Positions 1 through 64,000 of a DNA stretch of 64,000 bases are shown here, one piece after another. Source of the stretch: Azolla caroliniana (lineage: Eukaryota > Plantae > Polypodiophyta); the NCBI GenBank assembly GCA_043228905.1, contig JBHGNT010000015.1, positions 17,360,001-17,424,000 of the forward strand, read 5' to 3'. A model generated the notes under the pieces. The model was not told the DNA's origin. It made no database searches and saw only the letters and a list, made by a program, of their open reading frames with translations. Position 1 is the first letter of the stretch. Every line of letters starts with the position of its first letter. Position numbers and translations under genes: made by a program.

Positions 1-1314
1 TCTCATCATTCCCCTGTTGTGACAAAATTCTCCCCAATGCAAAATCCGATGCATCAGCTTCGATAATGAATGGTTTTTCCGGATCGACATGAGCTAGAAT
101 TGGAGCCAATGTAAATGCCTTTTTAAGACTCTCGAAATACATGTCCGTTTCTTCAGAACAGATGAACGGTTGTCCCTTCCTGGTAAGTTGTGTGAGAGGT
201 AGAACAATCTTTGAGTAATCTTGTATGAACTTCCAGTAAAAATTGGCAAAGCCTAGGAAGCATTGCACATCCCGCACCGAACGCGGAGTCTACCATTCTA
301 CCACTGTTTTGACCTTAGCTGGGTCCATGGAGATGCCTTTTGACGAAATGATGTAGCCGAGAAATTCCACTTGGTTGCACCCGAAACTACATTTTTCCAG
401 CTTTGCATACAAACCATGTTCTCGAAGTCGTTTTAGTACTAATAGTACATGAGAATCATGTTCTTCTTGGGTCTTTGAATAAACCAGTAGATCATCCAAA
501 TAGATGATCAAACAATCATCCAATAGATCTCGGAATATATCATTAGCCATGTGCTAGAGGACTGTCGGCGCATTAGTGAGGCCGAACGGCATGACCGTAC
601 ACTCAAAGTGCCCATATCTAGTGCAAAACGCGGTCTTCCATTCGTCTCCTGGTCGGATCCGTACGAGGTTATATGCTCTCCCCGTAAGTCGATCTTCGTG
701 AAGAACCTGGCACCATTGATCCGTTCTAAAAGACTAAGATAAGGGGAAGAGCATACCTATTCCTGATTGTAACCTTATTCAGGCCACGGTAATCTACAAC
801 GAGACGAAACGATCCATCCTTTTTCTTGACGAAGAAAATGGGCACGCCGGCTGGAGATTTCGAATGCCGAATGAAACCATTTTCCAAATTCTCCTCTATG
901 TAGGCCCGAAGGACTTCCAGCTCGGTTGGTGACAAATTGTAGATCGGTCCCCATGGCGACTCTTTTCCCGGTTGTAAATCGATGGGGCAATCGTACGGTC
1001 GATGATGAGGAAGTGTATTGGCTTGTACTTTATCGAAAACATCGGCGTAATGACGATACTTCTCGGGAAGTTGAACGGTGGATTCTTCTTTAGTGGTGCT
1101 GGAGGGGTTTACTGATATTGCAAAGAGGAACATTTCCTCCTTGTGCCCTTCTTTACGCAACTGATGTAGCGAAATGGTTGCCATCTTCTGAGTTGACCCT
1201 TGGGTTTGTCAACACCGGATTTCTCTTGTTCTCCAATCTATGTCTGGGTTATGTAACTCGAACCACGGCAATCCTAAAACTATGGGATGTTTTGGGATAC
1301 TAATAATATTAAAT

Positions 1315-1871
1315 TGTTGAACACAGTGCTCGGCCACCACCGAGGAATAGGATCAACTTACAGAAAACAGGAAATACAAAATGCACAAAGACAATAGAGA
1401 GAAGAGTACACAGGATGTTTTACGTGGAAAACCCTAAGTGGGAAAAACCACGGGAGTCCTCAAACTCCAACTATCACTATAAACAGAGATGTACAATGGT
1501 GAAGCTACAAGGCAACAACCCTGAGCTCACTGTCTTCGCCACAGGCGGCGGTAATACACAGAGGCAACGACCTCTTCGTCTCTCTCTCTCTCTCTCTCTC
1601 TCGGCTGCTCACTTAGCTCCCTCTAAGTGGAAAACAGAAAGATGAGCAACAACAACAAATTGTTTGCCCTAAGTCATATTTATACACATATGACTTTCGG
1701 GCTATTTACAAATATAGCCTCAAGGGCCCTTGGCAAACATATTCACAGATATGTCCCCGCATCCGGATCTCTTCTCCGGGTACATTCGTCATCCGGCTCC
1801 GTAGCCGGGGTCTTCGTCATCCGGCTTCCGAACATCTGACCATCCCATCCGGAGGGACCGTAATCCCAACA
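1315..1871 (-). repeat. Copia 3' LTR (557 bp)
   Basis: Direct repeat of 5987-6549; about 5 transitions and a 6-bp (CT)n length difference. Confidence 0.96.
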
Positions 1872-1881
1872 AACTTCCCCT

Positions 1882-4800
1882 TCACTTCGGCATGGGATGT
1901 CTTTCCAGTCCAACCCTCTTCCGGCATGCTTCCAGCTTGTCGGGTGTGAGCACTTTGGTCAGCATATCTGACCCGTTCTCGTCCGTGTGGATCTTTGTCA
2001 GCACGAACTCCTGGTCTTCTATCCTTTCCCGGATCCAGTGATATCTTCGTTGGATGTGCTTCGTCCGGGAGTGATAGGCCGCGTTCTTCGCAAGGTGGAT
2101 GGCACTCTGACTGTCGCAGTAGAGTCGGTGCTCCTCCTGCCGGATACCGAGCTCTCTCATGAAGTCCTTCATCCATATTATTTCCTTGCCGGCTTCAACA
2201 GCCGCCATGTACTCCGCCTCCGTGGTTGACAATGCAACCGTCTTCTGCAGCCTCGACTGCCACGAAACCGTTCCCCCTGCATACGTCATCACATACCCTG
2301 ATGTGGACCGGCTGGTATCTGCATCAGCCGACATATCCGAATCGGTAAAGCCGTCGAGTTCGGGCTTACTGGAGCCGAATCGGAGGCACGCGTTTGCCGT
2401 GCCCTTCACGTATCGGAGTATCCACTTGACCGCGTTCCAGTGCTCTTTGCCGGGATTGCTCATGTACCGGCTCACCACTCCGACTGCATATCCAATGTTC
2501 GGTCTTGTACACACCATTGCGTACATCAAGCTTCCGACGGCAGAGGCATATGGTACTTTCATCATGTCCTCCTTCTCAGCCTTTGTCTTGGGGCTTCGCT
2601 TGCTGGACAACTTGCAGTTTGCCGGGAGGGTTGACCCGACCGGTCTTGCTTCCGATATGTTGAACCGGTGAAGCACCTTTGTCACGTACTTCTCCTGTGA
2701 CAGCCACAACTGCTTCTTCTTCCGGTCTCAGATGATGTGCATCCCTAGTATTTGCCTTGCCGGACCCAGGTCCTTCATTGAGAAGGTTCGGTGAAGCGCT
2801 TTCTTCAGCATCCGTATCTTGACCTGGTCCCGTCCGACGATCAACATGTCGTCCACGTACAGGAGGAGTATTAGAAAGTCTCCTCCTTCGAACTTCTTCA
2901 CAAACACGCAGTGATCGGACTGCGTTTTGTGGTACCCTTCGTCGGTCATGAAGGAGTCGAACTTCCGGTACCATTGCCGGGGAGCCTGCTTCAGTCCGTA
3001 AAGGCTCTTCTTCAACCGGCATACCAGGTGCTCCTTCCCTTTCTTCTCGAATCCTTCCGGTTGCTGCATGTAGATCTCTTCTTCCAGGTCACCGTGAAGG
3101 AATGCCGTCTTCACGTCCATCTGTTCTACCTCGAGGTCCATGCTTGCCGCTATGCTCAGCACCGTCCGGATGGAGGTCATCTTCACTACCGGGGCAAATA
3201 TCTCGTCGAAGTCGACGCCCTTCTTCTGCTGGAACCCCTTCACCACGATCCTGGCTTTGTATCTCGGGGGGTTTCCGGCATCTCCCGGTTTCAGCTTGAA
3301 CACCCACTTGTTTCGAAGTGCCCGCTTTCCTTTCGGCAACTCCACAAGTTCATATGTGTGGTTCTCATGCAGGGAATCCATCTCCTCCTGCATGGCACTT
3401 AACCACCTGCGGCTATGGGTGTCAAGCTTTGCTTCTTCAAAACTCTCCGGCTCACCCTCGTCAGTTAGCAGCACGTGCTCTGGTTCCGGAAATCTCCGGG
3501 GGGCCCTTCTCTCTCTTAGAGGATATCTCCGTTCCGGAGCTTCGGTAACCGGATCCTCCGTTTCCTCTTCATCCGAATCCATTTCGGGATCGGGGCCGGT
3601 TCCGGTATCAGTTTCATCTTCCTCGGCCGGTTCTGTTTCTTCACCGTCTTCGGCCGGATCCTCGAGTGCTAACCGGTCCCTTGCCGGTCAGGACTGCTCC
3701 TCATAGAGTTGATCCTCACCGGTCGACTTGGAGCTCTTCATCTTCTTCTCCGACTCCCAGTCGGCGAGTGTCTTGTCCTCCATGAAGATGATATCACGAC
3801 TCCTGAATATCTTCTTGTCGACCGGGTCCCATACTCGGTAGCCGAACTCGTCGTCGCCGTAACCGAGGAATATGCATGGCCGGGTCTTTGGATCTAGCTT
3901 TCCTCTCCGGTCCTTTGCCACATGCACATATACGAGACACCCGAACACCTTCAGATGCCGGTAGGATACTTCCCTACCGGTCCACACTCTCTGCGGCGTG
4001 TCTCCGTCCAAAGGTACTGAGGGTGATCTGTTTATCACGTATGTCGCCGTCGACATTGCCTCAGCCCAAAACCCCTTGGGTAAGTTCGCATGCGCCAGCA
4101 TACTCCGGACCCTCTCCATTATGGTCCGGTTCATCCTCTCGGCCAGCCCGTTCAGTTCCGGCGTCTTCGGCACAGTAAACTCGAGCCGGATTCCCTTTGA
4201 GCGACAGTACTCCGCGAACTGCCCCCGGTATTCCCCTCCGTTATCCGCTCGTATCGCTTTCAGCTTCTTGCCGGATTCCCTTTCCACTCTCGCGTGGAGT
4301 TCTTTGAAGACGCACAACACTTGGTCCTTTGTCTTCAACGGTGCCGTCCACAGCTTCCGGCTGTGGTCATCAATGAATGTCACGAAGTACTGGGCTCCGC
4401 CATGTGACTTCGTTTCTACTTGACACACGTCAGTGTGCACCAACTCCAATGGTGCGCTACGTCTCGTCGGTGGCCTTGAGTGGAAGGAGGCTCGGTTCTG
4501 CTTACCGGCCAGGCAATCGGTGCACTTCTCCAGATGCACATGCTTCACCGGAATAAGGTTGTCTTCTGCAAGCCTCTTCATCCCCTTCTCGCTCATGTGG
4601 CACAGTCTCTTGTGCCACAGCTCACCGGCAGTGTTAGCTGCCACGTTCAGCTCCTCTGGACATAGCCGGGAATTCATCAGGTACAGTGTGTTGATCTTCC
4701 GGGCCCGAGCCACTATCAGGCTTCCTTTGCTGAACTTCATGACACCGTTCCGGATGCTACCCGTGTAGCCTTCATCGTCTAGCCTCCCGGCCGAAATCAG

Positions 4801-5955
4801 GTTCAATCGAACCTCCGGAACGTGTCGAACATCCTTCAGCAGCATCTTGCATCCGGTTGATGTCATCAGCCACACGTCTCCTATGCCGGCAATCCGGCAT
4901 GTACCTTCATTTCCCATCCGGACACAGCCGTGGTCACCGGCTGTGTAGGATGAGAAGTATTTCTTCTCCGGGGTCAGGTGGAACGACGCTCCGGAATCGA
5001 CCACCCAGGTCATCTCTTCACCGGCAAGGTTCAGCTCCCTCTCTTCGGTAATGAGCATTATCTCTTCTTCACTTGCCGCAAGTGCCGTCGTTCCTTTCCG
5101 GTCCTGCCCTCGCCGATCCGGACCTCTCCGGTCCGTGGCTCCCCGGTATGCACCGTTTCGCTCCGGTGACTTCTTCGAATCGGTGTCGTCGGCTCCGTTG
5201 TCTTTTCGGTAATGCCGACAATTCTTCCGGAAGTGCCCCGGCTTCCCACAGTGGAAGCATGTGGGCCTTCCTCTTGACTGCGACCGGGTCCCCGACTTCT
5301 CCCGTCTTTGCGGACTCCGGTTCCGTTGTCTTCCCCGTTCCGATTCGGTAAGCAGCGCCTTCGAGTCGGAGGCCGGTTCTTTATCTCTCCGACGCGCTTC
5401 TTCGTTCAAAATACTTGTCTTTACCGTTTGTAGGGACAAGTTATCTTCGGTGCAGGAGGTGCTGAGAGTCACCACCAAGTTCTCCCAGCTTTCCGGCAAT
5501 GTACACATCAGGATGATGGCTTGCATTGCATCCTCCAACGGGAACTTGATCGCCGCAAGCTTGTTCACGAATCCCATGAACGTGCTTACGTGTTCCACCA
5601 TGCTCTCGCCGTCCCGGTACTTGAGGTTCACTATCTTCCTCATCAGGGAGGTCCGGTTCAACGCATTATTCCTCTCGTAGAGGCCCGACAGCTTCCGCCA
5701 CATCTCATATGCGTTGGTGTCGTTCGCCACGTGTTGTAGAACGCTCACGTCGACGTATTGCCGAATGGTTGCAACGGCTTTCCGGTTCAGAAGCCTCCAT
5801 TCCGTCTCAAGTACACCCTTGGGTATTTCCGACCTGTCGATCGGTTCATACAGGTCCCGAACAATGAGCAGATCCTCCATCTTTATCTTCCAGTCGGCGT
5901 AATTCTGCGCATTTAGCACCATCATCCCCGGCTGCCCGCTGCTGCCGCCTTCCAT
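1882..5955 (-). pseudogene. Copia gag-pol polyprotein, single frame broken by two TGA stops (3688-3690, 2728-2730)
   Basis: ORFs 3688-6012, 2728-3582 and 1882-2709 share one frame; CFHCGKPGHFRKNC, WVVDSGASFH, GAG-pre-integrase LWHKRLCH, ADNGGEY, YVDD, RNase H RTKHI. Confidence 0.95.
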
Positions 5956-5971
5956 TTTCTGTGTTACCGTC

Positions 5972-5983
5972 GCTCTGATACCA
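5972..5983 (-). promoter_or_regulatory. Primer-binding site for tRNA-iMet
   Basis: TGGTATCAGAGC three bases after the 5' LTR. Confidence 0.95.
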
Positions 5984-5986
5984 ATT

Positions 5987-6249
5987 TGTTGAACACAATG
6001 CTCGGCCACCACCGAGGAATAGGATCAACTTACAGAAAACAGGAAATACAAAATGCACAAAGACAATAGAGAGAAGAGTACACAGGATGTTTTACGTGGA
6101 AAACCCTAAGTGGGAAAAACCACGGGAGTCCTCAAACTCCAACTATCACTATAAACAGAGATGTACAATGGTGAAGCTACAAGACAACAACCCTGAGCTC
6201 ACTGTCTTCGCCACAGGCGGCGGTAATACACAGAGGCAACGACCTCTTC

Positions 6250-6282
<33 letters not shown>

Positions 6283-6549
6283 CTGCTCACTTAGCTCCCT
6301 CTAAGTGGAAAACAGAAAGATGAGCAACAACAACAAACTGTTTGCCCTAAGTCATATTTATACACATATGACTTTCGGGCTATTTACAAATATAGCCTCA
6401 AGGGCCCTTGGCAAACATATTCACAGATATGTCCCCGCATCCAGATCTCTTCTCCGGGTACATTCGTCATCCGGCTCCGTAGCCGGGGTCTTCGTCATCC
6501 GGCTTCCGGACATCTGACCATCCCATCCGGAGGGACCGTAATCCCAACA
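5987..6549 (-). repeat. Copia 5' LTR (563 bp)
   Basis: Direct repeat of 1315-1871, followed on the minus strand by the PBS. Confidence 0.96.
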
Positions 6550-8120
6550 TAAATGATACTGCACATGCTAAGTTATCTAGGACAATATTAATGGGCTCTG
6601 ACTCTTCTATGATATTTCCGGAAGCAATGGGACGTCCATCAATGACTACTACAGAGGCTAGACACTAGAGTTTTCTTAGGGATATCTTATAAGCTTGAGC
6701 AAATTTCTTATCCATAAAGCAAGAGTTAGCTCCGGAATCTAGGAGTGCTAGGACATGTACTGGAGGGGTACTTTTAGTACTAACTATTACTTGGGCTACG
6801 AACACATCACTAACTTGTTAAGAGGGAATGGAACCACTAATGGGTTGCACATATCTAGGGTTGTCCAACCAAACGGCTCCTATTTTGGCTGGACTTAGTC
6901 ATTTAACTATTCTTCTAACTGACTAAGGACATCAAATCTGTTCGCTAGATCTGGGCTATTAGTACTATTAGGAATATCAGATATCCCTACTGAAATAGGC
7001 TCGGGTTTAGTACAATTAGAACTAGCGACTATTTGGTTTACCTGTCTTCTTGGCCTATGGGGGCAATTTATTGCAATATGTCCTGGTCCACCGCAGTAAA
7101 GACATAGTCGATTTGTACGGCGTCGCTGCTTTTCTTCTTCGGATAATGGCCCTCGACGACGTGTAGTGTCAATCTCCATCGGAGTCGGAGTATTCGCTGG
7201 AGGCGCATTATATGACTCCCTTGGAAAAGGTCTTGCTACCACTGAGGCGTAGGTGGGCTCTGATCTTGCCCTCGGCATCTGTAGCTGTCGTTCCGAACGT
7301 CGCTCAAAGAGGCGGTTGTCACATCTCACCACGCGACTGATTGCTTCTGTTAAGGACTTTGGCTCTTTGGGGAAGGTCAAGAGTAAATCCTTGACGTCGT
7401 TGCGTAAACCATAACGGAATTGCTCCATCAACGCTTGATCATCCCAAGGAATATCGGCGGCGAGTAGGTGAAAATCTGCAGCGTATGCGGAGGCTGGACG
7501 GTCACCTTGGCGTAATCGCCGAATTTTGTTGATTGCGGTCCTGATGCTGTCAGTATCTCTGAAACATGCTTTAAACTCACCTAGAAACTCTTCAAAATTG
7601 TTGAGTAACAGAGATTCCTTTTCTAATAGTGGAGCGAACCATGCCAACACTGAGCCCCTTAACCAAGTGCCTACTAAACCCACTCGTGATGCATCGGTGG
7701 GATATCAGGAAGGATGCATTTGAATAACTAATCGTACCTGGTTAAGGAACCCTCTAAACTGCGATCGCGTTCCATCGAACTTCGTGGGAAGACCAATCTT
7801 GGGTTCTTTATGAATCCCTTGTGTTCCGGACCCTTGTTGTTGCATCGTTAAGATGGTTGCTTCCAGTTGTTGCACGCGTAACGCAAGTTCCCCATGTTGT
7901 TGTTGCGTTTGCTGCTTTTCTAAGGAGATTTGTTGAAGATCCCCCAGCAACCATTGGTTTTCTTGTTCCAAAGCATGGAACTTCTCTTTCAAGCATTGAA
8001 ATTCCGAGAAAACAGATTGATATTCTTCAGCGCTAACAGTGGCCATGGGATGAAAGAAAAGAGGAATAAGAGATTAGTAGGAAATGAGAGAGACAGAAGG
8101 TAGGAAAAATCGGTTCAAAT

Positions 8121-8205
8121 TGTCAGGAACAGTACGAAGACAGAGAAGGAATTAGTACTAAGAGAGGTGAAGAACTCTCGAGAGAAGGAAAGAGTGAGTG
8201 AGAGG

Positions 8206-8253
<48 letters not shown>

Positions 8254-8546
8254 TGATAAGAAGAGATATATATTATATGAAGAAAATGTACAGTAGCTAG
8301 GAGGCTTAAGACTGGCGTTGAACCGATTTGGTTCGAAATAATTCCTTGTGCCTCCTTTTATAGTGTTCTACGGAATACTCCTGAAGTTTCTAAAATGTTC
8401 CAGAGAAATCTGGAATATACATCAATTTTCTATAATAAAACATAAATGAAAATAATATTCTATGTATTACAATGTATAGTCTAATGGTCAAAAGCTTGAC
8501 CCATGTAGCATAAGGTCATGGGTTCGAGTCTTGCCATATCATGACA
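8121..8546 (-). repeat. 5' LTR of chromovirus A
   Basis: TGTCA..TGACA ends; homologous to LTRs 23247-23698, 26940-27385 and 36481-36926; TATAAAA at about 8356-8362 (minus). Confidence 0.92.
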
Positions 8547-8557
8547 AGATGCGCACG

Positions 8558-10450
8558 TTATCCGTGATGGCAACAGTTGCGTGCGTCTTCGATCAACTTC
8601 TGGAGATTTGCGATTTCCTGCCGTTTAACGGTTGTCGCTTCCTCATACGTGGCCTTCAGGCCCGCCCACAACTGGGCTTCCTTTGCATGTTCTTCTAATC
8701 TCCCCATCTCATTGTTTAGGCGGATTTCGAGTTGATGTCTTCTATCTTGTTCGATCACCAACTGCTCATCGAACCATACCTTCTTTTTTTCTAATTAAGG
8801 TCCGAAGTCCTGTGATTGCTGCCTCCGCTCTCTTCGCGTCCTCTCGTAATTGTGAGTTGTCGTCCTTTGTCCAGATGTGCTGAGCTACCTCCGTAGCTAG
8901 TTTCTCTTCAAGAGTTTTTACGGCCTTCCGTCCGTTAGCCCATATCTCCTTTTCTCTGTCGGAGGATTGGCGTAGTTCTGCTCGAAGACGGTCAATTTCG
9001 GATTCCGCTAGCTGCACGACCCTTTTGCTTTTGAGGCGATGGCGGTTTGAGCCTCGATTTCTTCTTTTAGAGCGTCTATGACGTGGTTCGGTGGCGTGAG
9101 CTTCCAACTCCGTGATGCGTGCGTTGGCTTTTTGTAGTTCGGCTTCGGTCAGTTTAACCTTCTTCCAGACATTCTTATTTTTTATGGCCATCTCGTTGGC
9201 GCTTGTGCTGACCTTTGCCAGTTCCCAATGGACTTCGACTAGGGCCGTGTTTAAGGGTGGTATCTCCATCCCTACTCGTCGTACCCTGGCGTTCCTCTGT
9301 CTACCGACCCTGGCTAGCCGTTCCTCATCGTCGCTCTCCGTTGTTTGTGTTAGGGCGCGCTCGATCATCTGACATTCCGCATGCTCCTCGGCCATTCGTT
9401 GGGCGGCTTTGACTTGTTGTGTTGCCAGGAACTCCATGAGCTCAAAAGAGGTACCGAACTACAAGAGGGCATTGAATTCGTGGGCCGTATCCGGAATATC
9501 CGGATATGCCAAAACCTCGCTTTCCGCTGTCAATACGGCTTTCCCTCGTTGGGACTGAGTCATAATAATCGGTCGCGGCTCCCGGATGATTTCGAAGGTG
9601 GTATTCGGTTCTGCTGCTGCGGAGCCTTCGCCTTCGGTCGGTGCCTCTGGTGCCGTGGGGGCGTTTTTTACCAACCCCCGCCCATCTTTCCTATCCAATC
9701 TGCGCCGTTTTGGTCTAGGGCTTTCCCGCCGTGTTTCGATGTCTAGTTCTGGGGCTGCTTCCATGGAGCGTCTCGGTTGTTCCTCCTGCGTCGCCTGTGT
9801 GTCCGGCCGGTCAGTAGGAGGTGTTGTCCTTGGGTCTGGTTGGGCCGGTTGGGGTTCCTCATCCCAATCTGGGGCCGATAACTCCACTAACCTGCGTTTC
9901 GCGGATCGGGGCGGGGCCATGGGTTGGCTGGGCTGCGGTGCTGGCAGGCCTCGGGGTGGAAATAGCACCGTAAGGTATTGTTGGATGATTGGCCTGAGCT
10001 TTTTGCCTGCTTGGTATGCATGCAAGCCTTGCCTTAACATTGGCCTTGTGATGACCCCCCAGTCGATTGCACGCCCTTCAAAGGTGTCGATAATGATGCC
10101 TGCCTTCTGCTTAGGCATCCCGTATGCGTTGACGTGGACGTAGCCGACTTACAGTAGGAACTTGGCAATTTCACGGAAGAAGGGATCCGGAATCTGTTTT
10201 GTTCTATAGGCCTTGGCGGAGGATGAATATGGTCCAAAATACTGTTGCAGCGCCTCTGCATGAGGTATTTCGAAATGTCTTTCGCCTAGTGAGGAAGGGC
10301 CAACTTCTTCCGAATGGAAGAGTTGGTGACCATGTCTATGTTGACCTTCATGCCGTCCGGGTGCGGAGGTGCTTCTGCAACCCGGATGTAGCCATCCAGG
10401 CGTTTCTCTACGAGCCATCGGCGTAGGGTAGTAGAGATGAAGATCGGCAT
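8558..10450 (-). pseudogene. Extra sense ORF downstream of integrase in element B (about 630 aa, fragmented)
   Basis: Consecutive ORF fragments 10149-10418, 9459-10118, 8766-9437 and 8558-8761: globular N-terminus, Pro-rich linker, basic NLS-like runs, coiled-coil-like C-terminus. Confidence 0.7.
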
Positions 10451-13400
10451 CGCCAGAGTAGGTTCGTGGGGAGGAGATGGGAGGTTGTGGTGGGTTGGAG
10501 CTCTGAGATAGGATGGGGAAGAAGGTGAGGAAAACGAGCGATGGGAGCGCTGATAGCTAGAAGATGGGTTTCTACTTTGTGCAGAAAATCTTCTGTTTCC
10601 TTCTTTTTGTGGCTTAGGGTTCATTGGGCGGTGAGCCATCGTGGTGCCGCGTGTTCTTGAACTAGGAGTTTGTGCATGCCTTTAGTCGTTTTAATAGTCG
10701 CTATCTTCTCTTTTTTTTCTTTTTTCTTTTTTTCTTTTTTCTTTTTTTCTTTTTTCTTTTTTTATTTTTTATTTTTCGTAACGGTTATTTACAACCTATT
10801 TTTTCATTATAGTTCTTTGTCCCGTTCGGCGGTGAATGGGTTAGGTGGCGTAGGGCCCAGGTAAGGTTTGAGCCGAAACCCATTCACTTTTTGCCGTACT
10901 ATTTCTCCAGCTAGAGTTCCTAGTTGGAACGTGCCCTGTTCCGCTCCAATTATCCAGTATGGGCCGGTCCAGCGGAAACGTAACTTCCCTGGCATATGGC
11001 CCATACGCGTTTGAAAAACTAGCACCGCTCGGCCCACGGCGAACTCTTTTTCCCTTGCGTTCCAATGTCGATCCACAAACGCTTTACGCCGTCGTTGTTC
11101 CTGTTCCAACACAGCCATGCTGTGGACGCGTTTTTCCCCTAGTTCGAGGAGTTGGTAGATCCGTTCCTCCTCCGACTTGGCTTCTGATAATCGGTTCCGT
11201 ACCTGAATGCGCAAACTAGGTACCCGAAATTCGACCGGCATCACAACCTCTAGTCCAAACGCTAGCCGGAACGGTGTTGACTGTATGCTTGTTTTGTAAC
11301 TAGTTTTGTACGCCGATAACGCACTCTGGAGTTTGGTATCCCAGTCCGTTCTATTTTCATTGACGGTTTTCTTCAAAATGGTCTGTAATGTTTTGTTCGT
11401 GGATTCTGCTAATCCATTCGCCTGCGGGTAATATGGCGTGCTCTTCTTGTGGACTACTGCGTAATGTTGTGTTAGTTCCTGAACCACCGTATTGAGGAAG
11501 TGGCTCCCCTGGTCACTGATGAGCTCAATCGGACAGCCGAACAGGCACCAGATGTGCTCGTAAAGAAATTTGGTTGTGACGGCCGCCGTATTTTCACGTA
11601 GTGCCTTTGCTTCTACCCATTTGGTGCACTAATCCGTGGCTACCAATATGTATTTATTGCCCGTACGGGCCGCTGCTGGTGTTAAGGGCCCTATAAAATC
11701 CAATCCCCATTTTTGGAAGGGGTCTAGCGGTAATACGGGCTGGTGTGGCATCCTGGCGTCCTACGCGGGCTGACCCATCCGTTGACACAAATCACACTTT
11801 CTACAATACTCGAATGCTTCCTTCTGCGTTGTTAGCCACCATAAGCCCGCCTGCCATACTTTGTGGGCTGTCACATCGCCCGCGTAATGGCCACCGGCCG
11901 TGCCGTAGTGTGCCTCCCGTAAAACTACTTCCTTCTCATCCTGACGGACTCCACGTCGCCAAATGCCGTAACTTCCTTTGTGATATAAAATTCCTTCGAC
12001 GAGGTAGAAGTGACGGCTTCGGACGGCTAGTTGTTTCTTCTCGTCCGTGCATAGTTGTGGTGGAGGCAGTCCTGTAGTTAAAAAGTATGTCATTTCCATA
12101 AGCCATCGGTTCGGAAAGGTGGATTCCGTTTTTTCTGCAAGTGTCGTTACTTGCTAGATGTCGGCATCCGGAAAATCGTCGTCGTCTTTCTGTACTGTTT
12201 CTCCATTCTCAAGTCTGCTCAAAAAGTCCGCTACTACGTCTTGCGTCCCTGGTCGGTGCTGAATTACGAACTCGAATTCTTGTAGCAGCAGCATCCACCG
12301 CGCCAATTTCCCTGTCAGGGCTTGTTTCTCCACCAAATACAATAATGCCGAATGATCCACGTGGAACGTGAATTTCCGTCCTAATAAATAGTGTCGGAAT
12401 TTATTGATGCTATAGATCATCCCTAGCGCCTCCCGCTCTGTTGTGGAATAGTTACGCTCTGCTGCTGACAATTTACGATTTGCATAGTATACTGGCCTGT
12501 ACCAGTTTGGTTCGGTGAGCTGCATTAGCGCGCTTCCTATTGCTATGTCTGAGGCGTCGACGAACACGTGGAATGGCTTTGCCCAAACTGGAGGTTGTAT
12601 GACGGGGGCCTGTGTGAGCATTATCTTAAGTGCCTCATAGGCCTTATCCTCTGTTGCAGTCCATTGGAAAGGAGTCCGATGTACGGCAGCGTGTAGTGGC
12701 GTGGCGAAGTCCGCCAAATACCGTATCATCCAACTATGCCACCGTATTTGTCCCAAAAATCGGCTAAGAGATTTGGCGTTAGTCGGAGTTTTAGCTTGCA
12801 TAATCGCGAAGATCTTGTTTGGGTCGACCGCTATTCCCTCTTTGTTGACTATGTGGCCTAGGAGAGTCTCGTGGGTCACGCCGAAGGCACATTTCGCGGG
12901 ATTCAGGCTTAAGCGTGCGGTGCGGCAACGTTCCAGGCACAGACGTAAGTGCGTAAAATGGTCTTTTGTTTGCCCATATACCGCAAAATCGTCTAGAAAG
13001 ACTTGCATGAACGCCGGAATGTATTCCCCAAAGATCTTCGTAATCGTTCGTTGAAATGTTGTCGGCGCTGTCTTTAGCCCGAACATCATGTCAACCGTCA
13101 CATGTACTCCCCAGTCCGTGACAAACGTCGTCTTCTCCTGGTCCTCGGGGTGCATGCGTACTTGGTTATAGCCATTGAAGCCATCTAAGAAACTGTACAT
13201 CTCATGGCTTGCGACGGCGTCCAGCACGCTATCAGTGAAGGGTAAGGGAAATGCGTCCGTAATGGTTACGGCGTTTAATTTTCGGTAATCTACGCATACC
13301 CATATTTTGCCATTTTTCTTTGGGACAACCACTATCGGGCTTAGCCATGTCGCTTGTTTAACTGGCCGTATGAACCCCGCCCTCAAGAGCTTGTCAATTT

Positions 13401-16190
13401 CTTCTTTCACGCGGGTCGCGTAATTGGGGTTCATGCGGTAGCGGCGCTGCTGGACAGGTTTCACGTCAGTTGCTAAATTGATCTTATGCTGAGAGAACTT
13501 GGGATCTAACCCCTTCATGTCCTCGTGGGCCCAAGTGAACACATCTTTATATTCCGTGAGTAGTGCGATCATTGTGATTCTCTGGTCCGGCCTTAATTCC
13601 TTTGTGATGGAGAGGAACCGGGGCTCCGATTCCGTACCCACATTTACTTCTTCGAGAGCGGAAGCGGTGACTCGTCGTGAAATCTCCATTTCCCTTTCGA
13701 ATGCCGGCCGTGCTCTGCTGAGTTCCAATATGGACTCTGGGTTTGGTTCGTATGGCTCGTCGTGCGGAACAGTGGCCGTAGTATATTCTGTCGTAGTTGC
13801 GATGACATCTATTTCGAACAGCGGAATAATCCGAGGATGTTCGTCGAGGTACGCCTCCAATTCGGCATCCTCCACCCCAGCCAGCATATTTATGTCCTCT
13901 GCGTATAACGGTGTTATACCCTTAGGTTGTGGCGTGTTGCCTTCCGTAGGTACGTGAACCTTGGTGCGTCCATGCCAGAAACTGATACACTCGTGTTGCC
14001 AACTCTGCTTGATATTTGTTGTCCAAAGCCATGGTCTGCCGAGAAGCACTAGGTATGCTCCTAGGGCGTCCAAAGCGAGGACGACCGTCGATATGTCGAA
14101 GCGGTGTCCGCCCACGATGATGCCTATTTTGCGAACTAACCCCAACGGTCGCACTGAGCGGGTATCTGTCATGCGGAGCCAGAATGGACACGCCTCCCAT
14201 TTGGAAATGCCTAACTGTTCGCAATTTTTCGCGCTAATTACATTGACGCTTGAGCCGTCGTCGATTACGCATCCAGGAACTTCCTGTCCGTGCAATATTA
14301 CTGTAATAGCCGGGTTGTGTTGATCCACCACCGGTGGTCCATCGCTGACGTCTGTCAGGTTTGTGGCAACGCTCGCCCCGGGTATGCCCGCCACCTGTGC
14401 TTCCATGGTCTAGCGGAAACGTGGAACTAGCTATAGTAGTTTTTCCATGGTTAACGTGATTTCACAGCCTACTAACACCTGCCAAATGGGGTTCAGCCCC
14501 AGTCTTTCGTTCTCTGTGTGCTCCATTGTGTTCGCGGACTACTGCCGCATACGTTCCGTATTGGTCACGTTTGCTTTTTCCACCCAGGCTTGGGCTTGTC
14601 GTCGTACCTCGTCCTGCGCAGCCCAATCCGCCGTTTTTGTTTGCTGACGTGTCATGACTTGTTGTACCTCCGCCGTAATCGTATTGACGGCGGGCCCCTT
14701 TCCCTTGCATGCCGGGCATTGCGTGGCATAATTTATGGGTTGCTGACAAATAAAACAATGGATGCTTGATTCTCCCTTCTCGGGCCCAGGTGGTGTGTGC
14801 CGATCTCCGGGTGCTACTTGCTCTTCGTGGTCCGGCCTCGTTTGTCGGAACGTACACGGTGGCTGATGTTGGTCCCGTCGTTGTTCCTGGTGCCGCTCAT
14901 CCCCCGAGCTTTCGTCGTAACGCCGGTGATCCCTATATTGCCGAGGCTTACCCCGATAGCCATTGAAGCCGCCCCGTTTGTTTGTCGGGCGTTGATGTTC
15001 GTAGCGCCGACCCCCTTTGGTGTAACTCAGATGTCCACGATAATCCTCGTCCTCTAGGTCGTCCTCCTCGAACTCATTGTGATTCCAGCGATTCCGGTTG
15101 TACCAGTCCTCCCGCGGGTTGCGATCCTTATACCGGGGTCGGTCTTCTTGCCTCCTTTGTTCAGCCCGGTGCGGTTGACGTTGTGTGTCCATGTTGCGGA
15201 CCGCGGGAGTGGCTCTGTTTAACATATTGTACTCGCATTGGTCGACTGTGTGAACCTTCGAGTGGCAGATTGGGCAGTGGATTCGCATATTGCTCTCCAC
15301 CACGGAATGCCCTGAGTTCAAGCAAATCGTGCACTGAATTGCTTGACGAAATTGGCGTTCCTCATCTTGAAGGATGACATCGAAAACCTTTCCTCCTCGT
15401 CATCCAACTCGAGTTGTAATGCTCGTTCAATTACCATATCCGTCGTTTCCCCTTTCACGCTATTGTTGTTGAGTGTTGCCCGGATGGGCCGGCGTAAAGC
15501 TGCTAGAAATGTCTCCCGAGCCTCCTCCTCCACGGGGCTTCATTCCAGTTTCTGTCGTAAATTTTGGAAACATAAGTTGAAGTTCGCTATCGTCTCGGTC
15601 GGTAGTTGCTTAATTGTATAAAACTGCCCGAGAATCTCGCGTTGTGGAACCCTCCGATGGAAGAATCGCAAGAAAGCGGACTGCAGCTAATCGAAGGTTG
15701 TTATAGCTGGTAAGTCCATCTGTGAATGCCAGAACGCCGCACACCCATCTAATGTTAATCCGAACTCCGTCATTTTCGACTGGTGTGCCACCGTCTCGGA
15801 GAGATTCTGCGCCATGTGGTTCGCATTCCAGACATTCAAGAACATGCGAATATGAGTTGCGGCGTCGGTTTCACTGTTAAAGCGGGGGTACGAACAGGCC
15901 ATAGTGGGAGCTACGGCGGATCGGGAAAGGTCACAGGGTGGTTGTCGTGTGCGTGGTCCCTGCATCTCGTCAAGGTATTTGGGGAGCGAAGAATTCCCTT
16001 TGCACTCACGGCAGGTAGTACTAAGGTCGTTGATGCACGGCTTCTGCCGTGCATGTCCTTCTGCCTAGCGTGTGACGGACCTTGTTATTGGCCGGTCTTG
16101 TCGTGTTGGTTCTCTGGGTCGTCTGCGGCTAAACATCCATTCATTGTTGCTCGTCTGTGAGGAAACACAGATCACCAAGCGTGCCAAAAG

Positions 16191-16840
16191 TGTTGTCGTT
16201 TAGGAACACGGTCTGTGGTCAGTCCTTCGACCTAGACCTCAAGGTGGGTGTGGAACAACGAACAGGGGTTTACGCGTAATGCGTAAGGGGAGAACTCATG
16301 TAACCTTTCTGCGTATAAGGGAAGACGGCTACAACCGAATCCCTATCAAAGGTTACACTTACGTACTACCACGCTTAAGTATCTGAGACACCGACACTGA
16401 ATTAGCCGCAGCTATACACAGAAAATCCGAGAAGATAGAATTCTATTATCAAGCGTTCTTTACATTCCCAAAATTACACACACCCCCATAAGAGGTTTTC
16501 TGCCCTTTATATATGCAGGGTCTATTTAGCCGTTCACGCTTCCTGCGTGAACCGTTCCATGTGTTATGCTCTTATATAGTTTCTTATTCCTACGCTTTTG
16601 TCCGCCGGTTACTATTCCGGTGGACAATAGTGGGTCAACTTTTGTAGCGAGCGCACCAGCACCAGGTACGACTCGACGCCACGGCGGTGGTATGGGACGC
16701 CGATCAAGGTTCAAGTTCGTCTTGATCCCTTTGCTTGGGGGTGGTCAGGTGGATCAGCACCCTTCTTTCTCAGATCTCTCCTTTCTATCTATCTATCTTT
16801 TATCCTTATCATCTGCTTACTTTATATCATAACTCTAACA
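16191..16840 (-). repeat. Probable 5' LTR of element B
   Basis: Adjacent to the PBS; TGTT/AACA termini; TATATAAA at about 16506-16513 (minus); abuts the interrupted LTR of element D; partner LTR is outside the window. Confidence 0.65.
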
Positions 16841-17005
16841 GTTATAATCTCTCTCTCTCTCTCCCGAGAGTTCTACACCCCTCTTAGTACTAATCCTCAT
16901 CTTTTAGTACTAATTCCCTCTCTGTCTTAGTCCTATTCCTAACTATTTGAACCGATTTCCCTCCTTCCTTCTATCTTCTTACTTATCCCTCCTTTCTCTA
17001 ATACT

Positions 17006-18013
17006 ATGGCAATTGTTAGCGGTCAAGAATATCAATCTGTTTTCTCAGAGTTACAATGCTTGAAAGAGAAGTTTCTCGCATTGGAACAAGAAAATCAACG
17101 GTTGTTGGGGGATCTTCAACAAATCTCCTTAGAAAAGTTGCAAACGCAACAACAACATGAGGAACTAGCATTATGCGTGCAACAACTTGAAGCAACCATT
17201 GTAGCGTTGCAACAACAAGGACCAAGTACGCAAGGGATTCATAAAGAACCCAAGATCGGCCTTCCTATGAAATTCGATGGAACGCAATCACAATTCAGAG
17301 GCTTCCTTAATCAAGTACAATTAGTCATTCAAATGCATCCTTCTCGATATCCCACCAATGCATCACGAGTGGGTCTAGTAGGCACGTTGCGAAGCGACTC
17401 AGCTTTGGCATGGTTCGCTCTGTTGTTAGAAAAGGAATCTCCATTACTAAATAATTTTGAGGAGTTTATAAGCAAGTTTAAAGCTTGTTTTGGAGATACT
17501 GATAGCATAAGGACGGAAATCAACAAAATCCAACGATTACGTCAAGGTGATCGTCCAACCTCCGCATACGCTGTAGATTTCCGTCTACTCGCCTCCGATA
17601 TCTCCTGGGATGATCAAGCATTAATGGAACAATTTCAATACGATCTACGAAATGATGTGAAAGACTTACTCCTAACTTTCCCTGAAGAACCAAAATTGCT
17701 CACAGAGGCAATCAGTCGGGCGGTAAGATGCGAGAACCGGCTTTTCGAGCAACGTTTGGAACACCAATTACAAATGCCAAGGACCAGGTCGGAGCCCACA
17801 TACGCATCGGTCGCAGCAAAACCATTTGCAAGGGAGTCATACAATGCATCTCCGGAAAATACTCCAACACCGATGGATATCGACACCACACGTCGTCGTG
17901 GTCCATTATCGGAAGAAGAAAAGCAACGACGCCGAGCAAATCGATTATGTCTCTATTGCAAAGTGCACGGGCATATCACAGTAAATTGTCCACATTGCCA
18001 AGAAGATAGGTAA
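17006..18013 (+). CDS. Gag of chromovirus D (C-terminus frameshifted)
   Basis: Coiled-coil N-terminus, PEG10/Tcn1-like capsid (KFDGT..FRGFLNQ, QGDRP..AY..DF), zinc knuckle. Confidence 0.85.
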   Translation: MAIVSGQEYQSVFSELQCLKEKFLALEQENQRLLGDLQQISLEKLQTQQQHEELALCVQQLEATIVALQQQGPSTQGIHKEPKIGLPMKFDGTQSQFRGFLNQVQLVIQMHPSRYPTNASRVGLVGTLRSDSALAWFALLLEKESPLLNNFEEFISKFKACFGDTDSIRTEINKIQRLRQGDRPTSAYAVDFRLLASDISWDDQALMEQFQYDLRNDVKDLLLTFPEEPKLLTEAISRAVRCENRLFEQRLEHQLQMPRTRSEPTYASVAAKPFARESYNASPENTPTPMDIDTTRRRGPLSEEEKQRRRANRLCLYCKVHGHITVNCPHCQEDR

Positions 18014-19168
18014 AGCAAGTAGTAGCTTGTACTAAACTCGAGTCTATTTCATTAGAAATTTCTAATAGTTCTAATAGTACTAATTGCCCAAATCTATCGA
18101 ACAAATTTGAAGTCCTTAGCAATTACAAGAAGAGTTAAACAACTAAGTCCAGCCAAAATAGGAGTCGTTTGGTTGGACAACCCTAGATCTGTGCAGCCCA
18201 TTAGTGGTTCCATTCCCTCTAAGCAAGTTAGCAATGTGTTCTTAGCAAGTAATGGTTAGTATTAAAAGTACTCCTCCAGTACATGTCTTAGCACTCTTAG
18301 AGTCCGGAGCCAACTCTTGCTTCATGGATAGGAATTTTGCCCGAGCTCATTAGATATCCCTAAGAAAACTTTCTTTCCCAACATCTATAGTAGTTATTGA
18401 TGGTTGTCCCATTGCTTCCGAAAATATCGTAGAAGAGTTAGAGCTGATTCAGGTTATCCTAGATAATTTGGTGTGTGTAGTATCATTTAATATAATTAGT
18501 AGTGCATATCATCCAATTGTCTTGGGGTTACCATGGTTCGAATTACAAAACCTAGACATAGATTGGAGAATAAGAGAAATCCGGTATCAACAAACCCAAG
18601 GACCTACTCATAGGATTGCAACCATTTCGTTACACCAATTACGTGAGGAAGGATGCAAGGAAGCAATGTTTGTCTTCGTAGTATCAATAAAACCTTCCAA
18701 CACCACTAAAGAGGAATCCACAGTTCAACTTCCAAAGAAGTATCGTCATTATGCCGATGTGTTCGATATGGTACAAGCCAGTATGCTTCCTCACCACCGA
18801 CCGTATGATTGTCCCATTTATTTACAACCGGGAAAAGAGGCAGCACAGAGACCGATCTAAAACTTGTCACCAACCGAGTTGGAAGTCCTTCAAGCCTACA
18901 TAGAGGAGAATTTGGCAAACGGTTTCATTCGACATTCGAAATCTCTAGCTAGAGCACCCATTTTCTTTGTCAAGAAAAAGGATGGATCATTTCGTCTCAT
19001 CGTAGATTACCATGGCTTGAATAAGGTCACTATTAGGAATAGGTATGCACTTCCCCTTATCTCGAGTCTTTTAGAATGGATCAATGCTGCAAAGTTCTTT
19101 ACAAAGATCGATTTACGAGGAGCATATAACCTCTTACGGATCCGACCAGGAGATGAATGGAAGACCAC

Positions 19169-20709
19169 TATCGCGGAAATCCGCGGGTACTAGTCTAAAA
19201 GGGGCGGGATCACATGGGTCTCAAACAAGGAAGAGATGGATGCCAGGAGACCGACTCTCTCTGGTCCTGACTATGGCGCAAACCGGAGAGATTTTGGATG
19301 CGTACTAGAGGCTACCGAACACGAGCGAGGGAGAGAGAGAGCATATTGGATGCGAGGGAGAGAGAGAGCAAGGGAGCGATTTTGGATGCGTGCAACACCG
19401 ACTCAACACACGCTACTTATGTACAGAAACGGAAAGAAGAAACTCCGAAGACACCGACATAGACATAGACGCACGGAACTTCACTTATGTATCTTTACAA
19501 GAGTGAGATACAAGGTAGATTAGGTTACAACAACGGTCTACTACCAAGCCGCCGATCGGGGAGCTCTCGGGCTCGTTGCGTTGTCGCGTTGTTACACGCG
19601 TGCGTGGGGAACGAGGCGGGACCACCGGGGTCTTGGACCGAGAAATAGTTGAGAAGGAGGAGAGCGGAAAGGCAATGGACGCACTTGCACACGCACAGAC
19701 ACGGGGCACACAGGAATCACAGTCCAACAACACAGCAAACGAGACGACTAGAAGTCCGAGTATATGAACACGTATGTATATAAATATATATATATATATC
19801 GAGACGGTTACAACTAGCAGGCCGGCAAGGCGAACACCAACGCCTGTTCACTCACACACACAAGAGCGAGATGGAGGCTCTGCCGGAAGCACACAGGCGT
19901 TCCGCGGAGCAGAGTCAGTCTCCCGAAAACCTGCGCAAAATGGCTATGGAGAGTGGCAGAGGAGAAGGGCTCGGTCCCAGTCCGGCAGCACTTTCTCCTC
20001 TCTAACGCGTGATACCCTTTCCATTCCTCTCCCTCTCTTTTATAGCCCAAGGAAGGAGGTCGTTATCATCCGTTACATCATATTAATTCTCTGTCCTTTC
20101 GGACAGGGATACCCCCCTCGATTCTCTCCCTATTGCATGTGTGTTACCTAGGACTTCACCTCAGCCGACTTGTACCTACCTACTTACTATACAACGAAAA
20201 GTGTGCTCGCGTGTAAGGGCCGGTTTACACACGCTAAACTCGGTTTCCGCCTAGGGACGGTTTTCTTCACGACAGCGTTGAGCGGGGTCTTGCACAGGAG
20301 ATAGAGTGGAAGCGAAACCCCTTTGGACATACAAGCTCTTAACCGGACTAAACCCTAAATAGACACGAAGACTCAACCCACATGATGACGAAGAAGAAGA
20401 AGACCTAGATGAAACCCTAAAGAAAATTAGTAAGGAAGAAAGTAACTAATAAGAGAAAAGCTACCATACCTTCGACCTAAGTGGTATACCCTCCTAACTC
20501 AAAATGGGCAACCCTTTTACAAGGAACCCTCCCTTCCTTTTATAGCACAAGGAGGAAGAGGCGTTACAATGTGGGATAAATATCCCCCCAATTTATTCAA
20601 CATACATCTCCTAATGTACATCTATTACAAGAGGGAGTGCACATGGTGCACCCCGTCAATATCACCAACTATTTTGGTTTTCACACTGTGACTGTGAATC
20701 CTCACGACA
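19169..20709 (-). mobile_element. Solo LTR (about 844 bp net) inserted in the RT of element D and carrying a second solo LTR
   Basis: RT codons KT|AF split; ends TATCGCG..CACGACA; 4-bp TSD CCAC/CCGC; TATAAAA on the minus strand near 20537-20543. Confidence 0.8.
19582..20274 (-). mobile_element. Solo LTR (693 bp) nested in the previous solo LTR
   Basis: TGTCGCG..CACGACA ends, 4-bp TSD GCGT (19578-19581, 20275-20278), TATAAAA on the minus strand near 20037-20043. Confidence 0.82.
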
Positions 20710-23246
20710 CCGCATTTCACATCAAATATGGGAACTTCGAGTATACAATTAGCCATTCGATCTCACTAATGCGCCAGTAGTCTTCCAGCACATGGCAAAT
20801 GATATATTCCGCGATCTCTTGGATATTTGTTTGATCATCTATTTGGATGATCTACCGATTCATTCGAAGACTCAAGAAGAACATGATTCTCATGTACTAT
20901 TAGTACTAAAATGACTTCAAGAACATAATCTGTATGCAAAACTAGAAAAATGTTGTTTCGAGTGTAACCATGTGGAATTTCTAAGCTATGTCATTTCCTC
21001 GGAAGGGATCTCTATGGATCCAGCTAAGGTCAAAACGGTGGTAGAATGGCAGACTCCACGTTCGTTGCGAGATGTGCAATGCTTTATAGGCTTCGCCAAT
21101 TTCTACCGCAAGTTTATACAAGATTACTCACACAGCTTACCAAGAAGGGGTAGTCATTTGTTTGGTCTAAAGAAGCAGACACGACTTTTGTGAGTCTTAA
21201 GAAAGCATTTACATCAGCTCCTATTCTTGCTCATGTTGATCCAGAAAAACCATTCCATCATTGAGGCAGACGCGTCGAATTTCGCCCTGGGTAGCATTTT
21301 GCCACAACAAGGCAATGATGAAAAGCTACATCTGATGGCTTTCCACTCACGCAAGTTTGACGCCATTGAAATCAACTATGAAATACATGACAAGGAGCTA
21401 TTAGCAATAGTGGAATCTTTTACACAATGGAGGCATTTTTTAGAGGGATCTTCTCATCAAGTCACCGTATTCAGTGATCAGAAAAATCTTGCCTACTTCC
21501 AGAATGCTCATGTATTAAATCGACATCAAGCTCAGTGGGCCCAATTCCTCACTCGTTTCGACTTCAAAATTACATATCATCCTAGGAAGCAGCCAGGGAA
21601 GGTAGATGCGTTATCACGGCGCTCGTATCTAGCACCGCGCCCGGTGAGCCAGCATTCGATAATCAAAAGCAAGTAATCTTGGGACCGGCACGACTGCAAG
21701 CAACGTGGGTTTTCGATACGCCATTGGATTCCCACATTATCAATACCATACGTGAAGACTTGAAGACAGACACTTTCACTCATTCTAGCACAAATTGATC
21801 CCTCTCGTGCATCTTGTTCACAGTTGCAACAACCAGGTACGGACTATCGACAATTCGAATGTCATGATGGATTATTATTCTTCAAGAAACTCTTGTCTAT
21901 TCCAAATGGTTCTTGTCGCCTTCGAGTAGTCCAAATTTTTCATGACACATATATAGCCGGGCATTTCGGTAGTACTAAAACGTTGGATTTAGTACAACGA
22001 TCATTCTGGTGGCCTCATATGCGACGATTTGTCGAAGACTATGTTTGGACATGTGATACATGTTGCAAAGCAAAGACGCCAAGACATCATCCATATGGTT
22101 TATTGGAACCATTACCAATTCCAAGCAAGTTCCAAGCAAGTCGTGGCAATCCATTTCTCTAGATTTCATCACAGATCTTCCAGTTTCAAAGGGATTCGAT
22201 GCGATCTTGACAGTAGTCGATCGATATACGAAGATGGCACATTTTTTTCCTTGTACTAAGGAAATCACTAGTGAAGAAACCATCGAAACTGTCATGCGTG
22301 AGGTATGTCGGCATCATGGCCTCCCCGATAGTATCATCAGCGACCATGAACCCCAATGTCTCGAAATTCTGGAAGCATCTCTTCAAAATGCTCAAGGTCA
22401 CTTATAACCTCTCCTCCGGCTACCACCCGCAAACAGATGGACAAGCAGAACGAACAAATCAAATGCTGGAACAATATCTTCGGTGTTTTCTAAGCTATCA
22501 ACAAGATGACTTGGCGGATATTCTCCACTTTGCCGAATTTGCGTATAATAACTTTGTCCACTCATCGACTAGGGTTACACCATTTTATGCTTATACATGC
22601 TATCATCCTCGGTGATGTGTATTCGAAACTCTAGAGTTACCCACAAATCCTTGTGCAGAGGATCGTTTAGAACGGCTACACAAGATACAAGCAGACTTAT
22701 CTACTCATTTACAACAAGCTCAACAAACACATAAGGATTATGCGGATCGTCATCCGCTTCCATTCAGTTTTAACATTGGAGATCGTGTATGGCTATTACG
22801 ACGACACATCAAGACTACTCGCCCATGCGATAAATTGGACTATTGACGATTAGGTCCTTTTCGTATTATCGGAAAAATTAATGATGTCGCTTTTCGTCTC
22901 GATCTACCTCCACAACTATGGATACATCTAGTTTTTCATAGTTCTCTTCTCGAACAGTATCAAACACTATTCTGAATCGTATTTCACCACCTCCACCCTC
23001 GATCGAGCTTGAAGCAAGACCAGTACGAAGTAGCTGCCATCCTCAATTCCAAGATTGTTCACAACAAGCTCTACTATTTGGTTGATTGGCTAGGCTATGG
23101 GCCAAGCGAGCATACTTGGGAACCAGTCGAGAATGTGGTAAATGCTCGAGCTCTTGTTGAGAACTTTCATCAGCAATATCCCGACAAGCCAGGTCCTCCA
23201 TCTAAGACGCGTCGTCGTCTTGGGGAGGGGGGGGGGGGGGAGGTAG

Positions 23247-23550
23247 TGTCATGATATAGCATGGTATGGCTTCAGAAGGATTTGAACCCATGACCTTGTG
23301 TCACATGGGTTGAAGCCTTACCATTAAGCTATACATTGTAATACAAAAAAATTTATTTCCATTTATTATTTCACATAGGAAATCCATGTATATTCTAGAT
23401 TTCTCTGGAACATTCTAGAAATGTTAAGAGTATTCCTAAGCCACTTTAAAAAGAGGCACACGGCATTATTGAGAGCCAAATTGTTCAACGCCAATCTTAA
23501 GCCTCTGAGCTATTCTTGTATATTCTCTTCATATAATATATATCTTTTGT

Positions 23551-23613
<63 letters not shown>

Positions 23614-23698
23614 TCTCCTGAGAGTTCTACACCCCTCTTAGTACTAATCCTCATCTTTTAGTACTAATTCCCTCTCTGTCTTAGTACTATTGCTGACA
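23247..23698 (+). repeat. 3' LTR of chromovirus D
   Basis: TGTCA..TGACA, follows the G-rich PPT, 3' part matches 16841-16944. Confidence 0.92.
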
Positions 23699-25239
23699 TT
23701 CTCTGGCCAATTAAAAGGTATGCATCAATGTCTTTCTCTGTTTATTTCTCTGTTTTTTCCTCTTGTCTCCTAACAATGATGACAACAATCTACAAAGTGA
23801 TCATATAATTTCTTAGAGATTTTTACTATTACTCCCTCCTGGAGAAAACACCTTCGATTACCCCTCCTCAGTAATCAGATCAAGGTATTGTGGTGTAAAG
23901 GAGAGTGGAGGTTACGGCGCCCTGCCGAGACTATTAGTCGAGTCGTTACGGGGTATAGGACTTCCTCATGCTTGTGACCGTTATTCAGATTGCCCCACTT
24001 GGGTGGGATTACGACCATGGAATTAAGAAGGATATGTTGCGGGATCGGCTACAACCGATCCTTAGATACGTCTTTTACACAGACTGAACTTATACGTGTA
24101 TATATATATATAGATATAGATATATATATCAGAATATAGATGAGACAAAACACTAAAGTTACCCACCAAATGTATATATATTCAATTAAAGTGTAGCATA
24201 CAAATACAAGCCAATGGATAATGATAACGTCTATCCAATGAATACAGATCTCATGAAATATTATGACACGAGTTTATTTATACCTAAGGGTGATTTTACA
24301 TTTAACAAGGCTTGTTATGAATTAATGGTTAGTGATATATTAGGCCTCTGTAAAATATCAAAGAGTATTGTTAATGGGAGATGAAGAAATATATTTAAAG
24401 GATTCTCCTAATTTAAGGATACCCTATATTGAACAATGGGGAGAAATAGTGGCAAATGCTTATGTTAAAACTAGTCATCTAGGGCTAAAAGATACATTGT
24501 AGGAAATAAAGAAAGGTTGTTCAATACACACACAATATGATGGGCTATCAAAAGTGTATGTGAAAGCATGCATCGATGCCTACATATGTCAAAAAATACA
24601 AAAAAGGTAACCTTTAGACAGACAACAACATACAAGTAGCGCCCCAAATGAAGAGTTTGTAGTAGAAGAATCCATGTTGAGGGTGGTATTAGATGACACT
24701 CAGGTTATATACTCTACATGCTTAAAGAACTATGTACCAATATCAAATATCTAGAATGTTATGTTTGTCATCTTGGGGGAGAATCAAGAAGGGATATCAA
24801 ATGCATTCGTAGATGTAAGACTACCAAACAATGTGGATGCACTTTTCGTGTGAATGTTAGCAGGTCAATTGAAAGTATATGCCCAACACAATGGCCATGA
24901 TCCAAGTGCACCACATGAGGTATATCATTTAAAGGTATATCCAAATGTCATTAAATGTATTATGGTGATTTTTTTGACGTTGGATGTGTGAGGCACGTAG
25001 CAAGGATAAGCATAAGAAAAGCTACTATCCATAAGGCCAAAGTGACTCCTATTGAGAGAGTTGTGTTTAGGTTCTTCATGCTCACAATGGAGGTTCATAA
25101 CATGGCTAGCAAGTTGAATGTTAAAGTCTTTACAGCTTAAAGTAGGCACCGCAATAGTGGTAGAAAATTTGACGACTTCATTCAATCTATCAGCTTCTGT
25201 AAAAGTGATGAGGACCACTGCCACTTTTCGAAGACAGCT

Positions 25240-25830
25240 CAAGATGGGTCACCCATCTTCCTCATCCTCTCTGTGGACGACATGATTCTCTTCAGTCGGC
25301 ATGCCGGAGAGCTTGCCGATCTCGTTTGGCAATTGCGGTTTAAATTTTCCATGAAGGACTTAGGTTGAGTAAGACACATTCCGGGTATGAAGATCAGTCA
25401 GCTTTGGAATCAACGACAATTATTTTTGTCTCAGAATGACTACATTCGACATGTCTTGGAACGCTTCAACATTCAATTGGCCAAATCTACTTCAACCCCG
25501 CTCCCCATTAGCCTTCGGCTGTCTCATCGAGATTGTCTGAAATCCGGTCCAGAGGGGAAAATCACGAAGTCAATACCTTTCACACCGGCAGTCGGCTCCT
25601 TAATGTACGTGATGGTCACGACACGGTCGGACTTAGCTCATGTCGTAGGAGTCGTCAGTATATTTATACGCAACCCTGGACAATCACATTGGAACACGGT
25701 TAAGCATGTGTTCAGATATCTAGTGGGCACACAAGACTACGACGTCCTCTTCGAACCAAACAAAACCTCAGGCGTTGTCGGCTACACCAACTCGAACTTT
25801 GCCGATTGCTTGGAGTCAGTCATGTTGTAG
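25240..25830 (+). pseudogene. Copia RT fragment
   Basis: LSVDDM..MKDLG..LFLSQ..AVGSLMYVMVTTRSDLAHVVGVVS. Confidence 0.8.
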
Positions 25831-28800
25831 TTTCGAATCCTGCGATTCAGCTATGTTTATTGTGTCCTCTAGATTGATCATCAGTTATTGTACTTGCATC
25901 CACACCCGATTTTCATGTTTCCTCGGTTGATCATCTATGACAACTCACTGAGAGTCGTTTGGGACCCGGCTTTAGCTAGCATACCAATGGAGACCAGACT
26001 CCTCTTCAGCACGGGTACATATTGGACTCGATGCAAGGTGATGATATTGCCATTCGGCAACTGAATGGGAACTTCGTCGATCCCTGTGATTAAACACTCA
26101 TGCCCGTTGCCTAGTCGGATTGTGTCACTGGATCCGACTGAATAGTCTGAAGACCATTCGATGGTGGGAGTCACATAAAATGTGGCACCGGAGTCCAGCA
26201 ACCACGTTCACGCTATATATAGGACTTCACTAGTCGACGACTCCCCTAGGGAGAGGATTTCTCTAGACCGAGATTCGGCAACATTGACTTGGTTGAAGGT
26301 AGGAGAATTGTTCGAATCAAATTGTCCTTGTGTTCGATCGAATCTTTGACCATTCTCCTTTCTTTTCATAGACTAGTAGTCGGAAACGTTGTAATTGGTC
26401 TTTTTGCAATGTGTGTAGAAGATACTTGATCAACTATTCCTCGACTTCGACCATTATCAGTCTTCCCTCCTTCTCGGTCAACTAGTGTTTCGACTAGCTC
26501 TTTTGGCTTATTCTCTCGATCAGCTGGTTCGTTCGATCAACTCGGTCGAGTAGTGGGCTTCTGCCGATTCATCGATAGTGAAACCCATTGATTTTTGCCA
26601 AATGTCCTCAGTGAGGACTTGGCTTGGCCAATCGTTTTTTCCAAAGCTAACTTTGGACAATTGTTGGCGAATGTCGTGCAAAATACCTCCCAACTCACCG
26701 TCAAGCTCAAAAGAAGGGCAAGGGCTTTAACTTCTTCTTCAAAATTAATCCTTTAGGAGGAGATTTCGGACAACACACAATTGAAGGTGTTGATGTGGGA
26801 GGTCGCTGAATCCGTCTCTCATCTTCATATTGAAGAACTGTCTTATCAATGAGCTTTGATGAAGACGATTTCTTTTTGTAAATGGCTTGGAGCTTCTCCC
26901 ACAAGGAAAATGTCGACGTCTCTTTGGCCATGCTAAAGTTGTCAGGAATAGTACTAAACAGAGAGAGAATTAGTACTAGAGAAGAGAAGTACTATTAGTA
27001 CTAAGAGGACGGGATTGCGTAAGATTCCCGAGAGAGGAAGTGAGAAGAGGAGAGAGAAAGAGATAGCGAGAATGAGAGAGAGAGAAAGATGATGACAACA
27101 TCTAATATATTATGTGAAAGATAAGTAAAAAGTGGCTAAGAGGCTTAAGACTGGCGTTGAACCAATTTGGTTCAACATAATGCCTAGTGCCTTCTTTTAT
27201 AGTGTTCTCAGGAGTAATCCTGAAACTTCTAGAATGTTCCAGAGAAATCTGGAATATACATTACTTTCTTATAATAAAGCATAAATGAAAATAATATCCT
27301 ATGAATTACAATAGATGGTGTGATGGTTAAGAGCTCGACCCATATACCATAAGGTCATGGGTTCGAGTCTTGCCATATCATGACACTATCCCCCCCTTAA
27401 GACGACAAGTGGAACGAGTCGATGTTGATTGAGGACCGGGTTTGTCGGGATACTGTCGGTGAAAATCAGCAAGAAGATCCTGAGCATTGGCGACATACTC
27501 AATGGGAAAGTTTGTTGCGAACAAATTTGGAGTCGAGGATGGCAGCAACTTCATACTCCGGGCCGGCGTCAAACTCAAGCGGGGGCGGCGGTGATGTAAT
27601 ACGATCGGGAATAGTGTTTGCTTTATAAGGTTCCAGAAGAGAACAATGGAAGACTAGATGTATCCGAAGATGCAGAGGAAGATCAAGGCGAAACGTGACA
27701 TCATTAACCTTACCGGTAATACGGAAAGGACCGAGTCGTCGATAATCCAACTTATCGCACGGTCGAGTAGTCTTGATGTGACGACGTAAGAGCCATACTT
27801 GATCTCCGATGGCAAAAGAGGAGGGAAGCCGATGACGATCCGTGTAAGTCTTCTGTGTCTGTTGAGCATGACGAAGATGAATCGAGAGATCTGTCTGGAT
27901 CTTGCGTAGTCTCTCCAAATGATCCCCGGCACGAGGATTGGTAGGTAGCTTCGGGGTGTCGATCACCGACTAGCGAGGATGAGAACCGATATAAGCGTAG
28001 AATGGGGAGACTCGAGTCGAGGAGTGAACAGCATTATTATACGCAAACTCCGCAAAGTGGAGAATCTCAGCCCAATCGTCCTGTTGATAACTCAGGAAAC
28101 ACCGGAGATATTGCTCCAGCATTTGGTTTGTTCGTTCCGCCTGCCCATCGGTCTGAGGATGGTAGTCGGAGGAGAGGTTGCAAGAGACCTTGAGCATCTT
28201 GAAGAGATGCTGCCAAAATTTGGAGACAAATTGCGGTCCTCGGTCACTGATGATACTGTCTAGGAGGCCATGATGCCGAAATACCTCACGCATGACAAGG
28301 GCGGCGGTTTCCTCGCTAGTGATGGCCTTAGTACACAGCACAAAATGTGTCATCTTCGTATATCGATCGACGACGGTTAAGATAGCATCAAACCCCTTCG
28401 AGACTGGCAGATATGTGATAAAATCAAGACAAATAGACTGCCACGGCTTACTTGGAATCGGTAAGGGTTCCAACAAGCCATATGGATGGTGTCATGGCAT
28501 CTTTGCTTGGCAGCAAGCATCACAGGTCCGAACGTAGTCGTCAACAAAATGGCGCATGTGGGGCCACCAAAAAGATCGTTGCACTAGCTCCAACGTCTTA
28601 GTACTATCGAAATGTCCCGCCGTATGGGTGTCATGACAATTCTGGATGATTTGAAGGCGACAGGAGCAATCGGGGACATATACGCGCTTTTTAAAGAAAC
28701 AAACCATCATGATATTCGAATTGTCGGTAGTCAATACCTGGTTGTTGAGACTTAGAACAGGATGCCCGAGAAGTATCAATGTGTGCCAGGATGTCTTGAG

Positions 28801-31800
28801 CAAAACTATCCATCTTCAAGTTTGCACGTATGTCATTGGTAATCCGTGAATCCATCGGGGTGTGAAAAAACCGCGTCGTGTGCAATCGTGTTGGTCCCAA
28901 GATTACTTGCTTTTGATTATCAAATGTTGGATCATGAGGACGAGGTGCAAGGTATGAACGCCATGATAGTGCATCTGCTTTTCCTTGTTGCTTCCCCGGT
29001 CGATATGTGATTTTGAAGTCGAAACGCGTGAGGAATTGCGCCCACCGAGCTTGTTGTCGATTTAGTACGTGAGCGTTCTAGAAATAAGCAAGATTTTTAT
29101 GATCACTAAAGACAATGACCTGATGTGGAGAGCCCTCTAAGAAATGCCGCCATTGCACAAATGAATCCACGATGGCTAATAACTCCTTATCATGTATTTC
29201 GTAGTTGATTTCCACGACATCGAATTTGCGCGAATGGAAAGCCACATGATGTAACTCTTCTTTATCTCCTTGTTGAGACAGGATGCTACCGAGGGCGAAA
29301 TCTGATGCGTCAGACTCCATGATGAATGGTTTGCTTGTATCCACGTGAGCTAGAATCGGTGCTGATGTAAAGGCTTTCTTAAGATGCCGAAAAGCCATAT
29401 CTACTTCATTGGACCAAAGAAATGCTTGTCCCTTCTTCGTAAGTTGTGTGAGAGGTAAAATAATCTTCGAGTAATCCTGTATAAACTTACGGTAGAAGTT
29501 AGCAAAAACTAGAAAACATTGTACATCTCGTACCGACCGTGAAATTTGCCACTCTAGTACAATTTGGACTTTAGTTGGATCCATGGCGATGCCCTTTGAG
29601 GAGATGACGTAGCCTAGAAATTCCACTTGCTTGCAGTCAAAGCTACATTTTTCTAGCTTGGCATAAAGACCATTCTCGCGGAGTCGCTTTAGTACTAATA
29701 GTACATGAGAATCGTGCTCTTCCTAGGTCTTCGAATAAATCAATAGATCATCCAGATAGATGATCAAACAGATATCCAAGAGGTCTCTGAATATATCATT
29801 TGCCATGTCTTGGAAGACTACGGGTGCATTGGTTAGGTCAAACGGCATAACAGTATACTTGAAATGCCCATACTGCGTGCGAAAGGCGGTCTTCCATTCA
29901 TCTCCCGGTTGGATCCGCACGAGGTTATACGCTCCTCGTAGAGCGATTTTGGTAAAAAACTTGGCACCATTAACTCGCCCTAAAAGACTTGATATAAGAG
30001 GAAGTGCATACCTATTCCAGATGGTGACCTTATTCAATCCGCGGTAATCAACGACGAGACGAAGTGAGCCATATTTCTTCTTGACAAAGAAGATGGGTGC
30101 ACCGGCCAGAGATTTCGAATGACGGATTAACCCACTTGCCAAGTTCTCCTCTATGTAGGTTCGAAGGACTTCTAACTCAATGGGTGACAAGTTGTAAATT
30201 GGTCCCCATGGTGGCTCGGTTCCTGGTTGTAAATCGATGGGACAGTCATAGGGACGGTGATGAGGAAGGGTACCAGCTTTTACCTTGTCAAATACATCGG
30301 CATAAGGATGATATTTTGCTGGAAGTTGTACTGAGGAGTCCTTAATAGTGCTGGACGGATGTACTGATATTGCAAATAGGAACATTGCCTCCTTGTGTCC
30401 TTCTTCGCGTAATTGATGGAGTGAAATGGTCGAAACTCGGTGAGTAGATTCTTGGGGTGGTCAATATCGAACTTCTCTTGTTCTCCAATCTATGGTTGGA
30501 TTATGTAATTCAAACCAAGGTAATCCTAGGACAATGGGATGCTCTAGACTACTAATTATATTAAATGATACTACACACACAAAACTACCTGGGACAACTT
30601 GAATGGGTTCTGATTCTTCTACAATATTCCCGGAAGCAATGGGATGACCATCAATGACTACTACAGATGCGGGACAAGGAAGTTTTCTTAAGGATATCTG
30701 AGAAGCTTGGGCAAAATTTCGATCCATGAAACAGGAATTAGCTCCGGAATCTAAAAGTGTTAGGACGGGTACTGGGGGAGTACTTTTAGTACTAACAATG
30801 ACTTGGGCTAGGAACACATTGCTAACTTGCTTGGGAGGAATGGAACCACTAATGGGTTGTACAGATCTAGGGTTGTTGTCCAACCAAACGGCTCCTATTT
30901 TGGCTAGACTCAATCGTTTAACTCTTCATCTAATTGACTAAGGATTTCAAATTTGTTTGAGATACTTGGGCTATTAGTACTATGAATACTATCTGACACT
31001 CTATTAGTACTATTAATACTATCAGACACTCCGAAGGGAAGAATTGACTCGGGTTAGGTACATGCGACGATTTGATTTACCTGTCTTCTTGGCCTATGGG
31101 GACAATTGATGGCGATATGCCCTGGTCCACCGCAATAAAGACATAATCGATTGGCACGTCGTCGTTGCTTTTCTTCTTCCGATAACGGGCCGCGTCGACG
31201 CATGGTGTCGATCTCGATCGATGTCGAAATATTGGCTTGAGGTACATCGCGTGCAAATGGTTTAGCCGTGACTGAGGCGTATGTGGGTTCCGGCTGAGAG
31301 TGTGGTATTTGTAACTGACGTTCCGAACGCCGTTCGAAAAGGCAGTTGTCGCATCGGACCGCTCGACCGATTGCCTCCGTAAGAGACTTTGGTTCTTCGG
31401 GGAAGGTTAAAAGCAAGTCTTTGACATCGTTGCGCAAGCCGTAGCGAAACTGCTCCATGAGGGCCTAATCATCCTAGGGATATTTGAGGCGAGTAGATGA
31501 AAATCCGCCGTGTAGGCAGAGGCTGGACGATCACCTTGATGCAATCTTCGAATCTTGTTGATTGTCGTCCTGATGATGTCGGTATCTCCAAAGCAGGCTT
31601 TAAACTCACCAATAAAATCTTCAAAGTTATTAAGCAAGGGCGATTGTTTTTCTAGAAGCGGAGCGAACCATGCCAAGGCTAAGCCGCTAAGTAACGTGCC
31701 TATTAGGCCGACTCAAGATGCATCACTGGGATATCGAGAAGGATGCATCTGGATGACTAAGCGTACCTGATTAAGGAATCCCCGGAATTGCAATCGCGTT

Positions 31801-33871
31801 CCATCAAATTTCACAAGTCCAATCTTGGGCTCTTTATGAAATCCTTGGGGACTTGATCCTTGTTGTTGTAACGCTACTTCGAATTGTTGTACCCATAACG
31901 CTAACTCCCCACGTTGTTGTTGCGTTTGTTGTTTTTCTAGAGCGATTTGTTGCAGATCCCCTATCAACCGTTGGTTTTCTTGTTCCAGGGCAACAAACTT
32001 TTCTTTTAGACACTGTAGCTCAGAGAAAACGGTGCCGTGAATTACGAAAGCTTCACATTAAAAGTCTACAATAAGATAAATACATAACTAAAATAACATT
32101 TGATAATGTTTTATATATAAAGATAATATTAACAACACATATGATAAATTTATATATATATAAAGAAAAATAATATATATATATATAAATAAATATATTA
32201 TATTACACGAACAAGAGAGGACTTCAACCAATAACCCCACCCTATGACACTCAAATCTTACCATTTACTCTATACTAGTAATATACATAAAATAAAGCAT
32301 ACTTTATATTACATAAAGGATTTGCTTCATGATATAAAAATAAAGTTGTATGTTGTATTCAATAGTATTTTGAGACTTGAACCCACAACCTCATACACCA
32401 AAGTCAACACACCTACCATTAGGCTAGGTCCTTTCTCTTTAAGATTATATTTTCATGTTTATTTTTATTGCATATATTGTTTCATACATAAAAGCTCAAA
32501 TGAGCGAGATGTTTATCATGCATCACATGCATGACTTGTACCCTCCAATGCATCATATGCATGGGGGCACCTATTTAAATGGTGAAAGAGAATATCAAAG
32601 GAAGAAGTATGAGATATCAAGCAAATTATGTATTACATAAGAGATACCATAAAAATAGAGAAAGAAGGGAAGAAGTTGAACATAAACATGGAGCTCTAGC
32701 TTGGAGGTCGTGGTGGTCAACTCTCAACAAGAGGGAGGCGGTTCGAGCCTTATCTTCATCAAAATATTGAAGTGAAGATTGTAGTGGTCTACGATCAAGA
32801 AAGAGAAGAGCGATTACCTTGCAAGACAAAGTTAGGAGGTTCAACGACGTGCACAATCATTTTGTAACTCTTTCATGAAAATGATTATAAATTTCATACA
32901 CTTTCTCATATATTATTTTATATCTTATCTTGTCTTATCTTATATTCCTTAAAAATCCTATTTTGTCATATCTTATTGATCTGTATTCACTCCATCTCTA
33001 CTCTTTCATCTCTTCCGTCCATAATCCCAGTGATTCCTTCCTCACTTTCACGTTATCCTTTGTGTGCGCAACGCTACGCTTCTAGGCGAGCCACGTTGTC
33101 GTGCCTTTCGGCTCCGGATCGTTGCGTGAGTCGGGTGGGAACCGCCGAGGTTTTGGACTAGGAGAAAGAAGAATATGAGATGAGGCTAGTAATGAATAGA
33201 TTATTAGAAAGAGAGATAGAAATTTCGTGAATCCCACGAGTGTATTTTATTCGATTAATCAATATTTAGATAAGAATATGTATTTAGATTGAAAGAAAGA
33301 TATAAGAAACTTGTGAATCCCACAAGTATAGATTATATTATTTTCGTGAATCCCACGATTATATTAATCGGTTGGTGTTTTCGGAAATATATCCAATTTC
33401 CAAATATTTCACACACCTATTACATTGTGCTCCCCATCCTTATGTAGTGATGGGAGAGACTAAGCATAACTACATGCTTTTTCTAATATGTTCATGCACA
33501 CTAAATATGCATGTGATGCTTTTCTAATCCTTGCTTTTATTTGCTAAATATAGTGCTCATGCACGCTAGATGTGCATGAGTCACTTTTTAGTTGCTTGCG
33601 TTTTTCTATAAAATATTCACGCACTCTAAAAATGCACGATTTACCTTTTAATAAAGGTAGGCGCAAATAAAGCACTTATAGTTATTAAATCTATTTATAG
33701 AACACTAAAGATAAGGTAGCATAATGGTAAAGTTGAGGTTTGGCTACGTGGAGGTACAAGGTTCAAATCTTGCCCTATGCACGTGATAAATATCTTGATA
33801 TTTTTATTTTATTTATTGGTGATAAATATCTTGATATTCTTATTTTATTTATTTATATGTAATTAAATCGG

Positions 33872-35680
33872 TTATATTATTTTTACTTTTTCACGTAGTG
33901 TACGAAATACACTACGACACTCGCCCCCTCCGAACCCGCACATCCTCCGGTATGTGCCGAAGTTGCCGATGCTCGTTGTCTCCCCTTCATCCTCCGTTTG
34001 TCCCGCTATGTCAACTTTGTCTCTCCATTTTGAGTAGACCCATTCTTTCCACCCGAACCATTGTCGCCATCCGATCCACCATATTCTTTGTTCATTCTTT
34101 GCATTGCCATGAGTGGTTGTCATGGTCCCTTGTGGTACTCTTGAGCATCTCGGTGTGTTGTCTCTCTCCACTCCGCGCTTGTCTTCCGTAGGTTCTACCC
34201 ACGCGTCGATGTCGACCTCCGAATACGCGCTCGCTGTTAGGTCCTTGTGCGGCTTTAATGCATGCTTTATTTCTCGATGTTGCGCATGCGTCGTATTAGG
34301 CCGTAGCGCATGCTTCGTATTCCATCGTAGTGCATGCGCCGTATTACCCCGTAGTGCATACTTATTTTTGCACCGTAGCGCGTGCTTCTTTTTGCGCCGT
34401 AGCGTGTGCTTCTCTTTACGCCGTAGCACGTGCTTCTTTTGGTGCCGTAGTGCGTGCTCCGTATTACATGCTTCTCCCATCGTAGACCCGACCTTCGCGT
34501 TGTCATGCTTTTGTTTACATCGGAATTTCAGACGGATCATCTTCCATCCGAACCGGCTTCCGACTTTACCTTCCTTGTTGCCACCTCCCGTCTCTCCGGT
34601 CTCACGTTGGTTCTCGGACACAACCGCCGAAGTCTCTAGAATTAGTGGGTAGGAATCCTCGGTATTATCATCTTCCGTTGTTTCACCCATAGCCATGTTC
34701 TCCTTGGCTATCTCTCCTTCGTATGCATCGGCTTCGACCTTCGTTTCGTTGCCGCCACTTTCCTTATCTTCGGTGTTATGTCGACACCCGGGCTCCAGTA
34801 CCGAAGTCTCCGAAACAATGGTGAAGGAATCCCTTCGTTCGTGCTCATTTACTTTGTCTTCCTCGTTGCCCTTCCGGTCCTCCACTTTTCCACCGACACA
34901 TTCCGTCTCTCCGGTCTCACGTTGGTGCACGGGCACAGCCGCCGAAGTCTCTGGAACCGGTGTGGGGATACCCTTTCGTCCTCGATCTTCCTCCTCCTCG
35001 TCCTTTGTTGGCCTCGACTTTGGTTCGGTTTTAAGCTCCCCTTCAATGTCGACTTGCGACTTTTCATGCATCTCCGAACCCTTCCGCATCAAGCTCTCCT
35101 TCGGTGGTAGTCGGTGGCCGCTTTTCACCCACTGTTGACCGCCGTTCGTGGACCATGTCCTCGTCCGCTTCGGTCTTAGATAGTCATATGTGTCTCGTAT
35201 AGCTTCTTCAAAGGACTCCCACATCGGGCTTTGTTGTCGTATCTCGTGGATTCTCTCTTGAAGCTCATCCGTAGCCACCCGGTTGAAAGATAACACTTGC
35301 AATCTTTCTGAGATACCATATCGCAACATCTCCATTTTGTAGTCACGTAGATAGCGTGACACGTCCTTTCCATCGAATTGCCCGTTCTGTTGCACGAGCC
35401 GTTGTACTACTGTCGTGATCTCCGACATCTCGCGTTGTTCTTGTAGCATTCTCTCGAACATCATCATCATCATGTTCATCGCCTCTTGTTGATTCTCCAT
35501 CTCCTTGCCACCCGCCTTCACGTCGGGTTCACCAACTTGTGTCGTGCCTTTCGGCTCCGGATCGTTGCGTGAGTCGGGTGGGAACCGCCGAGGTTTTGGA
35601 CTAGGAGAAAGAAGAATATGAGATGAGGCTAGTAATGAATAGATTATTAGAAAGAGAGATAGAAATTTCGTGAATCCCAC
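33872..35680 (-). CDS. Gag-like protein with acidic and basic repeat extension (602 aa open frame; likely start at MENQQ near 35500)
   Basis: FDGKDVSRYLRDY..EM..WESFEEAI capsid-like segment; uninterrupted frame; 8-aa HALR repeats. Confidence 0.72.
   Translation of the reverse strand: MGFTKFLSLFLIIYSLLASSHILLSPSPKPRRFPPDSRNDPEPKGTTQVGEPDVKAGGKEMENQQEAMNMMMMMFERMLQEQREMSEITTVVQRLVQQNGQFDGKDVSRYLRDYKMEMLRYGISERLQVLSFNRVATDELQERIHEIRQQSPMWESFEEAIRDTYDYLRPKRTRTWSTNGGQQWVKSGHRLPPKESLMRKGSEMHEKSQVDIEGELKTEPKSRPTKDEEEEDRGRKGIPTPVPETSAAVPVHQRETGETECVGGKVEDRKGNEEDKVNEHERRDSFTIVSETSVLEPGCRHNTEDKESGGNETKVEADAYEGEIAKENMAMGETTEDDNTEDSYPLILETSAVVSENQRETGETGGGNKEGKVGSRFGWKMIRLKFRCKQKHDNAKVGSTMGEACNTEHALRHQKKHVLRRKEKHTLRRKKKHALRCKNKYALRGNTAHALRWNTKHALRPNTTHAQHREIKHALKPHKDLTASAYSEVDIDAWVEPTEDKRGVERDNTPRCSRVPQGTMTTTHGNAKNEQRIWWIGWRQWFGWKEWVYSKWRDKVDIAGQTEDEGETTSIGNFGTYRRMCGFGGGECRSVFRTLREKVKII
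35517..35534 (-). promoter_or_regulatory. Primer-binding site complementary to the tRNA-Trp 3' end
   Basis: Plus strand reads TTCACGTCGGGTTCACCA, matching the recalled 3' end of plant tRNA-Trp(CCA); five bases from the LTR. Confidence 0.85.
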
Positions 35681-37580
35681 GAGTGTATTTTATTCGATTA
35701 ATCAATATTTAGATAAGAATATGTATTTAGATTGAAAGAAAGATATAAGAAACTTGTGAATCCCACAAGTATAGATTATATTATTTTCGTGAATCCCACG
35801 ATTATATTAATCGGTTGGTGTTTTCGGAAATATATCCAATTTCCAAATATTTCACACACCTATTACATTGTGCTCCCCATCCTTATGTAGTGATGGGAGA
35901 GACTAAGCATAACTACATGCTTTTTCTAATATGTTCATGCACACTAAATATGCATGTGATGCTTTTCTAATCCTTGCTTTTATTTGCTAAATATAGTGCT
36001 CATGCACGCTAGATGTGCATGAGTCACTTTTTAGTTGCTTGCGTTTTTCTATAAAATATTCACGCACTCTAAAAATGCACGATTTACCTTTTAATAAAGG
36101 TAGGCGCAAATAAAGCACTTATAGTTATTAAATCTATTTATAGAACACTAAAGATAAGGTAGCATAATGGTAAAGTTGAGGTTTGGCTACGTGGAGGTAC
36201 AAGGTTCAAATCTTGCCCTATGCACGTGATAAATATCTTGATATTTTTATTTTATTTATTGGTGATAAATATCTTGATATTCTTATTTTATTTATTTATA
36301 TGTAATTAAATCGGTTATATTATTTTTACTTTTTCACGTAGTGTACGAAATACACTACGACAACGTCACGACAACGGATTGATATTCTTGGGCGCTAACA
36401 GTAGCCATAGTATAGAAAAAGGATAGGAGGAGGAGGGAAAACGACAAGTAGACTTGAGGAAGGAAGAATTTGGTTCAAACTGTCAGGAATAGTACTAAAC
36501 AGAGAGAGAATTAGTACTAGAGAAGAGAAGTACTATTAGTACTAAGAGGACGGGATTGCGTAAGATTCCCGAGAGAGGAAGTGAGAAGAGGAGAGAGAAA
36601 GAGATAGCGAGAATGAGAGAGAGAGAAAGATGATGACAACATCTAATATATTATGTGAAAGATAAGTACAAAGTGGCTAAGAGGCTTAAGACTGGCGTTG
36701 AACCAATTTGGTTCAACATAATGCCTAGTGCCTTCTTTTATAGTGTTCTCAGGAGTAATCCTGAAACTTCTAGAATGTTCCAGAGAAATCTGGAATATAC
36801 ATTACTTTCTTATAATAAAGCATAAATGAAAATAATATCCTATGAATTACAATAGATGGTGTGATGGTTAAGAGCTCGACCCATATACCATAAGGTCATG
36901 GGTTCGAGTCTTGCCATATCGTGACAAAAGTAGACGTTCTCGGCTAGATGTATTCGAATGATCGGCCTAGCTATCTCATCCAAAGAGCACCATTTGTTTG
37001 TTGTCATCGAGGTTGGCTTGTTATTGTGTTGTATCGCCTCGATTTGATGTCAGATGATCAGTACATCCTACATCATCCCCTTCCATAGAGCAAAGCTCGT
37101 GTCGTCAAACTTCCGAATTTCCACTCCTGTGCCGAATGTTGAAGCCATGTTCTGTAGGAAGTGAGATTCGCTAACCTAGTCCTTTCCTTCAGTCGATTCT
37201 TCTCTTCTCAAATTTGTGTTGTTGTCGTTGTCGGACTGCAAGTCGCTTTGATACCAAATGTTGGATATTGAAGTTGATGTTGCAGAAGGTTGAGGACCTG
37301 TTAGTGAGTCTAGAAGACAATACAAGTAGCAAACAAGATAAAGTTATGCATTGTGACAAGATTCACAAAGGTGAAAGACAGAGAGATAGAGACAAAGATG
37401 TTTGAGCTCAAAGAGAGAGATTTTTGAGCTCAGAGAGAGAGATGTTTGTGCTTAGAGAGGCTATCTTACATTAGCCATTGATCTATGTTTGCAAGGTTAG
37501 TTACCCACTTATATAGTTTATTTAACTATGTGTTCACACTAGAGATACAAGGTGGGCAGAGTGGGACTTTTATCCCAACA

Positions 37581-40166
37581 TGGACCAAGTCGAGCGGACT
37601 CGGGGCTCTTGTCAAATGGGAGGTGGTAGTTTGTTTGCTGTATTGGCAATGCTTGCAAAACTGATGAGAAAGAGATCTTAGGGATGTAGTCGGCTCTAGA
37701 TAGGTGCATGATGTTGGCTTTGCTGAGGTGACCAAGTCATTCGTGCCATAGCTACGACACAGGAATTTCTACCAAGAATAGGTCAACCTCTCTAAGAGTG
37801 ACATATAGTGGGTATAGTGAGTGCACCTTCAGTCCTCTAGCAATCAGGAGGTTCCCCCTGTGGAGTGTCCACCCTCCTGTCGAGAAGTCGGCACAGATGT
37901 CGTTTTCGCCCAATTGTCCAACTAAGATCAATGGTCTTGAGAGCTCAATTACATGTCGAACGTTATGTAGTACAAGAGTAGAGCCACCCGGAAGGTTAAA
38001 CTCTACTGTGTTGATGCCAATTATCACACAATGTTGTGAATTATCCACTCTGACTGAGTCAGAATGTCACGCTGAGTATTGCCATAATTACGATCTATGA
38101 GGAGTCATATGGTACAACGCACCTTAATCTAGGAGCCAAGTGCTTGACTCTTCAGTCATACGCAGAACTTCTTATTCAACTGAGTGTTCTATGAAGAGGA
38201 TGTTCGGGTCATCTGTCAATACTTCGGCTAATGAGCCGATGTAGTTAACCTCCTCCTACCGGCTACCCTTGTGATCGGCTCCCCGAGCCTTATTGTTACT
38301 GGCTTTGAGGGCACGGTAGTTAGCCTTGATATGTATGGGTTTCTTGCAGTAGTTGCAGTTTCGATTATCCTGGGACTTGCTCAGGGTTCACGTATTAGTT
38401 GGTTGTCGAGAAGAACTTCCTCAGTTGTTTGGTCATTCGGTTGAACCTTGTATTATGTAGGCATCATTCGTCGAATCATGTACAAATGATTTCCTCTAAG
38501 GAAACTTCTATCAAGATTGAGCTCGTGACTTCATAGTACTTCACAATGGTAGTGGACGCATTGCACACAATTGTGACGAAAGTTTCCCACGAAGGGGGGG
38601 GACTACTCATTAGCAACATTGCTTTTAATTCGTCTTTGATTGTTGTCCCCTGAGTCAAAATTTGGGAGTTTAGGCTTTTGTACTCGTTGATGTGTGCCTG
38701 GACTGAATCGGATTCTTTCATTCGAAGGTTATAGAGGCGTCGGCTCAAATATATCTTGGTTGCGGCTACCTTCTTCGCATAGGTGTCCGACATCGTTTTT
38801 CATAGTTCGAAGGCTATCATACACAATTGCATCATGTAGAAGACAGATTCGGACAGGTGCATCCAAATAGTGGTACGAACGATTTGATCCAGCTTCGTCC
38901 ACTCATTCGGCTTGTATCCTTCTGGAGCGTCTTCGTTCTCAATAGGATCAATATGACCTTTTACAATCAGATAGTCCTGCATTTGCTCCTTCTAGAAGTT
39001 GAAGTTCGATTCATCAAACATCCTGAGACTCATCTCTAATGAACTGAATGTTGATGCCATTCTATATCGGCTTGGTAAGGTTTTGTCCGAAGTTAGCTAC
39101 AAACATTGGTTGATTGCAACTGGTGATCTCACTCGAATTCGTTCTAGCAGATTGGGACACGAGCCGATCGGCTTCAACTATCAGTGGGTTCTATCTAGAG
39201 TGACTACATCTGATTGGCTTAACCTAATTGGACCCATATTTGCCTATTGATTAGTCGATTGGATTCAAATGGTAGTTGGGTGTTAAACTTGCTCTGTATG
39301 GCTACGATGAGTAGAGGGACAGAGCCGACTAGTCTTCCCAAATATCAACTAGCCGAATTGAGCACAATTAACTACCAATCCTATTCTGATTGCTTATTTC
39401 AAGGTGTCGATCACAAATTTTGTGTCGTTTGTAATGCTAATCCTGGTATGAATGACTACAGTGAATGAGGGGACGGCACTGATGGGTATCTCCGAGTTTC
39501 GCTTAGCCGGATGGAGCACAAATGAGGTCGATTTGTTTAAAATCCCACTCTGAGCGACTACAACCACCAAGAAGAGTACAGCGGGCTGGCTTACTTGAGG
39601 TATGGTTTAGTTCAATGGAGTACGAATCAAGAGGGTGTCTTCTCTCTTCACCAGATAAGATCTAGAAGGGTGCCAATTAGAAGATTTCAATACGACTTAA
39701 ATCTAGGGTCTATTTTAGGACTTGAATCGACTTGAAGTCTTCAAGGGATTGAGACCAAGAATGCTATTGAAGGCAAATAATGGCCAGCAGCAAAATACAA
39801 AAACCAAGCTTTGATACCAAATGTTGAAAACTAAGACCATCAATATGTGGAAACAAGGAACAACACCCTTGATGAAGAACGGCAAGTTGATATGTAACTA
39901 AGCAAGATGAACAGAGAACAAGATCAATAGACAAAGTGTGACAAAGAGAGTGAGAGAGACAAAGAGGCACACAGTGTAACTATATTATTCCAAATGTTAC
40001 AATCAAAGAATGGCAACAACAACAACATGAACTAGGTTACAAAACCAGTTATATATACTAACTAGGCTAGGGCAACTACCCTTTAACATATTTACATAGA
40101 TGTCCTAAACCTATTTTGTCCAAGTGGGACAGTGTGAATACGGCCATTATGCACCTGTATTCGACA
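37581..40166 (-). mobile_element. Old truncated copia (5' LTR, leader, gag, protease, start of integrase)
   Basis: LTR about 39822-40166, PBS TGGTATCAAAGC 39808-39819, gag fragments 38476-38982, SPLDLVH at about 37590. Confidence 0.78.
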
Positions 40167-40453
40167 AGAGGATGAATGTCACTTGCTTTTGACATGCTCT
40201 GCATATAGTGTAATTCGTGAAAAGCTATGATGATATATTAAGAGGGGGTGATGGCTTGAGTATCATACTAAATATAACACCTAAAGGTTGAGCTCATATG
40301 TGTGTGCCTTATTTGCACACCAAGACTTAGTGCTTCAAAGTATGAGTATCACTTCTTAGGAAGGAGACACACATCAAGACACCTTTTGTACTTACGTCTT
40401 ATAGGTCAATATTGGCCTATCTATGGACACTAAAAATATCTATCTATGTATCT
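40167..40453 (+). mobile_element. 3' end of a non-LTR (LINE-like) retroelement
   Basis: EDECHLLLTCSAYSVIRE zinc-finger-like motif, tail ATATCTATCTAT; second copy at 63206-63460. Confidence 0.55.
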
Positions 40454-43400
40454 CACCCAGAAAAAAGAACTACAATTTGATCACATGCCTAAGTATGATC
40501 ATCCACATCCTAATTCCCAATGTCTCATGACCTAGATACCTTATTGAAAATTTGAGTGTTGGCCTTAATATAACAATGATGATGTTTGCCCTTTTCCCTC
40601 CAATGACATTCAATCTATTATTACAACCCCTCCACAAAGATTGAGAATGAAATTTTGAAATACGGTTATTCACAACCTATTATAAAAAGGGTTTGTGTTT
40701 GAGATTATCTAGCCCCATGAACCACCAATTATGGACTTCGTCCTAATTCCCCTAGACCCATGCAAGTAGACACATGCACAACTTACTTCTAAAGGGTTTC
40801 TTAAATTTGAACCTTGTGTTCCAAGCGTATCATAATATTGAGTTCAAGAGCTTTCTAATGTTATGCAATGCAATGCCCTTTGTACCAATCTAGGTTTGAT
40901 ATTTAGGCCATAATGGTGTAGCAAAGTGGGAGAAAATGTGTTTGAATTAGATAAAGAAGTTCAATGTTCTTTCAAAAGAATACATCCTAGTGTGAAATTG
41001 AATATTATAAACTATATAGTCATGCCAATTATAAACTATATCTTATGCTACAAAAATGAAGATTGAACTTGAGGTATGTATTCAATAATAATCGTAATCG
41101 TAGAATCAGAATGGTTGGCAAGGCAGAAGTATAATTTGCAATAACAAAGCCAAAGACATCAAATTCATGGAAAATCTAGACTTTCCAATGCCAATATGAA
41201 TAAAAAATTCCATGAACCAAAGGAAATTTGGCGTGTGGTACATTAAAAGCTCATATACTTGTTTGAAGTGGGTGCCATGTTATGATTGTTTGTAGATTGT
41301 GCATGGTCGAATAAGAGGGTCATACTTCAATCTTTGCTATGTATTTTTAGGCCCACCAATTGGTATGGTGTGTGAAAAGGAGGACCATAAATTTTGCTCG
41401 CCCCACAAGTAGACGTGACTTTTTCTAGAGATGTTCCCAATCTATGTATGTGGTAGTAATTATTTCAAAATTAGGAAATAAGGTTTAATTGTTTAGAAAG
41501 CATCAAACAAGGATGAACAATGATTCCACTCGAGATTGAGTCACATGTCTAAGTTACATAGTCTTAGGATGGCAATTATGTTTGTTGCATCATCCATCAT
41601 TTGGTGTAATGCCATAAAATTCCACAAATGTAAATAATACATTTATCCATATATTGCATCCTTCTCATTGTTTATAAAGAGTATGCAAATGTGAGGCTCT
41701 TGAAGCTCACAAAAAGTTATTTATCAAAAAGCAAACAAGACAAAGATGACTTTTCTTGAGATGGAACAAATGGACAAATGTCTTATCCATTTGGTGTACA
41801 ATATGGAACCTTTTTTTTTCCAAAAAGAAAAACTCCTTTCATTTGTTATAAAAGTTTACATAGAAGGGTGCTATATACAAATCCTTGTAGGGACGCGATA
41901 GTTCCATCTTATGTGGATGCCCACTGACTCAAGAAAGGGAGAGGACAACCATTGTTGGATGAAGGCTCGTCGTTGTCTTTCAACTCCATCAGAGCCGCCC
42001 TTGAGGCCATCGTATTGGCTCATTAGAGTGGCTACAACTTCACTCCATATTTCTTGTATTAACATCACTGGATGCATTGTTTGGTTGGAGAAAACCCGTC
42101 TACCGTTGTTTCCATAGAGTCCAAAGAGTTATTGGGCTGACCAATTTCAACACAACTTGAGATTTGGTAGTAATAGGAGTTGTAGTGGATATTGTCGATG
42201 GTGGAGAAAAAAACCTCTTGTGCTTTTATCACTAAAGTCATCCCCTCCTGATGCGTGTACCTGTCAACTAGGGTTTGCCATGATAACCAACATACATTTC
42301 CCCATTTGATTGTGCCTTGCATTTGGCATAATTGCAATAGGCGGCCAACCCCTCGCCATATTCAATGGGTCTTTAGGCGTTCCCAAAGAGTGTGTTAGAT
42401 TGATTCTGATGCATTTGGGCACTCTACACAATTAGGAGAGCTTAGATTTCCATGTTGCCACGCTCCAATCAGTAGTACCTTATGTATTAATAGCCATTGG
42501 AATGTGGTAATTCACCTCGCGTGATGCTGTTTCTAGATTTTCTACCAAAATTTGGTGATAATTGTGTGAGGAACATGATATGTGTGCCATACCTTTGCAG
42601 CAGTTACCTCTCAGGCAATTTGAGTGGCTAAAATGTGGCAACCCAATCTAGTCGAGAATTGGAAGAAAGGGATGGCTTTTCTTCCTTGACCCACATAAGG
42701 ATCGTTATGCCACGTCGATTGCAAAGGGTCCTAATTGACCTTACGTAGCCATGTCGTCTGATGAGTACATATGTGTCATTCTGGTTGTACTTTGATCAGA
42801 TCGGGATCTATAATCCATTTATGACCAATACATGTGAGTACTCAAATTTCTATATTCAATGTTAGTGCCTCATTCTCTTGCAATTCGTGGCCTTTGATCT
42901 TGTCTGATGGCTCCCTACCTCTTAGGATCAAAGAGCCCTCCTCCTTGTAGCCTATCCACTTCTCCATTGTCTTCCTTTGATTAGCATCTTCCCTAAGCAA
43001 TAGAGCATTAATGATTTCAGATCTCATAGTTCACCCGCCCCTGATTCCATGGAGTATGTTGGCTTGATCTTGTATTGGCAATGACATAAACCATCTCCAA
43101 CATTCCACACTCTTTCCTGGACCTTCTATAATATGGAACCTTAGGCAACCAGTGACCACCTTTGCAAAACATTGCTATCATGTACGCATACTCCAACAAT
43201 ATTGCCCCATTTTAGTCATGTATGCCTACACAAAAAAATGGTGTTTTCAAGGAATCCTACCTCCTCTCTACTCATCCCAACAAGTTACATATGTGTTTAT
43301 AGAGTCATTCTCAATATCTACTCTTCAACATAGATAAAGAGGCCATGATTCACCCACGTGCAAACATTTGTATGCATGTTTTCCTTTTGATTTCCTTTTC

Positions 43401-43498
43401 AACATCAATGGGGTCGAATGGTTATACTGGATTTACTCTCTTAGCAAAACATAATTTGTCAAAGAACATGGAGCAATGATACAATCAATCACCATGAT

Positions 43499-44062
43499 TA
43501 TAAATGGGCACAGTTTCGGCTCAAACTGAACCGAACCGTTAAGCCATGGTTTAATGGTTTATTGGTTCCAAAAAAAAGTAATGGTTTGGATTCTTGATAA
43601 ACGGTTCGATTCGGTTCTAAAACTCGGGTTTATAGGTTTACATGTTTGGTTTAAAGGTTTAAAGGTTTATATGTTTTTGGTTAACTTTTTGTTTTATACC
43701 TTAATAGTTTATTGATGTAATGGTTTAATTAATGGTTTTTTATTGATTTAATTAATTTAACTTAAATGTTTATTTAATTTAATGGTTCAATTAAAGTTTT
43801 TTTTATTGATTTAATAAATTTAACTTAAATGCTTATTTAATTTAATGTATTTTTGTTTCTTTAGATGTTTAACTAGTTTGACCACTTTGGTTTCAACTTT
43901 TCCCTAAACGGTTTGGTTTTAACATTTTCTTAAATAAATGGTTTGGTTTAAATACTGAGAGTTCATAAACGGTTTGGTTTTGTTTTGTTTTAAATAAACG
44001 GTTTGGTTTTGAATGGTTTGGTTTCTTTGCCTTGAAACCAAACCGAACCGTGCCCATTGCTA
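43499..44062. mobile_element. MITE / non-autonomous hAT-like element
   Basis: Imperfect TIRs AATGGGCAC(A/G)GTT..CGG, many subterminal AAACC(G)/GGTTT motifs, AT-rich core; no TSD found. Confidence 0.55.
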
Positions 44063-44782
44063 ATTTATAAAGGTGATCACATTCATAGCTACCTTAATGC
44101 ACAACAAGCTGTATTTATTCTATATGTTCCACTTCATTATGGGTTTCATAATAGATTTCAAGCGAGTGTAGTGCAAAACCTCTTAGATGATCCCACCATT
44201 GGCATAATTGAACAGGAATTGGTGTATAAGATTTCCAACAGTGGAATTGGTAAAAATTGATCCACAATAGTATTGATTGAAATGTCCTTTGAACTTTTAC
44301 AATACAAGTTGATACAATAGCTGATGGATGATTTCAGAGGAGCATACACAGAAGCCTATTCAAAGGATCGCTTAATAAACCAAACAACGAATGATGCCAC
44401 CACCTGATGAGCACATTCTCCTCTTGAATTTGGACCTACTGTGAATGGCAGATGAGAACCACCAATATTACAAAATGCATAAAGCCAAAGTCTTTGGGAA
44501 AAATGATCCTTTGATGGTTACCTTTTCATGTATGAAGTAACAGGAAATTACAAGAAAGCATGACAAAAAATACAGGACTTCAGTAGAAATTCAATATATT
44601 TCTGTTGAACTTTGTTCCCTTTTTCATGTTACATCTCATCCCAGCAACAAAGTGTTAAGAAACTATTTGAAGAGCTTGTAAAGGAGACTCGCATCTTTTA
44701 TACGAGTTCTGAAGCACAATCTTCTTCAGCGATGCATCCTGGAAAAGGGTACATAGAAAAGAAGTATATGATCTTTGAAGCT

Positions 44783-46536
44783 TTACGTGATTTTCTTTAT
44801 ACTTTCCATACTCTCTTCAGTTAATCTGTCACTCGAATGAGTTCGCGAGAGACTATTTTCCTTCCAATTATCAAGAGGGAATATCACATCGCTAAATGAG
44901 GATCGGAGGAAAGCCGAGGATATCACATGCCTTCTCTTTGGAGCAACCATAGCCAAATTACCTGCACGATCACGGATTGCATCTGGAGAGCATTTCACAT
45001 CATTGCTGGCATCACTATCATCGTCCTCCTCATCATCTTCATCATTATAAGATTTGAAATCTATGTTTGTCGTAAACCCATGAGCTTGTAAGGACTTCGG
45101 AAGAAAGCAGCTCCACATAGACCCTGCAGTAATGTGAGCAAATTTCCATTATTGAATGGATCTGAAATTTTAGCGATGAAACATGTTGTCTTTAGCTAAA
45201 TTATCTATTAATAGGTGGTTCTTGAAGATTAATTTCTTAAAATGTGGTCTTTGGGAAAATATTTGCTAAAATATGGCCTTTTGAAATTTTATTTCCTAAA
45301 ATGTGTTCCTTTGAGAGTTATTTAATTAAGCATATGTTGCTTAACAGATTCCAGTTCAAAAAACCTTACCTAATTTGGCAAGGCGATTTATCCAATTCGG
45401 CAAAGATGAGCGGACCAAACGTATGCACACGTCATCACAAAAATGATTGCAATTTTTGTAGATCAAATGATACGAGTCCCCAGTATATTCGCACGCAATT
45501 TCTTCTATGAATTCGCGGAACTTTTCTGGACTCATCCAAATGGTTCCCATGGTTAGCGACTTTCTAAATCTGAAGCCAGGGCATCGCATTGGTTCAACTT
45601 CGAAAACTCCACTAGTGGGATAATCATGTGCGCCATATGCGTACTCTGTACCATAGGCTGGAGAAAATAATTTACAAAAAATTAGTAAAATGCAGAGCCA
45701 TCATCAATCAATCATCATTACCATTATTCTACCTTAAAACAACTTCAAACAACTCAGTAAAATGTAAAGCCGCCATCATCTATCAATGTTCATCAGTGCA
45801 AGCACAAGTCATACATAAATCAAGAACTCCACTAGTGAGATAATCATGTGCACCATATGCGTACTCTGTACCATAAGCTGGGGAAAAAGAATTTACAAAA
45901 AAAATAGTAAAATGAATAGCCATCATCAATCAATCATCATTACCACTATTCTACCTTAAAACAACTTCAAACAACTCAGTAAAATGTAAAGCCACCACCA
46001 TCAATTTTCATCAGTGCAAGCACAAGTCCTACATAAAACAAGAAAGATAACAATGACACATAAAAAAAAATAGTAACTGGGCAAGTTCAATAGCCACAAT
46101 GATTTGATAATCATGATTGTTATTTCTAGTGGTATATTGTGCTTCTGTGGGCTAGCGGGCATGTGTGTATGTGCGTGTGCGCGCACGCGTCTGTGTTTGT
46201 GTTTGTGTCAATGTATATGCATATGCATATGCAGAAAGAAGTTGTGAAACTTCAACTATGAAACTTAATCTTTTCTAAAATTCTTTCATTTCTAACTCAT
46301 AAACCTTCATATTTCCTGAATTCCTTGACAATAACTGCCAGTTCTAATTAAGGATAAGTAGAATGAAAGAGCGCAAAAGCGATTGATTTACCTTCGACTG
46401 CAGAATGGAATGCACCAAGCCCTGCCCAGTATGTGTACCCATTCACAGGAGTAAGGTCATATATATTGAGCTTCAATGGCTCTCCTATCAAACTTGTCTC
46501 TTCTTTCATGTACTCAAACAGTCTCTTCCCTCCCAT
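44783..46536 (-). CDS. PPPDE / DeSI-like (peptidase C97) protein, 257 aa; exons 46392-46536, 45370-45657, 44783-45123
   Basis: LNIYDLTPVNGY..GAFHS, EYAYGAHDYPTSGVFEVEP, YHLIYKNCNHF (His/Cys dyad); GT-AG introns keep frame (145+288+341 nt). Confidence 0.92.
45605..46044. repeat. 220-bp tandem duplication spanning the intron 1 / exon 2 boundary of the DeSI-like gene
   Basis: 45605-45824 repeated at 45825-46044. Confidence 0.88.
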
Positions 46537-49500
46537 TGTTTCTCTCTGCAGAGAGATATTCTTTCCTTCCTTTCTTTATCTCAGATCCGATCCATGGTTT
46601 CTTCCGTCAGGACGTTTTCCGTCCTTTCTTTCTTTATACTTCTCAGATCCGGTCCATCGTTTCAGTCTTCCAAGATATTCCTTTCTCTCTCTCAGATCCG
46701 GTCCATCTGCAAGGAAATTCCGATCTTCCTTATTTTCTGTCAGCTCGTCCGCCTTCCTTTCTTTTTCTCTACGCTCCTGGGCTTTTCTTCGATCTGATTG
46801 GGTGAGGATGGAATAGATCGAGCAACAGAGACAGATGGGGAGAGAGAGAGAGAGAGAGAGAGAGATACACAGAAACCAGAAAAAATGCGATGCACCGAAG
46901 GAGGAGGAGAAGGACGGGACGACGGACAAGCAGAAGCAGAAGCAGGGGATAACGAGAAACCCTAACCCTAACCCTAACCCTAGGATCTGTACAGAGATGG
47001 AATGGACTGGACTGTGTATAGTTTCAAACAAAATAGGCACGAAGGAAAAACAAATGAAATTCCTCAAGTATTTGTTTTTCTTCAATAAATCAACAAAATA
47101 AATAACACAAGGCACACATTAAACATCTGTTTTTTTAATTTGTATTTATCTATTTAAAAAACTCCATTTAAGATATATAATATATATGTATACATACATA
47201 TATGATATATCATATATGATATATGTATGTATAATGTATACATATATATGTAATAATGTATGTATATTTATCTGTTTTTGGACTCTGGTTTTTCTTTTCT
47301 TTTCTTTCTCACGGATATCTATTGGGTCATGAATGGATCGAATGGATGGATGGATGAATGAATGAATGGATGGGATGGATTGGATCATCCATCCATTTCT
47401 TTTCTGGATCAAATGCCATGCCATTCCTTCTTATTCATTGGAATCTCTTGGTTCATCGTTCTACTCGATCTATCGCTCGTTGGCTCATCAATCCAATGTC
47501 TCATGCCTCCCATCCAAACAATGCATCATCTATTTTGCTCTCCGACAATGCGCTTGTTTCAATGGCTTTTGTCCCAGCGTAGGCGCATGCCTACTATGTA
47601 CCCCCTCAACATCCACTACTTCTTCTGCATGTGATCGGAATTGCCACTTTGTTCGCTCTCTCGTGATCAATCACAAATCATTCCATTGACCACATCATGC
47701 CCAACACCCCCCCCCCCCATTGATCATATCAGAAAACCTCACATGGCTATTGTCCCTCAATGTAGACAAATTATGACGATTTATTCTCAACAACTGCTTT
47801 TTATTATCATATGTCGATGGTGAAAGCACCATATCTCCCTAACTTTTGGGTATTCCAAAGGCAATTTGGATGTGGCTTGGCTTGTAAGTTTGTTGGACAA
47901 TGACCATAAAGTCCATGCATTCAATATGTGTATGGGTTACTAGAAACATGCTTATCATTAGTATGTAGCACTCTTCTTTTCTTTAGCCATTTTAGGCTAG
48001 AAAAGTAATGCAAGGTATATGCTCGTCCATGATAAAGGTCATCATCTAACTTCATTCTAACAAAAAGTATTATTAATTGTTGGTCAATGCCTTAAGAACC
48101 TTAATATTATAAGAATGACATTGTGCACCTATAGCTTTAATATTCCTATTGGTGTTTTGTGACCAGGTCTTGTGGATCCTTTCCATTTATTGTAATTGAT
48201 AATCAACAATGATCATCTTGCCTTGCCTTAAGGCTTGTACATGGTCATGTACATTGATTGTAATAAATTTGTAGTATAAATAAACATGCCCTAACTCAAA
48301 GACTTTGTCGTTGTAAGAATAACATTATGTGGGCCTTTGTTTTGTTCTACATTTTACACCTTTCATGTTCTTCTTCAATATAGTTTATGTAAAAAAAACA
48401 TGGACAACTAGTGTCTTATATATGTGGTTGAAATCGTGGCATGAGTGTGTGGGATGCTCGAGCCTTATAACAAGTTTGACATTTTTCCATGCAAAATACA
48501 AGTTGCTCCCAATAATAGGTTAATGCCACAAGCTTAAGACGTCTTTATACTTGCATGCTTTAATCAGTGGATTGAATGCATTTGTCTTCTTATCATTGTA
48601 ACCCAAAATATTTTCTATTTCTTGAGATTCTTATACATCTTCTATCCTTTTAACAGAAAAAAACTTTGTAATGGACTAATGTGATGATTTGATTGCGCTT
48701 TGAAGGTTGTTTATAAATCCAAGTTGTAGTTGACAACATTGCATATGGTTGATTAGTATCATGGGCATCCCAATTGTGTCTTCCAGAGAACCCAAGCATC
48801 TTGTCACGTAGTATTATTAGGACATTATGCTAAGGTTCATACATTGACATGAATGTGCCCTATGTAGTTAGCTGTTGCTATATGCTTAGAAATTGGGTTG
48901 AACTACTTTTCGAATTTTCCTTATTTACTCTAACACTCAATCAAAACCAATAGAATAATTGATCAATAAGAAACCCATACTTATATTGTGTAGGTTATCC
49001 CTTCAAATTATCCAAGTTAATTTAAGATACCCTCCTTATTAGTTTGCATTATATTGACGTATTGAGTGTTTCATTTAACCAAAGATTCAAAGATGATCAT
49101 TCCTACTATGGTCCAAGTTCTTACAAAGCGTCACGCCATAAACCACTTGTAAATCACATTTCTTTATCACTAACTACATTAATTGGTACTTAGTGCACAC
49201 ACAAGCAATAAAGGTTGTATAAACAAAGTGATTAATCCAAGCACCTTACTAGCTTTATGTGCCAAATTTAGATGACGCATCTCGATTCTCAATGAACATG
49301 ACATTGACTACTATCAATATTGAATCATCATCGTTTTCAAAGTTTTGGTAGGACAATAATGAAATCTATTGATATACTTTCAATGACACGTGATAGTCTA
49401 AGGAGACCACTTGTCTTTAGCATTTTAACTTATTAACTAAGTATTATTTGTCATTTACAACATAGGATGATGTGTCATTCTAGTGCAAATATGTTCTTTA

Positions 49501-52500
49501 CCTACATGAAAAGTTTATGCCACGATAGGATGTCCAACAATTGGAACCATGAGGACATTCTTCTACACATTGGCATGTGTCTCATCTTTATATAATACAT
49601 ACCCTTTACATATAGGTAATTCCATTTATATTAGGAATATGCAAGTCGAGCCCATATGTGTTTACAAACATGCCTTGGTGAAGTTAAATGTCTTAAAATA
49701 TGTTTGCATGTGCATCCTAGGTTTGTCCATTTAGGAGGGTTTTCGTCTTGATGATCAAATCTATTTTTTTCGTTTTTGCTCTACATTATTTTGCTTTCAC
49801 GATTTCATGTGGTGGGTATGAGCTTTTGTCTTGTGTCCAAATATTATGAGAATGTGTATATCATTATGTTTATTTAGGTTTTCCATTCCACAATCCCCTT
49901 ATGTTGATTCAATCTCTTATGAAATTGGTGTGCTTTGTTTTCAACATTTCTAATATAGAATGTTGTTAGTATTTTTTATGATTTTGCTACCTTACTTTTG
50001 ACTTTCCTTGTTGTGTCTTCTCTTAGTTGATGCCTACTTTGGATCTTGTATGCCATGTGGACAATTTATTTATCTATGTTGGACTCAATCCCCCCCATGC
50101 TACACGTGCAACACGTGACCCGACCCAAATAGTTACGTAAGTGTTTTATCTCTCGTAATGTGTGAAAGCTCCTTTGGCCTTTCAATTTCTGTTGTGGAAC
50201 GTCGAGCATGTTGCCATCTTTATTGGCATGGATCAAATTCAAAGCTCGATGGATGAAATTGGTCTATTTGCAATTAGCATAATTTGGGGAAATCTACTTT
50301 TGATCCATGTTGGTATTCAAAATTTCTCACTCCAATGTTAATATCCGATGGCATTGGTGGGCACTTATATGCCCTATATTTGGGCGTTTCTGCTTCAACA
50401 TGATGTACTTTTTTTTATGTATTTTAACATACGTTCAAGTTTCCCACCCACTAGAAAAATAGTGTTTGTGTGTGTAAGTGTGAAAGCAAAGGAAAATCAA
50501 AGCATTGGAAAACACGAAAGTTTAAGCTTGAAAGAAACTTATTCTGTTTTCTTTTGTCTATACATTCGAGGACAATCAACGTCTTCAAGAAAAAGTTTAA
50601 AACCTCATCAAAGATTTTGAGGCAAAAATGGAAGAGAATACGAGAGAGTAACTTAAGCTCATCGTCCCCCTTGGTTGTGCATACAACAACTGCCATAATA
50701 GGCAACATCCTCGCAATCCCTTTATCCTCCCCTATGCTCCAAACAAGACATATCAACCATGGTGACAGGAGCCCAAGTTTGTGGGTTTAGTTCAACTCCT
50801 ACCTATTCACGGTGATGTGTGTGTGTATATATATATAGTGTCATGACTTAATATTACTATTCTTAATCCACATTCATATAATTTTAAAAATCCACGTGTA
50901 TTTTGTTAGTTGGTATGGTGGTTGACCTCAGGGTTGACAACTCAAAAATCATGTCCATTTTGAATTTCTTATTGGCTCTTGGATTTATCACAAAAGCTCC
51001 ATATTCCCATGCTTCATTGTGATAGTTGAGATTTTGTAGAGGATCCAATCTTTTGCCTCTCTCACACTCTTTGCTTTATTTCGTCCATCTTAAATCTTGC
51101 AAGCTTCATTCAAATCGATGACGTCTTGACACTTTCCGCGAAGACTTTTCCTATAAAATTCATATGTATTCTTTTTACGAGAGACACTGAGCTAAATTTC
51201 ATGTTAGTGTGAAGTTTAATCAAATCGATTTCCTACAAGATGTATGCCCTAATGGTTGAGCACAACTTCAATTTGGGTTCCACGCCATTACTATCACCTC
51301 CTTTTAAGAACATAGATAAGAGACCCCGCCTCTTTTTATAAGTTCAATAACTCAAATGCCCAAATTCTCTCTTCCATAAAACCATACCGTCTTGGAGCAA
51401 TAGTGATTTCAAAATCACCTGTACTTGTGCCTACAAGAATATTTCATTACACTTTTGAAGAGTGGTGTCTTTGGAAACAATTAGCTTCAATGTTTGAAAA
51501 CCTCGTATTTGTTTCTCAAAGTTCTCGCATTTTGCGTTTAATTTATTTGCTAATGTACTTGATATTTTACCACAATTTGAATAACTTTGCAATGAGCTTT
51601 GAAACACCCAAGAATGTTTGCAAAACCTCATACATTTCTAGGTTCCACCTACAATTTAGAATATCTTCTACTTTCTTGATATCAACAATGAATGCCAACC
51701 TTAGTATGGAAAATATGCATTTTGATTTCCTCAAAAAGTAACTCGATAATTACAAAGCAAGTAAAAATAGATCTTCTTCACAAAATAACCTGAATATTTT
51801 ATCTTCTTTTTATTGTAAACCATGTATGATCCAAGTACACAATCTTGATGTCTGAGGTTCCAAGTTGTATACTTTGGATAAATGATCTTTATCCATTAAT
51901 CAATGAAGAGTCATTGACTATCACAGTCTCCAAAGCAATCCCCCATGCCATAGTATGAACCATACGTACCATACGTGCGTTCGCCTTAGCGAATGTTTCA
52001 ATAATTCGAATAGGGTAAATACCCTCGAAGAATGGTAAATACCATACTTTTGGATTAACTATTTATTATAAGGTAAATAAACCTAAAAAAAGGAAAAATA
52101 AACCTTAAAAAAGGGGGGGAGGAACAAAAAAACACACACAAGAATGTTTGAATAACATTTGCATTCGTTCTCCAACATATGAAAATGAATGTTATGCTAG
52201 ACGAACACGAATTTTACGTACTATGCCCCATGCAATCCTCGGGAATCACCGTATTGACCCTATTGAATATTGATACAAGGAAATGATGAGAACATGGATG
52301 AGGCATGGAAAGAAAGAAAGCTCACCTCCATAGTTAAGAAGCTTTCCTACACTTGCTCACCGAAAGAAATTCCACATCCATACTATGAACATTTATATTC
52401 CTTAGATTCTAGGTTCAACCATACAAATTTGAGGTTTAATACATGGCATTGACGATTTCTACAATAGTGACAATGATGATGGCACAATTTGTCAATACTT

Positions 52501-53528
52501 TACGGAGCCCACCAATGAAGGGTATCAAGGTTCATCTGAGTAATTTTCTCTTTATTTAGTAGGTTACCACCCCAACCCTTCAATAATCATCCAATTCATT
52601 TTCTAGGTTTTGAAGTAGAATTGACAATCAAATTTCTTGTGTATCAACAACTCCACACAATGAGACTTCTTGTTGGGACTCCCTCCATGTTATTGGCATA
52701 AGTCCAAACATGTTGCTAAAGGCAACTTGGCCACCATCATACATTTGAAATAGATACTTTCTTTCCTATCAAATGTATGTAAGATTGCCAATTTGCATCC
52801 AGAAGAGTTGTCAACATTGATTCGAACATTGATGACAACCAATCGAGCTCTTTCACCAACTAATGTATGGTTAAAGCCAAGTGATTGAGGTTTGACTTTT
52901 TTTTTCTGAGAGATCATTAAATATTGGTCATCAAAGACTAAGACGATTTGTTAGGTGGCCCTCTCTTCATTTATTGATCATTATAATTCTCCCCACAAAA
53001 CGTTTGTGGATGTCAATGGAAGGAGAAAGACAAACACCCTTTTGTTTCGAAAGCCATCAAGCTTATGAAAATATTGTACTAGAAGCTTTAAAATTGAGGT
53101 TGACATAAATGCTCAACTGAACACTGACACCTTGAAAGCTCAAACTTTAGTAGCTAACAAGTTCTCAAATGGCATAATTCATGTCAGAGTGGATATGTAG
53201 ATAGTTGAAAGGAGGGGAAAGACCAAAGATACCCATTGAGCTTTCTTGGAATGGATGCACATGTTTATTACTCTTGAAATGGCCCCAACTAGGTGAACCA
53301 TCAAAAGAGAGAAAAAGGGAATGGCTTGGACCACAATTTGATTTGTTGAAACCCCTCATATATTTGGGGAGAAGGAGATGATAGACAATGGAGTAGCACA
53401 AACATTCCTAAACCCTTTAACTCCCTTGATGGGTTTGCCAAGGGACATTTGGAGAAATTGAAAAAAACTTGATGATATATATTGACTCTTGATGATAAGG
53501 AGATAGTTTGACAACGGAGTGGTGCATA

Positions 53529-53765
53529 CAATACTAAACACTAAACACTAAGCATTGAACATTGAAGGCGAAACACTAAACATTAAACACTAAACATCGA
53601 TCGTTGAAAATCGAACACGAAAGACTAAATGTCGAATGCTGAACATTGAACACTAGACACTGGACACCAAACACTTAAGACTAACTGCTAAACGTTGAAC
53701 ATTGAACATTAAACATTAAGCAAACACTAAAGGCTAAAAGGCTAAAGGCTAAACCCTAAACCCTT
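53529..53765. repeat. Degenerate 7-mer (CTAAACA/CTAAACC) telomere-like array
   Basis: About 30 phased 7-mers ending in CTAAACCCTAAACCC. Confidence 0.6.
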
Positions 53766-54568
53766 GCCTTGCTGAGGGGCATTTGGAGAAATATATTAAA
53801 ACCGGAGGGTCATTTCGAGGGTTAGAGAAAGGCGAGGAAATTCAATCAATTTCTGATGAGTTTTTTAAATCTTCGATGGATCACGATTCACACGTAAAAT
53901 TCAAATTCCAACGGCTTAAAGTTTCTTTTTATATTTATATATAGTATATTTACTTGAAAAACCAGAAATTTTTTATTAAGAAATTCAAAGTTGTAAAAGT
54001 GAAAATTATAAAAGACGAAGAGCAAGCGAATTATATCAAACAAGAAAACATGAAAAACACAAAAAGCTCGAAAAAATAAGCAAAAAGAAGAAGAAGAAGT
54101 AAACAAATAAATGAAAATATATGTAACTTAATAAATAAAGGAATGAATAAATTAATGAGTAAAGAAAGAAATAAATGAATATATATACATATATATATAT
54201 AAATAATGAAATGAATTATAAACAAACAAATATATAAATAAATAATAAATAAGTAAATAAGTAAATAAAAAAATAGAATAAATAACTAAATAAACTAAAT
54301 AAAAAGAAAGAATAAATTACTAAATAAAATAAATAAATAAAATAGAATAAATTACTAAATAAACTAAATAAATAAAATAGAATACATAAATTACTAAATA
54401 AAATAAATAAATAAAAATAGAATAAATAACTAAATAAAAAAATAGAATAAATTACTAAATAAAATAAATAAAAAATAGAATAAATAACTAAATAAAAAAA
54501 TAAAAAAATAGAATAAATAACTAAATAAAAAAAAGAAAAAAAAGAAAAAAAAACTAAATAAAATAAAC

Positions 54569-54599
<31 letters not shown>

Positions 54600-55072
54600 A
54601 ATAAAAATTATTATTATTGTTTTTATTTTTATTTGGTTCTTTCAGTCTACCATTGCCTTCCTTCTTGTCAGCTGCTGCTGTTGCTGCAGAAGAAGAAGAA
54701 GAAGAAGAAGGAAGGAAGGAAGGAAGGAAGAAAGACAGAAGCATAGAAGGCAGATTGTCATTTTGCCGCAGAAGAAAGAAGAGGAAGGAAGAAAGGAGGA
54801 AGATTGCCATTTGCTGCAGGAGCAAGGGGGAATGAAGAAGGAAGATTGTCTGTATTTTCTGCAGAAGAAGGAAGAAGGAAGAATCCTCCGTTGATTGTCA
54901 ATTTGCAGAGATAATGGTAAAGGAATCCGAAGCTTTCTCAGGACGAAGAATTATAGGCGCACATTCTGCTACTTATATGTATCTTGCGTTATTCTTGTAT
55001 ATGTGAACAAATTCAGATCTTGCCAAAGTTCTTCCATTTGCTGATCTCCATTGTTGCCGAGATCACCGGGAG

Positions 55073-55097
55073 GAAGAAGAAGAAGAAGAAGAAGAAG

Positions 55098-55126
<29 letters not shown>
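55073..55126. repeat. (GAA)n microsatellite upstream of the MYB gene
   Basis: About 18 GAA units. Confidence 0.9.
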
Positions 55127-55128
<2 letters not shown>

Positions 55129-55450
55129 GTTTTTCTTTTTACTGATATAATCATAAGTCGAAGGAAGATGCTATGGAACTCTTCTAGTTCTTTATCAGTA
55201 AGGCTCTTCCATTTTTCTCCATTGATAGCACATGTTTTAATCCTCGTTGCAGGAGGTTAAACGGAGACCTCTTTCTGATTTAGGTTTTGTATACCTCTTC
55301 TTCTTGATATTTTTGTTTTTTCTTTATTCTGCACAGTTCGGCCACTTATCAGAGATACCATCCCCATTAATTTGCTCGTTATAACCTAATCAGAAACGAA
55401 GCCTTCTGCTACTGTATGAGGAAGCAGTCAAAGAAATTTACAGCTTCTTG

Positions 55451-55790
55451 CTCAAGTTTATGGTTTTTGCGTATATATCAACATCTGATAAGCCAATAAT
55501 CTTCCTCTTTCTTATCAGAATCTTTATCGTAGGAGGTTTCCATTGCCGATCACTAAGCTTTCAACCTGCGATGAAGTAATGTAGAAGAAGGAACGCACCT
55601 CTTCCTCTCCTTGCTGAGAGTCAAGTTTATGGTTTTTGCGTAAATATCAACATCTGATAAGCCAATAATGTTCCTCTTCCTTCTCAGAATCTTTATCGTA
55701 GGAGGTTTCCATTGCCGATCACTAAGCTTTCAACCTGCGATGAAGTAATGTAGAAGAAGGAACGCACCTCTTCCTCTCCTTGCTGAGAGT
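55451..55790. repeat. About 169-bp tandem duplication upstream of the MYB coding region
   Basis: TCAAGTTTATGGTTTTTGCG..CCTTGCTGAGAG occurs twice. Confidence 0.88.
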
Positions 55791-55957
55791 CTCCATTCTG
55801 TGATCGGAGTTCTTCATTTTCCGTTTGAAAAGCTTTATCTTTCTATATAACACGAAGCAAAACTCGTTGGAAGGCCTGTTCTTGGTCTCAAGAGTCTATT
55901 TTCTCTCTGTTCCACACAGACTATGGACTGAGATGAGGGCGATGGAGTAGCAAAGGT

Positions 55958-58900
55958 ATGCCCGACCATATCTATCATGCAATAGAGGAGAAGGAGGAGG
56001 TTCAGAAGTTTGAAGGACGATCCGTATGTATGGAGAAAGATATGCAGGAGGTGGAGCGGAAGCTACCAATTGCAGATCAGGCAGAAACAACGTCACTGAT
56101 GGGAATGAAGAAGAAGATGGCTATGAATACGACAAAGACGAAGGCGAAGACGACGAGAATGAGGAGGAAAGGACCATGGACTGCAGAAGAGGATGCAATG
56201 CTGTTGGAATACGTGAGGGAGCATGGGGATGGCAATTGGAACTGTGTGGAGAGGCGGCTGTCGGGGGTGATGAGGTGCGGGAAGAGCTGCCGCCTTCGGT
56301 GGACGAACCAGCTGAGGCCTGGCCTCATTAAAGGGCCGCTCAGCCTGCAGGAGGAGCGGGTGGTCATCGAGCAGCATGCCCTCCTGGGGAACCGATGGGC
56401 CCGCATAGCAGCCATGGTGAGTGAGCTTGTATTAATCACTTGCAGCATTATATATATGTATATATGCATAGCATATCACATAGCAGAGAGAAAGAATGTG
56501 ATGTTGATGATATCTGTGTCCGAGTTTCAGCATAAGCAACCATGGTGAGTGAAGTAAAGTGAGAATGTATCAATCACCTGCAGCATTATATAACATAGTA
56601 TTATATATATGTATGTATATATGCATAGCATATCACATAGCTGAGAGAAAGAATGTGATGTTGATGATATCTGTGTCTGAGTTTCAGCATAAGCAACCAT
56701 GGTGAGTGAAGTAAAGTGAGCATGTATCAATCACTTGCAGCATTATATAACACAGCATTATATACATATATATGCATATCATATCACATAGCAGAGAGAA
56801 AGAATGTGATGTTGATGATATCTGTGTCTGAGTTTCAGCATAAGCAACCATGGTGAGTGAAGTAAAGTGAGAATGTATCAATCACCTGCAGCATTATATA
56901 ACATAGTATTATATATATGTATGTATATATGCATAGCATATCACATAGCTGAGAGAAAGAATGTGATGTTGATGATATCTGTGTCTGAGTTTCAGCATAA
57001 GCAACCATGGTGAGTGAAGTAAAGTGAGCATGTATCAATCACTTGCAGCATTATATAACACAGAATTATATACATATATATGCATAGCATATCACATAGC
57101 AGAGAGAAAGAATGTGATGTTGATGATATCTGTGTCTGAGTTTCAGCATAAGCAACCATGGTGAGTGAAGTAAAGTGAGCATGTATCAATCACTTGCAGC
57201 ATTATATAACACAGCATTATATACATATATATGCATAGCATACCACATAGCAGAGAGAAAGAATGTGATGTTGATGATATCTGTGTCCGAATTTCAGCAT
57301 AAGCAGCCATGGTGAGTGAAGTAAAGTGAGAATGTATCAATCACCTGCAGCATTATATAACATAGCATTATATACATATATATGCATAGCATACCACATA
57401 GCAGAGAGAAAGAATGTGATGTTGATGATATCTATGTCTGAGTTTCAGCATATCTTTCTCATTTTTCCGGGTCTGGAATCCTAACCTGCATTTTTCTCGT
57501 TTTTTCCTTTAACCTGTTACAGCTTCCTGGACGCACAGATAATGAAATCAAGAACTTTTGGAACACTCGGATGAAGAGGCACTTGAGAGCAGGTAAGCCT
57601 CTTTACCCTCCTGATGTGAAACCTTCAGTTTCCTCCATCGCCATATCTCGATTACCTGTGGAAGGAGAAGAAAAAGAAGAAGATGAAGAAGAGGTACAAA
57701 CAAAAAAAGAGATATTACCTTCAAGTGCAGAACTGCACGACATCAAGGTCACAGTTTATCGCTCTAACTCCACAAGCCCTAATAACACGAGAAAACGGGT
57801 AATTTCCTCCGTTCCTGTAGCTAGGGCAAGCAGCTTCTCACCTATGTTAGATGCTGGGGTATCTTTCAATGGATTATCTGCAGAATTATCGGAGGAGAGG
57901 TCTGTCTACCGTTCAAAACGTTCATGTCTGGAAAGGTCAACTGCCATTGCCTCTGCGAGAAACCACCACCTATCACAAGATTTCCATGGCTCCCATAAAA
58001 AACTATCATCAATTTCCAGTGAACAGGCTCATACTCTGTCTCCAACTGCATTTGTTAACTCGAAGGTTGATCTCATGACTTTACATAACAAGAAGAAGCC
58101 GGGGTTTGTTACCAATGAGAGCTGTAGCAGTAGATCCATGGCAAGAAGCTATTTTCCCTTCACGATAAATAATAAAAGTAGCAATAGTAATAGTAATAGT
58201 AATAGTAATAGCAGCAGTAGTAGTAGCAGTAAGAATGATAAATTCTTTGTAGAGCTCCCTTCAGTCCAAATGGCAGAATCTCACGATAGCAATTCCAATG
58301 CATTCTGCACAAATTTCCTCCTCTCTGATGATGAATATAGCTTTAATGGCTCCTCCACAAGCGACGGGCCACTTGTAGACAGATCAAAGCATGATGGAGA
58401 TCCCCTCGTCATGGATGTGCTCCTTGATCAAGAAGACCAGAATGTTACGTCTAATAACAACATTGTTGAGCAATTCCTCGTGTACACTTCTACCACTGCC
58501 TCTTCTCCGATTAGGGTTAATGTCGCTTCTTCAGAAAACCATACTCGGATCACTGGTGATATGAATGGTGATCCTCTCTCTCTTCTCTGTGGCCAGTCAC
58601 TCACGTTTCTCAGCAATCACTTGGTGCCTGGTTTGAAATCAGATGATTCATCATCCAATACACGTGAAGGTTCCACCTTCTCAGCACAGTTCCCTGTAGC
58701 AGGTAAACGTACATTGTTTTTGCAAAACCTCTGATGATTCCTGTATTAACACGCCATTCACTGTGTACCTATCATGAATCATGGGCTCTTTCTTACATTG
58801 AATAACGACGCATACATAGAAGGCACATGTTTGGTTTTCTGAAAGAGGGGTAATGTACAAGTAAAGTTGATCATAGAGAGGTAGACTGTAACTGGATATC

Positions 58901-59660
58901 GACCCATGAACACCTTCATATGACATAGGACTCTAGTATGAGATAAGTGTCGTCTGCAGTGAATATTGTGCTTGATTTCGGGCCATGATACCTATTGGAG
59001 CTCAAACTATACTGATTGGAAGAACTTATAAATTTCCACTTCAATTTGCTAGCCATACTCGTTGGAAGAACGTTCGCTCTTGCATGTTTTGGAACTAATC
59101 CTGTTGCATTTGCTGAAAAATCAGACATGTTTTAGAATGCTTTAGGCTTGCAAATCTGCATTTCATGGAGTTTTTGGATACATATATGTATATGTATGTT
59201 TTTTTGCTTGGTTTTGTTAGTTGTAATAAACAATACCTGACTCATCTGCTCTTTAATGCCGAGCTCCACAGGAAATGACATCTCGTACCTCAAGCTCGTT
59301 AATCATACAACTACAACGATGAACACTGAAGATCCAAGCGTTGAGCTATATAATTCAGATGATGAGTTATTCACATGGCTCGCATTTGAGAGGCCAGACG
59401 AGTTGCCTATTGCAGATTTGTATGAGAAAGGAGCTGAAGTACCAGATAAGCAAGAAGAACAAGAGATGGATGGTTACCCAAGGGAGCTCATAGAAGCAAT
59501 GTCTGGATGTAATTCTTCTGCTCATGATTCTAAGCACGTAATGATGGAAGGAAATGGTGGATGGGAAGTCGGTTCATTCATGTGGGATTCCATGCCTCCT
59601 ACTCTAGAAATCGACGAATTTCCTTGTGTTATTTCTGAATCCGCATCCGGAGATGTCTGA
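55958..59660 (+). CDS. GAMYB: GAMYB-like R2R3-MYB transcription factor; exons 55958-56416, 57523-58702, 59272-59660 (start codon uncertain)
   Basis: KGPWTAEED..CGKSCRLRW..GNRWARIAAM|LPGRTDNEIKNFWNTR with the GAMYB-type intron position, RAGKPLYP box, ELPSVQ miRNA site, C-terminal WDSMP box. Confidence 0.87.
56417..57451. repeat. Intronic tandem repeat, 7 units of 128-157 bp
   Basis: Recurring CCATGGTGAGTGA..TGAGTTTCAGCAT units with periods 128, 157, 151, 157, 151, 151. Confidence 0.93.
58250..58270 (+). promoter_or_regulatory. miR159/miR319 target site
   Basis: TAGAGCTCCCTTCAGTCCAAA; one G:U wobble against canonical miR159. Confidence 0.9.
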
Positions 59661-61059
59661 ATGTTCTCGGATCGATTTCCGCAGATTTGATCATGTAAGC
59701 TTGCATGCAACTGAGTGAATGTTTCAGGTTATGCTAATCGGTGACAACCATTCCCATGTCGGATTGATTTCCGCAGATTGATCATGTAAGCTTGCAGGCA
59801 ACTGAGTGATGTTTCAGGTTATGTGCTAATTGGTGACAACCATTCCCATAGTCAGATGGAAAATGTACATTCTTGGACTATTTGTTCTTTGCATCCTCTT
59901 GACTTGTTTTGCTGCATCCTTTTCTTTACTCTTGTAATGGTGACCAGTGCCATCTTCATCTTCATGTTAATCCATCCATACTAGTAGCCATTGTCATTCC
60001 TATGGGTGGTAGAGGGAGTCCACCTTATCGGAATGCAGATATCGGCGACAAACTTTTTTGATGACCCACTATGCCATGGTAACAACCTAAGTGAGGAGCT
60101 TACGGCTAAGCCAATCGACACGAGCATTGGAAACAATGTCATGGGCAACATAATTCGAGAAACCACCACCACCATGATTCACACCCCACATATGGATTCC
60201 CCAAATCCTTTTTTAGTGAGCATTCAAGGGAATCAACGCCTATCTATCTTGAACTTCTCAGGGCATGGTTTAAAACCACCCATTCTCTCCATGGTTTCTC
60301 AGCTGTGATTAAATAGGAAAGCTCCAATTTTGTCAAACCATTAGTGTTCAATGAGATCTAAATATTTGGAGATCTGTCCATGGTTCTTACGCAACAACAT
60401 ATATCGCGTAGAAAGTGACGAGCTTGGATCACTTTTTCTTGTTTATATACTTTCTCTCAAGCTTGACGGATCAAGATATTGTAGATGAAGCGCCATTGAA
60501 AATTGCCCGAGTTTTTCGGCTTTGGCCAGTCAGGTTATGTTGGAGATCAATGTCTTTAGCTATTATTTGCTCTTGGGTGTAGTGGTAGTGCTCCTTCATT
60601 ATATATCTCAAGGCTTTAAGCAATTGCGTATCAACTTCATATATTTGATTTAAACAAGCAAGTGTTCTAGTCATTGATGAACCATTCTGCTTTAATGGTA
60701 ATCATCTACATTTTCTTGTAATCTAGTTCTTATGGTTAATAGAACTACATTCTCTTCTTTTCTTATTCTCTTCTATCATTCTATCTTGTTTTTGGCTATG
60801 GCTCTCACAGATGCTTGTAGATCTATGCATGTTGCTTTCATCTACAAGCCAAGATATGTGTCATTGAAGATTCATTGAAAAATTGGCCTAATCAATGTAT
60901 TTGTAGCCTTTGAGTTGGGTCAAGATTCCCACTTCCTAGCATATGTTGTGATTCATGATGCCACTCATATATTGCATCACCCTCTTAGTGTAATTGAAAT
61001 TCTACATGTGAATAAACTTTCACGATACCATGTAATTTGGCCGTTATCAAGAAAGTGAA

Positions 61060-62340
61060 GTCCTTACCTACCACCAAATTTGAAATGAGGGATATGTACG
61101 TAGAATTGATATCATCCACAAACCTCACAGATCATTGTGAGGAATTGGAAGCTGATCATGGCTCCACTTAACCATAATTTGAAGGTACAAGCTAACTCAA
61201 GCTCTATTATTAACAACAAGATACAATATGCATAGATAATTGAAAGCCACACCTATTTGACTATTACCCTCCTTGACCTTACCTACACAGTTGACCTCAT
61301 AAGCCAATTAATGCAAATGTATGTGATGGATATTTTGATTATGCTAAGCGCGTGATTCAATGTGTGGGCAACATTGTGGATCAAAACATATTTTTTAATG
61401 GATCAATGATTGACATTGGGCTTCACATCACATTATTAACAACAAGATACAATATGTATGCATAGATAATTGAAAGCCACACCTATTTGACTATTACCCT
61501 CCTCGACCTTACCTACACAGTTAACCTCATAAGCCAATTCATGCAAATGCCATGTGATGGATATTTTGATTATGCTAAGCGCGTGATGCAATGTGTGGGC
61601 AACATTGTGGATCAAAACATATTTTTTAATGGATCAATGATTGACATTGGGCTTCACATTCTCCTTGGGATATGGTGCCATATCTTGAAGCAGGACCTAC
61701 ATAGACCTCGATAGGGCTCATAGTTCAATCAATCAATGATCAACATTGGGCTTTGCATTCTCATTAGGATATAGTGCCATATCTTGGAGTAGAAAAAAGC
61801 AACCTAAGGTAGATCTATGATGCAAGAAGGCAGAGTATTGGGGCACGATCGTAATTGATTGTGAAGTCATATGGCTTAAGCAGATCTTGGGAGACATGTG
61901 TAGCGTCTTTTTGTGTCCTTAATGAAAACTACTTTTTACTTGGGCATTCTTCTTGAGAGCCACCTCAAGGTCGGTTTGTAGGGATGTATCATTGTCTACC
62001 TTTCATTGACAAGACAAGCAAGAGTGAGTGCCAATCACTCCCAAGATACTTGTGTGTAGGCTATCTAGAACAACAAACTCTAAAAATCCTACTTTGCGAC
62101 TTTATGAACCTTGCAAGATTAATTAAACACTTAACCATGTGAGGCTTTACTATAGCGGGAGCACTCAATAGAAATGATGACAAGGTGAAAATCACCAACA
62201 TAAGCATAGTTTCCACCAATTGTATGATGATTACAAATATTAGGCTTATAACTGATAATTAAGGAACCGATTAACGATAACGAGGCTCAACCTATTACAA
62301 ATTATGTTTGACAAATTGGGGGTAGAAAAGTTCAAACATA
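61060..62340 (+). pseudogene. Highly degenerate copia RT/RNase H remnant with an internal duplication of about 240 bp
   Basis: LTIT..DLTYTVNLISQFMQ, AISWSRKKQPKV, CEVIWLKQILGD. Confidence 0.7.
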
Positions 62341-63205
62341 TTATCTTTGTACCCCATTACAATATCAAGTTCTCCTTGTTTATTGCCCCACTTCTACAAG
62401 CAATTTTTGTTGTATCCTTAGACCATAACATCAAAGGTGAGATGTGTGTTGTCTCAAGGTGCACACCACCGAGAGCACGCCTATTTATCTACGATGTTCT
62501 ACCTCAACATTGATGTTGTGAACCAAAGGATTCAAACCACCATAATCCCTTTTGGTAGTGAACCCGGCAAGAATGGTTGTCAATCACTCCGAGCTCTAGT
62601 TGTGCAACCCTAACCTCATAAACTCTCACTCACACCTCCTCGTGTTAACCCTCATTAAAGAGACTATGTAAGTCCTAAGAAAAGCTTAAAAAGTACACAT
62701 ACACACATATAAGTAAAGACAAACAATATATGTGTTAATCATGACCCCGTCTCAATCAATATAAGAGCCTACAACACACATGTAAAAAGAGGAGTGATTA
62801 AGGCATAATTAATCAATTAAACTTTATCACTCCATTCACTTAAGTGAAAGATTAAGGAAATGAGAAAAGAGAGCTAAAGATTAGGTTATAAGAGGAGAGA
62901 AAAATCATGAGGGAAGAAGAGTTACAAAAATCACCAAAAGTTAATATTGTAGCTTTTTATAATGAAGTTTTGTCTCTTTCACATTAGGGTAGCCATTTGC
63001 CCTAGAGCTTTGATGGGAATTTTGTCCTATTCCTCTTTTCTCAAATCTTCAGTTGAGCTTGATGTTTATGTTGGTGACAATGTCTTCATGAATCATATTA
63101 CATACGCCAAGTACTTAACAAGATGTTATAAAGAGCTTTGTAGAAATGTGCAAAATCTTTGATCTTAATCGAGTGACATGTTACGACGAGGGCATGGGTG
63201 AGGTG

Positions 63206-63460
63206 GATATTAGATTAGATATTTTTTAGCGTCCATAGAAAGGCCAATATTGGCCCATGGGGCCTAAGTACAGAAGTTCTCTTGACGCGTTTCTCCTTCC
63301 TAAGAAGGGATACTCATACTTTGAAGTTTGAAGCACAAAGTCTCGATTTGTGAATAAGAGATACACATATGAGCTCAACCTTCTAGGTGTTCTCTTTAGT
63401 TTGATACTCAAGTCATCACCCCATCTTAATATGTCATCATAACTTTCATGAATTGCACTA
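63206..63460 (-). mobile_element. Second truncated copy of the LINE-like 3' end
   Basis: Reverse complement aligns with 40207-40453, including the ATATCTA tail. Confidence 0.6.
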
Positions 63461-64000
63461 TTATCTTTATCTACGAACTTAACTAGTTATCTATTATGAT
63501 GATTAGCATTTTATTATGAGTTTTTAAGATAATTTATTATTTATTGATAGGTGTATGACATATGCCTATTGCATTTAGGATTTAGTTATTTGTTTACTTA
63601 TTGATTGATTGATTTAGTTGTTGTTACATATACATCTATAGATAATGTGGGTGAGGTATCATGGAGAGTAGTGGGGGCATGTTGGTTGGTAAAAGACGTA
63701 CATCCGAATGGGGAGGAGGTTGAGGTAGGAATGATGGACCCAGAAGGTTAGGGTGGAGGAAAGGTTGGGAGAGAAAGTGACTCGTGAGGGTAAACAAGAA
63801 AAATAGTAGGGCAAAAGAAGCAAGAGCGTAATGGATGATAAAAGGAAATCTTGGTAGGGATTGTATGGAGGGGTGAGAGAGAAAGAGAAACAAAATGGAC
63901 CGTAGGTTAAAAGGTATGCACGAGAACTCATGAAAATTAGCGGTAGCTACATTTTGACATGAAAGAAGGATTGGACGCACAAGCATTACAAGTTACAACT

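What the first reader, a model, noticed from the sequence alone, without database searches (positions are those of the whole stretch)
19165..36377. Four insertions with TGTCG..CGACA-type ends all have 4-bp TSDs centred on CpG
Seen: TSDs are CCGC (left copy CCAC) for 19169-20709, GCGT for 19582-20274, ACGG for 32033-36373 and ACGT for 33097-36362, all NCGN. The LTR interiors look unrelated, yet all end in CGACA, and two pairs are nested in each other. The copia and chromovirus C have AT-rich 5-bp TSDs instead. Inference: one integrase lineage, apparently without an autonomous copy in this window, cuts around CpG and perhaps methyl-CpG, which would steer insertions into already silenced transposons. 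Sample size is only four.
Basis: partly seen in the sequence, partly recalled or inferred. Interest (0 to 1): 0.75.

Follow-up and report, generated by a model that had tools for sequence, protein, structure and literature searches.

The report
Phygy-like retrotransposons that insert at CpG
The four insertions belong to one abundant plant retrotransposon lineage that duplicates a 4-base target centred on CG; it likely belongs to the Phygy group already described with this habit in moss, and its integrase likely reads the CG sequence itself rather than methylation, so this is largely a known behaviour in a new host.

Summary
All four TSDs are as reported. Three elements are solo LTRs and one is a gag-only element with identical LTRs. 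Across the genome, 2112 of 2454 LTR starts not on the polypurine-tract side follow CGN (86%; 94.5% allowing any YR step). 52 of 61 two-ended sites have an exact 4-bp TSD and none a 5-bp one, while copia, chromovirus and a second non-chromovirus family have 5-bp TSDs. The target is better written VCGB (best ACGT). Intact autonomous copies exist elsewhere; their integrase ends in an SH3-like fold and a short acidic tail, with no chromodomain or methyl-CpG reader found. The 4-bp NCGN TSD, likely tRNA-Trp primer site and lack of extra domains match the published moss Phygy lineage (PMC6317226); no Phygy reference protein was available for a tree. The methyl-CpG steering idea gains no support: flanks are no more repetitive than those of 5-bp controls (109 of 155 vs 63 of 89) or of random CpGs (382 of 600). 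Methylation itself was not measured. One earlier scan note on other DNA of this genome also named Phygy; none of the notes returned mentioned the CpG target.

The parts
19165..19168 (.). E1 left TSD, CCAC (CCGC after a likely CpG deamination)
   Evidence: single CCGC in paralogous chromovirus RT copies
19169..20709 (-). E1: solo LTR of 844 bp (family 1), split by E2, inserted in the RT gene of a chromovirus
   Evidence: two-LTR relatives with LTRs of about 820 bp
20710..20713 (.). E1 right TSD, CCGC
19578..19581 (.). E2 left TSD, GCGT
19582..20274 (-). E2: solo LTR of 693 bp (family 2); full-length relatives carry gag-pol
20275..20278 (.). E2 right TSD, GCGT
32029..32032 (.). E3 left TSD, ACGG
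32033..36373 (+). E3: solo LTR of 1071 bp (family 3), interrupted by E4 at an ACGT 7 bp before its 3' end; relatives carry RT and integrase
36374..36377 (.). E3 right TSD, ACGG
33093..33096 (.). E4 left TSD, ACGT
33097..33919 (-). E4 3' LTR, 823 bp, identical to the 5' LTR (0 differences)
33920..33930 (-). E4 polypurine tract next to the 3' LTR
33872..35500 (-). E4 gag-like ORF (from first Met); N-terminal part 26% identical to the gag of an intact copy, E=1e-12; no pol
35517..35534 (-). E4 primer-binding site; its complement equals an 18-nt CCA-ended plant small RNA filed as miR894; tRNA-Trp identity recalled
35540..36362 (-). E4 5' LTR, 823 bp
36363..36366 (.). E4 right TSD, ACGT

Best explanation
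The four elements are solo LTRs and a gag-only derivative of one abundant non-chromovirus Ty3/gypsy lineage, likely Phygy, whose integrase makes a 4-bp staggered cut centred on a CG step, likely by reading the DNA sequence itself and not its methylation. Shown: 4-bp TSD, CG centre, VCGB preference, shared LTR ends and primer site, autonomous partners for families 2 and 3, no reader domain found. Inferred: the short stagger needs a sharply bent target and so favours a flexible pyrimidine-purine step, as for foamy virus integrase, and base contacts from the catalytic core or SH3-like domain narrow that to CG with no T before it and no A after it. Inferred: E4 and family 1 are moved in trans by such an integrase. 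Nesting in transposons follows because transposon DNA holds most of the CpGs, and because each insertion copies a CpG site next to CpG-bearing LTR ends and primer sites.
For: Genome-wide 2112 of 2454 host-side LTR starts follow CGN and 2320 follow YRN. 52 of 61 two-ended sites have an exact 4-bp TSD, 58 within one mismatch, 0 a 5-bp TSD, and 61 of 61 have CG in the centre on at least one side. 140 of 155 host-side ends are NCGN, 14 are TG/CA (deamination products) and 1 is other; controls 2 of 33, 2 of 28 and 1 of 28. 129 of 140 NCGN ends are VCGB against 43% of CpG sites in the genome sample. Intact 7.1-7.4 kb copies with 99-100% identical LTRs, gag and pol. Domain order PR-RT-RH-INT with no aRH or chromodomain hit at E up to 1; the integrase C-terminus aligns with the Ty3 SH3-type domain and ends about 30 residues later. 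Integrases of families 2 and 3 group with liverwort and fern proteins, far from the window's 5-bp elements. Phygy: 4 bp NCGN 100%, tRNA-Trp 81%, no extra domain (PMC6317226). Flank CpG density 0.053 vs 0.049 for random CpGs (95% interval 0.043-0.054) and 0.048 for controls; repeat-matching flanks 109 of 155 vs 382 of 600 random CpGs, 63 of 89 controls and 245 of 600 random positions. Central YR preference and base contacts for short TSDs: PMC4422553 abstract.
Against: No named Physcomitrium protein appeared in two homologue searches or the cluster look-up, so Phygy membership rests on structural features, not on a tree with a reference. Intact copies are 7.1-7.4 kb, below the Phygy range of 7.7-10.0 kb. 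The tRNA was not identified by a tool. No pol was found for the E4 family or family 1 in the copies held, so their integrase is assumed. The lineage's flanks are slightly richer in CpG and repeats than random CpGs (p=0.07 and 0.13), and 9 of 155 ends lie at a relative's LTR end or primer site against 1.3% of random CpGs, so some extra clustering exists. The proxies used cannot separate methylated from unmethylated CpG.
Confidence: 0.82

Rival explanations
1. The integrase needs or prefers 5-methyl-CpG and so steers copies into already silenced transposons.
For: The CG centre is nearly absolute (140 of 155 ends, 14 more explained by deamination). TG/CA changes on one side of a TSD suggest that these CpGs become or were methylated. 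About 70% of flanks match repeats.
Against: No chromodomain or methyl-binding domain found. Flanks are as CpG-rich and as repetitive as random CpGs and as 5-bp control elements. ZAM integrase binds and nicks CGCGCg-containing DNA in vitro (PMC2527525 abstract), so a CG-centred target needs no methylation.
Confidence: 0.08
2. Same mechanism, but the lineage is not Phygy: a separate seed-free-plant clade (or an aRH-less relative of TatI, which also has a 4-bp TSD and Trp primer) that reached a CG target independently.
For: No Phygy reference in the tree; copies shorter than the Phygy range; Phygy was defined as specific to Physcomitrella.
Against: Three Phygy hallmarks coincide (4 bp, NCGN, Trp-type primer site), and NCGN was reported for Phygy alone among plant lineages. 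TatI has aRH in 100% of elements and none is found here. Phygy has since been annotated in a liverwort (PMC12885004), and named relatives here include liverwort proteins at 57-63% identity over RT-RH-INT.
Confidence: 0.1
3. A host CG-binding or chromatin protein tethers the integrase, and the CG centre comes from that partner.
For: Ty3, the best sequence match among solved structures, is tethered by TFIIIB (entry title). The integrase has a short acidic tail that could bind a partner.
Against: The preference is confined to the 4 duplicated bases, with little signal beyond them, as expected for contacts at the active sites and not for a neighbouring tether. No regional enrichment over controls.
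Confidence: 0.06
4. Chance in four cases, or survival bias for insertions in CpG-rich transposon DNA.
For: The window's transposon cluster is CpG-rich (50 per kb vs 16 per kb in 40-64 kb).
Against: 2112 of 2454 genome-wide; control families in equally CpG-rich flanks show NCGN at 5 of 89 ends.
Confidence: 0.01

Closest known systems
Phygy lineage, non-chromovirus Ty3/gypsy of Physcomitrium patens (Neumann et al. 2019, PMC6317226; passages, section 9 and supplementary file 3 read)
   Same: 4-bp TSD, NCGN target, Trp-type primer site, no extra polyprotein domain, no extra ORF, coding region fills the interior; nests into chromoviruses as Phygy does into Tcn1 (PMC6911290, passages read).
   Different: Another host; intact copies 7.1-7.4 kb (Phygy 7.7-10.0 kb); target refined to VCGB with ACGT favoured; gag-only non-autonomous families; kinship not tested against a Phygy reference sequence.
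ZAM/Tirant errantiviruses of Drosophila (PMC2527525 abstract; PMC5408687 passages)
   Same: Gypsy-group integrase with a CG-centred palindromic target (CGCG); for ZAM the specificity is intrinsic to the integrase in vitro.
   Different: Animal elements with env; longer consensus CGCGCg; no kinship tested here, likely convergent.
Prototype foamy virus integrase (PMC4422553 abstract; PDB matches)
   Same: Closest solved folds; central flexible YR step plus base contacts set the target, more strongly for short TSDs.
   Different: Retroviral preference is weak and statistical; here CG is nearly obligatory; only about 18-19% sequence identity.
TatI and Selgy lineages (PMC6317226 supplementary file 3)
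   Same: 4-bp TSD; TatI also uses tRNA-Trp.
   Different: TatI carries aRH (absent here); Selgy uses tRNA-Ala and is 4.4-6.7 kb; neither has a reported TSD motif.

Membership tests
Ty3/gypsy LTR retrotransposon | LTRs with TG..CA ends, PBS, PPT, and pol order PR-RT-RH-INT | tested here: met
   protease recognised from its motif, not by Pfam
Phygy | TSD of 4 bp | tested here: met
   52 of 61 exact 4-bp, 0 of 61 5-bp
Phygy | TSD motif NCGN | tested here: met
   2112 of 2454 genome-wide; 140 of 155 ends
Phygy | PBS complementary to tRNA-Trp | tested here: inconclusive
   One conserved 18-nt PBS in all families whose complement is a CCA-ended plant small RNA; Trp identity is recalled, no tRNA gene with this end was found in DNA held
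Phygy | No chromodomain, no aRH, no extra ORF | tested here: met
   Pfam at E up to 1 on two intact polyproteins; ORF maps
Phygy | Element length 7.7-10.0 kb (descriptive) | tested here: not met
   7.1-7.4 kb for intact copies; the paper treats size as a weak classifier
Phygy | Phylogenetic grouping of RT/RH/INT with P. patens Phygy (the formal criterion) | not testable with these tools
   No named Physcomitrium sequence returned; tree has liverwort and fern proteins only
TatI | Archaeal-type RNase H (aRH) domain | tested here: not met
Chromovirus | Chromodomain after the integrase | tested here: not met
Methyl-CpG-reading integrase (proposed) | Known methyl-DNA or methyl-histone reader domain in integrase | tested here: not met
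Methyl-CpG-reading integrase (proposed) | Targets methylated before insertion more often than other CpGs | not testable with these tools
   No methylome; proxies show no excess

The most novel reading that the evidence does not exclude
The catalytic core or SH3-like domain of this integrase reads 5-methyl-CpG directly, with no dedicated reader domain, making the Phygy-like lineage a retrotransposon that senses DNA methylation at the cut site and so confines itself to silenced DNA across seed-free plants.
Probability: 0.08. Interest if true: 0.8.

Novelty: new member of a known kind. Interest (0 to 1): 0.25.

Why it matters
It extends a CG-specific integrase lineage, defined from one moss, to a genome where it has thousands of LTRs and recent intact copies, with relatives in liverworts and ferns. 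It sharpens the target from NCGN to VCGB and shows that plain CpG preference already raises the share of repeat targets from 41% to 64%, which is enough to explain the nesting. A nearly obligatory CG target makes this integrase a clean case for studying base readout by Ty3/gypsy intasomes. If it did read methylation, that would be a new targeting principle, but nothing here requires it.

Tried and rejected
1) The pol-bearing non-chromovirus at window 8547-16629 as autonomous partner: rejected; its LTR is TGTTG..CAACA, its primer site differs, 5 of 8 paired sites have an exact 5-bp TSD and 2 more one mismatch, and its integrase is 29% identical to the lineage's. My first count for this control used an LTR end one base off and kept internal flanks; it was redone. 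2) Search for a pol-bearing member of the E4 family among 13 further stretches chosen around E4-like copies and the two upstream stretches: only gag-bearing copies and one relative with the start of pol. 3) A named moss reference for the tree: none. The careful tree did not finish; the quick tree is reported. 4) Identifying the primer tRNA: no tRNA in the window, no useful Rfam match, and ARAGORN on 120 viral-contig pattern loci and the G000 loci found no tRNA-Trp. 5) TSDs in relatives outside this genome: 80 short metagenome loci gave 16 primer sites of the same type and 20 motif-anchored ends without a purine run, 11 NCGN and 5 TG/CA, but some of those motif hits are likely not LTR ends and no two-ended site was counted. 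6) AlphaFold model of the integrase (mean pLDDT 63) shows core, long helix and beta-barrel, then a disordered tail; listed fold matches are integrases only. 7) Literature: 'NCGN' with 'retrotransposon' gives only the Phygy paper as relevant; no listed paper was about methyl-CpG targeting by an LTR integrase; 'Phygy' with 'fern' gave 3 general papers, seen as listings only.
Full report
Observation. All right ends read CGACA. Left ends are TATCG, TGTCG, TGCCG and TGTCG; relatives of E1 and E3 have TGTCG. Paralogous chromovirus copies in the window hold the E1 and E3 target once, which confirms a 4-base duplication. The window copia and chromovirus C have 5-bp TSDs, TAAAT and AAAGT.

Anatomy. E1 (844 bp), E2 (693 bp) and E3 (1071 bp) are solo LTRs. 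E4 has two identical 823-bp LTRs, a primer-binding site at 35517-35534, a purine tract and a gag-like ORF, but no pol. In element orientation all start TGTCGT(G)A or a one-base variant and relatives of all four carry the same primer site 3-7 bases from the LTR. The complement of that site equals an 18-nt small RNA ending in CCA that is filed as miR894 (PMC5846777, passages read); that it is the 3' end of tRNA-Trp is recalled, not shown by a call.

Genome-wide test. The genome has 523 Mb. The LTR start TGTCGTGAAGAAAA occurs 4294 times (reversed control 1). 1840 of these follow GGA, the end of the purine tract, and are internal. Of the other 2454, 2112 follow CGN (86%) and 2320 follow YRN (94.5%); the remainder includes mutated purine-tract sides. 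Among fetched copies, 61 sites had both ends: 52 have an exact 4-bp TSD, 58 within one mismatch, none a 5-bp TSD, and all 61 have CG in the middle on at least one side (this includes the window's E2 and E4; family 1 was left out because its LTR ends did not align, and 11 of the 20 loci were used, those with clean TG..CA ends). Of 155 host-side ends, 140 are NCGN, 14 TG/CA and 1 other (ends with internal flanks or under 500 bases of flank were dropped, and two ends of one insertion are not independent). Controls: chromovirus C 2 of 33, the second non-chromovirus 2 of 28, copia 1 of 28 NCGN; copia 9 of 9 hand-paired sites have 5-bp TSDs, chromovirus C 4 of 7 exact. The target is narrower than NCGN: 129 of 140 NCGN ends have no T before and no A after the CG, against 43% of CpG sites in 44 arbitrary stretches; only 1 of the 100 listed matches is CGA (counted by eye). 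The E4 family leans to ACGT (12 of 21 exact TSDs vs 7 of 31, p=0.018).

Autonomous partner. Full-length copies with family-2 and family-3 LTRs carry RT and integrase. A young family sharing the family-2 5' end has intact gag and pol, 7.1-7.4 kb, with LTRs 99-100% identical. Two intact polyproteins give Pfam hits for RT, RNase H, zinc-binding and core integrase, a weak SH3 hit and DUF4100, and no chromodomain, aRH or methyl-binding family at E up to 1. The integrase ends in an SH3-type domain that aligns with Ty3 and a short acidic tail; the predicted model agrees, at modest confidence. Named relatives come from Riccia, Adiantum and Ceratopteris, and 19 of the 21 relatives checked have 0-56 residues after the integrase match, one has 99 and one is a chimeric protein. 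In a quick tree of 29 integrases the family-2 and family-3 sequences lie with these plant proteins, separated from the window's 5-bp elements with support 99-100. No pol was found for the E4 family or family 1. The pol-bearing element at 8547-16629 is a different lineage.

Does it steer into silenced transposons? CpG density in 490 bases of flank is 0.053 for the lineage (155 ends), 0.049 for random CpG sites (13141 sites; stretch-level 95% interval 0.043-0.054), 0.048 for the three control families (89 ends) and 0.034 for random positions. Flanks matching a repeat in the 435.6-kb sample: lineage 109 of 155, controls 63 of 89 (p=1.0), random CpGs 382 of 600 (p=0.13), random positions 245 of 600. 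So choosing any CpG already enriches for repeats, and the lineage is no more nested than elements with no CG preference. Against this reading: the lineage is slightly above random CpGs on both measures, the repeat library is small, and 9 of 155 ends lie within about 30 bases of a relative's LTR end or primer site, against 166 of 13141 random CpGs and 0 of 89 controls (p=0.0002; p=0.03 against ACGT sites only). One of the 9 is the window's own E4 and one is likely a chance motif. These places carry preferred sites by construction: the primer site holds ACGT and every TSD leaves a CpG beside an LTR end. Most repeat CpGs in plants are methylated (established knowledge), so these proxies show that methyl sensing is not needed; they do not exclude it.

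Mechanism. Shown: a 4-bp stagger centred on CG, VCGB preference, one lineage. Inferred: as for retroviral integrases, a short stagger needs a sharp bend and favours a central pyrimidine-purine step, with base contacts adding specificity (PMC4422553, abstract); ZAM integrase shows that a gypsy-group integrase alone can select a CG-centred site (PMC2527525, abstract; PMC5408687, passages). TG/CA variants are best read as later deamination, since most occur on one side of a pair.

Comparison with what is known. Neumann et al. 2019 state that Phygy elements prefer NCGN, the only plant lineage with a TSD motif, and tabulate 186 elements with 4-bp TSD (100%), tRNA-Trp primer (81%), 7.7-10.0 kb and no extra domain (PMC6317226; passages, section 9 and supplementary file 3 read; the per-element table and reference sequences were not seen and bear on membership). 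Phygy nests into Tcn1 chromoviruses in moss (PMC6911290, passages), as E1 and E3 do here, and has been annotated in a liverwort (PMC12885004, passages). The lineage works like Phygy and meets its TSD and domain features; the formal phylogenetic test could not be run. The host is likely a fern (earlier scan notes, and the tree neighbours; not tested). I found no description of the VCGB refinement or of methyl-CpG targeting in searches.

Verdict. Real, strong, and largely known: a new member of the Phygy kind with a modest refinement of its target. Interest 0.25.

Noticed in passing
window 8547-16629 (-) and L121:6694-7100: A second non-chromovirus with 5-bp TSDs; in relatives a tRNA-like site (TGGCACGCC...) sits beside the 3' LTR where a purine tract is expected, mirroring the primer site. 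Earlier scan notes describe this lineage as dual-tRNA-primed.
   Followed up: partly
L020/L021 (G000:C16:9634187-9637732): An E4-family copy inserted at the ACGT inside the primer-binding site of a related element; L029 is a solo LTR inserted directly at a relative's end.
   Followed up: partly
L004-L006 (G000:C19:15942977-15949067): E4-family array with three LTRs and two interiors under one GCGG TSD, likely from unequal recombination or tandem integration.
   Followed up: no
L122:3-1073 and L121:17-2505: About 19 kb upstream of the window lies an integrase 94% identical to the intact family, and 7-11 kb upstream an E4-related element with gag and the start of pol.
   Followed up: partly
L171 (G000:C15:18493474-18499089): One intact copy has gag and pol in a single 1872-residue frame, whereas most intact copies have two overlapping frames of about 709 and 1167 residues.
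   Followed up: no
window 34260-34470 (-): The E4 ORF holds a degenerate tandem repeat encoding basic HALR/HTLR-like units; no Pfam match.
   Followed up: no
window 55937-56548 (+) and 56300-57517: A Myb-domain exon followed by an intronic-looking tandem repeat of 151-157 bp units; the 40-64 kb part has a third of the CpG density of the transposon cluster.
   Followed up: no
L062 and window 19165: An E3-family solo LTR inserted at nearly the same CpG of a paralogous chromovirus RT gene as E1 did in the window; L316 and L205 show E4-family and copia insertions into the lineage's own pol.
   Followed up: no
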